DNA from: Ignavibacteriota bacterium
GTDB taxonomy: Bacteria; Bacteroidota; Ignavibacteria; UBA10030; CAVZMI01
Direction of reading: 5' to 3'
Assembly (NCBI GenBank): GCA_963835935.1
Contig: CAWIHK010000006.1
Location: 44,119-108,118 of the forward strand
DNA: 64,000 bases
In this document: in pieces, positions 1 through 64,000 of the stretch
Position numbering within the stretch: the first letter of the stretch is position 1
How the letters are laid out: each line of letters begins with the position of its first letter
Notes under the pieces: model-generated
Databases searched by the model: none
The model's input: the letters and a program-made list of their open reading frames with translations, nothing else
Told to the model about the DNA's origin: nothing
Translations under genes and position numbers: made by a program

Positions 1-138
1 TCCTCCGTTGGAGATCGTTATTAAAAAAGCGGATTATGTTGTCCGATTGATAAGAAGAACCGACCAGACTTTCTTCGATGTGCTGCGGTCGAAGTTGATG
101 TGGGGGAGAGATATAAGAGCAGAAAAGATTAAGAAATG

Positions 139-186
139 AAGAGCAAGAGCAAGAACAAGAACAAGGTCAAGATTAAGAATAAGATC
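139..186 (+). repeat. Tandem hexanucleotide repeat (AAGNNC)x8 immediately upstream of the probable start codon at 190
   Basis: aagagc aagagc aagaac aagaac aaggtc aagatt aagaat aagatc read directly; purine-rich, periodic. Confidence 0.6.
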
Positions 187-189
187 GAG

Positions 190-717
190 ATGAAATACAT
201 ATTAAATGCAACAAGATATATTGCTATCGCTGCCACGATACTGTTTCTCATCTCCTGTCAATCGAGCCGCTACGGGTACAAAACTGAAAAAGATGCGGAT
301 GAAATAATTTTTATCGGGACTGTCGGGAGAGATTTATTTACAAAACCGGAAACTTTGTGGTTCGATGAGGCGTACGATTCTTACATAGCAGATATCGGTG
401 CGCTTCAACCATTACGCGGCTGGAACGATTCTTTGGATGTCATAATTTTCTTAGGAACATGGTGCAGTGACACGCATCGAGAACTTCCGAGGTTTTTAAA
501 AATCGTCGAATCGACACATCCTCCAATCCGGATCGTCGAATTCCATGCGCTCGATCGTAATAAAAAAAGCGATTCAGATTTACCGGAAAAATATAATATC
601 ACCAATGTGCCGACGTTTGTGTTCTTGAAAAACGGCAAAGAGATCGGCCGAATTGTTGAGAAGCCGCAAAATAGTCTCGAAGAAGATATTGTCGAAATTT
701 TTCAAAAGAGTAAGTGA
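190..717 (+). CDS. Thioredoxin-fold lipoprotein (TlpA/ResA-like, monothiol WCSDT motif)
   Basis: ORF 136..717; preferred start at 190 (MKYILNATRYIAIAATILFLISCQ = signal peptide + lipobox); 'LGTWCSDTHRELPRF' thioredoxin-like active-site region. Confidence 0.5.
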   Translation: MKYILNATRYIAIAATILFLISCQSSRYGYKTEKDADEIIFIGTVGRDLFTKPETLWFDEAYDSYIADIGALQPLRGWNDSLDVIIFLGTWCSDTHRELPRFLKIVESTHPPIRIVEFHALDRNKKSDSDLPEKYNITNVPTFVFLKNGKEIGRIVEKPQNSLEEDIVEIFQKSK

Positions 718-920
718 TTAAATAGTTTGTGTTTAAAAACCTTTGTGACCTTCATAAATTGCCACTTCACTTTGTGATCTTTGTGGTTAACCACAAAGAA
801 CTCAAAGATTAAATGGCTTTTTCTGAAGAACACAAAGAAGAATTATTTTTGCTCATAATTTGATTGACTTTTTCAGTGAGAACTAATTCAACTCCTACGT
901 ACTTTTCCTTTATTATTAAC

Positions 921-1343
921 TCAATAGGGCTTTGCTCCTTCATCGATCCAGGTTTTAATTGCCTTGATTTTATTTGAGGACAAAGCCGAATAGCCGGAGT
1001 TGATTGGAGGCATTGGGACTTGACCATGACCCTGGCCTGAAATGCAGAGATAGAGTAAGCTTGCGCCACTCTTTCCGGGGATGACGATGCCGGGGGATTT
1101 TGTCACATCGAAATACGAGTCAAGTATAAGCGGTGGATTGCCTGCTTGGTCGAGAGAATTGTGACAACCCGAATACATGCAATACGAATCGAATATTGGC
1201 TGGATATATTTTCCGTATGTCACGTTCGAATCGGGGAATGTGTCGTTCGTGTTTGCGGTTGGATTGTTTTTGCAGCAGCAGAGTAAAAAAGCAAAAGAAA
1301 GTACCGGAACAATTGTCAAGCATGTGTGAAGAGTAGATTTCAT
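921..1343 (-). CDS. Small lipoprotein with PSCyt1-like (planctomycete cytochrome c-type) domain, variant CX4CH motif
   Basis: Lipobox LLCCCKNN; 'IQPIFDSYCMYSGCH…GNPPLILDSY…IPGKSGASLLYLCISGQGHGQVPMPP…IKAIKTWIDEGAKP' matches PSCyt1 layout; 4-nt overlap with upstream gene. Confidence 0.4.
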   Translation of the reverse strand: MKSTLHTCLTIVPVLSFAFLLCCCKNNPTANTNDTFPDSNVTYGKYIQPIFDSYCMYSGCHNSLDQAGNPPLILDSYFDVTKSPGIVIPGKSGASLLYLCISGQGHGQVPMPPINSGYSALSSNKIKAIKTWIDEGAKPY

Positions 1344-2854
1344 TTGTCAGTATCTCCTACATTTACCAAGCGTCTTTCGACATGATTGGCGATATTTTTT
1401 TGGTGTTTAATTTCTTCTATAAAAACATCCCGATCGATAATACCAAGATTTTGGATTTGGATTGATTTTTCTGGAATCCCGAAAAGTTCTTGCAAGTGAT
1501 CAGCCACAAAGCTGTTTACAACGATTGAGTAATTATTTTTATCCTTAACTGACAATCCATTGACGGCAAGTTTCAAGATGCGATGGCCGCCCGGTTTGGT
1601 TCCATCGTATTCACAATGCATACCAGAGACTTCTATTTGTTCACGCGTTTTCGCAAGCTGACATTCCATCATCGATCGTAGCTGGCTTCCCGATACTTCG
1701 AATGTCATCAATTCATCGCCGAAAGGATTTATTTCCCACTCGTCACGTATCGTGATATCTCCCGGAGGAAGATCTTTCCGCAGGCTTCCCGAATTTATTA
1801 TTGCAATATCTGTCTTTGCATACTTTCTCAGCGCGTCGACATGCCAATTTCCGATGTTGCTTTCATGATAAGAGTTCCGTTTCCAAGGGACGAGGAGTTT
1901 TCCGATAACTATATTTAATTTTGAATTTGCGACATCCTCCAAAGAATCCACAATTTTTTTAACAACAGGATTTGCAGGATATCGATCATCTTTGACTTCA
2001 ATCAATCTTCCATTTGACGTGACGACTGAATCACCATCAAGATCGACCGACAATTTTAATTCGCCGATATACCGGCTAGTTGCTCCAGCCTGACAAATAA
2101 GCGTGTGGCCGATTTTCTTCGGCTTAAAGATTGCGGTGTGCGAGTGTCCGCCGATGATGATGTCGATTCTCGATTCCGATGTTGCCAATGTTGAATCCAT
2201 CTCATATCCAATATGACTCACGAGCACGATGAGTTGGGGATGTTTTGTTTTTTTTATTTCGTCGATCGTGTTGTGGACAGTTTTTCCCAAGTCAAGTACT
2301 TTCAGTCCACGGATGTTTCTACTCATTGCCAACGCCGACAGATTTGGAGGAACCAGTCCGATGAACGCAATATTTACATTGCCGATTTTCTCAACGATCC
2401 ATGGCTGTACAAACGATTTTGCATTTTCGACATCCCACAAGTTTGCAGAAATTACCGGCATTTTGAAAAACGGCAATTGCTTCCGCAATGTATCGACGGA
2501 ATAATCGAATTCATGGTTACCGAGTGCCACGATGTCGGGGGCGAAAAGATTTAACATCTGTATGTCCGCCCATCCGTTGGTCATCGAAGAAATTGGCGTT
2601 CCCTGAAAATTATCGCCGGCATTGACGACAATAGAATTTGAGTCAGCATGTTTAAGTGAATCGAGATATGATTTGAACGCGACAGCTCCACCGACGAAGC
2701 AAGGATGTTCTTTGCCGTCTGTACTCCGTTCAAAGATTTTTAATGGTGAGTATTGAGCGTGATAATCGTTGTAATGGATAATCGTGATAGTTGCCTTGTG
2801 CTGGGCAAAACATGTAAACGTTAGAACGCACAAAATTGTTAAGAGTTTCTTCAT
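1340..2854 (-). CDS. Bifunctional metallophosphatase/5'-nucleotidase (UshA family), secreted
   Basis: Signal peptide; calcineurin-like motifs (IIHYNDYHAQ, GDNFQG, GNHEFD, GGHSHT) plus 5'-nucleotidase C-terminal domain. Confidence 0.8.
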   Translation of the reverse strand: MKKLLTILCVLTFTCFAQHKATITIIHYNDYHAQYSPLKIFERSTDGKEHPCFVGGAVAFKSYLDSLKHADSNSIVVNAGDNFQGTPISSMTNGWADIQMLNLFAPDIVALGNHEFDYSVDTLRKQLPFFKMPVISANLWDVENAKSFVQPWIVEKIGNVNIAFIGLVPPNLSALAMSRNIRGLKVLDLGKTVHNTIDEIKKTKHPQLIVLVSHIGYEMDSTLATSESRIDIIIGGHSHTAIFKPKKIGHTLICQAGATSRYIGELKLSVDLDGDSVVTSNGRLIEVKDDRYPANPVVKKIVDSLEDVANSKLNIVIGKLLVPWKRNSYHESNIGNWHVDALRKYAKTDIAIINSGSLRKDLPPGDITIRDEWEINPFGDELMTFEVSGSQLRSMMECQLAKTREQIEVSGMHCEYDGTKPGGHRILKLAVNGLSVKDKNNYSIVVNSFVADHLQELFGIPEKSIQIQNLGIIDRDVFIEEIKHQKNIANHVERRLVNVGDTDK

Positions 2855-3258
2855 GAGAATTTCCTTTACCAGATCAATTTACAAAAAAAAGAAATGTATT
2901 GCGAACGATGAGATTAATTTTGCCGATTCCGCAAATCCGCAATTCGCCTCCATCATGAGAGCATGACTCCGGCGAACAAGCCTGAGATCCGCAATCTATT
3001 GTTGCTTTTTAAACCATAAGTTTGTACAATTTTTACTGCTTAACAAGATTAACGGTGGGAAAGCTTGCGGGAATGGTGGTTGAGGATCGGGTTATAGATT
3101 TTCGATAAATTATATTTTTGCACGCCTTACTTTTTTCGGTAGAACAGTCTGATAGGAGACTCACTGAGTTCTCAAGGGAATCCAAACTTGCAGATAAAAT
3201 GAGGATTGAAATAATATGACTGTCCTGATGAAATCTTGAAACAACACGTGAGGAGAAA

Positions 3259-4383
3259 ATGAAAAACCAGAAAATCTGTAAGACGTGTGTGTTACCAGAA
3301 TCATCGCTATTTCATCTGGATGAGACTGGGAATTGCAAAATCTGTAATTCACCAGAATCATTCAAACATATTCTCAAGAAACCCGACAAAGAAAAACTTT
3401 CAAAGTTAATCGATCAGATCAAGCGAGATGGGGAAAAACAAAAATATGATTGTATCGTTGCATGGAGTGGAGGCAGAGACAGTACATTCATGCTCCACGA
3501 ATTAGTAAAAACTCACAATCTTCGATGCGTTGCTGTTTTTGGTAAGACTCCGTTTACACCGAACGAAATCATAGACAGCGTTCGTTCGATTTCGGATAAA
3601 TTAAAAATTGAACTGATAGAAGTACAAACACCATCTCACCATCAAAAAATTGCCGGCTATTGTCTGAACGAGTATTTAAAGACTCAGGCACCAATTCTCA
3701 TTAATCTTGCTTGTGCCTCTTGTAAATTTGTCAACAAAGAAATATTCAAATATGCACTTAGATTAGGCATTAAGACTGTAATCTACGGTGGAAATCGATT
3801 TGAGTACTTCCCATCCGGGCCGGCGTCTATCGATATCAATTCGGAAGACCGATATTCATTTCTCAATATGGTGCGGGATAATATATCGCGTTTGATTAAA
3901 GGTATAGGTATTCTAACGACTTCACCTGCCCTTCTTAAATATTGTCTTACCTTTTTTAAGGCTTCTGTACTTTATGTCAATCAATACACAATCTATCTAC
4001 GGCTTCGTTATCCGAATATTTTCAGATTCGATTACTATCATTATGCAGATTGGGATGAAACTAAAATTAATGCGGTGCTGATCGATCTCGGGTGGAAACT
4101 TCCTTCTGGTTGTAATTCAACATGGCGTGCAGATTGTGTTTTTGAGGCTGTTAAAAATACGGCTTTCAAAAGACAGCTGGGATTCACATACGCGCAAGCT
4201 ATGTATAGCAATCTAGTACGCGGTAACAAAATTACGCGTGAAGAAGCGTTAAAAAGATTGGATAAAGAAGGTATATCAGAACCACGATTACATAAAGCAT
4301 TAGAATTATGCGGATTGGCTCCGGATGCATTTGCGGATAAAAATGAAGAAAAATATTTCAACAAAGATTCAGAAGAAATTTAA
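3259..4383 (+). CDS. N-acetyl sugar amidotransferase (PP-loop ATPase, WbuX/PseA-like)
   Basis: N-terminal CxxC…CxxC zinc ribbon then PP-loop 'AWSGGRDSTFMLHEL'; length ~374 aa typical of TIGR03573-type proteins. Confidence 0.55.
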   Translation: MKNQKICKTCVLPESSLFHLDETGNCKICNSPESFKHILKKPDKEKLSKLIDQIKRDGEKQKYDCIVAWSGGRDSTFMLHELVKTHNLRCVAVFGKTPFTPNEIIDSVRSISDKLKIELIEVQTPSHHQKIAGYCLNEYLKTQAPILINLACASCKFVNKEIFKYALRLGIKTVIYGGNRFEYFPSGPASIDINSEDRYSFLNMVRDNISRLIKGIGILTTSPALLKYCLTFFKASVLYVNQYTIYLRLRYPNIFRFDYYHYADWDETKINAVLIDLGWKLPSGCNSTWRADCVFEAVKNTAFKRQLGFTYAQAMYSNLVRGNKITREEALKRLDKEGISEPRLHKALELCGLAPDAFADKNEEKYFNKDSEEI

Positions 4384-4792
4384 GAGAAGAGATACCCAGA
4401 ATAAAAACATTCATTTTCCTATTCGCTTCCTCCAGTCATTTTTAAGATTCTTAGAGGAGATAGTATTGTTGCAACTTCTGTCGAGGGTTACGCTTTTCCT
4501 CTGATTATTATTGTTGGTTATATAGCCCCTGAACAAACTCTGCAGGCTGTATGGAAAGCTCCGAATACAACGGCACTGGATCCGAAGATCGTGCTCGCTC
4601 CAGGATCATACGAGACTTATGTCACTTTTCCACACTTTAATCAGGTGCAAGTAAGTCCAGTGTCTCCGATAACATTTTCAATCGTTCAGTGATTGATATC
4701 GATATATCTGCGTAAAGGATAGTTGGTGCGATTATAAGAAGTTTATTGAAGATTGACTTTCTGCCAATTCACTCGTATATTTGATGTGTTAT

Positions 4793-4865
4793 GGGGCTAT
4801 AGCTCAGCTGGGAGAGCGCCTGAATGGCATTCAGGAGGTCAGCGGTTCGATCCCGCTTAGCTCCA
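4793..4865 (+). tRNA. tRNA-Ala (anticodon GGC)
   Basis: Cloverleaf folds by eye; anticodon loop aTGGCat; G3:U70 Ala identity pair; TΨC 'GGTTCGATCC'; CCA not encoded. Confidence 0.9.
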
Positions 4866-4867
4866 CA

Positions 4868-4906
4868 AAATGCCTCCTTGATATATTTATTAAGGAGGCA
4901 TTTTTA
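4868..4906 (+). terminator. Rho-independent terminator after tRNA-Ala
   Basis: aaatgcctcctt…aaggaggcattt 12-bp stem followed by TTTTT. Confidence 0.7.
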
Positions 4907-5006
4907 TGTCTTTATCTGTTTCTATTGATTCTGAAAACCAATAAAGAGATTTCATATCGAACAAAATAAAAAAACGTTCACTCGCGTTGCAGGCTTTCTC
5001 CGAATG

Positions 5007-6743
5007 TTATTTCATCAATATTATCTTACACGATTTTGTTTCGTATGGAGTTTTTAGCCGGCAAATATATATTCCACTCGAAAGTGCCCGATTGTTTTCA
5101 TCCTGGCAATCCCATCGCAAGGTATGTTCTCCATTCTTTTCGACGCCATTGATTAATCCGCACATCTTTTGTCCGATCACATTATAGATGTCTATCTCAA
5201 CTTGTTCAGCTACTGGAAGTGTATAACGGATGATTATATCCGAATTGCCGATCGGATAGGGATTCGGTCCAGATGATAAATTCATGCGTTGATTATTTTC
5301 GTGCGAATTCGACACTGAAACAGCATGTACAAATTCACCATTGACCTGAATTTCCCAGAGGGAGTATCCATAAGGTGTGCCCCGTCTGTTTCCGTGCCAC
5401 CGTACATATCGTGCCTCGGTAGGCGGTACAGAAAGAAATTCAGTTCCACCGTTGCTCTTTGAAGTCGCATAGATTGCCGTCCATAACTGTTTATCGGAAG
5501 AAACATCAATAGTATAATCCAACCCGTAGGATGTTCCCCAGATGAGCGTCACATTTTTGATCCGGTAAATACCCTGAAGATCCACCGAAAGCCATTGCGG
5601 ATCTTTATATGGGCTTGACCATCTGGTTGTAAGATCTCCGTCAAAGGCAAACGATGCTTTTACTGTATTGTCGCTGTATGCCGAATATTCACATGGTTTG
5701 TTGAGCGCGACATTCGGCAACAGCACATCAATTTTTTTAAAGTTCGAAGAGATTTCACTTGTTCCATCGGTGAACGATACTTTCGCGTGAATGAGATATT
5801 CGTTTTGGGTCACGTTATTCCAATTGAATATAAATGGAGGTGTGGATGATTCTCCAATTTTGGTTGAATCTAAAAAATATTCTACCTTTGTGGCAGGAGT
5901 ATCCGACTCGACGTTTGTACTGAATTGAATATTCGCCGGAGTGTCATAAATTAAATTTATTGGAGATGTCAATGTAATTTTTCTCTCTCGCTTTGGGTGA
6001 TTGTAGAAAAAATCGACGACGAGATCTGTGCAGTCGATAGGGTAGAACAGCCAGGTATGTCCGCCGTGAGCATATGTGACGAACTCAACATCTGCATCGA
6101 TTGCATTTGACCGCCATAGTTGTGCGATTGTCCCGACATAGTTGTACACTGTGTCCGGTGTGGCCGAACATTGATTTTTTTGCCGCCAGGCAGCCAATCC
6201 GGCTTGATCCGTGCTGTAGGGAACGGTGGCATCATCCACGGCATGAATTGCGAGAACTGGTTTTGGTGAAGGAATTGTCTGGCTGGATCCTGTCCAGTAT
6301 CCCGCTACCGGCGCGATTGCCGCAAATTTTTCCGGTAACTTAGAGCCCAGCGTGTAACAAAAAAATGCTCCATCCGAATGTCCGGTTGCATAGACACGTT
6401 TTGAGTCGATATGAAACTTTTTCTGGAGAGTATCCAGGAGAACAGAGACGAAATCAATGTCATTGTCGTGGGAGTTCCATCCTCCTTTGATGGAGGTGGG
6501 ATAAACGACGATATATTTCATGATTTCCGATCGTTCATTGAATCCGCTTCTGAACAATGCACTGTCCGAGCCGCTCAATCCGTGGAAAACAAAAATTAAT
6601 GGATACGATGTAGAACCGTCGTATGCCGGGGGAACATGGACGAGATATGCTCTGTTGTATCCGTTGTGCATCATGAATTGTTCCTGGGCTGCCAGATGGT
6701 AGAAGGAGAGACATAAAATTAGAAAACTCAAAATTATTTTCAT
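5007..6743 (-). CDS. Secreted esterase (PHB-depolymerase/LpqC-like α/β-hydrolase) with F5/8 type C discoidin domain and T9SS C-terminal sorting domain
   Basis: Signal peptide; 'FVFHGLSGS…GHSDGAFFCY' (GxSxG); discoidin-like 'CEYSAYSDNTVKASFAFDGDLTTRWSS…WLSVDL'; C-terminal T9SS CTD. Confidence 0.75.
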   Translation of the reverse strand: MKIILSFLILCLSFYHLAAQEQFMMHNGYNRAYLVHVPPAYDGSTSYPLIFVFHGLSGSDSALFRSGFNERSEIMKYIVVYPTSIKGGWNSHDNDIDFVSVLLDTLQKKFHIDSKRVYATGHSDGAFFCYTLGSKLPEKFAAIAPVAGYWTGSSQTIPSPKPVLAIHAVDDATVPYSTDQAGLAAWRQKNQCSATPDTVYNYVGTIAQLWRSNAIDADVEFVTYAHGGHTWLFYPIDCTDLVVDFFYNHPKRERKITLTSPINLIYDTPANIQFSTNVESDTPATKVEYFLDSTKIGESSTPPFIFNWNNVTQNEYLIHAKVSFTDGTSEISSNFKKIDVLLPNVALNKPCEYSAYSDNTVKASFAFDGDLTTRWSSPYKDPQWLSVDLQGIYRIKNVTLIWGTSYGLDYTIDVSSDKQLWTAIYATSKSNGGTEFLSVPPTEARYVRWHGNRRGTPYGYSLWEIQVNGEFVHAVSVSNSHENNQRMNLSSGPNPYPIGNSDIIIRYTLPVAEQVEIDIYNVIGQKMCGLINGVEKNGEHTLRWDCQDENNRALSSGIYICRLKTPYETKSCKIILMK

Positions 6744-7242
6744 CGCTTATCCTTTTATTCTTCGTAATAACTCTCACTATAACTTAACATTTTTTTTCAA
6801 ACTTGTCTAAAATAGAAAAATGTTTTAATCAGATTATCTAAAAAGTTTACTTGTCATTTCCCCAAAGGGGCCACGTTGTGACGATCACGATTTAATCGGG
6901 AGAGAAATTTTGATTTTTATTCAGATTTCCCGACAATAAGCTATTTCCGGACAATCCCAGAAGAATAGCAGTTGAATACTTAATTCTTTCCGACGCCAAA
7001 AACATGTCCAATTTGATCTGTTTGAATGATGTTTTATCTCAATTTTAATTCATCTTGGACAGTTGTGAAATGAATTCAATATTGAGACCAGATACCCGGA
7101 TTTTAAGAATGATTTTTATAAAAAATGCACTAAGGAATTTATCGACACAGAACTTAACAGGAATTGAACAATTACGAAAATGGATTCGAGATACTTTGAT
7201 GTATAAGGATAGCTCTTACTTAATTTAACTCCACTGATAATC

Positions 7243-8982
7243 TCACTTCATCAAAATTATCTTGCACGATTTTTTTTCGTAAAGAGTTTTTATCCTGCAA
7301 ATATATATTCCACTCGAAAGTGCCCGATTGTTTTCATCCCGGCAATTCCATCGCACGATATGTTCTCCATTTTTTTCGACGTTGTTGATCAATCCACACA
7401 CCTTTTGTCCGATTACATTATAGATGTCTATCTCAACTTGTTCATCTTCTGGAAGTGTATAACGGATGATTATATTCGAATTGCCGATCGGATAGGGATT
7501 CGGCGCAGACGATAAACTCAGGCGTTGATTATTTTCATGCGAATTCGATACTGAAACTGCTTTTACAAATTCACCATCAATCTGAATCTCCCAGAGAGCA
7601 TATCCATATTCTGTACCCCGTCTGTTTCCGTGCCAGCGTACATATCGTGCTTCGGTAGGAGGTACAGAAAGAAATTCAGTACCACCTTTTCCGCTTGTTG
7701 TCGCATAGATTGTCGTCCATTTTTGCTTATCGGAAGAAACATCAATGGAATAAGCCAATCCATAGGATGTTCCCCAGAAAAGAGTAATATGTTTGATCCG
7801 ATAAATTCCCTGTAAATCAACCGAAATCCACTGCGGATCGCTAGTCGGCGTTGTCCATCTGGTTGAAAAATTTCCGTCGAAAACATTCGACGCCTTTAGT
7901 GAACTGTCGTTAATTGCTGAATATTCGCATGGCTTGTTAAGAGCGATATTTGGCAGCAGTACATCGACCTTTTTAAAGTTCGAAGAAATTTCTGTTGTTC
8001 CGTCCTCGAAGAATGCTCTCGCGTGGATGAGATACTCATTTTGAGTCAGATTGGACGCTGTAATTGTATAAGGTGGTGTAGATGATTCTCCAATTTTTAT
8101 TGAGTCGGAAAAATATTCAATCCTTGTCATGGGAGTATCGGATACGACGTCTGCGTTTAATTGAATAGTTGCAGGAGTTTCGTAAAATAAATTCACTGGC
8201 GAAGTTAATAGTACTTTCTTCTCCCGTTGGGGATGGTTATAGAAAAAATCGACTACGAGATCTGTGCAATTGATCGGATAGTTCAACCATGTATGACCGC
8301 CGTGAGCATACGTGATGAACTCAACATCTGCGCCGGTTTCAACGGCCGGCCATAATTGTGCGATCGTCCCGCTATAGTTGTACACTGTGTCCGGTGTGGC
8401 CGAACATTGATTTTTTTGCCGCCAGGCAGCCAATCCGGCTTGATCCGTGCTGTAGGGAACGGTGGCATCATCCACGGCATGAATTGCGAGAACTGGTTTT
8501 GGTGAAGGAATTGTCTGGCTGGATCCTGTCCAGTATCCCGCTACCGGCGCGATTGCCGCAAATTTTTCCGGTAACTTAGAGCCCAGCGTGTAACAAAAAA
8601 ATGCTCCATCCGAATGTCCGGTTGCATAGACACGTTTTGAGTCGATATGAAACTTTTTCTGGAGAGTATCCAGGAGAACAGAGACGAAATCAATGTCATT
8701 GTCGTGGGAGTTCCATCCTCCTTTGATGGAGGTGGGATAAACGACGATATATTTCATGATTTCCGATCGTTCATTGAATCCGCTTCTGAACAATGCACTG
8801 TCCGAGCCGCTCAATCCGTGGAAAACAAAAATTAATGGATACGATGTAGAACCGTCGTATGACGCGGGAACATGGACGAGATATGCTCTGTTGTATCCGT
8901 TGTGTATCATGAATTGTTCCTGGGCTGCCAGATGGTAGAAGGAGAGACATAAAACCAGATAACTCAAAATTCTTTTCATCAC
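7243..8982 (-). CDS. Secreted esterase-discoidin-T9SS cargo protein, tandem paralog of 5007..6743
   Basis: ~85% aa identity to upstream paralog; N-terminal coding region nearly identical at DNA level. Confidence 0.75.
   Translation of the reverse strand: MMKRILSYLVLCLSFYHLAAQEQFMIHNGYNRAYLVHVPASYDGSTSYPLIFVFHGLSGSDSALFRSGFNERSEIMKYIVVYPTSIKGGWNSHDNDIDFVSVLLDTLQKKFHIDSKRVYATGHSDGAFFCYTLGSKLPEKFAAIAPVAGYWTGSSQTIPSPKPVLAIHAVDDATVPYSTDQAGLAAWRQKNQCSATPDTVYNYSGTIAQLWPAVETGADVEFITYAHGGHTWLNYPINCTDLVVDFFYNHPQREKKVLLTSPVNLFYETPATIQLNADVVSDTPMTRIEYFSDSIKIGESSTPPYTITASNLTQNEYLIHARAFFEDGTTEISSNFKKVDVLLPNIALNKPCEYSAINDSSLKASNVFDGNFSTRWTTPTSDPQWISVDLQGIYRIKHITLFWGTSYGLAYSIDVSSDKQKWTTIYATTSGKGGTEFLSVPPTEARYVRWHGNRRGTEYGYALWEIQIDGEFVKAVSVSNSHENNQRLSLSSAPNPYPIGNSNIIIRYTLPEDEQVEIDIYNVIGQKVCGLINNVEKNGEHIVRWNCRDENNRALSSGIYICRIKTLYEKKSCKIILMK
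8387..8857. repeat. Near-identical ~470-bp tract shared with 6150..6620 (5' parts of the two esterase paralogs)
   Basis: Direct reading: long runs identical between the two copies whereas the rest of the genes are ~80-85% identical; duplication period ~2239 bp. Confidence 0.7.
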
Positions 8983-9103
8983 TTTTCCTTTTGTTCTCGT
9001 ATTAACTCTCAGTATAACTTAAGATATTTTTTTATAACTTTCATAGTTACACTTAGTTTTATCATCGCATTTCTAATATTCCAAATCCTCATTAGCTCAA
9101 TAA

Positions 9104-9133
9104 AAAAAGCGCTCATTACGGCGCTTTTTTTTT
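9104..9133 (-). terminator. Terminator-like hairpin downstream of 9270..10466 (minus strand)
   Basis: aaaaaagcgctcattacggcgctttttttt; GC stem flanked by A/T runs on both sides. Confidence 0.5.
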
Positions 9134-9269
9134 CGATTTCGGATACAATTCGATTCTTCATTTCGTCAAATACAGCTTTATAGCTTGAAGAAGATTATCG
9201 ACTTTAATTCTGCATACATACAAACCGATATTCAAACACCTGACTTCACGCATTCCGCTACTTTTTTCT

Positions 9270-10466
9270 TTATTGACCAATTACATTTTTTAAAGAATCT
9301 AATATTGGTTTCCAATCGACCTGGTAAATGTAATCACCATTGTTTATGTGGCTGGTAAAAAAAAGATAGTTACCATCGGGTGAAATGCAAGGACGGCCTT
9401 CCCAAGTATTATTTGTATTCACCCTTGGCCTGATACTCATGGCTTTTGTCCAAGCACCATTCTTATTAAAACTAATCAGTATATCCTGATTATTTGCATT
9501 TCCGTTAATACAACTTCCAAAAAGTAAATAGCTTTCATCAGGGGCGATGTAAGTTTCTTCAACATCAAATTGGTTTATTCCAGCACCAAGTTCTCTCGGC
9601 TCGCTATATTGATTATTTTCCCAATTAGACCGATATAGTGAATACTTGCCAGATCGATCGGACTCAAAGTATAGATTGCCATTAGCGGCAACCGCCGGTG
9701 AACCCTCAAATCCATTACTATTAATGGGTGAACCTAAATTTCTGGGATTACTCCAGCCTGTCTCAGTTTTGTCAGCCACAAATATATCTAAATTGCCATC
9801 AGTATTCTGGTCGTAGAATATTTTCATTCCATCGGGAGAAATAACAGGAACTTCGACAGAATATTGACCACAAAATTCAGCCGCTTGGGGAATTGTCCAT
9901 TGTCCATCTTTGAATGTAGAATATTTGATGACTACCGGCCCATTATCCTGAGTCACAAAATAATAAGTTTTTCCATCAGGAGCGAATGTAATGCTTTGTG
10001 CTATTGTTGTTCCAGGAATTTCAAAACGCTTCGGATAGGAGATCAGTTGGTCAGATGCATAAGGCTGTTTTCCCTGCGTCGTAAATGTTATCACGCCGCC
10101 GTAGCCTGTGCCGGCGATGTTAGTCGCATAAGCACGAACATAATAAGTTGTATTGGTTATTAAACCGGTAATGTGGCTTGAAAAGCTACCTGTGCCGACA
10201 CTATCAAATGTTTTACTGCTATCAATAGTTGGATTTAGATTTGTCCCCCAGCACACGCCGCGAGCGGTTATCGGAGCGCCGCCATCGTTAGTAATGATGC
10301 CTCCACACACAGCAGTAGTATTTGTTATTGCACTGGCTGCATCTGTTATCAAGACCGGTATAGTCGTGTTTGCCAATGGATTGGTGATGGCGTTATCTTT
10401 TTTACAACTACTTGGAAAAATTAACAATACTGGCAAGAACCAGTAGATACAAATTTTCATTTTCAC
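9270..10466 (-). CDS. Lipoprotein with Ig-like N-terminal domain and TolB-like (PD40) beta-propeller repeats
   Basis: Lipobox FPSSCKK; repeated 'SPDG…LxF/Y…D' motifs (ISPDGMKIFYD, CISPDGNYLFFTS, APDESYLLFGS). Confidence 0.55.
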   Translation of the reverse strand: MKMKICIYWFLPVLLIFPSSCKKDNAITNPLANTTIPVLITDAASAITNTTAVCGGIITNDGGAPITARGVCWGTNLNPTIDSSKTFDSVGTGSFSSHITGLITNTTYYVRAYATNIAGTGYGGVITFTTQGKQPYASDQLISYPKRFEIPGTTIAQSITFAPDGKTYYFVTQDNGPVVIKYSTFKDGQWTIPQAAEFCGQYSVEVPVISPDGMKIFYDQNTDGNLDIFVADKTETGWSNPRNLGSPINSNGFEGSPAVAANGNLYFESDRSGKYSLYRSNWENNQYSEPRELGAGINQFDVEETYIAPDESYLLFGSCINGNANNQDILISFNKNGAWTKAMSIRPRVNTNNTWEGRPCISPDGNYLFFTSHINNGDYIYQVDWKPILDSLKNVIGQ

Positions 10467-10486
10467 GACGTTTCCTTTTTTGATTC

Positions 10487-11830
10487 CTATTTTTGAATAA
10501 CCATTTTTTTTGTTTCAGTGAAATCTTTGGTTGTTAATCTTGCAAAGTAGATACCGCTATCAAGATGTTTTCCATCAAACTTTACTTCATGATCGCCGGC
10601 AGTTTGTTCTTTATCTATTAAAGTTGCAATTTCACGCCCGAGTGAATCGAATATTATTAATTCAACATGCGTCGAGTTTGGAAGTTGATAACGAATAATT
10701 GTATCCGGATTAAACGGGTTTGGATAATTTTGCAATAATGAAAAGTTCTTCAATTCATTTTTATATAGAATACCTGCGTCTTTATTTGTATCATAAGCTT
10801 CTACCGTGCTAAAGTAGGTTCCTGTCCAATCTAAAGTGCCCCCCATAATAAATATCTTGCCATTTATTTCAGCCGCTCCACAATCACTTTTTGCCTCCGA
10901 TAGGTTTGGTAAAAAAGTTTCAGTATTTGCCACAGGATCATATCTGATAGCTTTGTTCGACATACCAGATCCTGACAACCACAAACCACCGAACATATAT
11001 AACTTATTATTGACGACTAATTTTGTAAAGAAGCCAACAGGTGATGTATTAATTTTCTTTGTCCATTTATCGAGGTCCGGGTCATATTCGTTTATATAAG
11101 AATCTGCAATTGAATATATTTTACCATTTATAGTAACTGCCTGGCAAGGAGATTGACTGCTCACGGCGTAAGGCGCCTTTTCCGTCCATGTGTCAGTACT
11201 TATATCGTATTCTTCAATACCTCCAACGGCTGTATATGCCTGTGTCCAACCACAGATTGCGTAAATTTTATTATTCAAACAAACGACAGCAGGCCCTATT
11301 CTTTGTCTCTTCATCTTTGCCTTGATTTCCCAGCTATCATTTTGGGGATCGTACACCTGGACATTATCCAGAGCACTATTATTTGCAGTACCCCCGATGA
11401 TGTATATCTTCCCTTGATAGATTGCGACGCCTATATCATCACAACCCACCGGTAGATTTTTTTTATTAATCCATGTACCGTTTGCCGTATTAAACTCTTC
11501 AATCGTATTGCCTCCAATTTCAAATATTCTCCCGTTTAGTTCTACCAATGAGCCAATATTTATAGAATTTATATTGCCCTTTGTTGTCCAATTATCTGTG
11601 GCAGGATCATAAATATACATGATGCCAGAATTAGTAGCGTATATTTTACCATCGAGCGTGACAACATGAGGACACATAGCTTCCGGCAACGGTTGGCATT
11701 GTTGCCATTCATTTCCGTAGACAGGGCTAGAAAAGATCATTACAATTATTAATTCGGTGAAGATTACTTTTACATTGTTCATAGAAACCTTTCCAATTTT
11801 ATTATTTATTCTGTAATATTTTTTAAACAT
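10487..11830 (-). CDS. Kelch-repeat beta-propeller protein with T9SS C-terminal domain (start may be internal Met ~48 nt downstream)
   Basis: Repeated 'GKIYxIGG…YDPxTDxW' Kelch motifs; C-terminal 'LLQNYPNPFNPDTIIRYQL…' CTD. Confidence 0.7.
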   Translation of the reverse strand: MFKKYYRINNKIGKVSMNNVKVIFTELIIVMIFSSPVYGNEWQQCQPLPEAMCPHVVTLDGKIYATNSGIMYIYDPATDNWTTKGNINSINIGSLVELNGRIFEIGGNTIEEFNTANGTWINKKNLPVGCDDIGVAIYQGKIYIIGGTANNSALDNVQVYDPQNDSWEIKAKMKRQRIGPAVVCLNNKIYAICGWTQAYTAVGGIEEYDISTDTWTEKAPYAVSSQSPCQAVTINGKIYSIADSYINEYDPDLDKWTKKINTSPVGFFTKLVVNNKLYMFGGLWLSGSGMSNKAIRYDPVANTETFLPNLSEAKSDCGAAEINGKIFIMGGTLDWTGTYFSTVEAYDTNKDAGILYKNELKNFSLLQNYPNPFNPDTIIRYQLPNSTHVELIIFDSLGREIATLIDKEQTAGDHEVKFDGKHLDSGIYFARLTTKDFTETKKMVIQK

Positions 11831-11905
11831 CGAATTGATAAACCGTTATAGTTTGGATGATAATCGGAACTGATAAATGTATTCGTTATCATCTCATTCC
11901 GCTTT

Positions 11906-13300
11906 TTATTTTTGAAAAACCATTTTTTTTGTTTCAGTGAAATCATTGGCAGTCAATCGTGCAAAGTATATCCCGCTATTCAGTTGGTTGCAGTCAAACT
12001 TTGCTTCATGCTTTCCAGCAGTTTGCTCTTTATCCACTAAAGTTATAATCTCGCGTCCGAGCAAATCGAATATTTTCAATTCAACATGCGTCGAGTTTGA
12101 AAGTTGATAACGAATAATTGTATCCGGATTGAACGGGTTTGGATAATTTTGTAATAGTGAAAAGTCCTTCAATTTATTTTTATTCAGAATACCTACATCT
12201 TTTTTTGTATCATAAGCTTCTACTCTGTTAAAGTAAGTTTCATTATTACCAATCCAATCGCTTCCGCCCATTATGAAAATTTTTCCATCGATTTCTGCCG
12301 CTCCCATGCCCCATTTTGGCTCTGACAGATTCGGCAGTGAAGTCAAAGAATTAGTGGAAGGATCATATTTCAACGCCTTGTTTGATCGGCATTCACCGGC
12401 ATTCAAATGTCCTCCAAACATATACACCTGATTATTGATGGCGAGTTTTGCAAAATCGCCGATCGGCGGGATGTGAATTTTCACAGTCCATGTATCGAGT
12501 TCAGGATCATATTCATTGATGTGGGTATCAGTTTGGGAACCAGTACCTTCAGAAAAAATTGAATAAATTTTTCCATTGATGGCAACTGCCTGGCAAAGAG
12601 AGAGGCCGAGAGTGTATTTAGCTTTTTCTGTCCACGTGTCTTTCATAACATCGTATTCTTCAATACCGCCTACAGTTGAATAATTATCATTATCTCCGAT
12701 GAAACCACTGATTGCATAAATATTTCCATTTAGACTAACTATAGCCGGCCATCTCCTTTGTTTTAGCATTTTTGCTTTAGTTTTCCAGGTATCATTCTGT
12801 GGATCGTACACCATTACATCATTACAAGCAGAAACTGAAATGCTTTTTCCAACGGAATCTGCTCTGAAGCCGCCAATGACAAATATCTTATTTTGAACAA
12901 TTGCTATTCCCATATCAGATCGTGGAAGAGGCATGCTGTTCTTCATCCCCCAACTGCCTGATGATATATCATATTCTTCAACGGCTGAAGTGGCGACATT
13001 GTTTTGCGTCATACCACCGATCGCAAAAATCCTTCCGTTCGTTTCCACCAGATTGAATCCGTATCGGATCGTATTCATTGCACCTTTTTTAACCCATGTA
13101 TCATTTGCAGGATCGTATATAAATGTTGCGCAGGGACCGGTCCCAGATCCTACTGCATAAATTATTCCGTTTACCGCTACAACTGCAGGGGACATTGCTT
13201 CGAGTAATGGTTTACATTGCTGCCATGTATTTCCATACATTGGATTAGAAAAGATCAGTACCATCACCAACGCGGTGATGATGAGTTTTATATTATTCAT
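11906..13300 (-). CDS. Kelch-repeat beta-propeller protein with T9SS C-terminal domain, tandem paralog
   Basis: Same architecture and highly similar CTD-coding DNA as 10487..11830. Confidence 0.7.
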   Translation of the reverse strand: MNNIKLIITALVMVLIFSNPMYGNTWQQCKPLLEAMSPAVVAVNGIIYAVGSGTGPCATFIYDPANDTWVKKGAMNTIRYGFNLVETNGRIFAIGGMTQNNVATSAVEEYDISSGSWGMKNSMPLPRSDMGIAIVQNKIFVIGGFRADSVGKSISVSACNDVMVYDPQNDTWKTKAKMLKQRRWPAIVSLNGNIYAISGFIGDNDNYSTVGGIEEYDVMKDTWTEKAKYTLGLSLCQAVAINGKIYSIFSEGTGSQTDTHINEYDPELDTWTVKIHIPPIGDFAKLAINNQVYMFGGHLNAGECRSNKALKYDPSTNSLTSLPNLSEPKWGMGAAEIDGKIFIMGGSDWIGNNETYFNRVEAYDTKKDVGILNKNKLKDFSLLQNYPNPFNPDTIIRYQLSNSTHVELKIFDLLGREIITLVDKEQTAGKHEAKFDCNQLNSGIYFARLTANDFTETKKMVFQK

Positions 13301-13487
13301 GATACATTCCTTACATTGATTAGAATCTTTATACTCTTCGTATCCTTTGGGTTAATTACATGACCTTCATCACCATAGAAATCAGAAACTGAAAACATGG
13401 TAATGGATCACACCATATTCAGCATGTACTTGATTTTATGTAACTCACGTTACGTAAAGGAGAAATTCCTCCGGAAGTTCTGAAGGA

Positions 13488-13956
13488 ATGCCTTCGGCAG
13501 AGCCCCTTTGGGATAAATGACAATCCCACGAATCCCAAATCCCGCTGTATGGGATCCCGTCACATTAAAAAATATTATTGTGACGGGACAAATCCAATAT
13601 TAATTCAAAATCTATTAATTATACGGACAAAGACGTGCGTTTTCCAACATGACATTTGTCATTATGGACGGACATTTGTCATCAAGCATTTCTGACTGAT
13701 GTTACGCAAAGAGCCATTTCCTGTAATGGTCACTTCTGCCGAAGGCATGGCTTCGCCAGATACGATCCCGACTTCCGTCGGGATCACACCTCACCATGTT
13801 CGGTGCATCGCTCAGTGACCATGCTAATTTGCTGTGACACCGAGCATAGCCGAAGTGTCGGTTACCGAGTGATCCGCCAGTCTCTTTGGCGAATTCTATC
13901 GAGGTAACCCATAAACGCGAAAGTTCATGATTATTATCATTCTGCGTAACATCAGT
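13488..13956. repeat. Intergenic region with two nested 14-bp perfect inverted-repeat pairs and GC hairpins (MITE-like / structured element)
   Basis: atgccttcggcaga (13488) vs tctgccgaaggcat (13736); actgatgttacgca (13695) vs tgcgtaacatcagt (13942); hairpin gatcccgacttccgtcgggatc (~13773). Confidence 0.45.
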
Positions 13957-14038
13957 TACTAAATATTTTTATTCTAGTGGTGTGAAATCTGATAGGAAAA
14001 GATCAAGTTAGTGTAGATGAGAATTTTCTGATGTTTGA

Positions 14039-14685
14039 TCAGACCAAGTTATTCTTTACGGCATAAACCGCCAGTTGGGTGCGATCTTTTAATTGAAGCT
14101 TATTGAGGATGGTGGAGATATTATTTCGTATTGATCCCGGGCTTAAATCGAGTGTGGCTGCAATCTCTTTATTGCTTTGTCCGAACACAATCAATTGGAT
14201 AATTTTTTTTCTTTTTCCGTCAACTCCAAATTTTCTGCCGGTTGCATCGCAGGATGATTATCTTCCGACGAGACAATGGTATTCTTCAGGATTTGATAAC
14301 TCTCCGGATGAAAAACCTGCAAACCGCTTGCAACGCTTTTTATCGTCAAGATCAAATCTGATGGATTGATATCTTTCAACAAGTATCCATCTGCGCCTTT
14401 TTTCATCGCTTCAACGATCTTCTCCGGTTCATTGAATGTGGTGAGGATCAAAATTTTGATCTCTGGAAATTCTTCTTTTATTATTCGTGTTCCTTCAATG
14501 CCGTCCATAACAGGCATCACGATATTGAGCAAGAAAACGTCGGGGTGGAAAGACCGGCAGATTTCGTATGCCTCTTTTCCATTTGCGGCACACGCGATGA
14601 CGGAAATATCCGGGTCCTGTTCGATAAGGAACTTCAAACTTTCTCGAATGATAATCTGATCTTCAGCAATCGCAATTCGAATCAT
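14039..14685 (-). pseudogene. NarL/LuxR-family response regulator with -1 frameshift in an A8 (plus-strand T8, 14203..14210) homopolymer; receiver ORF 14191..14685 and out-of-frame LuxR HTH 14039..~14200
   Basis: Receiver 'MIRIAIAEDQ…LLNIVMPVMDG…'; downstream frame encodes '…IIQLIVFGQSNKEIAATLDLSPGSIRNNISTILNKLQLKDRTQLAVYAVKN' (LuxR HTH); adding one A to the run restores a single ~214-aa ORF. Confidence 0.7.
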
Positions 14686-16478
14686 TCTAGCACTGTATCC
14701 TCTCTTAATTCCTTATCAGCATTGGATTGTTCCTTTATCGGAATTTCAATATAAATGCTGAAACCGCTTTCTCCGTCAGAGCCGTATTTTAACCATCCGC
14801 CCAACTCGGAGACCCGATGCTCCATGTTTGTAAGTCCATTTCCACGCTGAATATTTTGACATCCCACACCATCATCTATCAGGAACAATTTCAGCGAAGG
14901 AGGGACATTGCGAAGAATGAGAGTGATATGTTGTGCATGGCCATGTTTGACCGCATTTGTTAATCCTTCCTGGATGATTCGGTATATATGGTGCATCCAC
15001 GGCGAAACATCTGTGTCGTTCAATCCTTCAAAAGTTAACGAGACTTCAATTCCGGAAATCTCAAAAGTCTTTTTCAAATTCAGAAGAGTTTCATAAAAAG
15101 AATTTTGAGATAGGTGTGAGGAAGATAAGCCGTTGATAGATCGGCGGAGTTCCTGAAGTCCGTCACGAGCAATCGCGATAGCTTCAATCAGTTTTTCTTT
15201 TGTGCGTTGCGCATCCTTCGAGCACGTAATTTCGCAAACCTGAAGCAGTGCGATGAGTATAGTCATTGTGTGTCCGATGGTGTCGTGTGCTTCCCGCGCA
15301 AATCGGTTTCTTTCTTCCATGATAGCGAGTTTCTGCATCAACTCCGATTGGCGCTGAAGCTGCGTGTTAGCCTCCGAGAGTTCTTGATTCGTACGGAAGA
15401 GAGTTTCGTTTGCTCGCTGAAGATTCGATTGGACGAGACGGAACTCGGTAATTTCCTGAAGCGTGATGATTCTTCCCAACACTTTCGATCGCTTGTGATA
15501 ATAAGGTTGGATCCCGATATGTAAAATGATAGTTTCGGTCGAATGCAGTATAATTTCTCCTGTGAAATTTAAAAATGAAGGATCACCGAGCGCCTGTATG
15601 GTTTCATTGTCCACTGCATCCGCGGATAACGCTTTTCCGAAAGCACCGATGAATGAGGAGATATCATCATCGGATTCGATGACCCGAAAGCGAGAAAAAA
15701 GTTTTTTAACCGATGCATTGGCATTCATGATTTTATTTCGTCGGTCAACGACAATAATACCTTGACTAACGGAATCGAATAATTCAGAAAACGCATACGG
15801 TGTGATATTCAAAAACCTGTAACGGAAAGTTACGAAAGCAAAAATAAAGATCGTCAGGCAGAAACATAACGGTGTTGTATCGATTCCATAGACATAATAA
15901 GATGCATGAAGAATATGAAGATGGTAATTTTGTTGTATGTTGGCCGCCAATGGCAGTAGAAGCGCGCTAATCAGGAGAATCGATTGTTGTTTCATCGTGC
16001 CGATATTCTTGAATGCATAGATAATTAAGAGAATCATCCCTACGAAGAGATATCCATAAGAAAATAAAATATGTAGTAGGAAAAGGATAAAGGGTTTGTT
16101 TGGGAAATGAAATAATAAAAAGAATATGATGGAGGGTATCCAGAGAATTTTCATCCATCGCTTATTATGACAAATGGGCGCATTAGTATAGAAGAGTGAA
16201 AATGTGAGCCATGACGGACCGCTAAATGCAGTTACTGTCGCTTCAAGCGTCAGGAAGACAGGAAAAGCGAATGGTTCGAGCTGGTCCTGCTGGCCTCCCA
16301 GCAAGACCATGCCACGAATAAGGTCATGGAAAATCCATAGAAAAATTACAACCTGAAAACCAAGAAAGGAGAATAACAAGGAATTGTGTTTTCCATTCAA
16401 ATAAAAATAGAAAATGGAAAAGCTGACCAGCAGGAGTGCCGCAATATAAATGAGAATTTGGAACGATGCCGGAAGCAT
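14682..16478 (-). CDS. Sensor histidine kinase (multi-TM N-terminus, PAS, HisKA_3/NarX-type, HATPase_c)
   Basis: ~7 hydrophobic segments; 'EERNRFAREAHDTIGHTMT' H-box; C-terminal ATPase motifs; 4-nt overlap with the RR gene. Confidence 0.8.
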   Translation of the reverse strand: MLPASFQILIYIAALLLVSFSIFYFYLNGKHNSLLFSFLGFQVVIFLWIFHDLIRGMVLLGGQQDQLEPFAFPVFLTLEATVTAFSGPSWLTFSLFYTNAPICHNKRWMKILWIPSIIFFLLFHFPNKPFILFLLHILFSYGYLFVGMILLIIYAFKNIGTMKQQSILLISALLLPLAANIQQNYHLHILHASYYVYGIDTTPLCFCLTIFIFAFVTFRYRFLNITPYAFSELFDSVSQGIIVVDRRNKIMNANASVKKLFSRFRVIESDDDISSFIGAFGKALSADAVDNETIQALGDPSFLNFTGEIILHSTETIILHIGIQPYYHKRSKVLGRIITLQEITEFRLVQSNLQRANETLFRTNQELSEANTQLQRQSELMQKLAIMEERNRFAREAHDTIGHTMTILIALLQVCEITCSKDAQRTKEKLIEAIAIARDGLQELRRSINGLSSSHLSQNSFYETLLNLKKTFEISGIEVSLTFEGLNDTDVSPWMHHIYRIIQEGLTNAVKHGHAQHITLILRNVPPSLKLFLIDDGVGCQNIQRGNGLTNMEHRVSELGGWLKYGSDGESGFSIYIEIPIKEQSNADKELREDTVLE

Positions 16479-16588
16479 TATCTGTAATACTTATCCTGAA
16501 AAATAAAATATATGAAAGATGTAGAATTCTAATAATAATTGCAACTAATCCATTTCTTGTTTCATGATTGATAAAGAGATGATTGTGT

Positions 16589-18070
16589 CTAGCGTCTGAA
16601 CTTCGTCATTGCCGCCGCTATTGAATCCTGCAAACTCCGGAAAGGATGAGCTGTACTCACATAGTTTTCCATCATAATCGAAAACGCGAGAAGTTCACCG
16701 TTAACGGTTTCTGCGTAACCGGAGAGAGCGCTGGCTCCGGTGATTGTTCCGGTTTTTGCAAAAATTTTTCTTTCGGCGGCTGACTTTTTCATACGCGATT
16801 GCAACGTTCCGGATAAACCGCCGATTGGCAAACTTTTCTTGAATAATGGAAAAAGTTCTTTTTCTTTTGCCATGCCGTAAAGAATAGTTACAAGTGCATC
16901 CGGACTTATTAAATTATATGACGATATTCCTGAGCCATCGACAATCATGTATTGTGATGTATCGATGCTCATCGAAGCGAGAATATTTTTTTCAATTTTC
17001 AATCCGTTGAATGTAGAACCCGGGCATGTATCGTGTTCTGCCGCGGCAGTTTTTAGAATATTTTCCGCCGAAAGATTATCACTCATCTGATTCATATTAA
17101 TAAGTACAGTATCAATTCCCCATGAGTGATCAGCAAGAATATGGCATCCCGGATTGATAACACCCAGTTTCGACATACTGTCGATGATAATTCCTTTTTG
17201 CTCAAATAGTTGGCGTGCGATATCCAGAGTAAAAAGTTCTGGTTTCCAAATATTCAAATCATAATGTTGGATAGCCGATTGCAACGGAAGCGAACCTTGA
17301 ATCTTTATGATATTTTCTTCAGGCCGGATCGATCGAGTTACGTCCAGCGTTTGCGCGGAACTATCCGGGCCTGTAATCCCTTCATTCTGAATTGTAACAT
17401 ACGATGTCCATGGTGAGACGGCGACTCGAAGAGGTTTCTTTTCTTCCTCGCCAGGCTTTACAAAAATTTTAACACAATTATTATTAATGCTTAGCGGTGT
17501 GATGTGCATAGCGAAATCGAATGGGTCGTCGTCCCACATCCAGCCTGTTCCCCAATCTTTTGAATCGAAATAACTAACATCACCGACGAGTGAACCTTTT
17601 ACATGCTTCAATCCCTGTCGTGCAAGCGAGTTAATCAGTGTGTCGAGCTGTTCGATTGTAAAATCCGGATTGCCGGATCCTTTAAGATATAGCGAGCCTT
17701 CAAGAGTTCCATTTTTATTAATAGATGTGTCGGCATAAAATCGTGTGTGGAAAGAAAAGTGTGGGCCAAGTGTTTTTAAGGCGGCGACAGTCGTCAGCAA
17801 TTTTGTGTTCGACGCGGGATGAAATAACTTTTTGCTGTCATGTTCGTAAAGGACATCATTGTTGGTGACTGAGACGATTTTAATTCCTACCTGTGCCTGA
17901 GAAAAAATTGAATCTTGAAGGATTCGATTTATTCTTGATTGAAATTCCGAAGGTGATTTTTGTTTTTCAGGATGCGTAAGCGATGCAACGTGTGTTGTGC
18001 GGCATCCGCTGACGATTAGTGTTAAGCAAAGTAGAAAGAGAAAAGAATAAACATGTTGAACCGTTTTCAA
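16589..18070 (-). CDS. dacB: D-alanyl-D-alanine carboxypeptidase/endopeptidase, PBP4 family (S13)
   Basis: Signal/lipobox; 'PASNTKLLTTVAAL' SxxK motif; 'SGSG', 'KTGT' motifs. Confidence 0.75.
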   Translation of the reverse strand: MKTVQHVYSFLFLLCLTLIVSGCRTTHVASLTHPEKQKSPSEFQSRINRILQDSIFSQAQVGIKIVSVTNNDVLYEHDSKKLFHPASNTKLLTTVAALKTLGPHFSFHTRFYADTSINKNGTLEGSLYLKGSGNPDFTIEQLDTLINSLARQGLKHVKGSLVGDVSYFDSKDWGTGWMWDDDPFDFAMHITPLSINNNCVKIFVKPGEEEKKPLRVAVSPWTSYVTIQNEGITGPDSSAQTLDVTRSIRPEENIIKIQGSLPLQSAIQHYDLNIWKPELFTLDIARQLFEQKGIIIDSMSKLGVINPGCHILADHSWGIDTVLINMNQMSDNLSAENILKTAAAEHDTCPGSTFNGLKIEKNILASMSIDTSQYMIVDGSGISSYNLISPDALVTILYGMAKEKELFPLFKKSLPIGGLSGTLQSRMKKSAAERKIFAKTGTITGASALSGYAETVNGELLAFSIMMENYVSTAHPFRSLQDSIAAAMTKFRR

Positions 18071-30754: not shown

Positions 30755-31500
30755 GTCTATTTCGATTGTATGGATCAACCATCTTGATTTTTTTGTTAAG
30801 CCAAATACTTAGCAATGGAATTTTTGCTCAAACAGCCGCAAATATTCAACGTGCTGTAGACATCGTAGTAGCGACTGGCAGTTCTCCGAATGATCCTTCT
30901 GTTTATCAATGGCAAGCAATATCAAATACTACGCAAGGTGTCCACGTTAGTGTCGTGCCAACAGAAATTACGGCAATTTACTTACAACAAAATAATTCTC
31001 TTATCAATTTTCATACATGGAATTTTGGATATATGTTTGCTCTTTGGGTGAGTTATGATGGTGGAAATTTACAGGAAATCTTTAATAACACTACGAAGGA
31101 TGTATCTGGCTGGTTGGTGCCACCATTCTCCACTCTGGGACATCATACTATTTTGGTTAAATGGATTGATATAGCTCTAAATGTCTATTTTAGGAACTAT
31201 GATGTATATGTTGTACCCGCCTGCACAAAATTTTATATGGATAATTATGGGAATACTCTTACCTCTTGGGAAGGTAGTAGTACAGGAACACCTATAATAA
31301 TATCGGAAGGATTTGATGCCTATAATAACACTTATTCAGAGTATTTAAGATACAAAGGACAACAATTGTTTGACACGCTCACTTTGGCAGGTTGCAGGAT
31401 ATATTTTCTTAACTATTATCTCAATAGCCAGGATATGAGAAACTCTGCGGCGATCTATAATTCGGCAGCAAGATATTATTTCATCGATCAGTTCAAATAG
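30751..31500 (+). CDS. Hypothetical secreted protein, probable N-terminal part of a lipase-like gene (4-nt overlap with upstream OMP gene)
   Basis: Signal peptide; ends 4 nt before a +1-frame fragment with GxSxG motif. Confidence 0.4.
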   Translation: MSLFRLYGSTILIFLLSQILSNGIFAQTAANIQRAVDIVVATGSSPNDPSVYQWQAISNTTQGVHVSVVPTEITAIYLQQNNSLINFHTWNFGYMFALWVSYDGGNLQEIFNNTTKDVSGWLVPPFSTLGHHTILVKWIDIALNVYFRNYDVYVVPACTKFYMDNYGNTLTSWEGSSTGTPIIISEGFDAYNNTYSEYLRYKGQQLFDTLTLAGCRIYFLNYYLNSQDMRNSAAIYNSAARYYFIDQFK

Positions 31501-31504
31501 TCAA

Positions 31505-31744
31505 ATGGTAGCGGCTGGTGTGAGCATGGGCGGGGTAATTGTTAGATATGCTTTGGCAAAAGCAGAAAATGACGGCGCGCCATTACCGTTCAAGAAATTT
31601 GTTTCTATTGATGGTCCACAACAAGGAGCCGTCGTTTCATATGATCTGCAATCTTTTATTAAGAATCAAACATCATGTGGGGCACAGGTAGCAGATGATT
31701 TTACCCACTGCTCCACTGCTCCACTGCTAATAAATAGATATTAA
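31505..31744 (+). pseudogene. α/β-hydrolase (lipase-like) fragment with GVSMGG nucleophile elbow, out of frame with 30751..31500 and 3'-truncated by the CACTGCTC repeat
   Basis: 'VAAGVSMGGVIVRYALA…FVSIDGPQQGA'; 31590..31696 identical to 25985..26091. Confidence 0.5.
31706..31729. repeat. (CACTGCTC)x3 octanucleotide tandem repeat (second copy)
   Basis: cactgctccactgctccactgcta. Confidence 0.85.
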
Positions 31745-31746
31745 AA

Positions 31747-33210
31747 GAGAATGTCCCACTCTTAGTTGAAATTCAGCGATAGAAATTTGAGGTTGTTGTC
31801 AACATAAATATTTTTTATGCGACAAGCAAATTTTGTTTTTTATTTTTATTCAACGCGTCAATTAATATTGGTAATGCACCGTAACCTTTTATTCTTCTAA
31901 ATCCTTTTTCAGCTTCCAACACTCCAGCACAAACCCAGCGTGTAACTTGTTCTTCAGTCTTCCAATATTTTACATTCCTCTCTTTCTGTCGAACAACTGA
32001 ATTGAGCGACTCGATCAGATTTGTCGATTGCAATGATTTGCGCAGAGCAAGAGGAAGATTAAGTCGATGCAGCGTCAACGTTTCATCCAATCCTTCACGT
32101 AAACTTTTTGCAGCCGACGAATGCTCTTGCTCCAAGTCCTGCGCAATTGATAGCAGCCGTTCTTTTGCTTTCACTGCATCGTTCATCGAATATGCTTCCG
32201 TCATTCTTCTGCTGACAACTCCCTGAAGATTTTTTGGAAGATAACTTAACACATTACGTTTCTTGTGAACTGTGCAGCGTTGGACATGTGTGTCTGTTCC
32301 AAGTATATCAATGACAGCTCGCCGCAAGGCTTTCGATCCGTCCATCACTACCAAATATAATTGCTCTGTGTGTAATCCACGATCTATCAAATTTTCCAAC
32401 AAACCTTTCGCTATCGTCGTATTTTCTGCCGATCCCTCCCATACCCCAAGAACATGCTTAATCCCTTTAGTATCAATTCCTAACGCGATCACTACTGTAT
32501 AATCACCAATGTGTATTCCATCGATCATCAACACTGCCAACTCTAATTCTTCCAGCCGTCGTTCAAACATTTCTTTTATCTTTTGAGCCGTTGCTGCAAT
32601 CATTCTTCTGCTTACACTGCTCGAACTCGTTCCATACCCTTCTAGAAATTTACTCACTCCTTCTTCATACCTTCGTGTGCTAATGCCTCGAATCAAATCT
32701 CGATATGTCCTCTGAATTAATTCTGCAGACTTACTAAATAATCCGTACGTCTTCAAACTCCACGCATGCTTGTTCTCAACATCCACAACTCGGGTGACAA
32801 ATATTTTTTTCCTCTTTCCATTTACGATCACCGATCCTGGATTTGTTCCATGTCGTGTGCACTGCCGATCAGGTAAATGTTTATATCGTTCGCCTGCAAG
32901 TGATTTGACTTCTTCTTCCATGATCGTCTCCATCACTTGTAAGGAGATGCCTTCCATTTCTTCCGAGAGCGATTCTTTTAATCCCAACAAAACTTCTTTC
33001 ACTGTGTCAACGATCTTTTCTTCCAACTTCTCAAAATGTTTTCCGCTCGTACTGTTGATTACTTCATTCGCTTTTGCTACTTTGATCTTGTGCATGGCGA
33101 TAGTCCTTTCTTTGGTGTTTAATAATTTGAATCGTTATTTTCTCACCTCAGATTAACTATCGCCTGTATTTTTTTCAAGCGCTATTTTCAACTAACTTCG
33201 GGACATCACC
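31747..33210 (-). mobile_element. IS256-family insertion sequence with imperfect terminal IRs and 8-bp target-site duplication TATTAAAA (31739..31746 and 33211..33218)
   Basis: Left end GAGAATGTCCCACTCTTAGTTGAAATTCAGCG vs rc of right end GGTGATGTCCCGAAGTTAGTTGAAAATAGCG; identical flanking octamers. Confidence 0.8.
31815..33095 (-). CDS. IS256-family (Mutator-type) transposase
   Basis: 426 aa; '…LQSTNLIESLNSVVR…' and DDE-region features typical of IS256 transposases. Confidence 0.85.
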   Translation of the reverse strand: MHKIKVAKANEVINSTSGKHFEKLEEKIVDTVKEVLLGLKESLSEEMEGISLQVMETIMEEEVKSLAGERYKHLPDRQCTRHGTNPGSVIVNGKRKKIFVTRVVDVENKHAWSLKTYGLFSKSAELIQRTYRDLIRGISTRRYEEGVSKFLEGYGTSSSSVSRRMIAATAQKIKEMFERRLEELELAVLMIDGIHIGDYTVVIALGIDTKGIKHVLGVWEGSAENTTIAKGLLENLIDRGLHTEQLYLVVMDGSKALRRAVIDILGTDTHVQRCTVHKKRNVLSYLPKNLQGVVSRRMTEAYSMNDAVKAKERLLSIAQDLEQEHSSAAKSLREGLDETLTLHRLNLPLALRKSLQSTNLIESLNSVVRQKERNVKYWKTEEQVTRWVCAGVLEAEKGFRRIKGYGALPILIDALNKNKKQNLLVA

Positions 33211-33218
33211 TATTAAAA

Positions 33219-33497
33219 ACGATTACGAAATAAAATATTTTTTACACATGGAGGTGCGGAATAAAGAAAACTTATATAGCCAATTTTTTATTTGGTTCAA
33301 GGAGATTCTTTTTTTTCGTAAGATAAAAGCCCTATTACAATCTCTACACGCTTGCCCCAGGTATGTAAGTATTTACGAAGAGCCGTGTGAGGGAAACCGT
33401 TAGGCGTGAGCCTCAGTCGAACGCTCACGACGAAATCTCACGCATGGTTCTGTGAAGGGCAATGAAAGTATCGTTAACTATTTTTTAGGAGCAAAAA
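33219..33497 (+). promoter_or_regulatory. Conserved 5' leader element (copy 2) with small ORF (MEVRNKENLYSQFFIWFKEILFF…, 33258..33377) and extended hairpin
   Basis: Homologous to 24920..25226 (see above). Confidence 0.5.
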
Positions 33498-33956
33498 ATG
33501 TCTACTAGACGAAAAGGTTTAAAAAAGATTAAAAGAATATTCCTATCGTTGCTTGTAGCATCGATAGGAATTCTTTGGTTCTCCGACTGTAAGTCGCCAA
33601 CATCTTCTAATCAATCTCCAAATCATAGTATAAGTATCTATGCAGAGTGGATGTTTAGAAGTATTTCAGGTGGAATTGAAGGTAAGACGTATATAGTCGA
33701 TACGAATTTGAACAAAACTGTCCTCACTTTCAACTCTAACCACATAGCAACTATAGTCCATAATGACACTCTGCTATGGTCTGGCGTATTTTTAATTGAG
33801 AAACGGAAGTCAATATATTCTGCGGACAGTTTAGATTTCATCATATACCAGAATGGATCTCATCCTGATGTCATCATCTATATATCCTATGATTCTCTTG
33901 TTCTTGGCGATAACTGGTTTGATGGCTGTACTAGTACATATACCAAGTTAAATTGA
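33498..33956 (+). CDS. Small hypothetical lipoprotein
   Basis: Signal peptide with Cys (LWFSDCKS); no family recognised. Confidence 0.4.
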   Translation: MSTRRKGLKKIKRIFLSLLVASIGILWFSDCKSPTSSNQSPNHSISIYAEWMFRSISGGIEGKTYIVDTNLNKTVLTFNSNHIATIVHNDTLLWSGVFLIEKRKSIYSADSLDFIIYQNGSHPDVIIYISYDSLVLGDNWFDGCTSTYTKLN

Positions 33957-33982
33957 AATGGTGCTAATAGAAGGCTAAAAAA

Positions 33983-35044
33983 ATGAAAAAAACATGCCAC
34001 ATATTCTTCGCAATTACAATTCTATTTTTGTTCTTACAAATAAACTGCAAGCATAATCCTGTAGGTACGCAGGATAACATCCAGCCGGGGCGACGAGATT
34101 ATACATGGACAGTTGATACACTAAATGCTGGACCCGGTAATATATTTTATCTCTTCAGCTTGTGGGGAAGCAGTCCGCAGGACGTTTGGGCTGTAGGTTC
34201 AGGCGGTTCTCCAGATTTGTGTTTGTGGCATTTCGACGGAGTAAGTTGGAAACGAGATATGTCGCGTACGTCGAGTGATCTCATGTCCGTCTACGGCTTT
34301 TCGAAAAACAATGTCTGGACGTGCGACGGCGGAATATTTCATTATGATGGTTCCCAATGGTCTTTGAACTATCATTATAATGTTTCAGGCGAGCGTCTTC
34401 TTATTAATAATATTTGGGGCGATGCACCTGATAATATTTTTGGGGTTGGCGGAATAGATCTACTTGATGGTAGTGGAAATTACAAAGGTGCAATTTGGAG
34501 ATATACTGGCGTCATTTGGTTTCCTGTACAGATTCCTGAATTACGTGTTGGTTTTTCATGGATAAGACATGACCAAGTAGATGGAAAATATTATCTGACT
34601 GCAACACGTTTCGAGGCCATTGGAGACACAAATAAAATTTTTCAATTCGATGGCAATAATCTTAAACAAATTTATAGCGGCCAGGATGTAGCCACAGTTA
34701 ATGAAGTAGATGGCAAAATCTATCTTTGCATCGGGAGAAAGATATTCAGATATCAAAGTGATCAGCTACAATTATGGAAAGATTTCACCGGTACTATATA
34801 CTTAGGTCTGATGTGGGGGCGCAGCGAAAAGGATTTCTTTAGCGTTGCAAATGGCGGCCTTGTTCATTATAACGGCACTGACCTCGCTTTGCTTTATCCA
34901 ACAACTATGCTTATTTCGGATGTAGCGGTTTTTCCAAACGATGTTTTTATACTTGCGTGGAATACGAACAATGATATTACCATTGTTGTTCACGGTGTTC
35001 TTAACAATACGGAGAAGAAAAATACCACTCAATACAGTAATTAA
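33983..35044 (+). CDS. Beta-propeller-repeat lipoprotein (paralog of the IS110-disrupted gene)
   Basis: Lipobox LQINCKH; repeated 'W..G….DVW/IW..GG' blades. Confidence 0.5.
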   Translation: MKKTCHIFFAITILFLFLQINCKHNPVGTQDNIQPGRRDYTWTVDTLNAGPGNIFYLFSLWGSSPQDVWAVGSGGSPDLCLWHFDGVSWKRDMSRTSSDLMSVYGFSKNNVWTCDGGIFHYDGSQWSLNYHYNVSGERLLINNIWGDAPDNIFGVGGIDLLDGSGNYKGAIWRYTGVIWFPVQIPELRVGFSWIRHDQVDGKYYLTATRFEAIGDTNKIFQFDGNNLKQIYSGQDVATVNEVDGKIYLCIGRKIFRYQSDQLQLWKDFTGTIYLGLMWGRSEKDFFSVANGGLVHYNGTDLALLYPTTMLISDVAVFPNDVFILAWNTNNDITIVVHGVLNNTEKKNTTQYSN

Positions 35045-35173
35045 ACAAAGGCGATGGTGCTGCGAACACCACCGCCATTTTTGAATAGCCGTAAAGGCTG
35101 GTCACCTTTTTTCGATTTGCATCGAGGGCTATTTCATTTATAAGATACTTATTTTTAGGAAAGGAAAAAAGTC

Positions 35174-38100
35174 ATGAAAAGAGCTATTCGCGTTGTTTTC
35201 ACAATCAGTATACTCATGCTGTTTTTTTTCATCAGGGGCAGTGTCGGCCAGACAATTCGATCTGACAGCCTTTTACAAATGTCAAAAACCCTTTATCAAT
35301 CGATAGAACGATTGGAAACAAATCATAGTACCGGTGTTCCTCGATCGATACGCGGTAAGTTGACTTCAAATGTAAATTTAAATGATATTTCACAGGCGAA
35401 ACAGTTCCTCCATAATTCGAGGTCACTGTTTCGCATGAACGAAGTCACAGACGATTTCGTTATGGAAAAAGTTGATAAAGACGAAATCAGTATGACTCAT
35501 GCAAAATTGCAACAGAATTATAAAGGCGTCCCGGTTTGGGGATCGGAGTTGATTCTCCACAGCGATCAGAACAATACTGTTGTTGAAATAAACGGCAGAT
35601 TCACTCCTGATTTGAATATTGATATGACCATAGGAATTCAATCTTCAAATGCTTTAAACATTGCACTTGCCGATCTTGGTCCGGCAGATTATCGCTGGGA
35701 AAATAAAGATCAAGAAAATATTATCAAGCAAGTTTTCAATGACAATAGCAGAACATGGAAACCTAATCCAGTGTTGGTTGTTGCGCCGCGCAATAGCAAC
35801 TTCGACAAAAGTGAATATAGGCTTGCGTGGAAAATGACTATTGCTGTTGATGGCGCGAAAATGGGTAATTGGGAATATTTCATCGATGCAAAGACTGGTG
35901 AAATTATAAATAAATACAATTCAATGGCGGATGCAATCGGCAGCGGTGTCAGCAATTATAATGGTATAGTCCCTATTTATTCTGAATGGAATTCTACAAC
36001 ATATCAAATGATTGATAGCATTCGGAATATTATCACTACTGTTTATTATAATCCTAATAATCAATTTGGAGATCCTACACTCCAATATCAACTCTTAACT
36101 GATGATGATAATTATTGGGACCAAAATAAATCGGCAGTTGATGTGCATTGGGGAATTGCACAAGTGTATGATTTCTATAAGAATGTCTTCAACCGAAACG
36201 GTTTTGATAATTCCGGCTCCATAATTCTGAACGAGGTGAATTTTCCAATCTCCCCTAATAATTGTAATGCAGCCTGGAATGGAACACAAATGGTATACGG
36301 ATCAGGCGATGGACAAAACTTCTCGTCTGTTACTTCTCTTGATATTTGTGGCCATGAACTAACGCATGCCGTTACTCAATATACTGCAGGCTTAGGACAT
36401 CAAGGTGAATCCGGCACTTTGAATGAAGCGTTTTCGGATATTTTTGGAATGGCAATTGAATTCTACGCAACTCCATCGAAAGCGGACTGGAAAATTGGGG
36501 AAGATTGTTATACACCGGGAATCAGCGGCGATGCTCTGAGATATATGAACAATCCAAAAGCTGGAAATCAGCCGGATACTTACCAAGGAATGAATTGGGA
36601 TACGACAGCAAATCCGGATGTGCACACAAACGATGGTGTATTGAATTATGCTTTCTATCTGATGACGGTCGGAGGAAGTGGTACTAATGATAACGGTACT
36701 TCGTACTCTGTCGCAGGTGTCGGACTTGTTGAGACGAGAGCGATTGCATACAGAGTATTGACAGTTTATTTGCACTCCAGCGCTCAATATGCAGATGCAC
36801 GAACTGCATTTCTATCGGCGGCATCCGACTTGTACGGTGCAGGTGGAGCGGAATATCTGGCAGTATTAAATGCGTTTGCAGCGGTTGGAGTTGAAGCGAA
36901 GCTGACTATTGCAAATAGCTTCAACACCGGCGTAATAATGGTGAATGGTGGAACGGTGGCCAGCGGCTACATTTATCCCGCCGATATTACTTCCGTGCAG
37001 ACTTATCAGGCGATTCCTCAACATTCTGGCTCATATGATTATGTCTGGAATATGAATGGCGCTGATTCGAGTATTAGTTATTGGAATCTAAAGCCTTCTG
37101 GAGGTCGACAAAGTAGAATTTCAGGTGCAACAAATATTTCTTACACATACTCCGTTGCCAAATCTGACAACAACGCAACGTACATAGCAGATTTAAAGAA
37201 GAACTTTGCAATAAGCAGAAACGATCAAACTGAATTTGACGGAACTATATCTGACGGTATAGTTGCACATATTGTAGAACAGAATTCCGGTTCTATATCA
37301 GCTCCAGCGCAACAAAAAATTAACAATCACAATTACATATTTTATAATTGGTCTGACAGCTCCACGGCTAATCCGCATACAATAACTCCAACCGATAATA
37401 CCACGCTTACCGCCAACTACAAAGGTCACATGCTCTCTAACACCTCTGCCGCCACCGCCGGCAACAGCAGCCGTAAAATTGCGTATGATGATATCGACGG
37501 TTCGGACCATGTTACTCATGCTGTTTATTCTTCCTGCGGAAGTATCTGGTACGTGCGGAATGTTAATGGGACCGGCTGGAGCAACGAAATAAAACTTGGT
37601 GATGGAATCAATCCATCAATTGCAGTAACCGCTCCGCAAGATGGGCATATTTATACACATGTTGTGTGGGAGCAGAATGGCAGAGTATATTATCGAAGAT
37701 CGGGAAATGATGGAGTTACATGGGATGCAGCATTGAGTTTCCCTGGTTTGGAAGCAAGCGGATACAATGCAACGCCGGTTGTCATAGGCAATTATGAAGC
37801 TATGGTTATCTGGTGTTACGGCAGTCAGGCTAATGGCGGAGGCTTGTACGCGTGTGTCGAACCGGCAAGTTTAAATATCCAGGGAGCTATTGCCGGTACA
37901 AATTGGAAAACACATTCACCTTCCGGTGTAGAGCAGAATTGGCATTTGAGTGCAGTTCCCAATTTTTCTTCTAATCATTTTTTCCATATCGCTTATGCAA
38001 CCGACACTGCAATCGTATATGATAATCTTCAGGTATATACGTCGCCTCCTTCAATCTTTTCAACATGTAAAATTTCCGTCTCACCATCGCCAAACACCGG

Positions 38101-39977
38101 GAATACAAATCCATCTATCGCATGCGCATACGATCTGGTAGATACGAGTTTGAGAAAGGTTGGCGTTGCATGGGAGAACTCAACAAATCACAGGGTGTAT
38201 TATCGAGAATCGGCAAATGATGGAAGCACTTGGGGAACTGTAAAAGAGTTTACACACGGCACTGACCAACTTTCGCAGCCTGTTGTCAGTTTCGGAACTA
38301 TGAGTAATTCAGCGACTGTTCTATTTCAAGATAACAATCAGATAGGAAGGGTGGTAAAAGATCTTGGCCGCGGAACATGGTCGCCAATAATGAATTTAGG
38401 CACAGGAACAGGAGAACATTTGCCATCATGCACTGATGTATCGCCAGCGGCGTTGTGGGTGACCGGAAGTTCATCGCCATTCACCATTAATACTTCTGTT
38501 CTTACTGTTCTTCCAACTCCTACACAATTATCGCCAACAAGTGGAGCAACTAATATATCAACAACACCAATAATTAAATGGAACACAGTGGCGGGAGCAG
38601 CATCGTATTGGCTGCAGGTGGCAACTGATACAGGATTTAATTCGTTAGTTGTGAATCAAGCAGGGATTACTGGAACATCTGATACAATAACAACAGCACT
38701 TTCAAACAACACTACCTACTACTGGCATGTGAATGCAGCGGATCCAAGCGGAGATCAAAGCAGTTGGTCTTACACATGGTCATTCAAAACTACACCTCCA
38801 CCACCACCGCCTCCGCCGCCACCACCAACACTTTCATCACCTACAAACGGCATGGCAAATGTACCATTAACACAATCATTAAGCTGGAGCAACGTCGTAC
38901 CGGCTACAAGTATCTAAAAATAGCGACTTATCCTCACCTGTTTATGACAATTCATCGCTCACAGGATTATCGATTCCGATAAGCGGTCTTGGTCTTACCA
39001 ACGGTACGAACTATTATTGGCGAGTAAATGCAACGAATGCAGGAGGAACGAGTGCGTGGTCGGCGGTATGGCAGTTCCAGACGGTGATAACACCGCCGAC
39101 ATTAACTTCACCTTTACCTATAAGCGGAGCCGTTAATGTACCGATACCAACGACATTGATTTGGGGAGTAGTTACGGGAGGTCAATCGTATCAAGTGCAG
39201 GTATCGACCGATCCGGGATTTTCATCCGCATCATCTATAGGAAGTAATACAACCTCGTGTACAATAACGCTTTCAAACAACACAACCTACTACTGGCATG
39301 TGCGTGCATCGAATCAAGGCGGAGGTCAGAGCGGCTGGTCGTCTACAGGAATATTCACAACAGTACCCGCACCGCCAGCAGCTCCAACACTTTTATTACC
39401 TGCAAATAATGCTACAGGTGTATCGAGAACGCCAACACTAACTTGGAGTGCAGCTGCAAGAGCAACATCATATACAGTGTGTATTGCATATACAAATACC
39501 AATGTTGGGAATGTAACGTCATGGAAAGAGACTAATACACTTCAAGCCAATACAAAATATTCCTGGTCAGTATATGCAAGTAATGCTGGAGGAAATTCCC
39601 CAATGTCGACATTATATTATTTTACAACAGGCACACAAATATCTAAGAGAGTCATAAGTTTAGACCAGAATGATGGTTCGGAGTCTGATTATGTGCCAGA
39701 TATTTATAATCTGTATCAGAATTATCCTAATCCTTTCAATCCTTCAACAACGATACAATTCGATCTGCAAAATACAACGAAGGTGATATTGAAAATATAT
39801 GATATATCAGGGAAGGAAATTCAAACATTAGTTAATTGTTATCTTGCAGCGGGATCGTACACAATTCGATGGAACGGACAGGATGCGAATGGTAGAAACG
39901 TGCATAGCGGAATGTATTTCTATCGTCTATCAACAGAAATGTTTACAGGCACAAAAAAGATGATGCTGTTGCGTTAA
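35174..39977 (+). pseudogene. Large secreted M4 (thermolysin-like) metalloprotease with BNR/Asp-box repeats, four FN3-like repeats, poly-Pro linker and T9SS C-terminal domain; reading frame broken near 38898..38917 (ORFs 35174..38917 and 38883/39084..39977)
   Basis: HExxH 'CGHELTHAV' + 'LNEAFSDIFG'; 'YYRRSGNDGVTW','YYRESANDGSTWG' Asp-boxes; FN3-like repeats continue across the frame break; C-terminal 'LYQNYPNPFNPSTTIQF…' CTD. Confidence 0.65.
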
Positions 39978-40002
39978 GGAGATTACATTCAATAACAATG
40001 TG

Positions 40003-40047
40003 AAAAAAGGCCGCTTCATTATTTAATGGAGCGGCTTGTATTTTTTG
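40003..40047 (+). terminator. Rho-independent terminator after the M4 protease gene
   Basis: ggccgcttcatta…taatggagcggc stem followed by tattttttg. Confidence 0.5.
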
Positions 40048-40050
40048 TGT

Positions 40051-40073
40051 AGGTCGATTTTAAAAATCGACCT
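40051..40073. repeat. Perfect 11-bp-arm palindrome AGGTCGATTTT-A-AAAATCGACCT, followed by two more TCGA-containing dyads (40089..40106, ~40130..40160)
   Basis: Read directly upstream of era. Confidence 0.55.
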
Positions 40074-40230
40074 TTAACGGCTTCAGAAGTCGAAACGCGG
40101 TTCGACAAGCTCACCGCAAGAAATTTCGACCAACATTGCAGTTCGATTTTTAATTGATAGCTGATAGCACTAAACTGCGCTTCATCTAATCACATTACGC
40201 AATCACCTTCTCCTTTTTAATCCAATTTTT

Positions 40231-41163
40231 TTGTACATTAATTCTATGAGTTCAGAGATAAAAGAAGATAAAATAATCCGGGCAGGTTATATTGCGATTA
40301 TCGGTGAACCGAATGTCGGCAAATCAACGCTCATGAACGCATTAGTTGGACAAAAATTGTCTATCGTTTCCAGTAAACCACAAACTACGCGACGCAGGGT
40401 TCTGGGAATAAAAACAGTCGATGAATGTCAGATGATTTTCTTTGACACTCCGGGTATCCTGAAGCCGCGTTATCTTTTGCATGACGTGATGATGTCGTAC
40501 GTCGAGCACGCAATGAGCGATGCCGACATTTTACTTGTCCTTGTCGATAGTACCCGGCCCAGGATAAAACGAATACCGCCCGAAGTCCGGGAAAAGCTGG
40601 AGAGACTTCAGACTGCACTTTTTCTTGTTCTGAATAAAATCGACAAAGTGAAAAAAGCAGAACTTTTACCGTTGATAGACAATTACCAAAAAGAATTTCC
40701 TTGGAAAGAAATAGTTCCCGTGAGTGCGTTGACCGGAGAAGGAATAGAACTATTGTCGAAGTTGGTACAACAGTATCTACCCATGCATCCGCCGTATTTC
40801 CCGCCGGATGCTGTGAGTGAACATCCGGAACGTTTTTTTGTGGGAGAAATCATCCGTGAAAAAATATTTGAAAAATTCTCGGAAGAAATTCCATACTCCG
40901 TTGAAGTGGAAATAGTCGATTACAAGGAGCGGGAAAATGGAAAATATTTTATCAGCGCTGAAATCACGGTTGAACGGCAATCGCAAAAAGGAATGGTCAT
41001 CGGAAAAAAGGGAGAAGCTCTGAAAGTTATAGGCGAGCTTGCACGGCATGACATCGAAAAATTTGTCGAACATCAGGTTTTTCTCGAACTTCATGTCCGT
41101 GTGCGGGAGAAGTGGCGTTCCTCGGAAACCTTATTGAAAAGAATGGGATATTCAACAGAATAA
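40231..41163 (+). CDS. era: GTPase Era (start may be 40246)
   Basis: G1 'IGEPNVGKST', G3 'DTPG', G4 'NKID', C-terminal KH domain. Confidence 0.9.
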   Translation: MYINSMSSEIKEDKIIRAGYIAIIGEPNVGKSTLMNALVGQKLSIVSSKPQTTRRRVLGIKTVDECQMIFFDTPGILKPRYLLHDVMMSYVEHAMSDADILLVLVDSTRPRIKRIPPEVREKLERLQTALFLVLNKIDKVKKAELLPLIDNYQKEFPWKEIVPVSALTGEGIELLSKLVQQYLPMHPPYFPPDAVSEHPERFFVGEIIREKIFEKFSEEIPYSVEVEIVDYKERENGKYFISAEITVERQSQKGMVIGKKGEALKVIGELARHDIEKFVEHQVFLELHVRVREKWRSSETLLKRMGYSTE

Positions 41164-41178
41164 ATCGGAGATATTTTT

Positions 41179-42048
41179 ATGGCAGACGTTTTTCCTTTTC
41201 AAGCGCTTTACTATAATCCGGCAAAACTAAAATTACAGCAGGCTTTTTCACAACTCGATTCCGGCGCCGAAACTCCTCCGGCTTATCACATCTCGCGTTT
41301 GCTTACACCGGATGACGATGCGGTGCGGACTAATCTCATTCAACAGTGGACGAAAGAGGGAATTATAACAACCGATGAATCAAAAGATTTTTATATTCTG
41401 CGCCAGAGTTTTTCCGGAGAAGGCGGTATAAAATTCAGTCGCACGGGGTTTATAGGGCTTTGGAATCTTCCTGAAGCTATCCTAAATCAGTATTGTGAAG
41501 ATTCATACGATGGGCCGGTTGAGTCGGATGTCCTATCATTTCGGCCATTGCTGGGATTTTATGACGATACACTTAACAGAATCGATCGGTATATATCATT
41601 TGCGATCAAATCGATTCCGCTGCTCGATTGTGTGAGTGGCGATGTGCGTTCCACAATATGGAAAATCAATGACGGCGGTTCGATTGCAGGAATTTCGCGT
41701 GAGATGAAAACGAAAAATATTCTTCTTGCGTCTGCAAAACAGGATATGCAGCGTTATTGTGTTTTTTATCGGAAGCAAAATATTCCTCCGGCGAATGCGT
41801 TATTCATGACTCTGTTATTTAACGTGAGAGAGGAAGGGATCGTTAATTCAGCGTGGAATCGCTTGATGGGGACTCAAAACAAATTGAGAATTAATGAATT
41901 AAAAAATGAAATTGGTTATGAGGGTAATACACTCGATCACGTGATGATTTCTGTGCTCGACAAATCGGACACGGTGGTCGGGGAAGAATTCGATCTCTAT
42001 CCGCCATTACCGGTTGGTTTGATCTTTCATTATATCTCGAAACTCTGA
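41179..42048 (+). CDS. DUF1015-like hypothetical protein
   Basis: N-terminus 'MADVFPFQALYYNPAK' resembles DUF1015 family start; shorter than typical. Confidence 0.35.
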   Translation: MADVFPFQALYYNPAKLKLQQAFSQLDSGAETPPAYHISRLLTPDDDAVRTNLIQQWTKEGIITTDESKDFYILRQSFSGEGGIKFSRTGFIGLWNLPEAILNQYCEDSYDGPVESDVLSFRPLLGFYDDTLNRIDRYISFAIKSIPLLDCVSGDVRSTIWKINDGGSIAGISREMKTKNILLASAKQDMQRYCVFYRKQNIPPANALFMTLLFNVREEGIVNSAWNRLMGTQNKLRINELKNEIGYEGNTLDHVMISVLDKSDTVVGEEFDLYPPLPVGLIFHYISKL

Positions 42049-42086
42049 TTGTCAGCAAGTTGTTGTAATAAAAAAAGGGATCGTCA

Positions 42087-44090
42087 GTGCAAAAATTATT
42101 ATTCGGCTCTCTCGTCTTTCTTTTTATGATGTTGTCGGAAAGCCCGGCAAGCACCACCGGAATTTATCATTACGAATTAAACATAAATCTGGCCGGGTGT
42201 TTCCAGAATAATCTCCCACAATTTTCGGCACATGAAAAAATTTATTACCGGACAGTTTCACCATATCCATCACAACTCACATTTGATTGTGTACAACTCA
42301 CAATCGATTCAGTCAAAATAGGATCGACAAGAAAGAATGATTCTACGACGTTGGCGAACATTATCATTCCAGTCAGTTCGGCTGATTTTCAAACAGACAC
42401 TACGGTTATCAATATCTGGTATCGTTATGTCGGAACGGGAACTCGTGGTTTCTATTATTATTCTGAAGAAGCAGGAGCAACCTTGGCTCCGCTTGTATAT
42501 ACAATGAGTGAACCGACCGACGCGCCTTACTGGTTTGTAACTGTGAATGATAATAAAGTAAAACCATCACTCAACACAAATATTACAGTTCCTGTCGGAT
42601 ATCAGGCGGCGTCGAATGGGTTGTTGATGAATACAGTCGCGAATGCCAATAGTACTGTCACCTTTCAATGGCAGGAAACTCACCCGATTGCAATGTATCT
42701 CATATGCTTCACTTGTTCGCAGTACAGAGAATTTTCAGCCTACTACCATCGTGTCACAAATCCTGCCGACTCAATTGAAATAAAATATTATATCTGGAAC
42801 GATGACTACGATTCGCCCCTGACCGATCAAATTACTCATAGTGCGGTGAAATGTTTTGTCAATGTGCCTCGAATGTTGGAATTTTATTCCCGGACATACG
42901 GAGAATATCCTTTTGATAAATATGGAATGGCGGCTGTTTATCCATTTGCTTTCGGCGGAATGGAACACCAAACGATGACCACCATCCACCGGCACTGGTT
43001 GGAAGTCCAAAAAGGACTTGCTGAACGCGGCTTCGACGAAGATGCAATTGCCCACGAGCTGTCTCACCATTGGTTCGGCGATTTGATTACGTGTGAAACA
43101 TGGAACGACATCTGGCTGAATGAAAGTTTTGCCACTTATTCCGAAGTGCTGTGGGAAGAATTTCTTAACGGCCAACAAGGAAAGCTTGTTCGATTGCAAA
43201 GGGGAATGAATTTTTCCAATCCCAACTGGCAGTATACGGTCTATGCGCCGCAAGGATACATTTTTGGAGATGAAGTGTACAACAAAGGTGGCTGGGTGCT
43301 TCATATGTTGCGGTCGTATATCGGCGACTCTTCTTTCTTTCGTTCGTTACGTTCCTACGTAGCCGATTCGACGTATCGATATAAAACAGCTCGTACCGAT
43401 CAATTCACTGCTCTCGTTCAAAAAATTTCAGGAAAGAATCTCACAAAATTTTTCGATCAATGGCTTAACCACGTCGGATGGCCGGTGTATGAATATTCTT
43501 CGCGGCAAACTCCGGTCGGCAGTGATTATCTTATAACGATCCATCTTGAGCAAGTGCAAAACGATCCAACGAAGTCGGGTGATATTCCGCGAGACGGGAC
43601 GATATACGAAATGCCGGTCGAGTTTCGCTTTTATTCGGGTGCCAGTGACACGACAATCACATTTATGAATTCGAAAGAAGAAGATGTTTTTTCGGTATCC
43701 TTGCCATATAAAATCGATAGTGTAGCTTTCGATCCTGATTTAAAGATTCTTAAGCAATTATATAATGTGAACATAGTGACGAATGCGGGTCAGTTTGTCG
43801 TGCCGGTGCCAAGTTCGTACAAATTGTATCAAAATTATCCTAATCCGTTCAACCCATCTACAATCGTCAAATATGATCTTCCTGTTGCAGGAAATGTTCG
43901 AATCGAAGTGCTCGACGTTCTGGGCCGTGTTGTCGCTACGATAATTGACGAGTTCAGGCTTCCCGGATCATTCCTTCTGACATGGGACGGCCATGATTAT
44001 CGCGGGAGTGCGCTCCCAAGCGGAGTTTATTTCATGAGGATGAAGTCGAATACTTATTCCTCGGTAAGAAAAATAATGATACTGCGATGA
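42087..44090 (+). CDS. M1-family zinc aminopeptidase with T9SS C-terminal sorting domain
   Basis: 'HELSHHWFGDLITCETWNDIWLNESFATY' (HExxH-x18-E); 'GAMEN'-like 'GGMEH'; C-terminal 'LYQNYPNPFNPSTIVKYDL…' CTD. Confidence 0.8.
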   Translation: MQKLLFGSLVFLFMMLSESPASTTGIYHYELNINLAGCFQNNLPQFSAHEKIYYRTVSPYPSQLTFDCVQLTIDSVKIGSTRKNDSTTLANIIIPVSSADFQTDTTVINIWYRYVGTGTRGFYYYSEEAGATLAPLVYTMSEPTDAPYWFVTVNDNKVKPSLNTNITVPVGYQAASNGLLMNTVANANSTVTFQWQETHPIAMYLICFTCSQYREFSAYYHRVTNPADSIEIKYYIWNDDYDSPLTDQITHSAVKCFVNVPRMLEFYSRTYGEYPFDKYGMAAVYPFAFGGMEHQTMTTIHRHWLEVQKGLAERGFDEDAIAHELSHHWFGDLITCETWNDIWLNESFATYSEVLWEEFLNGQQGKLVRLQRGMNFSNPNWQYTVYAPQGYIFGDEVYNKGGWVLHMLRSYIGDSSFFRSLRSYVADSTYRYKTARTDQFTALVQKISGKNLTKFFDQWLNHVGWPVYEYSSRQTPVGSDYLITIHLEQVQNDPTKSGDIPRDGTIYEMPVEFRFYSGASDTTITFMNSKEEDVFSVSLPYKIDSVAFDPDLKILKQLYNVNIVTNAGQFVVPVPSSYKLYQNYPNPFNPSTIVKYDLPVAGNVRIEVLDVLGRVVATIIDEFRLPGSFLLTWDGHDYRGSALPSGVYFMRMKSNTYSSVRKIMILR

Positions 44091-44097
44091 ATCAACT

Positions 44098-46023
44098 ATG
44101 GCAGAAGACCGTGTCGATATTCATATCGCAATCACACCGGAAGAAATCTCGCTTGAACAACGATTGAGTTCGCTGCCGACGGAGCCCGGTGTCTATTTGT
44201 ATAAAAATGAAACCGGGAAAGTGATCTATGTCGGGAAAGCGAAAAACCTGCGGAACAGAGTGCGGCAATATTTTCAAAAGTCGCGCCCGCAAATGCCGCG
44301 AATCGATGTCATGGTTAAACAGATTTCCGGCGTCGATCTTATTTTAACGGATACAGAAGTCGAAGCGCTGATTCTCGAAGCCAATCTTATAAAAAAATAC
44401 AATCCCAGGTACAATGTCCTTTTGAAAGATGATAAAAGTTACCCGTACATTGTGGTGACTAACGAGCCTTACCCTCGTGTTTTTGTCACACGGAGAATAA
44501 TTAAAGATGGTTCGACTTATTTCGGGCCATACGCGGATGTCTCGACGATGCGAACTGCATTAAAAACTGTTCGAGATGTTTTTAGAATCCGCAGCTGCAA
44601 TTATCATTTGGATGACGAGTCGGTTGCAAAGCGCAAATTCCGTTTGTGCCTTGATTATCACATTAAAAAATGCGACGGCCCGTGCGAAGGCCTGATTAGC
44701 CGTGAACAATATGCAAAGATGATTGAGGAAGTAAAGGAGTTACTGCATGGAAGAATTTCCTCGCTTGTAGAAAAATTACAGCTTCAGATGCAAGATTTAT
44801 CTGAGAGAATGGAATTCGAGGAAGCGGCCGTCGTTCGTGATAAAATTGATGCATTGAATGTTTACACGGGAAAGCAGCGAGTCGTCGATCTTGAACATAC
44901 GGAGCGCGACATAGTTTCCTATGCCGCAGAGGATGACGACGCATGCGGAGTAATTTTCAAAATACGAGATGGAAAAGTGGTCGGCCGTCATCATTATTAC
45001 ATGAGTAATGTTGACGGGAGGGAACATGAAGAAATTTTATTGAATCTTTTAGAACGATATTATCTGGAAGCAGAAGATATTCCGGTTGAAATCATGATCC
45101 CCGAATCGATTACGGAAGAAACGACGCTTGAGAAATGGCTTTCAGAAAAAACGAATCAGAATGTGAAGATTATTCTTCCGATTGAAGCCGAACAGAAGAA
45201 GCTGATCGCATTTTGCCAGACAAATGCCAAATACTTATTGGACGAATTAAAACTGCAGAAAGAGCAGCGCGAGGATTTCATCCCGAAAAGTATTTCTGCG
45301 CTTCAGGAAAATCTTCATCTTCCAACTCTGCCGCGCCATATAGAATGTTTCGATATATCGAACACACAGGGAACGGACACCGTCGCTTCGATGGTGGTGT
45401 TTGCCGACGGTAAACCGAGGAAATCCGAATACAGGAAATTTAAGATTACATCGGTCGACGGTCCGAACGATTTTGCAAGCATGCAGGAAGTTATTCATCG
45501 ACGTTACAAACGGTTGATCGAAGAACAAACAATTTTTCCGGATCTCATTCTAATCGACGGTGGTAAAGGTCAGTTATCGAGCGCTCTTGAAGCGCTTCAC
45601 CAATTAGGAATCGAGAATCAGCCGATCATTGGTTTGGCGAAACGCCTGGAAGAAATTTTTCGTCCGGGCGACAGCGATCCTTATCCAATTCCAAAAACTT
45701 CAGCCGGGCTGCGGTTATTACAGCGAGTTCGGGACGAAGCCCACAGATTTGCGATAACTTACCACAGAAGCTTACGCGCGAAACGTACTCTTCGCACTGA
45801 ACTCAATCTCATTGAAGGAATCGGAAAAAAACGTGCAAAGGAATTGCTTGAGACGTTCGGATCGGTTCAAGGAGTTGTATTCGCAACCCACGAGCAACGT
45901 GCCGCGGTTGTTGGAGAAAAGGTTGCCCGGAAAATAATGGAGCATTTTTCAATCGATTCCGATCAACAGAATGGGAATGCAAATAATCTTGCAATAACGA
46001 ACGATCACAGTTCATCTTTTTAA
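44098..46023 (+). CDS. uvrC: Excinuclease ABC subunit C
   Basis: GIY-YIG 'PGVYLYKNETGKVIYVGKAKNLRNR', UvrBC, RNase H-like and HhH domains in order. Confidence 0.95.
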   Translation: MAEDRVDIHIAITPEEISLEQRLSSLPTEPGVYLYKNETGKVIYVGKAKNLRNRVRQYFQKSRPQMPRIDVMVKQISGVDLILTDTEVEALILEANLIKKYNPRYNVLLKDDKSYPYIVVTNEPYPRVFVTRRIIKDGSTYFGPYADVSTMRTALKTVRDVFRIRSCNYHLDDESVAKRKFRLCLDYHIKKCDGPCEGLISREQYAKMIEEVKELLHGRISSLVEKLQLQMQDLSERMEFEEAAVVRDKIDALNVYTGKQRVVDLEHTERDIVSYAAEDDDACGVIFKIRDGKVVGRHHYYMSNVDGREHEEILLNLLERYYLEAEDIPVEIMIPESITEETTLEKWLSEKTNQNVKIILPIEAEQKKLIAFCQTNAKYLLDELKLQKEQREDFIPKSISALQENLHLPTLPRHIECFDISNTQGTDTVASMVVFADGKPRKSEYRKFKITSVDGPNDFASMQEVIHRRYKRLIEEQTIFPDLILIDGGKGQLSSALEALHQLGIENQPIIGLAKRLEEIFRPGDSDPYPIPKTSAGLRLLQRVRDEAHRFAITYHRSLRAKRTLRTELNLIEGIGKKRAKELLETFGSVQGVVFATHEQRAAVVGEKVARKIMEHFSIDSDQQNGNANNLAITNDHSSSF

Positions 46024-46213
46024 AAAGTCAGCCTTTTCGATAAATCTTTTATTTTTAATTAAAGTTTGAGACATATATTCCGATATATTTAATAATGAAT
46101 ATTTAAAATGCATATTCATCACTATGTCAGTTCCTGACTTCAATTAGTAGGATTTTAATAACAATAAATGGTTTAATTCTGATTTTTCATCTGAAAATAA
46201 AAAGGAGTGTGTA

Positions 46214-47044
46214 GTGATCATGGACCAAGATATCAAAGTTGTGATAGCTGCACCAACATTTCAATCGTCATTTCATACATCTCTTTGTGAGCATCACAAG
46301 AAGTGGTTTAAACCGCACGAGATGACGTTACGGTCTGTGACAGACGACCCGAAAGAACAAAAAAATAGTTTACTCAGAGCGCTCGCACAAACAAAACCTA
46401 CTGCTTTAATTGCTATTTCGATACGGCCGGATATCGATGTTGTTGAGGCATACTCTGCTGCGAACGTACCGATCGTATTGATTGACGAAGAGATGCTCAA
46501 CGTGTCGACAATTACCACGGACAATTTCATGGGTGGATGCCTTGCGGGAGATCACCTGATTTCGAAAGGCAAAAAAAAGATCGCCATTGTGGCCGGCAGA
46601 ACTGGTGTGCAGGGTGGATACAACGCGGATCAGAGAATCAAAGGATTCAAGCATGCAGTGGGTTCTGCAAAGATGACCGTATCTCCATCATCCATTTTCG
46701 AAGTGATACGTTATTCTCGTGAGGAAGGAATGGAAATCTTTCCGAAATTAATGGATATTGGCGTCGATGCCGTTTTTTGTGCTGCGGGAGATCATTGTGC
46801 CTTTGGACTGATTAGTGCAGCAAAAGCCATGAATAAAAAAGTTCCTGACGACATTGCCATCGTAGGCTTTGATGATTTGCGCATCGCGCAGCTTTCTAGT
46901 CCTATGCTTACAACTATCAAGCAACCTTTGGAGAAAATAGTCGAAGCTGCGTATGACATGGTTGTAAATCAAAGAGACGAAATTCTTCGTAAGCCGCAAA
47001 AGATCGTATTAAAACCGGAACTTATAGTTCGTCAATCATCATAA
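46214..47044 (+). CDS. LacI-type periplasmic-binding-fold ligand-binding domain protein lacking the N-terminal HTH
   Basis: '…VGFDDLRIAQLSSPMLTTIKQPLEKIVEAAYDMVVNQ' matches LacI C-terminal domain; upstream AT-rich DNA encodes no HTH. Confidence 0.5.
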   Translation: MIMDQDIKVVIAAPTFQSSFHTSLCEHHKKWFKPHEMTLRSVTDDPKEQKNSLLRALAQTKPTALIAISIRPDIDVVEAYSAANVPIVLIDEEMLNVSTITTDNFMGGCLAGDHLISKGKKKIAIVAGRTGVQGGYNADQRIKGFKHAVGSAKMTVSPSSIFEVIRYSREEGMEIFPKLMDIGVDAVFCAAGDHCAFGLISAAKAMNKKVPDDIAIVGFDDLRIAQLSSPMLTTIKQPLEKIVEAAYDMVVNQRDEILRKPQKIVLKPELIVRQSS

Positions 47045-47379
47045 AAAAAGGTAGGATATTAATCGACAAAATCGTTGGTGATTCTATTTAATTCCAGGTA
47101 GAATGAGTTAGGCGATATAATATCGGAAATCCGACAGAAGATTATTGTGGTAGAAAAGAGTTTTCAGCCTCAAGTGAAGAATATTTCCAATCTCGCAATT
47201 CATGGGAACATATTACCATTCGTAGTTGTTGCATAATAATAAAGTCGTATGTTTTACTGATTGTTGGACTGTAAAAAAATGATATTGAGAGAAAAATCGA
47301 AAACTAATTTTAAATCAACTTGACAAACTCCAAGAAATGTTATATACTTAATTTATCAATTATACGATTTGGAATTTAA

Positions 47380-47502
47380 ATGAATAACTTTATGCTGGAA
47401 AGAATCTCGATGTGCGGAATGGGAGCAATGGCATTCTGTTGTTGTCGAATGCGATTCTTCGCAGCGTCGGCGGGTAAAAGTTGTTCATCAAATTATTTTT
47501 AA
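47380..47502 (+). CDS. Candidate Met/Cys-rich leader peptide (40 aa: MNNFMLERISMCGMGAMAFCCCRMRFFAASAGKSCSSNYF)
   Basis: 6 Met + 5 Cys codons in 40, clustered 'MCGMGAMAFCCCRM'; located ~190 nt upstream of metY, followed by terminator hairpin. Confidence 0.45.
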   Translation: MNNFMLERISMCGMGAMAFCCCRMRFFAASAGKSCSSNYF

Positions 47503-47582
47503 CAACACTATTTTGATGCGACATTCCCAAGACCAGACGTCGCGGCCAAGGGAATGAGGAAATGAGGCAAAACGATTTTTAA

Positions 47583-48989
<1,407 letters not shown>

Positions 48990-49008
48990 ATTTAAAAAAG
49001 GATATACG

Positions 49009-49923
49009 ATGAAAGCAAATAGTATACTTGAAACTATCGGCCGGACTCCACATGTGCGGCTAAACCGATTATTTCCGGAGAAAGAAGTCTGGGTGAAACT
49101 CGAACGAGTTAATCCCGGTGGAAGTATAAAAGACCGCATCGGATTAGCGATGATCGAGGATGCGGAACGGCGGGGAATTCTCAAACCTGATTCAGTGATT
49201 ATCGAACCCACTTCCGGAAATACCGGAATTGGATTGGCAATGGTTGCGGCTGTAAAAGGCTACAAACTCATTCTTGTTATGCCGGAATCGTTCTCCGTAG
49301 AGCGGCGAAAATTAATGGCGGCCTATGGCGCGCAATTCGATTTGACTCCGCGTGAAAAGGGAATGACAGGAGCCATCGAACGTGCTCAAGAACTCGCGGC
49401 CAAAACACCGAATGGCTGGGTGCCGCAACAATTTGAGAATGAAGCAAACATTGAAATTCACAAAAAAACAACCGCGAAAGAAATTCTGGAAGATTTTCCT
49501 GAAGGCTTCGATTACATCATCACCGGTGTCGGCACAGGCGGACATATCACGGCTGTGGCTGAAGAGTTGAAAAAAGTTTTCAAGAAACTGAAAGTCTTCG
49601 CTGTCGAACCCGCGGCATCTCCAGTCATCAGCGGCGGCAAACCGTCGCCGCATGCAATTCAAGGGATTGGCGCAGGTTTCATTCCGAAGAATTTGCATCT
49701 AGATGCCATTGATGGCGCGATTCAAGTTACAAAGGAAGAAGCTTTTGAATACGCTCAACGTGCGGCGCGTGAAGAAGGAATTCTTGTCGGTATTTCATCA
49801 GGTGCGTCATTAGCTGCTGTAGCGAAGAAACTTCCGGAACTTCGTCCTGGCGGAAGAATTCTTACGTTCAACTATGATACCGGCGAGCGTTATCTTTCGG
49901 TTGAGGGATTTTTTCCGATCTAA
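49009..49923 (+). CDS. cysK: Cysteine synthase (O-acetylserine sulfhydrylase)
   Basis: '[11 protein letters not shown]', '[11 protein letters not shown]', '[11 protein letters not shown]'. Confidence 0.9.
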
Positions 49924-49992
49924 GAAATTCCAAAACGTTCTGGACACCGGTAGAGTACTTGGTTATGTCGGTGTCCGGAACGGTTGAAGCGA

Positions 49993-50024
49993 ATGAATTT
50001 TAATCTTCATGAATTTTAATCTTC
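49993..50024 (+). repeat. Perfect tandem 16-mer (ATGAATTTTAATCTTC)x2 ~60 nt upstream of the MbfA-like gene; candidate operator
   Basis: Read directly; followed by 'caacttgcaactga'. Confidence 0.6.
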
Positions 50025-50084
50025 CAACTTGCAACTGATTCTTGTTTCTCCTACTTTACTTAGTACAAACTAAATCCACGAACT

Positions 50085-51059
50085 TTGTTACAATATCTTT
50101 TTGAGGAGAATTTCATGCGATCATTTGAAAGTCTTTCTGAAAAAGAAATTCTTGCACTGGCCATCTCACAGGAAGAAGAAGACAGCAAAATTTATGACAA
50201 CTTCTCCGACGGCCTACAATCAGACTATCCCCAACAAGCCGGGGAATTTGCCAAAATGCGCGATGAAGAAAACGGGCATCGTCACCGGCTCATCGAGTTG
50301 TACAGAGCGAGATTTGGTGAACATATACCGCTCATCAGGCGCGAAGATGTTCGTGGGTTTGTCAAGCGAAAACCGTTTTGGCTGATCAGGCCTCTCAGAC
50401 TTTCAGCCGTACGCAAACACGCGCAGGAAATGGAGTTTGAAACTTGCCGGTTCTATGAAGTGGCAGCAAGAAAAACTACGGATGCAGGTATCAGACAATT
50501 ATTGGGCGACCTTGCCAACGAAGAACGAAAACATATTCAGTCAGCACAGCATATGGAAGAAACGGCGATGGCTGAATCAGAAGAAGCTACTCAACAGCGC
50601 CTGTTTCTATTGCAAGTTATTCAACCCGGACTTGCAGGATTAATGGATGGATCAGTTTCTACTCTAGCGCCGCTTTTTGCCGCAGCATTTGCTACACACA
50701 GCAGTTGGGATACATTCCTCGTCGGACTCGCAGCAAGTATCGGAGCCGGCATCAGCATGGGATTTGCTGAAGCGCTTTCGGATGACGGTTCACTAACCGG
50801 ACGAGGACATCCGTGGATGCGTGGTGGAATTACCGGTCTCATGACGACATTGGGTGGCTTGGGCCACACACTTCCTTATTTAATTCGAAATGTTTACACG
50901 GCTACTGTTGTTGCAGTGATTGTTGTAATGATTGAACTTGATGTAATCGCATGGATCCGTCACAAATTCATGGATACACCGATATGGACTGCAATTTTCC
51001 AGGTCGTGGTCGGTGGAATACTTGTATTCGCGGCGGGAGTGTTGATTGGGATTTCGTGA
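50085..51059 (+). CDS. MbfA-like membrane-bound ferritin/Er-VIT1 iron exporter (start probably 50115)
   Basis: N-terminal rubrerythrin/erythrin-like 4-helix region (E…EExxH pairs) and C-terminal VIT1/CCC1 TM domain '[22 protein letters not shown]'. Confidence 0.65.
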
Positions 51060-51257
51060 GCCAACTGCGTCCGCTAAAGTGGACTTCGTTGACTAATATT
51101 TCTCAATTTATACATTGAAGAAGAATCATTATTTGAGGTAAGTTTCATTTTTCATCTTTATCAAGATTAGAATATTTCTTGCTTGGATACAGTAACCGAT
51201 TCTACTCGGAATTAATTTTTTTGAAGACTTTGAATGCATAATTCGAGAACGGAAAAA

Positions 51258-52052
51258 CTATTCAGCCATTTCATTTCTTATATCTTCTAGTAATTCCTGT
51301 AAGAAATTAGATCGATCAAATTTCAACCCTTTTTCAACTATTGCACGAGCTTCTACCAATCTGCCTTGCCTATAGAGGAAGCGTCCTAGGTGGTCGTAGA
51401 AAGCAAAAAATTCCGGATTTGATTGGAGATTATCTCTTAATAAAGCCTCTACCCGGGAATATTTTTTCTCCAGTTCAAAAACTAGCGAAAGATATCTTTT
51501 TGCCCACCACTCTTCCCATTTCGATTTTGGCGAGGACAAAGCTTGCAGGAGGTGATACTCGGCGCTATTATAATTCGAGAGTGAGAAGTATGCCAGACCG
51601 AATGCCATGTGAATTGTATTGTCATTTTTTTCGGAAGCTGTAAGAATGGAATTTAGCCAATCAATGGTGTGTGTTGCATGCCCGAGAATAATTGCCGTAA
51701 GTGATCTATCGAATATCAAATAGAGTTTAGAGTGCTCATCCCATGTTCCCATATCTAATAGTTCGTCTGCCTGCAGAACATTCATCTTTTTATAAGCGCG
51801 GGGGGAGAAAAACCAACCTGCGATAAAACCACTCATCCTCTCCGCCTGTGCGAGGCAGAGAATCTTCCAATTTTTCTCTTCTTCGCTTAAAGAATCAAGA
51901 TTCCGATCTTTCAGAACACTCACGATTCTTGATGAATCGAAGGGATCTTCCATTAAATAGAAATATATATCCTTGTAATTAATCCCCTGGCCTTTTGCGG
52001 TGATAAATGCGGAGCAAGCTATCATTAGGATTAATAGGATTTTCTTAATCAT
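51258..52052 (-). CDS. Secreted TPR-like repeat protein (ORF-track 5' extension to 52226 rejected)
   Basis: Internal Met 'MIKKILLILMIACSAFITAKGQ' gives a signal peptide; helical repeat composition. Confidence 0.45.
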   Translation of the reverse strand: MIKKILLILMIACSAFITAKGQGINYKDIYFYLMEDPFDSSRIVSVLKDRNLDSLSEEEKNWKILCLAQAERMSGFIAGWFFSPRAYKKMNVLQADELLDMGTWDEHSKLYLIFDRSLTAIILGHATHTIDWLNSILTASEKNDNTIHMAFGLAYFSLSNYNSAEYHLLQALSSPKSKWEEWWAKRYLSLVFELEKKYSRVEALLRDNLQSNPEFFAFYDHLGRFLYRQGRLVEARAIVEKGLKFDRSNFLQELLEDIRNEMAE

Positions 52053-52176
52053 TGATCTTACCTCCAAAATAAACCGGATACGTGCAGTAATATTACAGAA
52101 TAGAAGGAAAAGTGTCAACCGGGCATTCAAGACGAAGTTTCGTTCTGAAGTCTTTTTAAAACAGGACGCAGTTTGG

Positions 52177-52335
52177 CGGAGAGCGTAGGATTCGAACACT
52201 AAAGTGCCATCGTGCAAAAATCGCACGAAGGCCTACAAGTCCCGACTTCGTCGGGACACCGGTTTACCTGCCGAAGGCAGGTCCTTCAGGGCAAGACCGG
52301 TGCAATAATTTTTTCCCTACGCTATGTGCGAGCAC
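52177..52335 (-). other. Degenerate tRNA-Ser-derived sequence: anticodon arm to 3' end of tRNA-Ser with three GC hairpin insertions, lacking a matching 5' acceptor strand
   Basis: 22/22 nt identity to the tRNA-Ser 3' end (gcggagagcgtaggattcgaac) and to 'attgcaccggtcttg'; inserts 'ccctgaaggacctgccttcggcaggt', 'tcccgacgaagtcgggac', 'ccttcgtgcgatttttgcacgatggcactttagtg'. Confidence 0.5.
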
Positions 52336-52337
52336 AT

Positions 52338-52374
52338 GAAATAAAAAGAGCCAACTATAAAAATGGTTGGCTCT
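52338..52374 (-). terminator. Rho-independent terminator downstream of tRNA-Ser
   Basis: agagccaac…gttggctct 9-bp stem, T-run on minus strand. Confidence 0.6.
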
Positions 52375-52378
52375 TGAG

Positions 52379-52461
52379 CGGAGAGCGTAGGATTCGAACC
52401 TACAAGCCCTTGCGGGCGCCGGTTTTCAAGACCGGTGCAATAGCCGTTCTGCCAGCTCTCC
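52379..52461 (-). tRNA. tRNA-Ser (anticodon UGA), type II with long variable arm
   Basis: rc: GGAGAGC…CCGGTCTTGAAAACCGG…CGCCCGCAAGGGC…GGTTCGAATCC…GCTCTCCG; anticodon loop cTTGAaa. Confidence 0.8.
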
Positions 52462-52761
52462 GATATCACACGCGCAATAGTTGAGTCCCGACGTTTTATG
52501 TCGGGACGAAATCCCGCTCATAGTCTTTTTTTAAATAGCAGGCGGGACCGTTCTGCCAGCTCTCCCAAAAAATAGAGACTCTTATCCGGGAATCTCACCT
52601 AAAAGCAGTACAAATATACGAACACAAGGCTAATAATGCAAGGTTGCGAAAATCGAAAATTAATACGTGAAGTAAAATATATCTATCTTCCCGATTTAAA
52701 AAGTTTTTCCTTGATCCTCACAGGTTTTATTTTCCGAACTCTCTCCGGCCACTATAGAAAA

Positions 52762-53223
52762 TTAAATACCCAACACATACCAGCCGCTTTTCTGTAAGTC
52801 GGCCAGCATCTTTCCAGTGTACATCACGGTAACTCCCAGATTTGTTAACTTATCGGACACTCCGTATAAGTCTGCACAGGCTTTGCATGCGTATAATTCC
52901 ACTCCGACGTTCTTGAGTTCCTTCAGACGTCCCTGCAACAGAGTGTCCTCCGCTAATAACTTTGATGACGGACCCCAGACGAGAAGCCTTACATTATCCA
53001 TCCAAGCGTTCTTCTTACAGTTGAATGCATACATGAATACCATCTTGAGGGCTACTTCACGGTCACCGTTTGTCCAGACTATCAGTTGTTGGTTCTTCGG
53101 TGAAATTGCAGTACTTGTCGAATCCTTCGGCGTTGACGGGCCGGATCCCTTCGAAGTTTGAGCAGTGAGTATCCCGCAAAACATTAGGATGCTGCAAATT
53201 ATTAACGTCGTTTTTTTTCTCAT
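52762..53223 (-). CDS. DsrE/DsrF-like family protein with signal peptide
   Basis: Size and 'LYACKACADLYG' region compatible with DsrE-like fold; weak. Confidence 0.4.
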   Translation of the reverse strand: MRKKTTLIICSILMFCGILTAQTSKGSGPSTPKDSTSTAISPKNQQLIVWTNGDREVALKMVFMYAFNCKKNAWMDNVRLLVWGPSSKLLAEDTLLQGRLKELKNVGVELYACKACADLYGVSDKLTNLGVTVMYTGKMLADLQKSGWYVLGI

Positions 53224-53540
53224 TTCTATTCTTATCCTTTCATTTGGTGTTTGTATTTGTTGAGCAGAACAGGTTTCAATTGTGAATTAAGTTTAAGTAT
53301 AATGCTAAATAATTGCAACGGATTTTTCCTGAAATAGATAGATCAAATTAAAATTTATCTGCATGATTTCTCTAAAATTTTTTTTATATAGTTTTTGATG
53401 ATTTCCAACACTTCCAATTTATCAGAAATATTTGGAGAACGATTCCCGGCCGCGTTCCGATAGGCCTATTGCCTTTGTGAATTTACTTGTTTATGTTTGA
53501 CTCGAATTGTACGAAAATATAGTAAGGAGCGATTACACTG

Positions 53541-55085
53541 ATGAATTTTTCTCGTAGCAGCGGAATACTTTTACATCCGACATCATTACCCGGTTCGTTC
53601 GGTTCCGGAGATCTCGGTGAGGAAGCATACAAGTTTATCGATTGGTTAGTATCGGCGGGTCAGTCCATCTGGCAGATGTTGCCAATCGGTCCGGCAGGAA
53701 TGGCTAACTCACCTTACATGTCTCTTTCCGCTTTTGCCGGGAATCCTTTGTTTATCGATTTACATGAATTGGTGTCTCTCGATTTATTAAAGAAGGAGGA
53801 ACTTCATTCGTGGGAAAACGGATCGCAACATCGTGTCGACTACTCAAAGGTTACGACTGCTCGAATGGAACTGCTCAGCATCGCCGCACGGAGATTTTTT
53901 GAACGATGCAGTCATGAAGACCAAGAACAATTTGAAAAATTTTGCAATTCAGAAAAATCTTGGCTCGACGACTATGCACTCTTTCAGGCGTTGAACCAGC
54001 AACATGGCGGAAGATTGTGGGTACACTGGGATCACGATATTGTTCAGCGTAAGCAGGAAGCTCTGAAAATTGCGGCGGTTAAATTAAAAGCCCATGTTGA
54101 TTTTAATAAATTCACACAATGGTGCTTCGCGCGACAATGGGGGAGACTGAAGAAGTACGCAAACGAAAATAATGTGAAGCTGGTCGGCGACATCCCGATT
54201 TTTGTCGCGCATCATAGCGCGGATGTTTGGTCTAACCAGGAAGCGTATCATCTCAATGCAGATGGAATGCCCACATCTGTTGCCGGCGTTCCTCCAGATT
54301 ATTTCAGCAAAGACGGACAGCGATGGGGAAATCCATTGTACCGATGGGATGTGATGAAGCAACAAGAATACAAATGGTGGATTGATCGTTTTAGAAAAAC
54401 TCTCTCGCTTTTTGATATCATTCGCATCGATCACTTCCGGGGATTCGAGGCGTATTGGGAGATTCCTGCAAAAGAAAAAACTGCACGAGTAGGTCGATGG
54501 GTGAAAGCTCCCGGCGCAGAACTCTTCAAGGCGATCAAAAGGAAACTCGGTTCGTTGCCGATCATTGCTGAAGATCTTGGTGTTGTGACTCCTGAAGTGA
54601 CTGCGCTTCGAGAAAAATTCAATTTCCCCGGAATGAAGGTATTGCAATTTGCATTTTCAACCGATCCGGAAGATAATTTCCTCACACATAACTATGAAAA
54701 AAATTATGTCGTCTTCACCGGAACACACGACAACGACACAACAATCGGCTGGTACGAAAAAGCGACCGAGCACGAACGCGACTTCGTAAGACGGTATTGC
54801 GTGACTGATGGCTGGCAGATAAATTGGGATTTGATCACACTCGCCTTGAGATCGGTTGCAGATATTGCGATCATTCCGCTTCAGGATATAATCGGACTGG
54901 GAAGTGAAGGAAGAATGAACTTTCCCGGAACTGTCGAATCAAACTGGGAATGGCGTTTCACGTGGGATCAAATTCAACCATGGGAAACAAATCGTTTGTA
55001 TGAATTAACTGCGTTAAACGGCAGATGCAAACCGGATAAGTTGAACCTCCTTCCGATAAAATCAAACACCGAAATATCACAATGA
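53541..55085 (+). CDS. malQ: 4-alpha-glucanotransferase (amylomaltase, GH77)
   Basis: 'SGILLHPTSLPG…GDLG' N-terminus, 'RIDHFRGF', 'AEDLGVVT', 'GTHDNDT'. Confidence 0.9.
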   Translation: MNFSRSSGILLHPTSLPGSFGSGDLGEEAYKFIDWLVSAGQSIWQMLPIGPAGMANSPYMSLSAFAGNPLFIDLHELVSLDLLKKEELHSWENGSQHRVDYSKVTTARMELLSIAARRFFERCSHEDQEQFEKFCNSEKSWLDDYALFQALNQQHGGRLWVHWDHDIVQRKQEALKIAAVKLKAHVDFNKFTQWCFARQWGRLKKYANENNVKLVGDIPIFVAHHSADVWSNQEAYHLNADGMPTSVAGVPPDYFSKDGQRWGNPLYRWDVMKQQEYKWWIDRFRKTLSLFDIIRIDHFRGFEAYWEIPAKEKTARVGRWVKAPGAELFKAIKRKLGSLPIIAEDLGVVTPEVTALREKFNFPGMKVLQFAFSTDPEDNFLTHNYEKNYVVFTGTHDNDTTIGWYEKATEHERDFVRRYCVTDGWQINWDLITLALRSVADIAIIPLQDIIGLGSEGRMNFPGTVESNWEWRFTWDQIQPWETNRLYELTALNGRCKPDKLNLLPIKSNTEISQ

Positions 55086-55206
55086 TTATAGTTAACTATC
55101 ATTGTTTTTAAAAAGGCACTGGAACTTTTTAAAGGTTTTTTCTTGAAATTAAGGAAGCAGTGTGTGCATTAAGCCGTACGTGCTTTGCAACGTTCGAACA
55201 ACAATG

Positions 55207-55262
55207 CAATCCCGCTTGCCCGGTATCGATAAACAAATTTCGAACTCTGACAAGCGGGATTG
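55207..55262. repeat. 12-bp perfect inverted repeat CAATCCCGCTTG…CAAGCGGGATTG with 32-nt spacer in convergent intergenic region
   Basis: Read directly; nearby 8-bp palindrome GTTCGAAC. Confidence 0.5.
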
Positions 55263-55347
55263 AACGATTACAAAAATATAATATCAACAAATCGAGTGTC
55301 GTGATTTTAGTTTTTTTATCTGATTGCAAAACTTAGCTCATAACATT

Positions 55348-56292
55348 TTACTTTTTATTCATGAGTCTCATATTGTGACATTCTATGACCGCTTTTTCGA
55401 GTGCCATTAGTTTTTCCCTTGATTTTTGAGGAGCTACGCCGTACGTTTTTGCAGTTTTATGGTTCACAATGTTTGATGGCGAGGTAGTTCTTTCGGCAAC
55501 CAAGGACCAAATTCCCGAGCTGCTTAAAGTCAGTACTGATGTAGCATTGCCATTGGTGAGGTTCAGGGAATACAGACTTGTAGAACTGTAATAACTGCCG
55601 TATAAAACTCCTCCATCCCCAAAAGTTATAGAGGTGATATCTGTGCCTGTCGAACCTAAATCAGTTATTAGTGACATATTGGATGCATTCAATGTAGATA
55701 AGTCGAAATGAACACCATATAGTGTGCCGGTCGATGCAAATTCTAAATCCCATACATCCGGAGAAGTAGGAAGGGTACCGACGAGTGTAAGTGCAGCATT
55801 GCTGAGATTTACGCTGAAAACGCGGCTAGCACCTGTAATTGCATTTTCTGTAACATATAACGTCCCGCTTGGTGAGAACGCTCCAGCATGCATCAATATG
55901 TCAGTTTCCGATTGATAATTAAAACTTCCGATTTCGGTAGTGGAACCATCACTTGGATAAATTATATCTAAATGTGTGCCTATGCCGTACAGGGTTCCAT
56001 CAGGTCCGTAAGCCATACCTGGAAAGTAATCACTACCGCCAATATTAGTTACGGTTCCATTTTGGCCATTGACCTTCACCAGTGAATAAGTGTAAGTACC
56101 ACTCGACCCAGTCCAACCTAAAAAATCACCCGTATAACCACCCGGTGTCGGGGTTGATGTTGAAAATGTGATGCTATCTACTTGGGAAAGTTCAAAGGTG
56201 GTTGTTCCGTCAGTCTTATGAACGGTCATCGTTTGAGAAAAAGAGAACTGAGCTAAGAAGACCATGATGATAAAAAGGGTAACATTCTTCAT
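55348..56292 (-). CDS. Hypothetical secreted beta-propeller-like protein
   Basis: Signal peptide; repeated 'TLYG' motifs; N-terminal 'TTTFELSQVDSITFS' motif shared with next gene. Confidence 0.4.
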   Translation of the reverse strand: MKNVTLFIIMVFLAQFSFSQTMTVHKTDGTTTFELSQVDSITFSTSTPTPGGYTGDFLGWTGSSGTYTYSLVKVNGQNGTVTNIGGSDYFPGMAYGPDGTLYGIGTHLDIIYPSDGSTTEIGSFNYQSETDILMHAGAFSPSGTLYVTENAITGASRVFSVNLSNAALTLVGTLPTSPDVWDLEFASTGTLYGVHFDLSTLNASNMSLITDLGSTGTDITSITFGDGGVLYGSYYSSTSLYSLNLTNGNATSVLTLSSSGIWSLVAERTTSPSNIVNHKTAKTYGVAPQKSREKLMALEKAVIECHNMRLMNKK

Positions 56293-56324
56293 TGTTGTAT
56301 CTCCTATATTAAATTGAATTCAAA

Positions 56325-56801
56325 TTATTTGATGAACAACATTTTCTTCGCGAGCATCGAATTCTCGAAAGTTACTTGGTAGAGGTATAGCCCGCTTGCT
56401 ACGGTTTTTTCATCGTTATTCTTCCCATCCCAGACAAAGGTATGCATGCCCTGAGCCTGACGGGTGATCCCGAGTGTTTTAACCAACTGACCATTGACAT
56501 TGAAAATCTTGATTTCAACATTCCCAATTTTGGGTAGTTGGTATTCAATTGTCGTGGTTGGATTGAATGGGTTGGGATAGTTTTGAAGCAGAGTAAACGT
56601 TTTGATGACTGTCGACAGCTTTTCGTTTCTAATAGCATTAACACCTGAGAAAGTGATTTTTTGAATATCCTGGATGGGAATAGAAGTGGTGCCCCCTCCC
56701 TTCATTCGGACATTCATGTAGTACGTCTGCGAATAGACAGAGCTGACGCAGAGTATGAGCAGTATTACCAATCGTCTCATGCCAATTCCTTTCAAAATCA
56801 T
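56325..56801 (-). CDS. Small secreted protein with T9SS C-terminal sorting domain (start probably at MRRLVIL, 56783)
   Basis: 'LLQNYPNPFNPTTTIEYQL…' CTD; N-terminal 'TTSIPIQDIQKITFS'. Confidence 0.6.
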   Translation of the reverse strand: MILKGIGMRRLVILLILCVSSVYSQTYYMNVRMKGGGTTSIPIQDIQKITFSGVNAIRNEKLSTVIKTFTLLQNYPNPFNPTTTIEYQLPKIGNVEIKIFNVNGQLVKTLGITRQAQGMHTFVWDGKNNDEKTVASGLYLYQVTFENSMLAKKMLFIK

Positions 56802-57210
56802 AGGGCTGATTGAATTTCGATAGCTCTAATTGCCCAACCCCGTTGGTAACTGAGCTAATGCCAGTGCCGGAACTCTCAATCGAACTTGAGAAGGACACAA
56901 TGACAGTCAATTATACGAATTATTTCTTTATCGTCATTTTTTACAAGAACATGAGATAGTTGTTGCATGTTAATTATTTTGGTTAAAAACTCCACCTGAT
57001 AATTGCAACTAATAGCGACAAATAATGAAAGCTTGAAATGGATTACGAATAAGCACCCCCATGAATGTCGGGAAAACCAGATGCATTGTCAAGTGTGAAA
57101 TGCGGGGCTGTGACGGCGGATACTTCGGAAATGGCTATCTTGTCGGTGATTAATTAAATTTTCAATAAGGGGATTTATCTAAAAAAAGACTTGACAATAA
57201 AAAATATTTT

Positions 57211-58275
57211 TTGAATATTGGAAGCGCTTCCACAATCAGAGGGATGTTTCCAATTATGTCTCTTACAATTTACGACATAGCTAAAAAAGCAAAAGTCGGA
57301 ATTGGAACTGTCTCACGTGTTTTCAACAACCACCCGAATGTTTCCGCAGAAACAAAGAATCGAGTTCTCCAAATTGCCAACAAGCTAAATTATCATCCGC
57401 ATCCTTATGCAAGAGGTTTAGCAAGTAAGCGTACAAATTCCGTGTTGGCGATTATTCCGTATTTCACAACATTCTTTTTCGTGGAGATGCTGCAGTCGAT
57501 GCAGGCAATGCTTGCAGAACACGAATGCGATCTTATTTTGCATGGTGTGGCGCATCCAGATCATGCCGAGGTGACACTGAAGAAAATAAATGTCCGCGGA
57601 CGTGTAGATGGAATACTTTTTTGCTCATTGAAAATGCCGGGAACATGTGCGGCTGAATATGCCGATTTAAAAATTCCGGTTGTACTTATAGATACGTACC
57701 ATCCGGATTATGATTCGTATAAGGTAGAGAATGTTCGCGGTGCGTACATGGCGACGCAACATCTTATCTCGCTCGGACATAAACAAATCGGGATCATGAA
57801 TGCAAATCTTGAAAGCACTCCGGCGCGTGAACGCCTGAAAGGATTTAAGCGGGCTATGCGTGAGGCGGATATCCTTATTGAAAAGGATTTTGTTAAACAT
57901 AGCATGTCGTCGCGTCTCGATGGTTTTACTTATGAAGACGGGTATAAAATGATGAAGCAATTTCTTTTGTCCGGCAGACGACGGCCGACTGCAATTTTTG
58001 TAACCAGTGATATTCAAGCATCAGGCGCATTGCAAGCAATGGAAGAGGAAGGGATTCACTGTCCTGAAGATATCGCTGTCGTCGGATTTGACGATATTGA
58101 ATTGGCCCGGCACATCGGATTGACTACAATGAAACAACCCATAAGTGAGATGGGATCACTTGCTGTTCAACGGTTGTTCGAACGCATGAAGTATCCTGAA
58201 GCAAAGCCAATTTCAAAAACTTTTGTTCCAAAATTAGTTGTTCGGCGAACTTCAGGTTCGACTCCTTCAGACTGA
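57211..58275 (+). CDS. LacI-family transcriptional regulator
   Basis: HTH 'IYDIAKKAKVGIGTVSRVFNN' + periplasmic-binding-fold domain. Confidence 0.8.
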   Translation: MNIGSASTIRGMFPIMSLTIYDIAKKAKVGIGTVSRVFNNHPNVSAETKNRVLQIANKLNYHPHPYARGLASKRTNSVLAIIPYFTTFFFVEMLQSMQAMLAEHECDLILHGVAHPDHAEVTLKKINVRGRVDGILFCSLKMPGTCAAEYADLKIPVVLIDTYHPDYDSYKVENVRGAYMATQHLISLGHKQIGIMNANLESTPARERLKGFKRAMREADILIEKDFVKHSMSSRLDGFTYEDGYKMMKQFLLSGRRRPTAIFVTSDIQASGALQAMEEEGIHCPEDIAVVGFDDIELARHIGLTTMKQPISEMGSLAVQRLFERMKYPEAKPISKTFVPKLVVRRTSGSTPSD

Positions 58276-58330
58276 GAAATCAATGGAGGCGTTCAAAAGT
58301 AATTCATAATTCTTTTTTATAGAAAATGAA

Positions 58331-61246
58331 TTGTCAAAAAGGAGAATCATAGTGACACGCACGTTGAGTTCTCTGTTGCTGTTGTCGTTCCTGCTATCGA
58401 ATGCAATCGGTGGTTCGACAGGAAAGATAGCAGGTGTAGTCAAAGACAAAAAAACCGGTGACCCGATTTTCGGAGCAAACGTCAGGGTGGAAGGAACGAC
58501 CCTTGGTGGTTCGGCCGATTTTCAGGGAAAATATTTCATCATCAATGTTCTCCCCAATGAATATACTCTGGAAGTGACCATGCTCGGATATTCCCCCGTG
58601 AAAGTTACAGGTGTCCAAGTGAGAGGCGATTTGACAACAACCGTTAATGTCGAACTTTCGGAAACCGAACTCCAGGTTACTCAGGAAGTTGTAATCGTTG
58701 CCGAGCGTCCGCTTGTTCAAAAAGATCTTACAGCAACAACAGCTATCGTGAGCGGGAATGAAATAGCAGCATTGCCTGTAACAGAAGTCGGTCAGGTTAT
58801 TTCAATGCAGGCGGGATTTGTGCAAGGCAGTTTGCGTGGCGGCCGCACAGGTGAGGTTGCCTATTGGATCGATGGTGTTCCTGTGATGGATGCTTATGAC
58901 GGCACTCAAATTGTCGAGGTGAATAAAAGTCTTGTTCAGGAACTTCAAGTGATATCAGGAGCATTCAATGCAGAGTACGGCCAGGCGATGTCGGGCATTG
59001 TAAATATTTCATCAAAAGAAGGGAGCGAGAAGTACGCCGGCGGAGTGGGTTTCTACGGAGGTGATTATATGCCCTCGGATACCAAGATTTTTACAGGAGA
59101 CAAATTTAAAGCGACCGATATCAGAGACTTCGAAGGAAACTTGAGCGGACCGCTGTTCACCAACCGATTAACTTTTTTTATAAACGCCAGGAATATTTAT
59201 TTCAACGGACACGAAAAAGGAATCAGGCGATTCAATCCCTGGAACCAAGTGAAGGATACTTCTATAACGAGACCTCTCGCGTCCGGAGAAAGTACTACGA
59301 TTGATACAGTCCTTTCAGAAGTTCCATACGGAACCGGCGATAATGCCGTCGTCCCGATGGATTGGAGCGACAGGTCATACGCACAAGGAAAATTGACATG
59401 GCATATTACTCCAACGATGAAACTTTCGGGAGATTATATTTTCGATTATACGAAATCAAAAAAGTACGATGCTATAACTGGCAATGACTTTATTTATTTT
59501 TACGATCCCGATGGTAAAGGGAACGAATACAACAAAACCAATACCTTCATATTTCAATTCAATCATGCATTAAGCGCCAACACGTTTTATAACATAGGAG
59601 GTTCCTTCTTTAAAAAGGATTATAAATATTATTTATATGATTTGAAATATAAAGATTCGACGACAGCTCAAGGAGATCACATCCAGGTAGAGGTTGTCGA
59701 TCCATACGGGCCGCACTATGTGAATCCACAATTGACTGTAGCGCCTGCATATAGTTTCTACACGGGTGGAACCGATCTCAATCGATCTCATCGGACGACG
59801 CAAACAGCCCTCATCAAGTTTGACATCAATAGTCAAATTGACGATGTGAACATGATTAAATTCGGCGTCGAATATCGATCGCACACTTTAACAAACGAGA
59901 GCATGACTTTGATACCGGCGGACGATCAATCCGGATTCGATTATCAGAAAGTGCCTCAATCGATATCTTATATGCGAACAGAGATTGCGGACATCACATC
60001 TCCGTACCATGATTACTATATTCATCATCCGAAAGAGTTTTCGACGTATTTACAGGATAAGATGGAGTTCAAGAGCATAATCGTGAACATCGGCTTGCGG
60101 TTTGATTATTTCAATCCCGACGGACAAGTGCTGAACGATTCGCATGCCGACACAAGCGATCCTCTTCATTACATGTATACAGTCGACGATCCGAGCATCG
60201 ATAACCCGATACGTCCGGATCATATATTCAATAATAACGGAACTCTCACCACACTTCAGGACCGTCTTGCTTATTGGTATAAACCGGCAAAAGCAAAATG
60301 GGCAGTAAGTCCTCGGTTGGGTGTTTCATTTCCGATCACCGATCGAGGAATAATCCATTTTTCTTACGGGCACTTTTTCCAAATTCCAAGATTTGAATAT
60401 TTGTACGAGAACCCAAGATTCAAACTAAGCCAGGTGACCTCTGATAACATGGGTAATGTCGGCAATGCAAATCTTGATCCGGAGTTAACCGTGAGCGCAG
60501 AACTCGGATTACAACAGCAGTTGACTGATGATATTGCTTTTGATTTGACAGCATACATGCGAGATATTCGCGGACTCACCGGCACGGAAGGATCCGACAT
60601 CCATGTGTTCGGTGGTGGTGAATATTATCAATACACGAATAGCGATTTTGGAATCGTTAAAGGAATTGTGTTCACTTTAGATAAAAGATTTTCAAACAGA
60701 GTGACAGCCCGTGTGGATTACACTTTCCAGGTTGCGTCGGGGACTGCGTCAGATCCGCAACAAGCGCGTACTGCAAAAGCAGGCGGCTCTCTTCCTGATG
60801 TTGAGATGGTTCCTTTAAAATGGGATCAGCGCCACACGTTAAATGTGTCGGTGAATTATTTTACCGATACTTGGGGTGCTAGTTCCATACTCACTTACGG
60901 ATCAGGAGCGCCTTACACACCTTCACTAGAATACAGTGGTACGGTTACAACTATGGTAACCAACAGTCAAAATGAACCTGCAACATTCAATTGTGATCTC
61001 CGGACATTCTATCAAATCGATTTCAAACCGGTGAAGGCGGTTATCTTCGCGCAAATCTACAATTTGTTCGATACACGAAATCAAACTCGCGTATATCCTT
61101 CAACAGGCCGTTCGGACTACTCACTCGATGAAAAACAAGCGCTGACAACTCCATTGTATGTCAATACTGCCGGTCAATGGTTTAATGATCCAACACGATA
61201 TTTAGAACCACGCCGTATCGAATTTGGTATAAACTTGGAGTTTTAA
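58331..61246 (+). CDS. TonB-dependent outer-membrane receptor with N-terminal carboxypeptidase-regulatory-like domain
   Basis: Signal peptide; 'GKIAGVVKDKKTGDPIFGANVRVEGT' CarbopepD_reg-like; plug region; C-terminal beta-barrel ending '…RIEFGINLEF'. Confidence 0.8.
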   Translation: MSKRRIIVTRTLSSLLLLSFLLSNAIGGSTGKIAGVVKDKKTGDPIFGANVRVEGTTLGGSADFQGKYFIINVLPNEYTLEVTMLGYSPVKVTGVQVRGDLTTTVNVELSETELQVTQEVVIVAERPLVQKDLTATTAIVSGNEIAALPVTEVGQVISMQAGFVQGSLRGGRTGEVAYWIDGVPVMDAYDGTQIVEVNKSLVQELQVISGAFNAEYGQAMSGIVNISSKEGSEKYAGGVGFYGGDYMPSDTKIFTGDKFKATDIRDFEGNLSGPLFTNRLTFFINARNIYFNGHEKGIRRFNPWNQVKDTSITRPLASGESTTIDTVLSEVPYGTGDNAVVPMDWSDRSYAQGKLTWHITPTMKLSGDYIFDYTKSKKYDAITGNDFIYFYDPDGKGNEYNKTNTFIFQFNHALSANTFYNIGGSFFKKDYKYYLYDLKYKDSTTAQGDHIQVEVVDPYGPHYVNPQLTVAPAYSFYTGGTDLNRSHRTTQTALIKFDINSQIDDVNMIKFGVEYRSHTLTNESMTLIPADDQSGFDYQKVPQSISYMRTEIADITSPYHDYYIHHPKEFSTYLQDKMEFKSIIVNIGLRFDYFNPDGQVLNDSHADTSDPLHYMYTVDDPSIDNPIRPDHIFNNNGTLTTLQDRLAYWYKPAKAKWAVSPRLGVSFPITDRGIIHFSYGHFFQIPRFEYLYENPRFKLSQVTSDNMGNVGNANLDPELTVSAELGLQQQLTDDIAFDLTAYMRDIRGLTGTEGSDIHVFGGGEYYQYTNSDFGIVKGIVFTLDKRFSNRVTARVDYTFQVASGTASDPQQARTAKAGGSLPDVEMVPLKWDQRHTLNVSVNYFTDTWGASSILTYGSGAPYTPSLEYSGTVTTMVTNSQNEPATFNCDLRTFYQIDFKPVKAVIFAQIYNLFDTRNQTRVYPSTGRSDYSLDEKQALTTPLYVNTAGQWFNDPTRYLEPRRIEFGINLEF

Positions 61247-61248
61247 TC

Positions 61249-64000: not shown

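Follow-up and report, generated by a model that had tools for sequence, protein, structure and literature searches.

The window analysed here, a 64,000-nucleotide stretch of an Ignavibacteriota contig, carries on its minus strand a sensor kinase gene followed by the gene for a response regulator whose reading frame is interrupted. The features of this locus, with the evidence used to define each, are as follows.

14682..16478, minus strand: sensor histidine kinase gene, 598 aa, apparently intact (Pfam and box alignment)
14039..14685, minus strand: whole NarL/FixJ-family response-regulator gene, a pseudogene as written (Pfam on the fused translation and NarL match)
14191..14685, minus strand: frame-0 ORF, receiver domain and linker, 164 aa (ORF reading)
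14524..14526, minus strand: codon 54, AAT (Asn), at the phospho-acceptor Asp position (alignment)
14224..14227, minus strand: GGAG tetranucleotide, 14 nt 5' of the slippery heptamer (sequence)
14203..14210, minus strand: A8 homopolymer (T8 on the plus strand), putative site of a one-base deletion
14039..14203, minus strand: -1 frame segment, remaining 54 residues of the GerE/LuxR helix-turn-helix (translation and Pfam)
14146..14196, minus strand: weak predicted hairpin, 6 nt 3' of the A run (folding against shuffles)

The start of the regulator gene and the stop of the kinase gene share the 4 nt ATGA, as had been predicted. The first regulator ORF, identical to the 164-aa protein P0001 in the source assembly's own gene call, ends in LELTEKEKKLSN; its last three residues (LSN) are out of frame, and the stop, TGA at 14191..14193, lies three codons past the run of eight adenines. 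From 14203 the -1 frame reads IIQLIVFGQSNKEIAATLDLSPGSIRNNISTILNKLQLKDRTQLAVYAVKNNLV to its end at 14039, free of stops and with conserved residues retained. Insertion of one A yields a fused regulator of 215 aa, and an added A or a -1 shift both give exactly TEKEKKIIQLIV, in the same register as the homologues. The ancestral sequence at the run was probably GAA AAA AAA ATT, with nine adenines, one of which would since have been deleted. The original prediction had described a regulator split by a frameshift in an A8 run, and the frame-0 stop, the continuation in the -1 frame and the fusion by a ninth A were all confirmed; the fused length, given there as about 214 aa, is in fact 215.

Domain searches place the break inside the DNA-binding domain. 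The Pfam matches of the fused protein are Response_reg (residues 4-115, E 7e-26) and GerE (PF00196; residues 155-209), the latter covering profile positions 3-57 of 57 (E 5e-15); since the GerE match starts at residue 155, the helix-turn-helix domain begins upstream of the frameshift and crosses the junction. The -1 frame segment alone still matches GerE (E 4.7e-12), but only at profile positions 10-57; the first helix must therefore be encoded upstream of the shift. The 164-aa polypeptide as written retains its receiver (Response_reg, PF00072, residues 4-115, E 4.5e-26) and has no LuxR/GerE helix-turn-helix, which joins the same polypeptide only after one A is added. Matching NarL end to end, the fused regulator nevertheless scores below the NarL equivalog cut-off and below every other in NCBIfam, and therefore has no named orthologue group.

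Homologues of the regulator are abundant (7606, the close ones 204-229 aa long), and the 119 closest were aligned with it to give a set of 120 sequences. Over residues 152-175 the A9 reconstruction is free of gaps against all 119. The close homologues are without exception single proteins of about 215 aa, each adjoining a kinase of about 600 aa, and the gene here is thus broken rather than split by design; comparison with the orthologous response-regulator genes turned up no relatives with separate receiver-only and helix-turn-helix-only genes. At the site of the run the closest orthologue (68% identity) has AAG GAA AAG GAA ATC and no A run at all. That a single ancestral NarL/LuxR-type gene was split by a one-base homopolymer frameshift, as first proposed, is fully supported by these sequence comparisons. 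As to the cause, the original prediction left a choice of three: assembly error, genuine pseudogene or phase-variable switch.

The kinase gene appears intact. Pfam assigns HisKA_7TM to residues 12-227 (E 3e-15), HisKA_3 (PF07730) to 389-454 (E 1e-13) and, barely above its cut-off, HATPase_c to 497-582 (26.9 bits against 26.4). Its H, N, G1 and G2 boxes line up with those of homologous kinases (QEGLTNAVKHG, DDGVG and GNGL..LGG), and His398 (codon 15285..15287) falls within REAHD in the HisKA_3 dimerisation and phosphoacceptor domain. Its full-length relatives, about 600 aa long, are 33-38% identical to it. The seven-transmembrane region and the HisKA_3 domain of the original prediction were borne out, whereas its PAS domain finds weak support: PAS_8 matches residues 230-262 only, at 18.1 bits (E 0.0025), below the gathering score of 21.8.

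Taken together, the reconstructed regulator and its kinase resemble systems of the NarX-NarL, UhpB-UhpA and LiaS-LiaR type, in which a HisKA_3 kinase lies immediately upstream of, and is translationally coupled to, a regulator made of a receiver and a GerE helix-turn-helix. The same cassette of a roughly 600-aa kinase and a 215-aa regulator recurs in many Clostridia-type contigs. Unlike NarL/FixJ regulators, however, the gene here is frameshifted as written and lacks the phospho-acceptor aspartate.

The loss of that aspartate is a second lesion in the same gene. Codon 54 specifies Asn, where Asp is found in 119 of the 119 closest homologues, and its AAT is one transition away from GAT. Asn54 is the sole mismatch among 12 invariant columns; the other active-site residues are kept, with Asp9, Thr82 and Lys104 in columns where conservation across the 119 homologues reaches 98% or more, and Glu8 preceding Asp9. 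No clade of relatives sharing the loss was found, the change being unique to this gene among the 120 aligned sequences. The AAT codon is reproduced exactly by contig L001, assembled independently from run ERR10755942. The substitution was absent from the original prediction. Judged by this residue, the receiver is predicted to be unable to accept the phosphoryl group of the kinase in the normal way.

Several percent of receiver domains are without key catalytic residues (PMC12632262), and pseudo-receiver and ALR domains, like the regulator here, have the receiver fold without a phosphorylatable aspartate (PMC4395418, PMC12632262). Known pseudo-receivers, though, are usually orphans and group into families in which the altered site is conserved, while here the loss is confined to one sequence, that of a gene lying behind its intact cognate kinase.

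In its genomic setting the cassette looks accessory. The nearest relative lacks it at the syntenic locus, and it lies at a break in synteny; its best named homologues are from Clostridia, while the housekeeping genes are Ignavibacteria-like. Recent horizontal transfer was considered on the basis of composition and rejected, as the GC and GC3 of the cassette equal the window mean; if acquired, it must be long ameliorated. IS110 and IS256 transposases, together with an inserted island, are found in the same window, which shows that genuine disruption of genes does take place there.

Most probably the regulator gene is a commonplace one that was inactivated not long ago, rather than a new kind of switch, and we give a probability of about 0.6 to its being a genuine and recent pseudogene, possibly polymorphic. 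What began as a conventional two-gene cassette, a 7TM/HisKA_3 kinase and a translationally coupled NarL-type DNA-binding regulator, would have lost one A by slipped-strand mispairing from an A9 tract at the first helix of the helix-turn-helix. Translation would then end three codons on, leaving a 164-aa product that has a receiver but no DNA-binding domain. The deletion is presumably recent in evolutionary terms, since neither the 54 codons downstream nor the kinase gene shows damage, and it may still be polymorphic in the population. Asn54 shifts the weight toward a genuine pseudogene. Two changes of this kind within a single gene, each rare and disabling, are to be expected under relaxed selection. 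That said, some observations count against this reading. The kinase gene is undamaged, the receiver with its Asn54 could be a functional pseudo-receiver instead, and apart from the two lesions there is no sign of general decay in the regulator, which deviates from the consensus at 3 of the 58 columns conserved at 90% or more, just as often as P0002, the nearest relative and an intact one.

Such a gene could still yield a little full-length regulator, made by transcriptional slippage that adds one A or by -1 ribosomal slippage on A_AAA_AAA, and published work makes this plausible. Insertions during transcription cluster in A/T runs, and their frequency climbs exponentially as the runs lengthen (PMC5574713). 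Some bacterial IS elements slip productively at A8, and an A8 deletion allele of apoB gives about one tenth of full-length product (PMC1088944); for -1 shifts, A_AAA_AAA has been proven as a motif in IS elements (PMC4066793). Rescue of this kind would probably be incidental leakiness and not an evolved mechanism.

The alternative that survives best, itself a doubtful one, is an error of assembly or base calling, the true sequence being A9 and the gene an intact one for a full-length, 215-aa NarL-family regulator, atypical in its Asn54. A single-base length change in a homopolymer of at least 8 is a classic error mode on several platforms, and the downstream frame is perfectly preserved. The contig, 403,769 bp long, is evidently metagenome-derived and without close relatives, every protein tested being a singleton cluster. 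An A9 run would moreover be the longest coding homopolymer in the window, and so the site most prone to undercalling, for which correct reading of other coding 8-mers does not fully vouch. Yet the assembly looks accurate: no other gene broken at a homopolymer was found across the 64 kb, and the 10 other coding A8/T8 runs and some 30 coding 7-mers are all in frame. One candidate second break, at 10504..10511, was rejected because the upstream gene ends in a complete T9SS C-terminal sorting domain, and the remaining breaks flagged by the scan are antisense to real genes or intergenic. A LacI-family ORF (46214..47044) without a helix-turn-helix was likewise set aside as a second frameshifted regulator; it has its own SD and start, and no helix-turn-helix remnant lies in any upstream frame.

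Independent sequence bears on the same question. Contigs assembled independently match a total of 6.8 kb at 100%, with no indel. Contig L001 ends 158 nt before the A run, and the run itself has been read in one assembly. No independent copy of the junction was retrieved by exact look-up of the 164-aa ORF or the downstream Kelch gene; when the fused protein was scanned against genome and metagenome contigs, only distant relatives came back, at 39% identity or less, and a protein search with the C-terminal 114 residues returned the source gene call only. No further copy of the junction emerged from 5.8 billion protein clusters or from the contig collections scanned. An artefact at the run would in addition need a second, unrelated rarity, the loss of the invariant phospho-acceptor Asp in a kinase-coupled regulator.

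Improbable, by comparison, is an evolved switch, either a phase-variable tract that is OFF at A8 and ON at A9 or a programmed recoding site, at which transcriptional slippage or -1 frameshifting, the latter known from dnaX and IS elements, would set the ratio of receiver-only to full-length protein. Several features near the run invite the idea. The heptamer A_AAA_AAA at 14203..14209 is in exact X_XXY_YYZ register with frame 0, and a -1 shift on it gives the canonical protein. The GGAG upstream is a possible weak SD-like stimulator, in an organism that evidently uses SD pairing, given the excess of SD-like motifs before its ORFs (26 of 45, against a background of 9%), and a hairpin begins 6 nt downstream. 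The GGAG may well be chance, being a tetramer at chance level. The hairpin (-10.3 kcal/mol) is no better than shuffled sequence (z = -1.16; an equal or better fold in 28 of 200 shuffles), and downstream structure in longer windows gives z above 0. None of the 119 homologues is shifted or organised in two frames at this site, and in the closest orthologue the run does not exist. Scans for terminators and promoters around the locus returned chance-level counts, and an Rfam search of the 739-nt gap at 13301..14038 found no credible structured RNA. The evolved switch is made less attractive still by Asn54, because its ON form would lack the phosphorylation site.

In Bordetella, a poly-C frameshift in bvgS is a one-base change in a coding homopolymer that truncates a two-component protein. 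Phase variation of a response regulator through an A/T tract has precedent in Campylobacter jejuni flgR/flgS, where, as here, a one-base change truncates a two-component protein (PMC3930126). For flgR/flgS and bvgS, however, ON and OFF variants and reversion have been observed experimentally, in host-adapted pathogens, whereas a single state is seen here and its ON counterpart would still carry Asn54. The A/T runs of the Shigella transcription activator mxiE (T9), Thermus dnaX (A9), A8/A9 IS elements and endosymbiont poly(A) pseudogenes are also akin to the run here; mxiE is made by slippage (cited in PMC1088944), and +1 mRNA insertion at such runs restores or creates a long product (PMC1088944, PMC5574713). 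The sites in those systems are conserved or proven at the level of RNA or protein, while the run here is lineage-specific, known from sequence and only 8 long, at the low end of efficient slippage, for which 9 is the typical threshold (PMC1088944).

That the A8/A9 site works as a contingency or recoding device, a change in tract length or slippage of mRNA or ribosome setting the ratio of two products, we regard as very improbable. If it were so, the non-phosphorylatable receiver-only product could bind and titrate the kinase, the other product would be a full-length, phosphorylation-independent (Asn54) LuxR-type regulator, and a free-living, Ignavibacteria-like bacterium would be switching one of its signalling modules stochastically.

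The two open frames and a TTG at 14194, the sole possible start in the -1 segment, might also be read as genes that are separate by design, one for a receiver and one for a 51-aa helix-turn-helix protein, each standing alone. This reading is already effectively refuted by a GerE domain that starts upstream of the shift and leaves the small ORF without its first helix, by the lack of any SD-like motif before that TTG, and by the absence of the arrangement from every homologue.

With the regulator read as a recent pseudogene, the kinase is best treated as probably orphaned. Inactivation of an accessory regulatory gene by a homopolymer frameshift is a common event, and the biological significance of this one is small, the family, the cassette and the mutational mechanism all being well known. 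In practical terms, the public gene call P0001, a 164-aa "response regulator", needs either the label of frameshifted pseudogene or a check against reads, and the Asp54 to Asn change illustrates how inspection of catalytic residues can help to tell gene decay from assembly error without recourse to reads. Should the tract prove polymorphic, the locus would be a case of regulator phase variation outside host-adapted pathogens, and as such of moderate interest.

The two-component cassette at 14039..16478 on the minus strand pairs a histidine kinase with a regulator gene whose reading frame breaks at a homopolymer, as the original prediction had held. Its elements are as follows.

14682..16478, minus strand: histidine kinase ORF, 598 aa
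14191..14685, minus strand: receiver ORF, 164 aa, with the C-terminus ...LELTEKEKKLSN and stop
14203..14210, minus strand: A8 run in the sequence

The two ORFs share the predicted 4-nt overlap, ATGA. Frame-0 codons at the run read GAA AAA AAA TTA TCC AAT TGA, while the -1 frame, picked up at the run's final A, leads to IIQLIVFGQSNKEIAATLDLSPGSIRNNISTILNKLQLKDRTQLAVYAVKNNLV and a stop, ending at 14039. Adding one A yields a fused product of 215 aa, where about 214 had been expected, with Pfam matches to Response_reg at residues 4-115 (E 7e-26) and to GerE at residues 155-209 (profile positions 3-57 of 57, E 5e-15). The HTH therefore starts six residues 5' of the shift and spans it; the -1 segment by itself covers only GerE profile positions 10-57. 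The kinase aligns with its relatives over its full length, has all of its catalytic boxes, and matches HisKA_7TM, HisKA_3 and HATPase_c in Pfam. HisKA_3 had been anticipated, as had a PAS domain for which the call is weak, its PAS_8 match scoring under Pfam's threshold.

With a probability of roughly 0.6, we consider this a NarL-type regulator that was genuinely and recently inactivated, in that an A9-to-A8 deletion and an Asp54-to-Asn substitution would have disabled it, possibly as a polymorphism and possibly with leaky rescue. Searching 5.8 billion protein clusters brought up 7606 homologues, and among the best 120 the sole truncated entry is the source assembly's own 164-aa gene call (P0001), on a 403,769-bp contig. 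The other entries are 204-229 aa long and contain both receiver and HTH domains; separate receiver-only and HTH-only relatives, which the original prediction had named as the result that would undo it, do not appear among them. When the closest homologues are aligned, residues 152-175 of the regulator with one A added are gap-free against 119/119. At the homologous loci examined, a HisKA_7TM/HisKA_3 kinase of roughly 600 aa is always followed directly by a 215-aa regulator, and the genes flanking the pair vary.

The second lesion lies in the receiver. Twelve columns are strictly invariant in the alignment of the 119 closest homologues, and the window protein departs at exactly one: residue 54, the phospho-acceptor Asp in 119/119, is Asn (AAT, 14524..14526). 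The remaining active-site residues, Asp9, Thr82 and Lys104, are retained. Replacement of Asp by Asn at the phospho-acceptor site of receiver domains abolishes normal phosphotransfer. L001, a contig independently assembled from run ERR10755942, matches the window at 100% identity across 14369..19478 and reproduces codon 54, so Asn54 is not an assembly quirk. Pseudo-receivers do exist and amount to several percent of all receivers (PMC12632262); the known ones form clades in which the altered site is conserved, whereas Asn54 is unique among the aligned homologues. Apart from the frameshift and Asn54 there is no excess divergence, as 3 of 58 columns conserved at 90% or more deviate, the same number as in the intact nearest relative (P0002). 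Asn54 is a read-independent clue that points to real decay. The last base of L001 (window 14368) and the first two of a second contig from that run, L023, differ from the window, probably reflecting low-coverage contig ends; conceivably, the L001 mismatch is a minor strain variant, synonymous (ATC/ATT) at regulator codon 106.

Rather unlikely, yet the foremost alternative, is that assembly undercalled an A9 run in an otherwise atypical regulator. At A9, its inferred true length, the run would exceed every other coding homopolymer of the window, neither of the two independent ERR10755942 contigs reaches it, and no second copy of the junction was found in the protein and genome/metagenome contig collections searched. 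Against this, frame is kept at ten other coding A8/T8 runs and some 30 coding 7-mers in the window, Pfam scans of its remaining large ORFs gave no further split domains, and the two contigs match 6.8 kb at 100% with zero indels; the assembly is therefore generally accurate. When a single base was added or removed at each homopolymer of the window (A/T of at least 6, G/C of at least 5) and the outcome scored for ORF fusion, the only sense-strand hit apart from the regulator was 10504..10511. This second break was rejected, the 5' gene already ending in a complete T9SS sorting domain and the fusion being fortuitous. Also rejected as a frameshifted regulator was the following gene.

46214..47044: protein with a LacI-family ligand-binding domain but no LacI HTH (Pfam); the ORF has its own SD

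An HTH remnant is absent from all upstream frames, and the gene appears to stand alone.

An evolved phase-variable or recoding switch at the A tract is improbable. The heptamer A_AAA_AAA does lie in X_XXY_YYZ register, with GGAG 14 nt 5' of it, and a -1 shift there gives exactly the canonical protein. However, the best hairpin 3' of the run (-10.3 kcal/mol) is not better than shuffles (z -1.16), longer downstream RNA stretches score z above 0, shifted homologues number 0/119, and the closest orthologue (68% identity) reads AAG GAA AAG GAA ATC ATC at the site, without a run. On balance the case against a programmed site outweighs the case for one, and no result speaks for an evolved signal. Full-length regulator could plausibly still arise by incidental rescue: insertions during transcription are concentrated in A/T runs and increase exponentially with run length (PMC5574713), an apoB A8 deletion allele gives about a tenth full-length product, and A8 is used productively in some bacterial IS elements (PMC1088944). 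A_AAA_AAA, too, is a working -1 site in IS elements given a stem-loop, and E. coli genes are depleted of A7 motifs whatever the frame (PMC4066793). That receiver and HTH are deliberately split genes can be dismissed as very improbable, given single two-domain homologues, the gap-free alignment, and a sole candidate HTH-only start that is TTG without the SD-like motif present at 26/45 of the organism's ORFs (vs 9% background).

The cassette sits exactly at a synteny break. In the genome's nearest relative (L021), two S13 peptidases, a hypothetical gene, SecA and P-II form a block syntenic with that of the window, and the cassette is missing. The cassette's best named homologues belong to Clostridia/Bacillota (50-58% identity) while the genome is Ignavibacteria-like: SecA best matches (at most 76% identity) are Ignavibacteria/Kryptonia-type Bacteroidota MAGs. 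All proteins tested are singletons at 90% identity. In GC and GC3 the cassette does not differ from the window mean, which makes any transfer an old one; its homologues suggest an old inter-phylum transfer, fully ameliorated in composition. T9SS cargo genes lie on both sides, and tandem paralogues occur within 5007..13300 and 16589..19623 (two esterase + F5/8-type-C + T9SS-tail proteins, two Kelch-repeat + T9SS-tail proteins, and two PBP4-like Peptidase_S13 genes). The 739-nt stretch 13301..14038, which separates the regulator pseudogene from the first Kelch/T9SS gene, has no ORF of at least 100 aa (those of up to 83 aa were judged spurious) and no credible Rfam match; it may represent an extended regulatory region or what is left of a lost gene.

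Elsewhere, an inserted island of about 15.6 kb (~24600..40230) separates P-II from era, adjacent genes in L021. It holds a 1247-aa M4 (thermolysin-like) peptidase, several ORFs without a Pfam match, and two transposases.

27982..29388: IS110-family transposase (DEDD_Tnp_IS110 + Transposase_20; Pfam)
31815..33095: Mutator/IS256-family transposase (Pfam)

Just 5' of the former lies a G11 run (27730..27740; GC of the whole window is 41.5%), 19 nt ahead of the stop of ORF 26947..27759, which lacks a Pfam match and is a lipoprotein-like paralogue of 26133..26918; the IS may have truncated this ORF, or the run may be part of the IS end or target. The DUF1015 gene at 41179..42048 (289 aa) is 31% identical to its 405-aa L021 orthologue, with neighbours at 53-76%; it seems to have lost its C-terminus or to have diverged strongly, and is possibly one more gene in decay.

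In a genome undergoing rearrangement, an accessory cassette such as this one typically counts among the candidates for decay. Each reading of the A run has known precedents, such as flgR/flgS for phase variation (PMC3930126) and mxiE/dnaX for slippage (PMC1088944), and in its present form the finding is an ordinary one. Its main value lies in correcting the annotation of the regulator gene call.

What the first reader, a model, noticed from the sequence alone, without database searches (positions are those of the whole stretch)
38885..38925. M4 protease-T9SS gene broken exactly where a 14-nt tandem repeat appears to have collapsed to one copy; the same 14 nt encode consecutive peptide segments in two frames
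**Seen in sequence.** The 1247-aa ORF ends at 38917 ('…SWSNVVPATSI*'). The +1 frame opens at 38883 and continues through three more FN3-like repeats and the T9SS CTD to 39977. All FN3-like repeats follow the pattern '…W-x8-SY-x-LQV…'. In this repeat, frame A gives 'W SNVVPATS' and frame B gives 'YRLQVSKNSD', but both are read from the same nucleotides: 38897..38911 'gtaccggctacaagt' = VPATS, and 38898..38912 'taccggctacaagta' = YRLQV.

**Inference.** Inserting one extra copy of TACCGGCTACAAGT (38898..38911) recreates a perfect in-frame 'WSNVVPATSYRLQVSKNSD' that matches the consensus of the other repeats. The simplest explanation is that the intact allele carries a 14-bp perfect tandem duplication and this allele has lost one unit, giving a frameshift because 14 is not a multiple of 3. 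This could be slipped-strand phase variation that severs the protease from its T9SS sorting signal, or a recent inactivating deletion.
Basis: partly seen in the sequence, partly recalled or inferred. Interest (0 to 1): 0.65.

Follow-up and report, generated by a model that had tools for sequence, protein, structure and literature searches.

The report
Frameshifted secreted protease gene, 14 bases missing
A gene for a secreted zinc protease is broken by a frameshift that looks like the loss of 14 bases inside one of its repeat domains, cutting the enzyme off from its export signal; this is an ordinary gene-inactivating deletion (or an assembly error), not a genetic switch.

Summary
The sequence facts are correct. 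A 1247-aa M4 (thermolysin-type) protease ORF stops at 38917. The +1 frame is open from 38883 to 39977 and encodes the rest of FN3-like repeat 2, two further repeats and a T9SS type A sorting domain.

Only 10 nt lie between the repeat's conserved Trp (38885-87, frame A) and Tyr (38898-900, frame B). In 774 of 816 homologous repeats these residues are 8 residues (24 nt) apart, and never fewer than 6. A net loss of 14 nt is therefore well supported. One- or two-base repairs score 16-18 bits worse against the family HMM.

Duplicating TACCGGCTACAAGT puts Pro where the family has Gly (72% Gly, 0.2% Pro), and it scores below leaving the residues unknown. Nucleotides 38883-38900 are the homologue of the A-G-A-T-S-Y codons.

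No perfect tandem is needed. A deletion between short direct repeats (GCTGG/GCTGGA, one copy left at 38883-38888) explains everything and has a precedent in an intact relative. None of 149 intact relatives has anything close to a 14-nt tandem here.

Nothing supports phase variation, because no repeat tract remains. No close ortholog or second allele was found, so a real deletion cannot be told from an assembly error.

The parts
35174..38917 (+). Frame A ORF, 1247 aa. It holds a signal peptide (MKRAIRVVFTISILMLFFFIRGSVGQ, judged by eye), FTP (35450-35602), Peptidase_M4 (35939-36379), HELTH zinc motif (36353-36367), NEAFSD (36422-36439), Peptidase_M4_C (36386-36892), an unassigned middle region with two Asp-box-like motifs, FN3-like repeat 1, and the first third of repeat 2.
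38501..38791 (+). FN3-like repeat 1 (intact, frame A), 102.7 bits on the family HMM
38795..38827 (+). Linker of 11 proline codons between repeats 1 and 2. The frame is kept across it, so it is not the site of the frameshift.
38807..39083 (+). FN3-like repeat 2, broken. The strand up to the conserved Trp is in frame A (to 38887). From A-G-A-T-S-Y-R-L-Q-V onward it is in frame B (from 38883).
38883..38888 (+). Junction GCTGGA, read as (A)GC TGG A = Ser-Trp in frame A and as GCT GGA = Ala-Gly in frame B. This is the inferred single surviving copy of a short direct repeat that flanked the lost 14 nt. The breakpoint cannot be placed more precisely than 38882..38897.
38898..38911 (+). Its frame B reading YRLQV is the true one. 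Its frame A reading (V)PATS is judged to be out-of-frame noise.
38915..38917 (+). Premature TAA that ends frame A, 6 codons after the last position where frame A can still be coding
38883..39977 (+). Frame B open stretch of 364 codons with no further stop or frameshift
39084..39362 (+). FN3-like repeat 3 (91.8 bits)
39363..39629 (+). FN3-like repeat 4 (64.0 bits)
39723..39965 (+). T9SS type A C-terminal sorting domain (Por_Secre_tail 37.0 bits against cut-off 27; TIGR04183 37.9 bits against cut-off 23)

Best explanation
This was one gene of about 1610 codons. It encoded a Sec signal peptide, an M4 zinc protease, a large unassigned region, four FN3-like repeats and a T9SS sorting domain. In this sequence 14 nt are missing from the loop between the conserved Trp and Tyr of repeat 2.

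The most likely event (inferred) is a single slipped-mispairing deletion between two short direct repeats, GCTGG(A)...GCTGG(A), lying 14 nt apart. Such repeats arise naturally from Ser(AGC)-Trp(TGG)-[codon starting with A] and from Ala(GCT)-Gly(GGA). One copy survives at 38883-38888.

Translation from the original start now ends at 38917. The 1247-aa product would still cross the inner membrane, but it lacks the sorting domain. It therefore could not be exported by the T9SS. This last step is inferred from what is known for gingipains (PMC4804311).

The lesion is a one-way inactivating mutation, not a switch. It is young, because the 364 downstream codons carry no second defect.
For: Shown:
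- Frames and domains as described.
- Trp-Tyr spacing is 8 residues in 181/205 repeats from related loci and 593/611 from related proteins, with a minimum of 6. Here 10 nt remain, against 24 expected.
- Family HMM scores: 100.8-107.1 bits for 14-nt repairs, at most 88.9 bits for a 1-nt repair and at most 90.9 bits for a 2-nt repair.
- 38883-38900 (GCT GGA GCA ACG TCG TAC) aligns with repeat 1's GCG GGA GCA GCA TCG TAT at 14 of 18 positions. The 14-mer has its near-matches exactly at the equivalent codons of repeats 1 and 4. Frame B is therefore truly coding from 38883, while frame A's Trp sits at the correct distance from the upstream strand. The two frames overlap in GCTGG.
- An intact relative in L028 has AGC TGG AAT GCC TCG ACT GGA GCG, that is CTGGA twice, 14 nt apart. 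Exact runs of 4 nt or more at offset 14 occur in 26 of 149 intact repeats.
- The rest of the 64-kb window shows tidy long ORFs and no other split gene. A neighbouring M1 peptidase keeps its sorting domain. This argues against a generally error-ridden assembly.
- An independent Logan assembly of run ERR10755942 matches the adjacent 6.1 kb at 6128 of 6129 bases.
Against: - No intact allele or close ortholog was found. The best relatives share 67% identity over the N-terminal half only, or no more than about 55% over the repeats. The ancestral sequence, and so the length of the direct repeat, is inferred and not observed.
- Only one assembly covers the site. The Logan contig starts 129 nt after the end of the gene, and no Logan gene product from the protease region is on record. 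An assembly or consensus error is therefore not excluded.
- The perfect-tandem reconstruction WSNVAGATSY scores 6.5 bits above 'unknown residues' (p about 0.03 by simulation). A longer repeat, up to the full 14 nt, cannot be ruled out.
Confidence: 0.55

Rival explanations
1. Assembly or consensus artefact. The organism's gene is intact, and the 14 bases were lost when the metagenome-assembled contig was built or polished.
For: - The contig is a 403,769-bp metagenome-derived record known from a single assembly.
- The 364 downstream codons are flawless, as expected if the gene is really intact.
- No independent contig covering the site could be retrieved.
Against: - A clean 14-nt loss in non-repetitive, non-homopolymer sequence is not a typical sequencing or polishing error (established knowledge, not tested here).
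- No other split gene is seen in 64 kb.
- The neighbouring 6.1 kb is reproduced at 6128 of 6129 bases by an independent assembly.
Confidence: 0.25
2. Collapse of a perfect 14-nt tandem duplication, with the unit in register 38883..38896 (GCTGGAGCAACGTC x2, encoding WSNV then AGATS in two frames).
For: - It gives the highest-scoring reconstruction: 107.1 bits on the HMM and 42.0 bits on the PSSM, above the median of 29.6 bits for real repeats.
- The gain over 'unknown residues' is reached by only 3.0% of simulated random deletions.
- A long perfect repeat would delete at a high rate.
Against: - None of 149 intact relatives has 9 or more matches out of 14 at offset 14. The maximum is 8 and the mean is 4.3, no higher than at other offsets. 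None of this gene's own repeats 1, 3 and 4 does either.
- The resemblance of the shifted reading to W-[NS]-x-[VS] is partly built into the codons of G-A-T-S.
- The test is post hoc, and p = 0.03 is weak.
Confidence: 0.12
3. The intact allele carries TACCGGCTACAAGT twice (WSNVVPATS + YRLQV), and slipped-strand phase variation toggles secretion of the protease.
For: It restores the correct length, and 'ATS' before the Tyr matches the consensus.
Against: - It puts Pro at W+5, where the family has 0.2% Pro and 72% Gly, and Val at W+4 (2.9%).
- Its PSSM score is 31.4 bits, below the 35.5 bits for unknown residues and the 42.0 bits for the alternative.
- It treats the nucleotide-level homology of 38883-38897 to the A-G-A-x-S codons of repeats 1 and 4 as coincidence.
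- No repeat tract is present.
- A one-copy allele cannot regain the lost unit by slippage, so the change is not reversible in the way contingency loci are (established knowledge).
Confidence: 0.02
4. Programmed +1 recoding (ribosomal frameshift or transcriptional slippage) makes a full-length protein from the sequence as it stands.
For: Frame B is +1 relative to frame A and is intact. An A5 run begins inside the stop codon (38916-38920).
Against: - Any single-base shift gives a Trp-Tyr loop of 3 residues, or removes the YRLQV strand. Such products score 75-89 bits against 101-107 bits. No loop shorter than 6 residues is seen in 816 repeats.
- No known shifty motif is present, and A5 is too short for efficient transcriptional slippage (established knowledge).
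Confidence: 0.01

Closest known systems
Spontaneous deletions between short direct repeats by slipped mispairing (the classical E. coli lacI deletions and the CTGG frameshift hotspot; cited from my own knowledge: Farabaugh et al. 1978, Albertini et al. 1982)
   Same: A small deletion whose junction carries one copy of a short sequence (here GCTGG/GCTGGA) that can be assigned to either flank. The length is not a multiple of 3, so the result is a frameshift and a premature stop.
   Different: It was not observed.
Phase-variable contingency genes with simple sequence repeats (for example in Neisseria, Haemophilus and Campylobacter; from my own knowledge)
   Same: A frameshift in the coding region of a surface or secreted protein gene switches off the full-length product.
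   Different: There is no tract of repeated units. The unit would be 14 nt with at most two copies. The present state has one copy and no route back by slippage. No population heterogeneity data exist.
T9SS cargo proteins lacking the C-terminal domain (gingipain CTD truncations, PMC4804311)
   Same: A Sec-exported protease is deprived of its sorting domain. The expected outcome is retention in the periplasm and no secretion or surface attachment.
   Different: Here the loss comes from a natural frameshift about 1 kb upstream of the sorting domain, which also removes two and two-thirds FN3-like repeats. The consequence is inferred, not measured. The organism is an uncultured member of the Ignavibacteriota/Bacteroidota group, judged only from the names of distant homologues.

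Membership tests
Peptidase family M4 (thermolysin-like) | Peptidase_M4 and Peptidase_M4_C domains above Pfam gathering scores | tested here: met
   PF01447 scores 123.7 bits (cut-off 22.4) and PF02868 scores 163.8 bits (cut-off 24.4). The FTP propeptide motif scores 47 bits.
Peptidase family M4 (thermolysin-like) | HExxH zinc-binding motif and a downstream Glu ligand (NExxSD) | tested here: met
   HELTH at aa 394-398 (36353-36367) and NEAFSD at aa 417-422 (36422-36439).
T9SS type A cargo | C-terminal sorting domain (TIGR04183 / PF18962) at the very C-terminus of the same polypeptide as the passenger | tested here: not met
   The domain is present and scores above cut-off (37.9 bits against 23; 37.0 bits against 27). 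It lies in the +1 frame, downstream of the stop at 38917, so the protease ORF as it stands does not carry it.
T9SS type A cargo | N-terminal Sec signal peptide | tested here: inconclusive
   MKRAIRVVFTISILMLFFFIRGSVGQ has the usual charged, hydrophobic and small-residue layout by eye. No predictor was available.
Simple-sequence-repeat phase-variable (contingency) locus | A tract of several tandem copies of a short unit in or next to the ORF | tested here: not met
   TRF (minimum score 30) finds only the proline-codon run at 38793-38831. The repeat finder finds nothing at the junction. Each candidate 14-mer occurs once.
Simple-sequence-repeat phase-variable (contingency) locus | Copy-number heterogeneity within a population or between strains | not testable with these tools
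No second allele was found in the protein, genome or metagenome collections.
Deletion between short direct repeats (slipped mispairing) | One copy of the repeat is retained at the junction and is assignable to both flanks | tested here: met
   GCTGG(A) at 38883-38888 is needed both for Ser-Trp (frame A, correct spacing to the upstream strand) and for Ala-Gly (frame B, homologous at the DNA level to repeats 1 and 4).
Deletion between short direct repeats (slipped mispairing) | The parental sequence has two copies flanking the deleted segment | not testable with these tools
   No parental allele was found. An intact relative in L028 has CTGGA twice, 14 nt apart, at the same place, which shows the arrangement occurs naturally.
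Programmed +1 ribosomal frameshift | A shift-prone site that yields a product conforming to the family, conserved among relatives | tested here: not met
   All single-base shifts give products 12-30 bits worse, with loop lengths never seen in the family. No relatives are available to test conservation.

The most novel reading that the evidence does not exclude
The intact allele really does carry a perfect 14-nt tandem duplication (GCTGGAGCAACGTC x2) whose two copies encode consecutive, consensus-conforming loop residues in two reading frames. Its high-frequency collapse would then act as a built-in, mostly one-way switch that stops export of the protease in part of the population.
Probability: 0.04. 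Interest if true: 0.5.

Novelty: already known. Interest (0 to 1): 0.1.

Why it matters
It matters little beyond annotation. The two ORFs (and the 124-aa fragment called from 39603) should be annotated as one frameshifted M4 protease/T9SS cargo gene, a pseudogene or an assembly error, rather than as separate proteins.

The case also illustrates a trap. After any frameshifting deletion the two frames overlap. In a compositionally biased repeat, the out-of-frame reading can mimic the consensus and suggest a 'dual-coding tandem repeat' that is not needed to explain the data.

Tried and rejected
1. Search for an intact ortholog or second allele.
- The full-length reconstructed protein, the 493-aa tail and a 161-aa junction segment were searched against 5.8 billion proteins.
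- The tail was searched against GTDB genomes and JGI metagenomes.
- An exact DNA pattern with a variable gap spanning the junction was run against metagenomes (0 hits).
- Nothing closer than 67% identity (N-terminal half) or about 55% (repeats) was found.

2. Retrieval of the source contig or an independent assembly by exact protein look-up.
- One Logan contig (ERR10755942) starts 129 nt after the end of the gene.
- The 1247-aa ORF is filed under an unrelated 56-aa cluster representative.

3. One-base or two-base repair of the frame. Rejected on loop length and HMM score.

4. A built-in 14-nt periodicity of this loop in the family that might explain the dual-frame resemblance. Not found: mean identity at offset 14 is 4.3 of 14, like other offsets.

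5. A high indel error rate in the assembly.
- No other split gene is apparent.
- The LacI-family ORF without an HTH at 46214 has no HTH in another frame upstream.

6. A literature search for the run accession found nothing.

Full report
**What is in the sequence**

Frame A runs from ATG 35174 to TAA 38915-17 (1247 aa) and ends ...PLTQSLSWSNVVPATSI*. The +1 frame (frame B) is closed by TAA at 38880-82. From 38883 it reads AGATSYRLQVSKNSD... without a stop to 39977.

Frame A carries these features:
- FTP propeptide motif
- PepSY (below cut-off)
- Peptidase_M4 and Peptidase_M4_C
- the zinc motifs HELTH and NEAFSD

Frame B carries fn3/Ig_Rha78A_N-type repeats and a T9SS type A sorting domain. Por_Secre_tail scores 37.0 bits and TIGR04183 scores 37.9 bits, both above cut-off.

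A family HMM built here finds four repeats:

| Repeat | Coordinates | State |
|---|---|---|
| 1 | 38501-38791 | intact, frame A |
| 2 | 38807-39083 | broken across the two frames |
| 3 | 39084-39362 | intact, frame B |
| 4 | 39363-39629 | intact, frame B |

The motif is W-x7-SY. Frame B holds the remainder of repeat 2 plus two repeats, not three more.

**How much is missing**

I collected homologous repeats from 39 related loci and from the closest proteins, and aligned them with an HMM seeded on repeats 1, 3 and 4. The consensus is TLSWNAVSGATSYRLQVSTS.

The conserved Trp and Tyr are separated by exactly 8 residues in 181 of 205 repeats from the loci, and never by fewer. The same holds in 593 of 611 non-redundant repeats from the proteins, where the minimum is 6.

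In the window only 10 nt lie between TGG (38885-87, frame A) and TAC (38898-900, frame B), where 24 nt are expected. The net loss is therefore 14 nt.

| Repair | Best HMM score |
|---|---|
| 14-nt repair | 100.8-107.1 bits |
| Removing one base | 88.9 bits |
| Adding two bases | 90.9 bits |

**Which 14 nt, and was there a tandem repeat?**

Any register of a 14-nt duplication between 38894 and 38911 restores the length without a stop. Length alone therefore says nothing about the unit.

On a position-specific matrix from 560 non-redundant repeats:

| Reconstruction | Score |
|---|---|
| Missing residues left unknown | 35.5 bits |
| WSNVAGATSY (unit GCTGGAGCAACGTC, 38883-38896) | 42.0 bits |

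It places Val at W+4, where Val is 2.9%.

The DNA points the same way. 38883-38900 (GCT GGA GCA ACG TCG TAC) matches repeat 1's GCG GGA GCA GCA TCG TAT at 14 of 18 positions. A mismatch search with that 14-mer lands on the equivalent codons of repeats 1 and 4.

Frame B is therefore truly coding from 38883. Frame A's 'VPATS' is out-of-frame noise in a Ser/Thr/Ala-rich protein.

Frame A's Trp sits at the right distance from the upstream PLTQSLS strand. The two true readings thus overlap in GCTGG (38883-87). That is what a deletion between two short direct repeats leaves behind:

...AGC TGG nnn nnn nnn GCT GGA GCA... becomes ...AGC TGG A GCA...

Because 75% of family members have Asn, Ser or Thr at W+1, all of which have codons starting with A, the repeat was probably at least GCTGGA.

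An intact relative in L028 has just this arrangement: AGC TGG AAT GCC TCG ACT GGA GCG, with CTGGA twice, 14 nt apart.

**Is a perfect tandem needed or likely?**

Two tests bear on this.

First, I deleted 14 nt at every position of this loop in 149 intact relatives (2980 simulations). For each I asked how much the best tandem-duplication reconstruction gains over 'unknown residues'. The observed gain of 6.5 bits is reached in 3.0% of simulations. The top simulated cases show why. GGN GCN ACN TCN read one base out of frame gives W-[SG]-[DN]-[VC], which mimics the consensus W-[NS]-x-[VS].

Second, none of the 149 intact repeats has 9 or more identities out of 14 at offset 14. The mean is 4.3 and the maximum is 8, no different from other offsets. 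Exact runs of 4-6 nt at that offset occur in 26 of them.

A perfect 14-nt tandem in the parent is therefore possible but unprecedented, and it is not required. A short direct repeat is sufficient and has a precedent.

Neither 14-mer has a second copy nearby, and TRF sees no tandem at the site.

**Real or artefact?**

The window otherwise shows long, tightly packed ORFs with no other split gene. A second T9SS cargo gene, an M1 peptidase at 42087-44090, is intact.

An independent Logan assembly of run ERR10755942 reproduces window 40106-46234 at 6128 of 6129 bases. It begins 129 nt after the end of the protease gene. No Logan product from the protease region is on record.

The gene's own products (the 1247-aa ORF and a 124-aa fragment called from 39603) are known only from the one 403,769-bp NCBI/ENA contig. 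No close ortholog exists in the collections searched.

A real deletion therefore cannot be separated from a consensus error without the reads. I put about 0.25 on an artefact. If the lesion is real it is young, because the 364 codons after the break have no further stop and still score 64-104 bits per repeat.

**Consequence and mechanism**

The 1247-aa product keeps its signal peptide and catalytic domains but loses two and two-thirds repeats and the sorting domain.

For gingipains, truncating even the last residues of the sorting domain causes accumulation in the periplasm (PMC4804311). By inference this protease would not be exported. The downstream open frame has no signal peptide of its own, so it would be useless even if translated.

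**Phase variation and recoding**

Phase variation is not supported. No repeat tract remains, and a single copy cannot be re-expanded by slippage, so at best this is a one-way change. Programmed recoding is rejected on loop length and on the absence of a shift site.

**Verdict**

This is an ordinary frameshifted gene. The 14-nt net loss is well supported, and the most probable cause is slipped mispairing between short direct repeats.

Noticed in passing
window 27982..29388 (+) and 31815..33095 (-): Two transposase genes lie 2-7 kb upstream of the protease gene: an IS110 family gene (DEDD_Tnp_IS110 + Transposase_20) and a Mutator family gene. I saw no link to the frameshift.
   Followed up: no
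window 42087..44090 (+): A second T9SS cargo gene: an M1-family peptidase with an intact Por_Secre_tail domain, 2 kb downstream. It shows that the organism uses T9SS cargo and that neighbouring genes are undamaged.
   Followed up: partly
window ~36900..38500 (ORF A aa ~580-1110): About 530 residues between the M4 domains and the FN3-like repeats have no Pfam match. They contain two Asp-box/BNR-like motifs, SGNDGVTW at 37700 and SANDGSTW at 38210. This region is shared with the closest M4 homologues P0001-P0008.
   Followed up: no
window 38795..38827: A run of 11 proline codons forms the linker between FN3-like repeats 1 and 2. It is the only tandem repeat TRF reports near the finding, and the reading frame is kept across it.
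   Followed up: yes
window 46214..47044 (+): A LacI-family ligand-binding domain protein (276 aa) without the N-terminal HTH. No HTH is present in any frame upstream, so it looks like a paralogue without an HTH rather than a second frameshift.
   Followed up: partly
protein collection (P0121-P0123): The 1247-aa ORF is clustered under an unrelated 56-aa representative, so the search for homologous proteins cannot return it. This is a database oddity, not biology.
   Followed up: partly
L040 (Logan ERR10755942) = window 40106..46234: An independent short contig from the same run matches the window at 6128 of 6129 bases and breaks 129 nt downstream of the protease gene. The protease gene and the 353-aa gene upstream are absent from Logan as complete products. 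I did not establish why the assembly breaks there.
   Followed up: partly
window 4793..4866 (+) and 52378..52461 (-): tRNA-Ala(GGC) and tRNA-Ser(TGA). These are the only Rfam or ARAGORN hits in the window.
   Followed up: yes

Follow-up and report, generated by a model that had tools for sequence, protein, structure and literature searches.

Partial copies of tRNA genes are normally read as passive integration scars. The distal repeats of the Escherichia coli tyrT operon are 178-bp units, each of which contains the last ~19 nt of tRNA-Tyr, and both rtT RNA and the ORF tpr derive from these repeats. Bacterial group I introns in tRNA genes are ~200 nt or more in length and contain a group I core. 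A preprint (bioRxiv 10.1101/2024.07.17.603846) mentions rttR and tpr as components of the tyrT operon. Integrative elements leave partial tRNA copies (attL/attR) at tRNA genes (Reiter 1989 and Williams 2002, as cited in PMC9897764). SegB of phage T4 is a GIY-YIG homing endonuclease encoded within a tRNA gene cluster (PMC2330249; PMC13096335), and multi-intron, split and permuted tRNA genes are found in archaea (PMC3218864).

Here we describe a tRNA-Ser(UGA) locus in a 64,000-nucleotide stretch of DNA from an Ignavibacteriota bacterium (the window). On the minus strand, a copy of the first 18 nt of the tRNA is followed by the intact tRNA, a terminator and a 5'-truncated copy, which we call psi-3'. 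The upstream copy belongs to a larger module, U1. Our favored reading, to which we assign a probability of roughly 0.5, is that tRNA-Ser(UGA) is a lineage-wide recombination hot spot with pseudo-tRNA by-products, a co-transcribed structured leader (U1) and a probably silent relic (psi-3').

Results

ARAGORN identified the intact tRNA-Ser(UGA) gene and Rfam scored it at 56.6 bits (52379..52461); a preliminary description had recognized both this gene and its terminator, and our analysis bore this out. The tRNA 5' end (GGAGAGCTGGCAGAACGG, 18/18, 52565..52548), an internal block (TATTGCACCGGTCTTG, 16/16, 52307..52292) and the 3' end (GTTCGAATCCTACGCTCTCCGC, 22/22, 52197..52176 versus 52399..52378) are each repeated exactly, and BLAST searches within the window gave E-values of 2e-6, 4e-4 and 7e-3 for the repeats. 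The downstream copy contains further collinear tRNA-like blocks (10/12 and 10/11). Taken together, the E-values and the collinear blocks exclude chance similarity. We also considered whether the arrangement could be an assembly artefact, as the window comes from a metagenome-assembled genome and assemblies do break at tRNA repeats (locus L001 ends inside the tRNA). However, the upstream half of the locus, including the 5' fragment, the spacer and the tRNA start, is also present in a second, independent assembly (Logan ERR10755942, 99.95% identity). Moreover, the 16-22-nt repeats are shorter than usual assembly k-mers, and the same architecture was found in many independent metagenomes. Artefact or chance is thus an extremely improbable explanation.

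Table 1. Features of the tRNA-Ser(UGA) locus, with positions in the window
Feature	Position	Strand	Basis or remark
Promoter-like TAnnTTTG box (TATATTTG) within CCTTGTGTTCGTATATTTGTAC	52611..52618	-	sequence resemblance
Leader hairpin followed by T-run, just 5' of the 5' fragment	52575..52596	-	terminator-like site from consensus scan; function only predicted
U1 module, 93 nt	52473..52565	-	covariance model R1, 70.3 bits, E 2e-15
U1: tRNA nt 1-18	52565..52548	-	exact repeat
U1: hairpin hp1	52547..52512	-	fold
U1: TTTC, then hairpin hp2	hp2 52507..52485	-	fold
U1: TCAACTATTGCG	52484..52473	-	module end
tRNA-Ser(UGA), intact, CCA not encoded	52378..52461	-	ARAGORN
Intrinsic terminator, 13-nt arms 92% complementary, then CTCTTTTTATTT	52339..52375	-	inverted repeat and direct reading
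Small hairpin ATGTGC-TC-GCACAT	52337..52324	-	
8-mer AGCGTAGG	52323..52316	-	complementary to CCTACGCT of the T-stem/acceptor 3' strand of the copy
psi-3', 5'-truncated pseudo-tRNA-Ser, tRNA nt 20-84	52176..52307	-	exact repeats and block map
psi-3' insert 1, 26 nt, anticodon loop, between tRNA nt 35 and 36	52291..52266	-	
psi-3' enlarged variable arm, GTCCCGAC-GAA-GTCGGGAC	52257..52239	-	
psi-3' insert 2, 35 nt, between T-stem 5' strand and T loop (before/in loop)	52231..52197	-	

The gene neighbors of tRNA-Ser in the window are a DsrE-like gene, malQ, a TPR gene and a VIT-like gene. The nearest relatives of the flanking proteins are only 70-75% identical; malQ is 75% identical to Ignavibacteriota MAGs, and T9SS sorting-domain proteins are encoded nearby. 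A scan of genome contigs for malQ recovered 80 loci, none of which had a tRNA near malQ or shared neighboring genes. Homologues of the DsrE-like neighbor (<=70% identity) were all in unrelated contexts, and the TPR neighbor had a single homologue (47%). The tRNA-Ala locus in the same window is plain, and 4 of the 21 perfect GC-rich hairpins of the window fall in 52210..52506. The hairpins of the tRNA-Ser locus formed no dispersed repeat family in a within-window BLAST and hairpin scan. Their reported recurrence at 13736..13795 came down to a 12-mer (E = 1.7) and a 6+6-nt stem, leaving this link unsubstantiated.

The 5' copy had been placed at 52547..52565 with a length of about 19 nt. The exact repeat is real, but it is 18 nt long and no isolated scar: it constitutes the start of the 93-nt U1 module. 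U1 corresponds to tRNA nt 1-26 (acceptor 5' strand and D arm) with two hairpins inserted in the D loop; in the window, tRNA nt 1-18, the two hairpins and TCAACTATTGC lie between a putative promoter and tRNA-Ser(UGA). Homologues of U1 are present in at least seven other lineages (L099, L111/L131/L177, L120, L126, L127 and L142; L numbers denote loci of relatives) as 1-4 tandem copies with a 90-nt period, and full-length matches were found only immediately upstream of tRNA-Ser(UGA). Among 11 distinct copies, 97% of the cells are paired. Covariation was counted on true U1 copies, with reverse-strand palindrome matches and plain D arms left out: 10 of 22 pairs changed on both sides, compared to 3.5 +/- 1.4 in shuffles and to no more than three pairs when the partner column was slid. 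From these data we conclude that U1 is no random scar but a conserved leader that folds, its stems being maintained by selection. The preliminary suggestion of a tRNA-derived structured RNA fits this upstream module, which is conserved and has covarying stems.

The TAnnTTTG box in the window resembles the conserved CTTGTnTTC..CTTTTGTACC box of L142, L158, L160, L172 and L185. This conserved box lies directly 5' of the tRNA in L158, L160 and L172, of U1 in L142 and of another upstream element, U2, in L185. On the basis of this resemblance we consider the box to be a putative promoter, a reading that presumes the FCB-group promoter consensus. Since U1 sits between promoter and tRNA, it is probably part of the transcribed 5' leader, from which RNase P would cut it off.

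The downstream copy proved to be tRNA-derived as claimed, with the three inserts where they had been reported (anticodon loop, variable arm and T arm). Its retained blocks are identical to the tRNA at 52 of 53 positions. Direct reading revealed no GGAGAGC acceptor 5' strand before the copy, in agreement with the preliminary description. Psi-3' was not called as a tRNA by ARAGORN, nor by Rfam at E <= 10; at this threshold, the region 51900..52900 gave the tRNA and sub-threshold noise only, with no match to rtT or to an intron family. The hairpin inserts are confined to loops while the stems are kept, and on the sense strand such hairpins show G-U pairs and loops of the UUCG type. The fold of psi-3' had a z score of -5.5, and that of a copy in L114 was -4.9, whereas other copies folded no better than shuffles (-0.7 to -1.8). 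Only 70 nt separate the tRNA from psi-3', terminator included. In the MFE fold, GCGUAGGG pairs with UCCUACGC, closing the downstream copy into a multi-helix junction (z = -5.7). By eye, no counterpart of the hairpin and 8-mer at 52316..52337 was seen in L114, L120 or L136. A metagenome pattern scan for the doubly interrupted copy gave no match. Group I introns were rejected as candidates for the inserts, which are 26 and 35 nt long and had no Rfam intron match.

The 5' fragment (nt 1-18) and psi-3' (nt 20-84) together span the whole tRNA. The two pieces could therefore constitute a split or intron-containing tRNA gene, with a D loop interrupted by ~240 nt that include the intact tRNA, as well as additional small introns. 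The archaeal genes likewise have short insertions at several cloverleaf positions and separately encoded 5' and 3' parts. However, the genome is bacterial, as judged from its T9SS sorting-domain proteins and a malQ closest to Ignavibacteriota MAGs, and an intact tRNA is present. Group I introns are much longer than the inserts and no intron family was found in the Rfam search, a terminator lies inside the putative gene, and the pieces lack complementary leader and trailer sequences. U1 continues with CTATTGCG (nt 19-26) and therefore overlaps the psi-3' copy, such that both pieces hold CTATTGCA. Finally, the occurrence of U copies in relatives is independent of that of psi copies. We give this explanation hardly any credence.

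A metagenome scan with the 22-mer of the tRNA 3' end identified 95 loci, among which ~20 distinct ones of Ignavibacteriota type carry near-identical tRNA-Ser(UGA) genes. Tyrosine-integrase islands lie directly 3' of this tRNA in L126, L137, L150 and L160, and GIY-YIG cassettes lie 3' of it in L111, L112, L127, L134, L142, L172 and L185. In Pfam, the cargo ORFs match GIY-YIG (E 2e-12, 2e-15) and phage integrase; a protein search with the GIY-YIG ORF returned 6 proteins only. The cassette ORF encodes ~95 aa, has a GTG start 2-4 nt past the tRNA and runs into the pseudo-tRNA copy. In relatives, cassettes always end in a 5'-truncated copy that starts in the D loop, at nt 10-14 or 13-20 of the tRNA. 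Loci that have the same ROK gene upstream differ in content: L160 contains an integrase island and no U element, L185 contains U2 and a GIY-YIG cassette, L142 contains U1 and three cassettes, and L134 contains U2 and two to three cassettes.

The preliminary description had interpreted the locus as the scar of an integrative element. The relatives uphold the part of this claim that concerns a mobile-DNA hot spot, but a simple integrase att scar does not account for the locus. In such a scar, psi-3' (attR), and attL with it, would persist after an island had integrated at tRNA-Ser and been lost imprecisely. Here, as in att duplications, the last 22 nt of the tRNA are repeated exactly and in direct orientation beside an intact tRNA, islands abut the same tRNA in four relatives, and integration into tRNA genes is generally known to leave partial copies (PMC9897764). 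Unlike in att duplications, no element separates the repeats in the window, which contains neither integrase nor island DNA, and tblastn with three integrases from relatives gave no significant match. The copy is not an uninterrupted, downstream-only one; it reaches back to the D loop (nt 20-84) and has three clean, loop-confined hairpin inserts with essentially no substitutions. Integration that restores the tRNA 3' end yields no upstream 5' partial copy, whereas the 5' partial copy here is conserved, structured and covarying. In relatives, moreover, many copies form the boundary of a nuclease cassette of ~300 nt that lacks an integrase. Scans of viral contigs with the 22-mer, the 18-mer core and the junctions of U1 and of the cassette revealed no attP-like copy; the matches were a phage tRNA array and chance ones in coding or non-tRNA sequence. 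We consider a plain tyrosine-integrase scar to be quite improbable.

Psi-3' could instead be what remains of a tRNA-linked GIY-YIG cassette, specifically its distal arm, after the ORF had been lost by deletion and a terminator had taken its place. The copy, starting at nt 20, matches the distal boundary with which the cassettes of relatives always end. GGGAAAA precedes TATTGCA in the window as it does in L142 and L186. L099 retains just the first ~20 nt of a cassette, and thus cassettes do decay. However, no GIY-YIG ORF begins 2-4 nt after the tRNA in the window, and tblastn with three cassette proteins detected no GIY-YIG gene anywhere in it. Similarity between the tRNA-to-copy spacer and the cassettes was not significant, which speaks against descent from a cassette. 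Moreover, cassette-linked copies have the anticodon arm replaced by a short hairpin, whereas the window copy keeps the anticodon stem with an insert. It resembles the ORF-less type of L114, L120 and L136, which is also without ORF remnants. Descent of psi-3' from a cassette is therefore an unlikely explanation.

The cassettes themselves may have a possible model in SegB, by analogy. In both cases a free-standing GIY-YIG gene lies beside tRNA genes, and SegB has been tied to gene conversion or amplification of a tRNA region. In contrast, SegB is a phage protein with DNA-binding domains, while the chromosomal genes of ~95 aa encode a catalytic domain only, and their cleavage activity is putative; the window has no such gene. 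Our literature searches yielded no work on small GIY-YIG proteins of the YhbQ type, nor on GIY-YIG genes that neighbor tRNA genes in bacteria. The tandem arrangement (repeat units of 329 nt in L142 and 131 nt in L114) is like that of the tyrT operon, in that units following a tRNA end in a partial 3' copy with a small ORF inside. This likeness is architectural only, with no sequence or Rfam relation (no rtT match). Unlike the tyrT repeats, the ORF here encodes a GIY-YIG nuclease, the copies reach the D loop and have loop hairpins, 5' copies are present upstream, and the window copy lies behind a terminator.

Among ORF-less copies, an insert at tRNA 35/36 is found in the window and L136b (L136/L153), and a T-loop insert (TTC|GAAT, 66/67) in L114 (three copies), L120 and L136a/b (L136/L153); an enlarged variable arm is also present in L186. 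The T-loop hairpin covaries between L114 and L136 (TGTGCC/GGCACA, TGCGCC/GGCGCA and TGAGCC/GGCTCA). These data bear on the possibility that U1 and/or psi-3' are functional tRNA-derived structured RNAs. They might act as a processed leader or trailer that governs how the tRNA-Ser precursor matures or how stable it is, or the GGAGAGC that is free in U1 could pair with the unpaired GCUCUCC of psi-3' copies to form a two-piece tRNA-like complex. U1 covaries and is always within the transcription unit. In the downstream copies, the loop-only inserts with stems kept, the sense-strand UUCG loops and G-U pairs, the z scores of the window and L114 copies, and three Watson-Crick pairs at one T-loop hairpin position across L114 and L136 all point the same way. 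So does the occurrence of type-B psi-3' copies in both L114 and L120, despite flanks that are 67% identical. On the other hand, a strong terminator in the window parts the tRNA from psi-3', and reading of the sequence revealed no promoter-like box before psi-3'. The folds of the other copies were no better than those of shuffles, no Rfam family matched, and the sample is small (11 U1 variants and ~8 type-B copies). U elements also come and go among loci with a common upstream gene, which argues against an essential role. We therefore regard functional RNAs as possible but somewhat doubtful.

Discussion

Under the favored hot-spot reading, partial tRNA copies would accumulate on both sides of tRNA-Ser(UGA) in the Ignavibacteriota lineage. 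The tRNA would recombine repeatedly with the tRNA-like homology arms of incoming DNA, namely GIY-YIG cassettes and integrase islands, and unequal crossing-over would add extra copies. The outcome would be 3'-truncated copies upstream and 5'-truncated copies downstream. Psi-3' would be the type of copy that relatives carry as the distal boundary of a cassette or as ORF-less single or tandem copies. Its blocks would have been kept identical to the neighboring tRNA, most simply by gene conversion, and hairpin insertions would be tolerated or retained in loops only. In the window, the absence of a cargo gene from psi-3' and its position past a strong terminator make it probable that the copy is a silent relic.

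Several observations run against this reading. A 52/53 match beside three insertions is unlike neutral decay, and gene conversion has to be assumed. The UUCG loops, sense-strand G-U pairs, loop-only inserts and T-loop covariation suggest selection on an RNA fold, and type-B copies persist in L114 and L120; a silent relic needs no selection on its fold. The spacer also has no significant similarity to the GIY-YIG cassettes.

A further, less probable reading is that tRNA-Ser(UGA) may be the homing site of an undescribed, minimal mobile GIY-YIG cassette, with the hairpin-bearing pseudo-tRNA modules being selected, structured parts of the system and the window containing an ORF-less derivative. 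The ~95-aa GIY-YIG gene would be expressed from the transcript of the tRNA, with a start codon right next to the tRNA 3' end, and the tRNA and pseudo-tRNA would serve as portable homology arms bounding the cassette. U1 and psi-3' might then confer immunity to cleavage, contribute to RNA processing or form a two-piece tRNA-like RNA.

The locus goes beyond a passive scar in three respects. Upstream lies a conserved leader whose stems covary, hairpins enter the pseudo-copies in cloverleaf loops only and at recurring positions, and the tiny nuclease cassettes of relatives seem to use the tRNA and pseudo-tRNA as two arms. For annotation, such loci give false or missed tRNA calls as well as assembly breaks (L001 and L185 end inside repeats). 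If the cassettes home into the tRNA gene, they would constitute a very small mobile element able to move between genomes whose gene orders have nothing in common. Should the modules be functional RNAs, they would represent a new class of tRNA-derived leader and trailer.

A tRNA-Ser(UGA) gene flanked by partial copies of itself

The preliminary description reported an intact tRNA-Ser gene with a copy of its 5′ end on one side and a degenerate copy on the other. ARAGORN, Rfam and exact repeats bore out this arrangement, in which the tRNA gene, its partial copies and a terminator all lie on the minus strand. The downstream copy (psi-3′) was called as a tRNA by neither program. When mapped on the tRNA it spans nt 20-84 and includes, besides the exact repeats, two collinear blocks matching at 10/12 and 10/11 positions; 52 of 53 positions are identical outside its inserts. 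These are 26 nt between tRNA nt 35 and 36 and 35 nt before or in the T loop, and the variable arm is enlarged. As the description also stated, psi-3′ has no acceptor 5′ strand. A terminator hairpin of 13 bp with a T-run separates the tRNA from psi-3′. The upstream half of the arrangement was reproduced in an independent assembly (99.95% identical), and tRNA-Ala, the one other tRNA of the window, had no partial copies.

Positions of features in the window and in related loci
Feature	Position	Strand	Remark
Intact tRNA-Ser(UGA)	52461..52378	-	found by ARAGORN and Rfam
Copy of tRNA nt 1-18, 18 nt	52565..52548	-	exact repeat
Copy of tRNA nt 20-35, 16 nt	52307..52292	-	exact repeat
Copy of tRNA 3′ end, 22 nt	52197..52176	-	exact repeat
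8-mer AGCGTAGG	52316..52323	-	just upstream of psi-3′
CCA	52173..52175	-	CTCTCCG-CCA-AAC
Terminator-like hairpin with T-run	52575..52596	-	between promoter-like box and U1
Hairpin-rich element, ~265 nt	13693..13958	+	intergenic
Second hairpin-rich stretch	13470..13590	+	includes GAATGCCTTCGGCAGAG
GIY-YIG ORF, L134	907..1209		GTG start 2-4 nt after tRNA
GIY-YIG ORF, L127	1388..1651		same
GIY-YIG ORF, L185	3001..3276		same
GIY-YIG ORFs, L142 and L172			same
GIY-YIG ORFs on both sides of tRNA, L112	287..957	-	

The 8-mer AGCGTAGG is complementary to CCTACGCT, which comprises the T-stem 3′ strand and the start of the acceptor 3′ strand. In the MFE fold this pairing closes psi-3′ into a multi-helix junction; no equivalent 8-mer was seen by eye in relatives. 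Psi-3′ is directly followed by CCA, which the intact tRNA of the window does not encode. One of the three copies in the related locus L114 has CCA as well; this is probably due to chance.

Identification of related loci

Gene content (T9SS sorting domains) points to Ignavibacteriota, and the malQ product is 75% identical to Ignavibacteriota MAGs, indicating the same phylum. The collections searched contained no close relative of this genome, and synteny of the tRNA neighbors (malQ, a DsrE-like gene and a TPR gene) was not found anywhere else; hence, protein-anchored comparison failed. A metagenome scan with a pattern specific to the interrupted copy gave no matches. Relatives were collected by a metagenome scan for the tRNA 3′ 22-mer, which yielded 95 loci; in about 20 distinct ones the tRNA-Ser(UGA) is of Ignavibacteriota type and nearly identical. 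One further locus (L185) came from an NCBI MAG. Comparison with these loci shows that the window arrangement is an instance of a lineage-wide pattern.

Upstream elements

The 5′ fragment, described as about 19 nt, is a genuine copy (18 nt exact) and not an isolated piece, being the start of a 93-nt module (U1). U1 consists of GGAGAGCTGGCAGAACGG, hairpin 1, TTTC, hairpin 2 and TCAACTATTGC(A/G). In terms of the tRNA these are nt 1-26, the D loop being expanded by two hairpins. The module is found upstream of the tRNA in the window, L120, L126, L127 and L142, in two copies in L099, and as three to four tandem copies with a 90-nt period in L111/L131/L177. Over the 218 kb made up by the related loci and the window, a covariance model detected full-length U1 at no other position. 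Among 11 distinct copies, 97% of cells were paired and 10 of 22 pairs changed on both sides, compared with 3.5 ± 1.4 after shuffling and no more than 3 when partners were slid. These data show that U1 is a conserved family with covarying stems. In the RNAfold structure the D stem closes a two-hairpin junction, leaving the acceptor 5′ strand free. The window has 21 perfect GC-rich hairpins, four of them in the tRNA-Ser region, and hairpin 2 of the window U1 shares an 8-bp stem (GTCCCGAC/GTCGGGAC) with the enlarged variable arm of psi-3′.

In a second type of 5′ copy (U2), nt 1-26 are followed by a short GC hairpin in place of the anticodon arm and by a decaying variable arm. A conserved promoter-like box immediately precedes the tRNA in L158, L160 and L172 and is also found ahead of U1 in L142 and of U2 in L185. 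Since the box precedes tRNA or U element alike, the U elements would lie inside the transcription unit, starting where the tRNA otherwise would. U1 is presumably part of the transcript as a leader that RNase P cuts off. In the window, the terminator-like hairpin upstream of U1 might serve as an attenuator within the leader of the tRNA.

Downstream copies, GIY-YIG cassettes and integrase islands

Relatives repeatedly carry downstream pseudo-copies with inserts in their loops. Type B copies, found in L114 (three, 131-nt period), L120 and L136/L153 (two), contain no ORF and have hairpins inserted precisely at TTC|GAAT of the T loop. In one L136 copy (L136b), two further hairpins are inserted at nt 35/36, where the window copy has its insert as well. 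Psi-3′ is of type B. One T-loop hairpin position shows three different Watson-Crick pairs across L114 and L136, and a UCCGCC-loop-GGCGGA hairpin recurs within D-loop and T-loop inserts and as anticodon-arm replacement.

In type A loci (L111/L131/L177, L127, L134/L163, L142, L172 and L185) an ORF begins with GTG just past the tRNA 3′ end and encodes a GIY-YIG domain protein of about 90-100 aa (Pfam E 2e-12 and 2e-15). In L127, L134, L142, L172 and L185 there is no space for a ribosome-binding site and the Pfam domain starts at residue 4, which suggests that the ORF may be read from a leaderless mRNA made by tRNA 3′ processing. Where a distal copy is present, a 5′-truncated pseudo-tRNA encodes the last codons and stop (TAG in CTTGTAGG); it starts in the D loop, has a short hairpin for the anticodon arm and from there on follows the tRNA sequence as far as the 3′ end. 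The L111 cassette has no distal pseudo-tRNA copy, and in L099 a cassette is reduced to its first ~20 nt. The tandem unit of L142 has 329 nt and that of L134 about 358 nt, and L186 carries tandem cassettes on a contig without a tRNA. The three units of L142 (whole, 1431 nt) differ by single-base homopolymer indels, suggesting long-read errors or frameshifted pseudogenes.

Tyrosine-integrase genes directly follow the same tRNA in L126, L137, L150 and L160. Both GIY-YIG cassettes and integrase islands land at tRNA-Ser(UGA). Four loci share an upstream ROK-family gene and differ in both U element and cargo: L160 has no U element and an integrase island, L185 has U2 and a GIY-YIG cassette, L142 has U1 and three cassettes, and L134 has U2 and two to three cassettes. 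L114 and L120, which share an upstream gene at 67% identity, both carry type B copies. These differences between loci with the same flank indicate a hot spot with rapid turnover in which the hairpin architecture persists. In L158 the ROK region is inverted ~2.3-3.7 kb downstream of the tRNA-Ser, implying a putative inversion at the hot spot.

Hairpin-rich elements elsewhere in the window

The proposed link to hairpins at 13736..13795 came down to a 12-mer and a 6-bp stem. The surrounding element, in a 900-nt gene-free gap, has a 16-bp closing helix and at least six GC-rich hairpins (MFE -107.9 kcal/mol, z = -8.7 versus shuffles) and had no Rfam match; candidate identities are a MITE with terminal inverted repeats and a novel structured RNA. 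The second stretch ends in a terminator-like hairpin (TCCCGTCAC..GTGACGGGA), and its sole Rfam match was a meaningless sub-threshold miRNA.

Origin and possible function

It is well known that integration leaves partial tRNA copies (PMC9897764 and references therein). The interpretation in the preliminary description holds in part, in that the tRNA is a landing site for mobile DNA in relatives; as a plain att scar the window locus fails two of three defining features. The 64-kb window contains no GIY-YIG gene and no integrase related to those of relatives, the spacer between tRNA and psi-3′ has no cassette remnant, and the viral contigs scanned contained no attP-like copy. In architecture, the nearest analogue is formed by the distal repeats of E. 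coli tyrT (rtT RNA, tpr); an Rfam search found no sequence relation to them.

Copies would arise when the tRNA recombines with tRNA-like arms on incoming DNA, and may also be generated by unequal crossing-over. In a homing model, cassettes would enter the tRNA gene by cleavage: after a break there, the left end would invade the donor tRNA and the right end the donor pseudo-tRNA. Homing would explain why cassettes start at the tRNA end and end in the pseudo-tRNA, their independence of flanking synteny and the tandem arrays; the intact tRNA would itself stay a target. For a GIY-YIG gene that acts on a tRNA region, T4 SegB is the nearest precedent (PMC2330249, PMC13096335); the literature searched contained no account of tRNA-abutting minimal GIY-YIG cassettes or hairpin-expanded pseudo-tRNA leaders.

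Lying behind the terminator with no promoter-like box seen before it, psi-3′ is presumably mostly untranscribed, and gene conversion may keep its identity to the tRNA. Loop-only hairpins, UUCG loops, sense-strand G-U pairs and covariation speak for a possible function of the U1 and pseudo-tRNA modules as RNA, to which we give about one chance in four. In the window itself the pattern is probably represented by a member without cargo, so that this instance is of more limited importance; the wider pattern is worth following.
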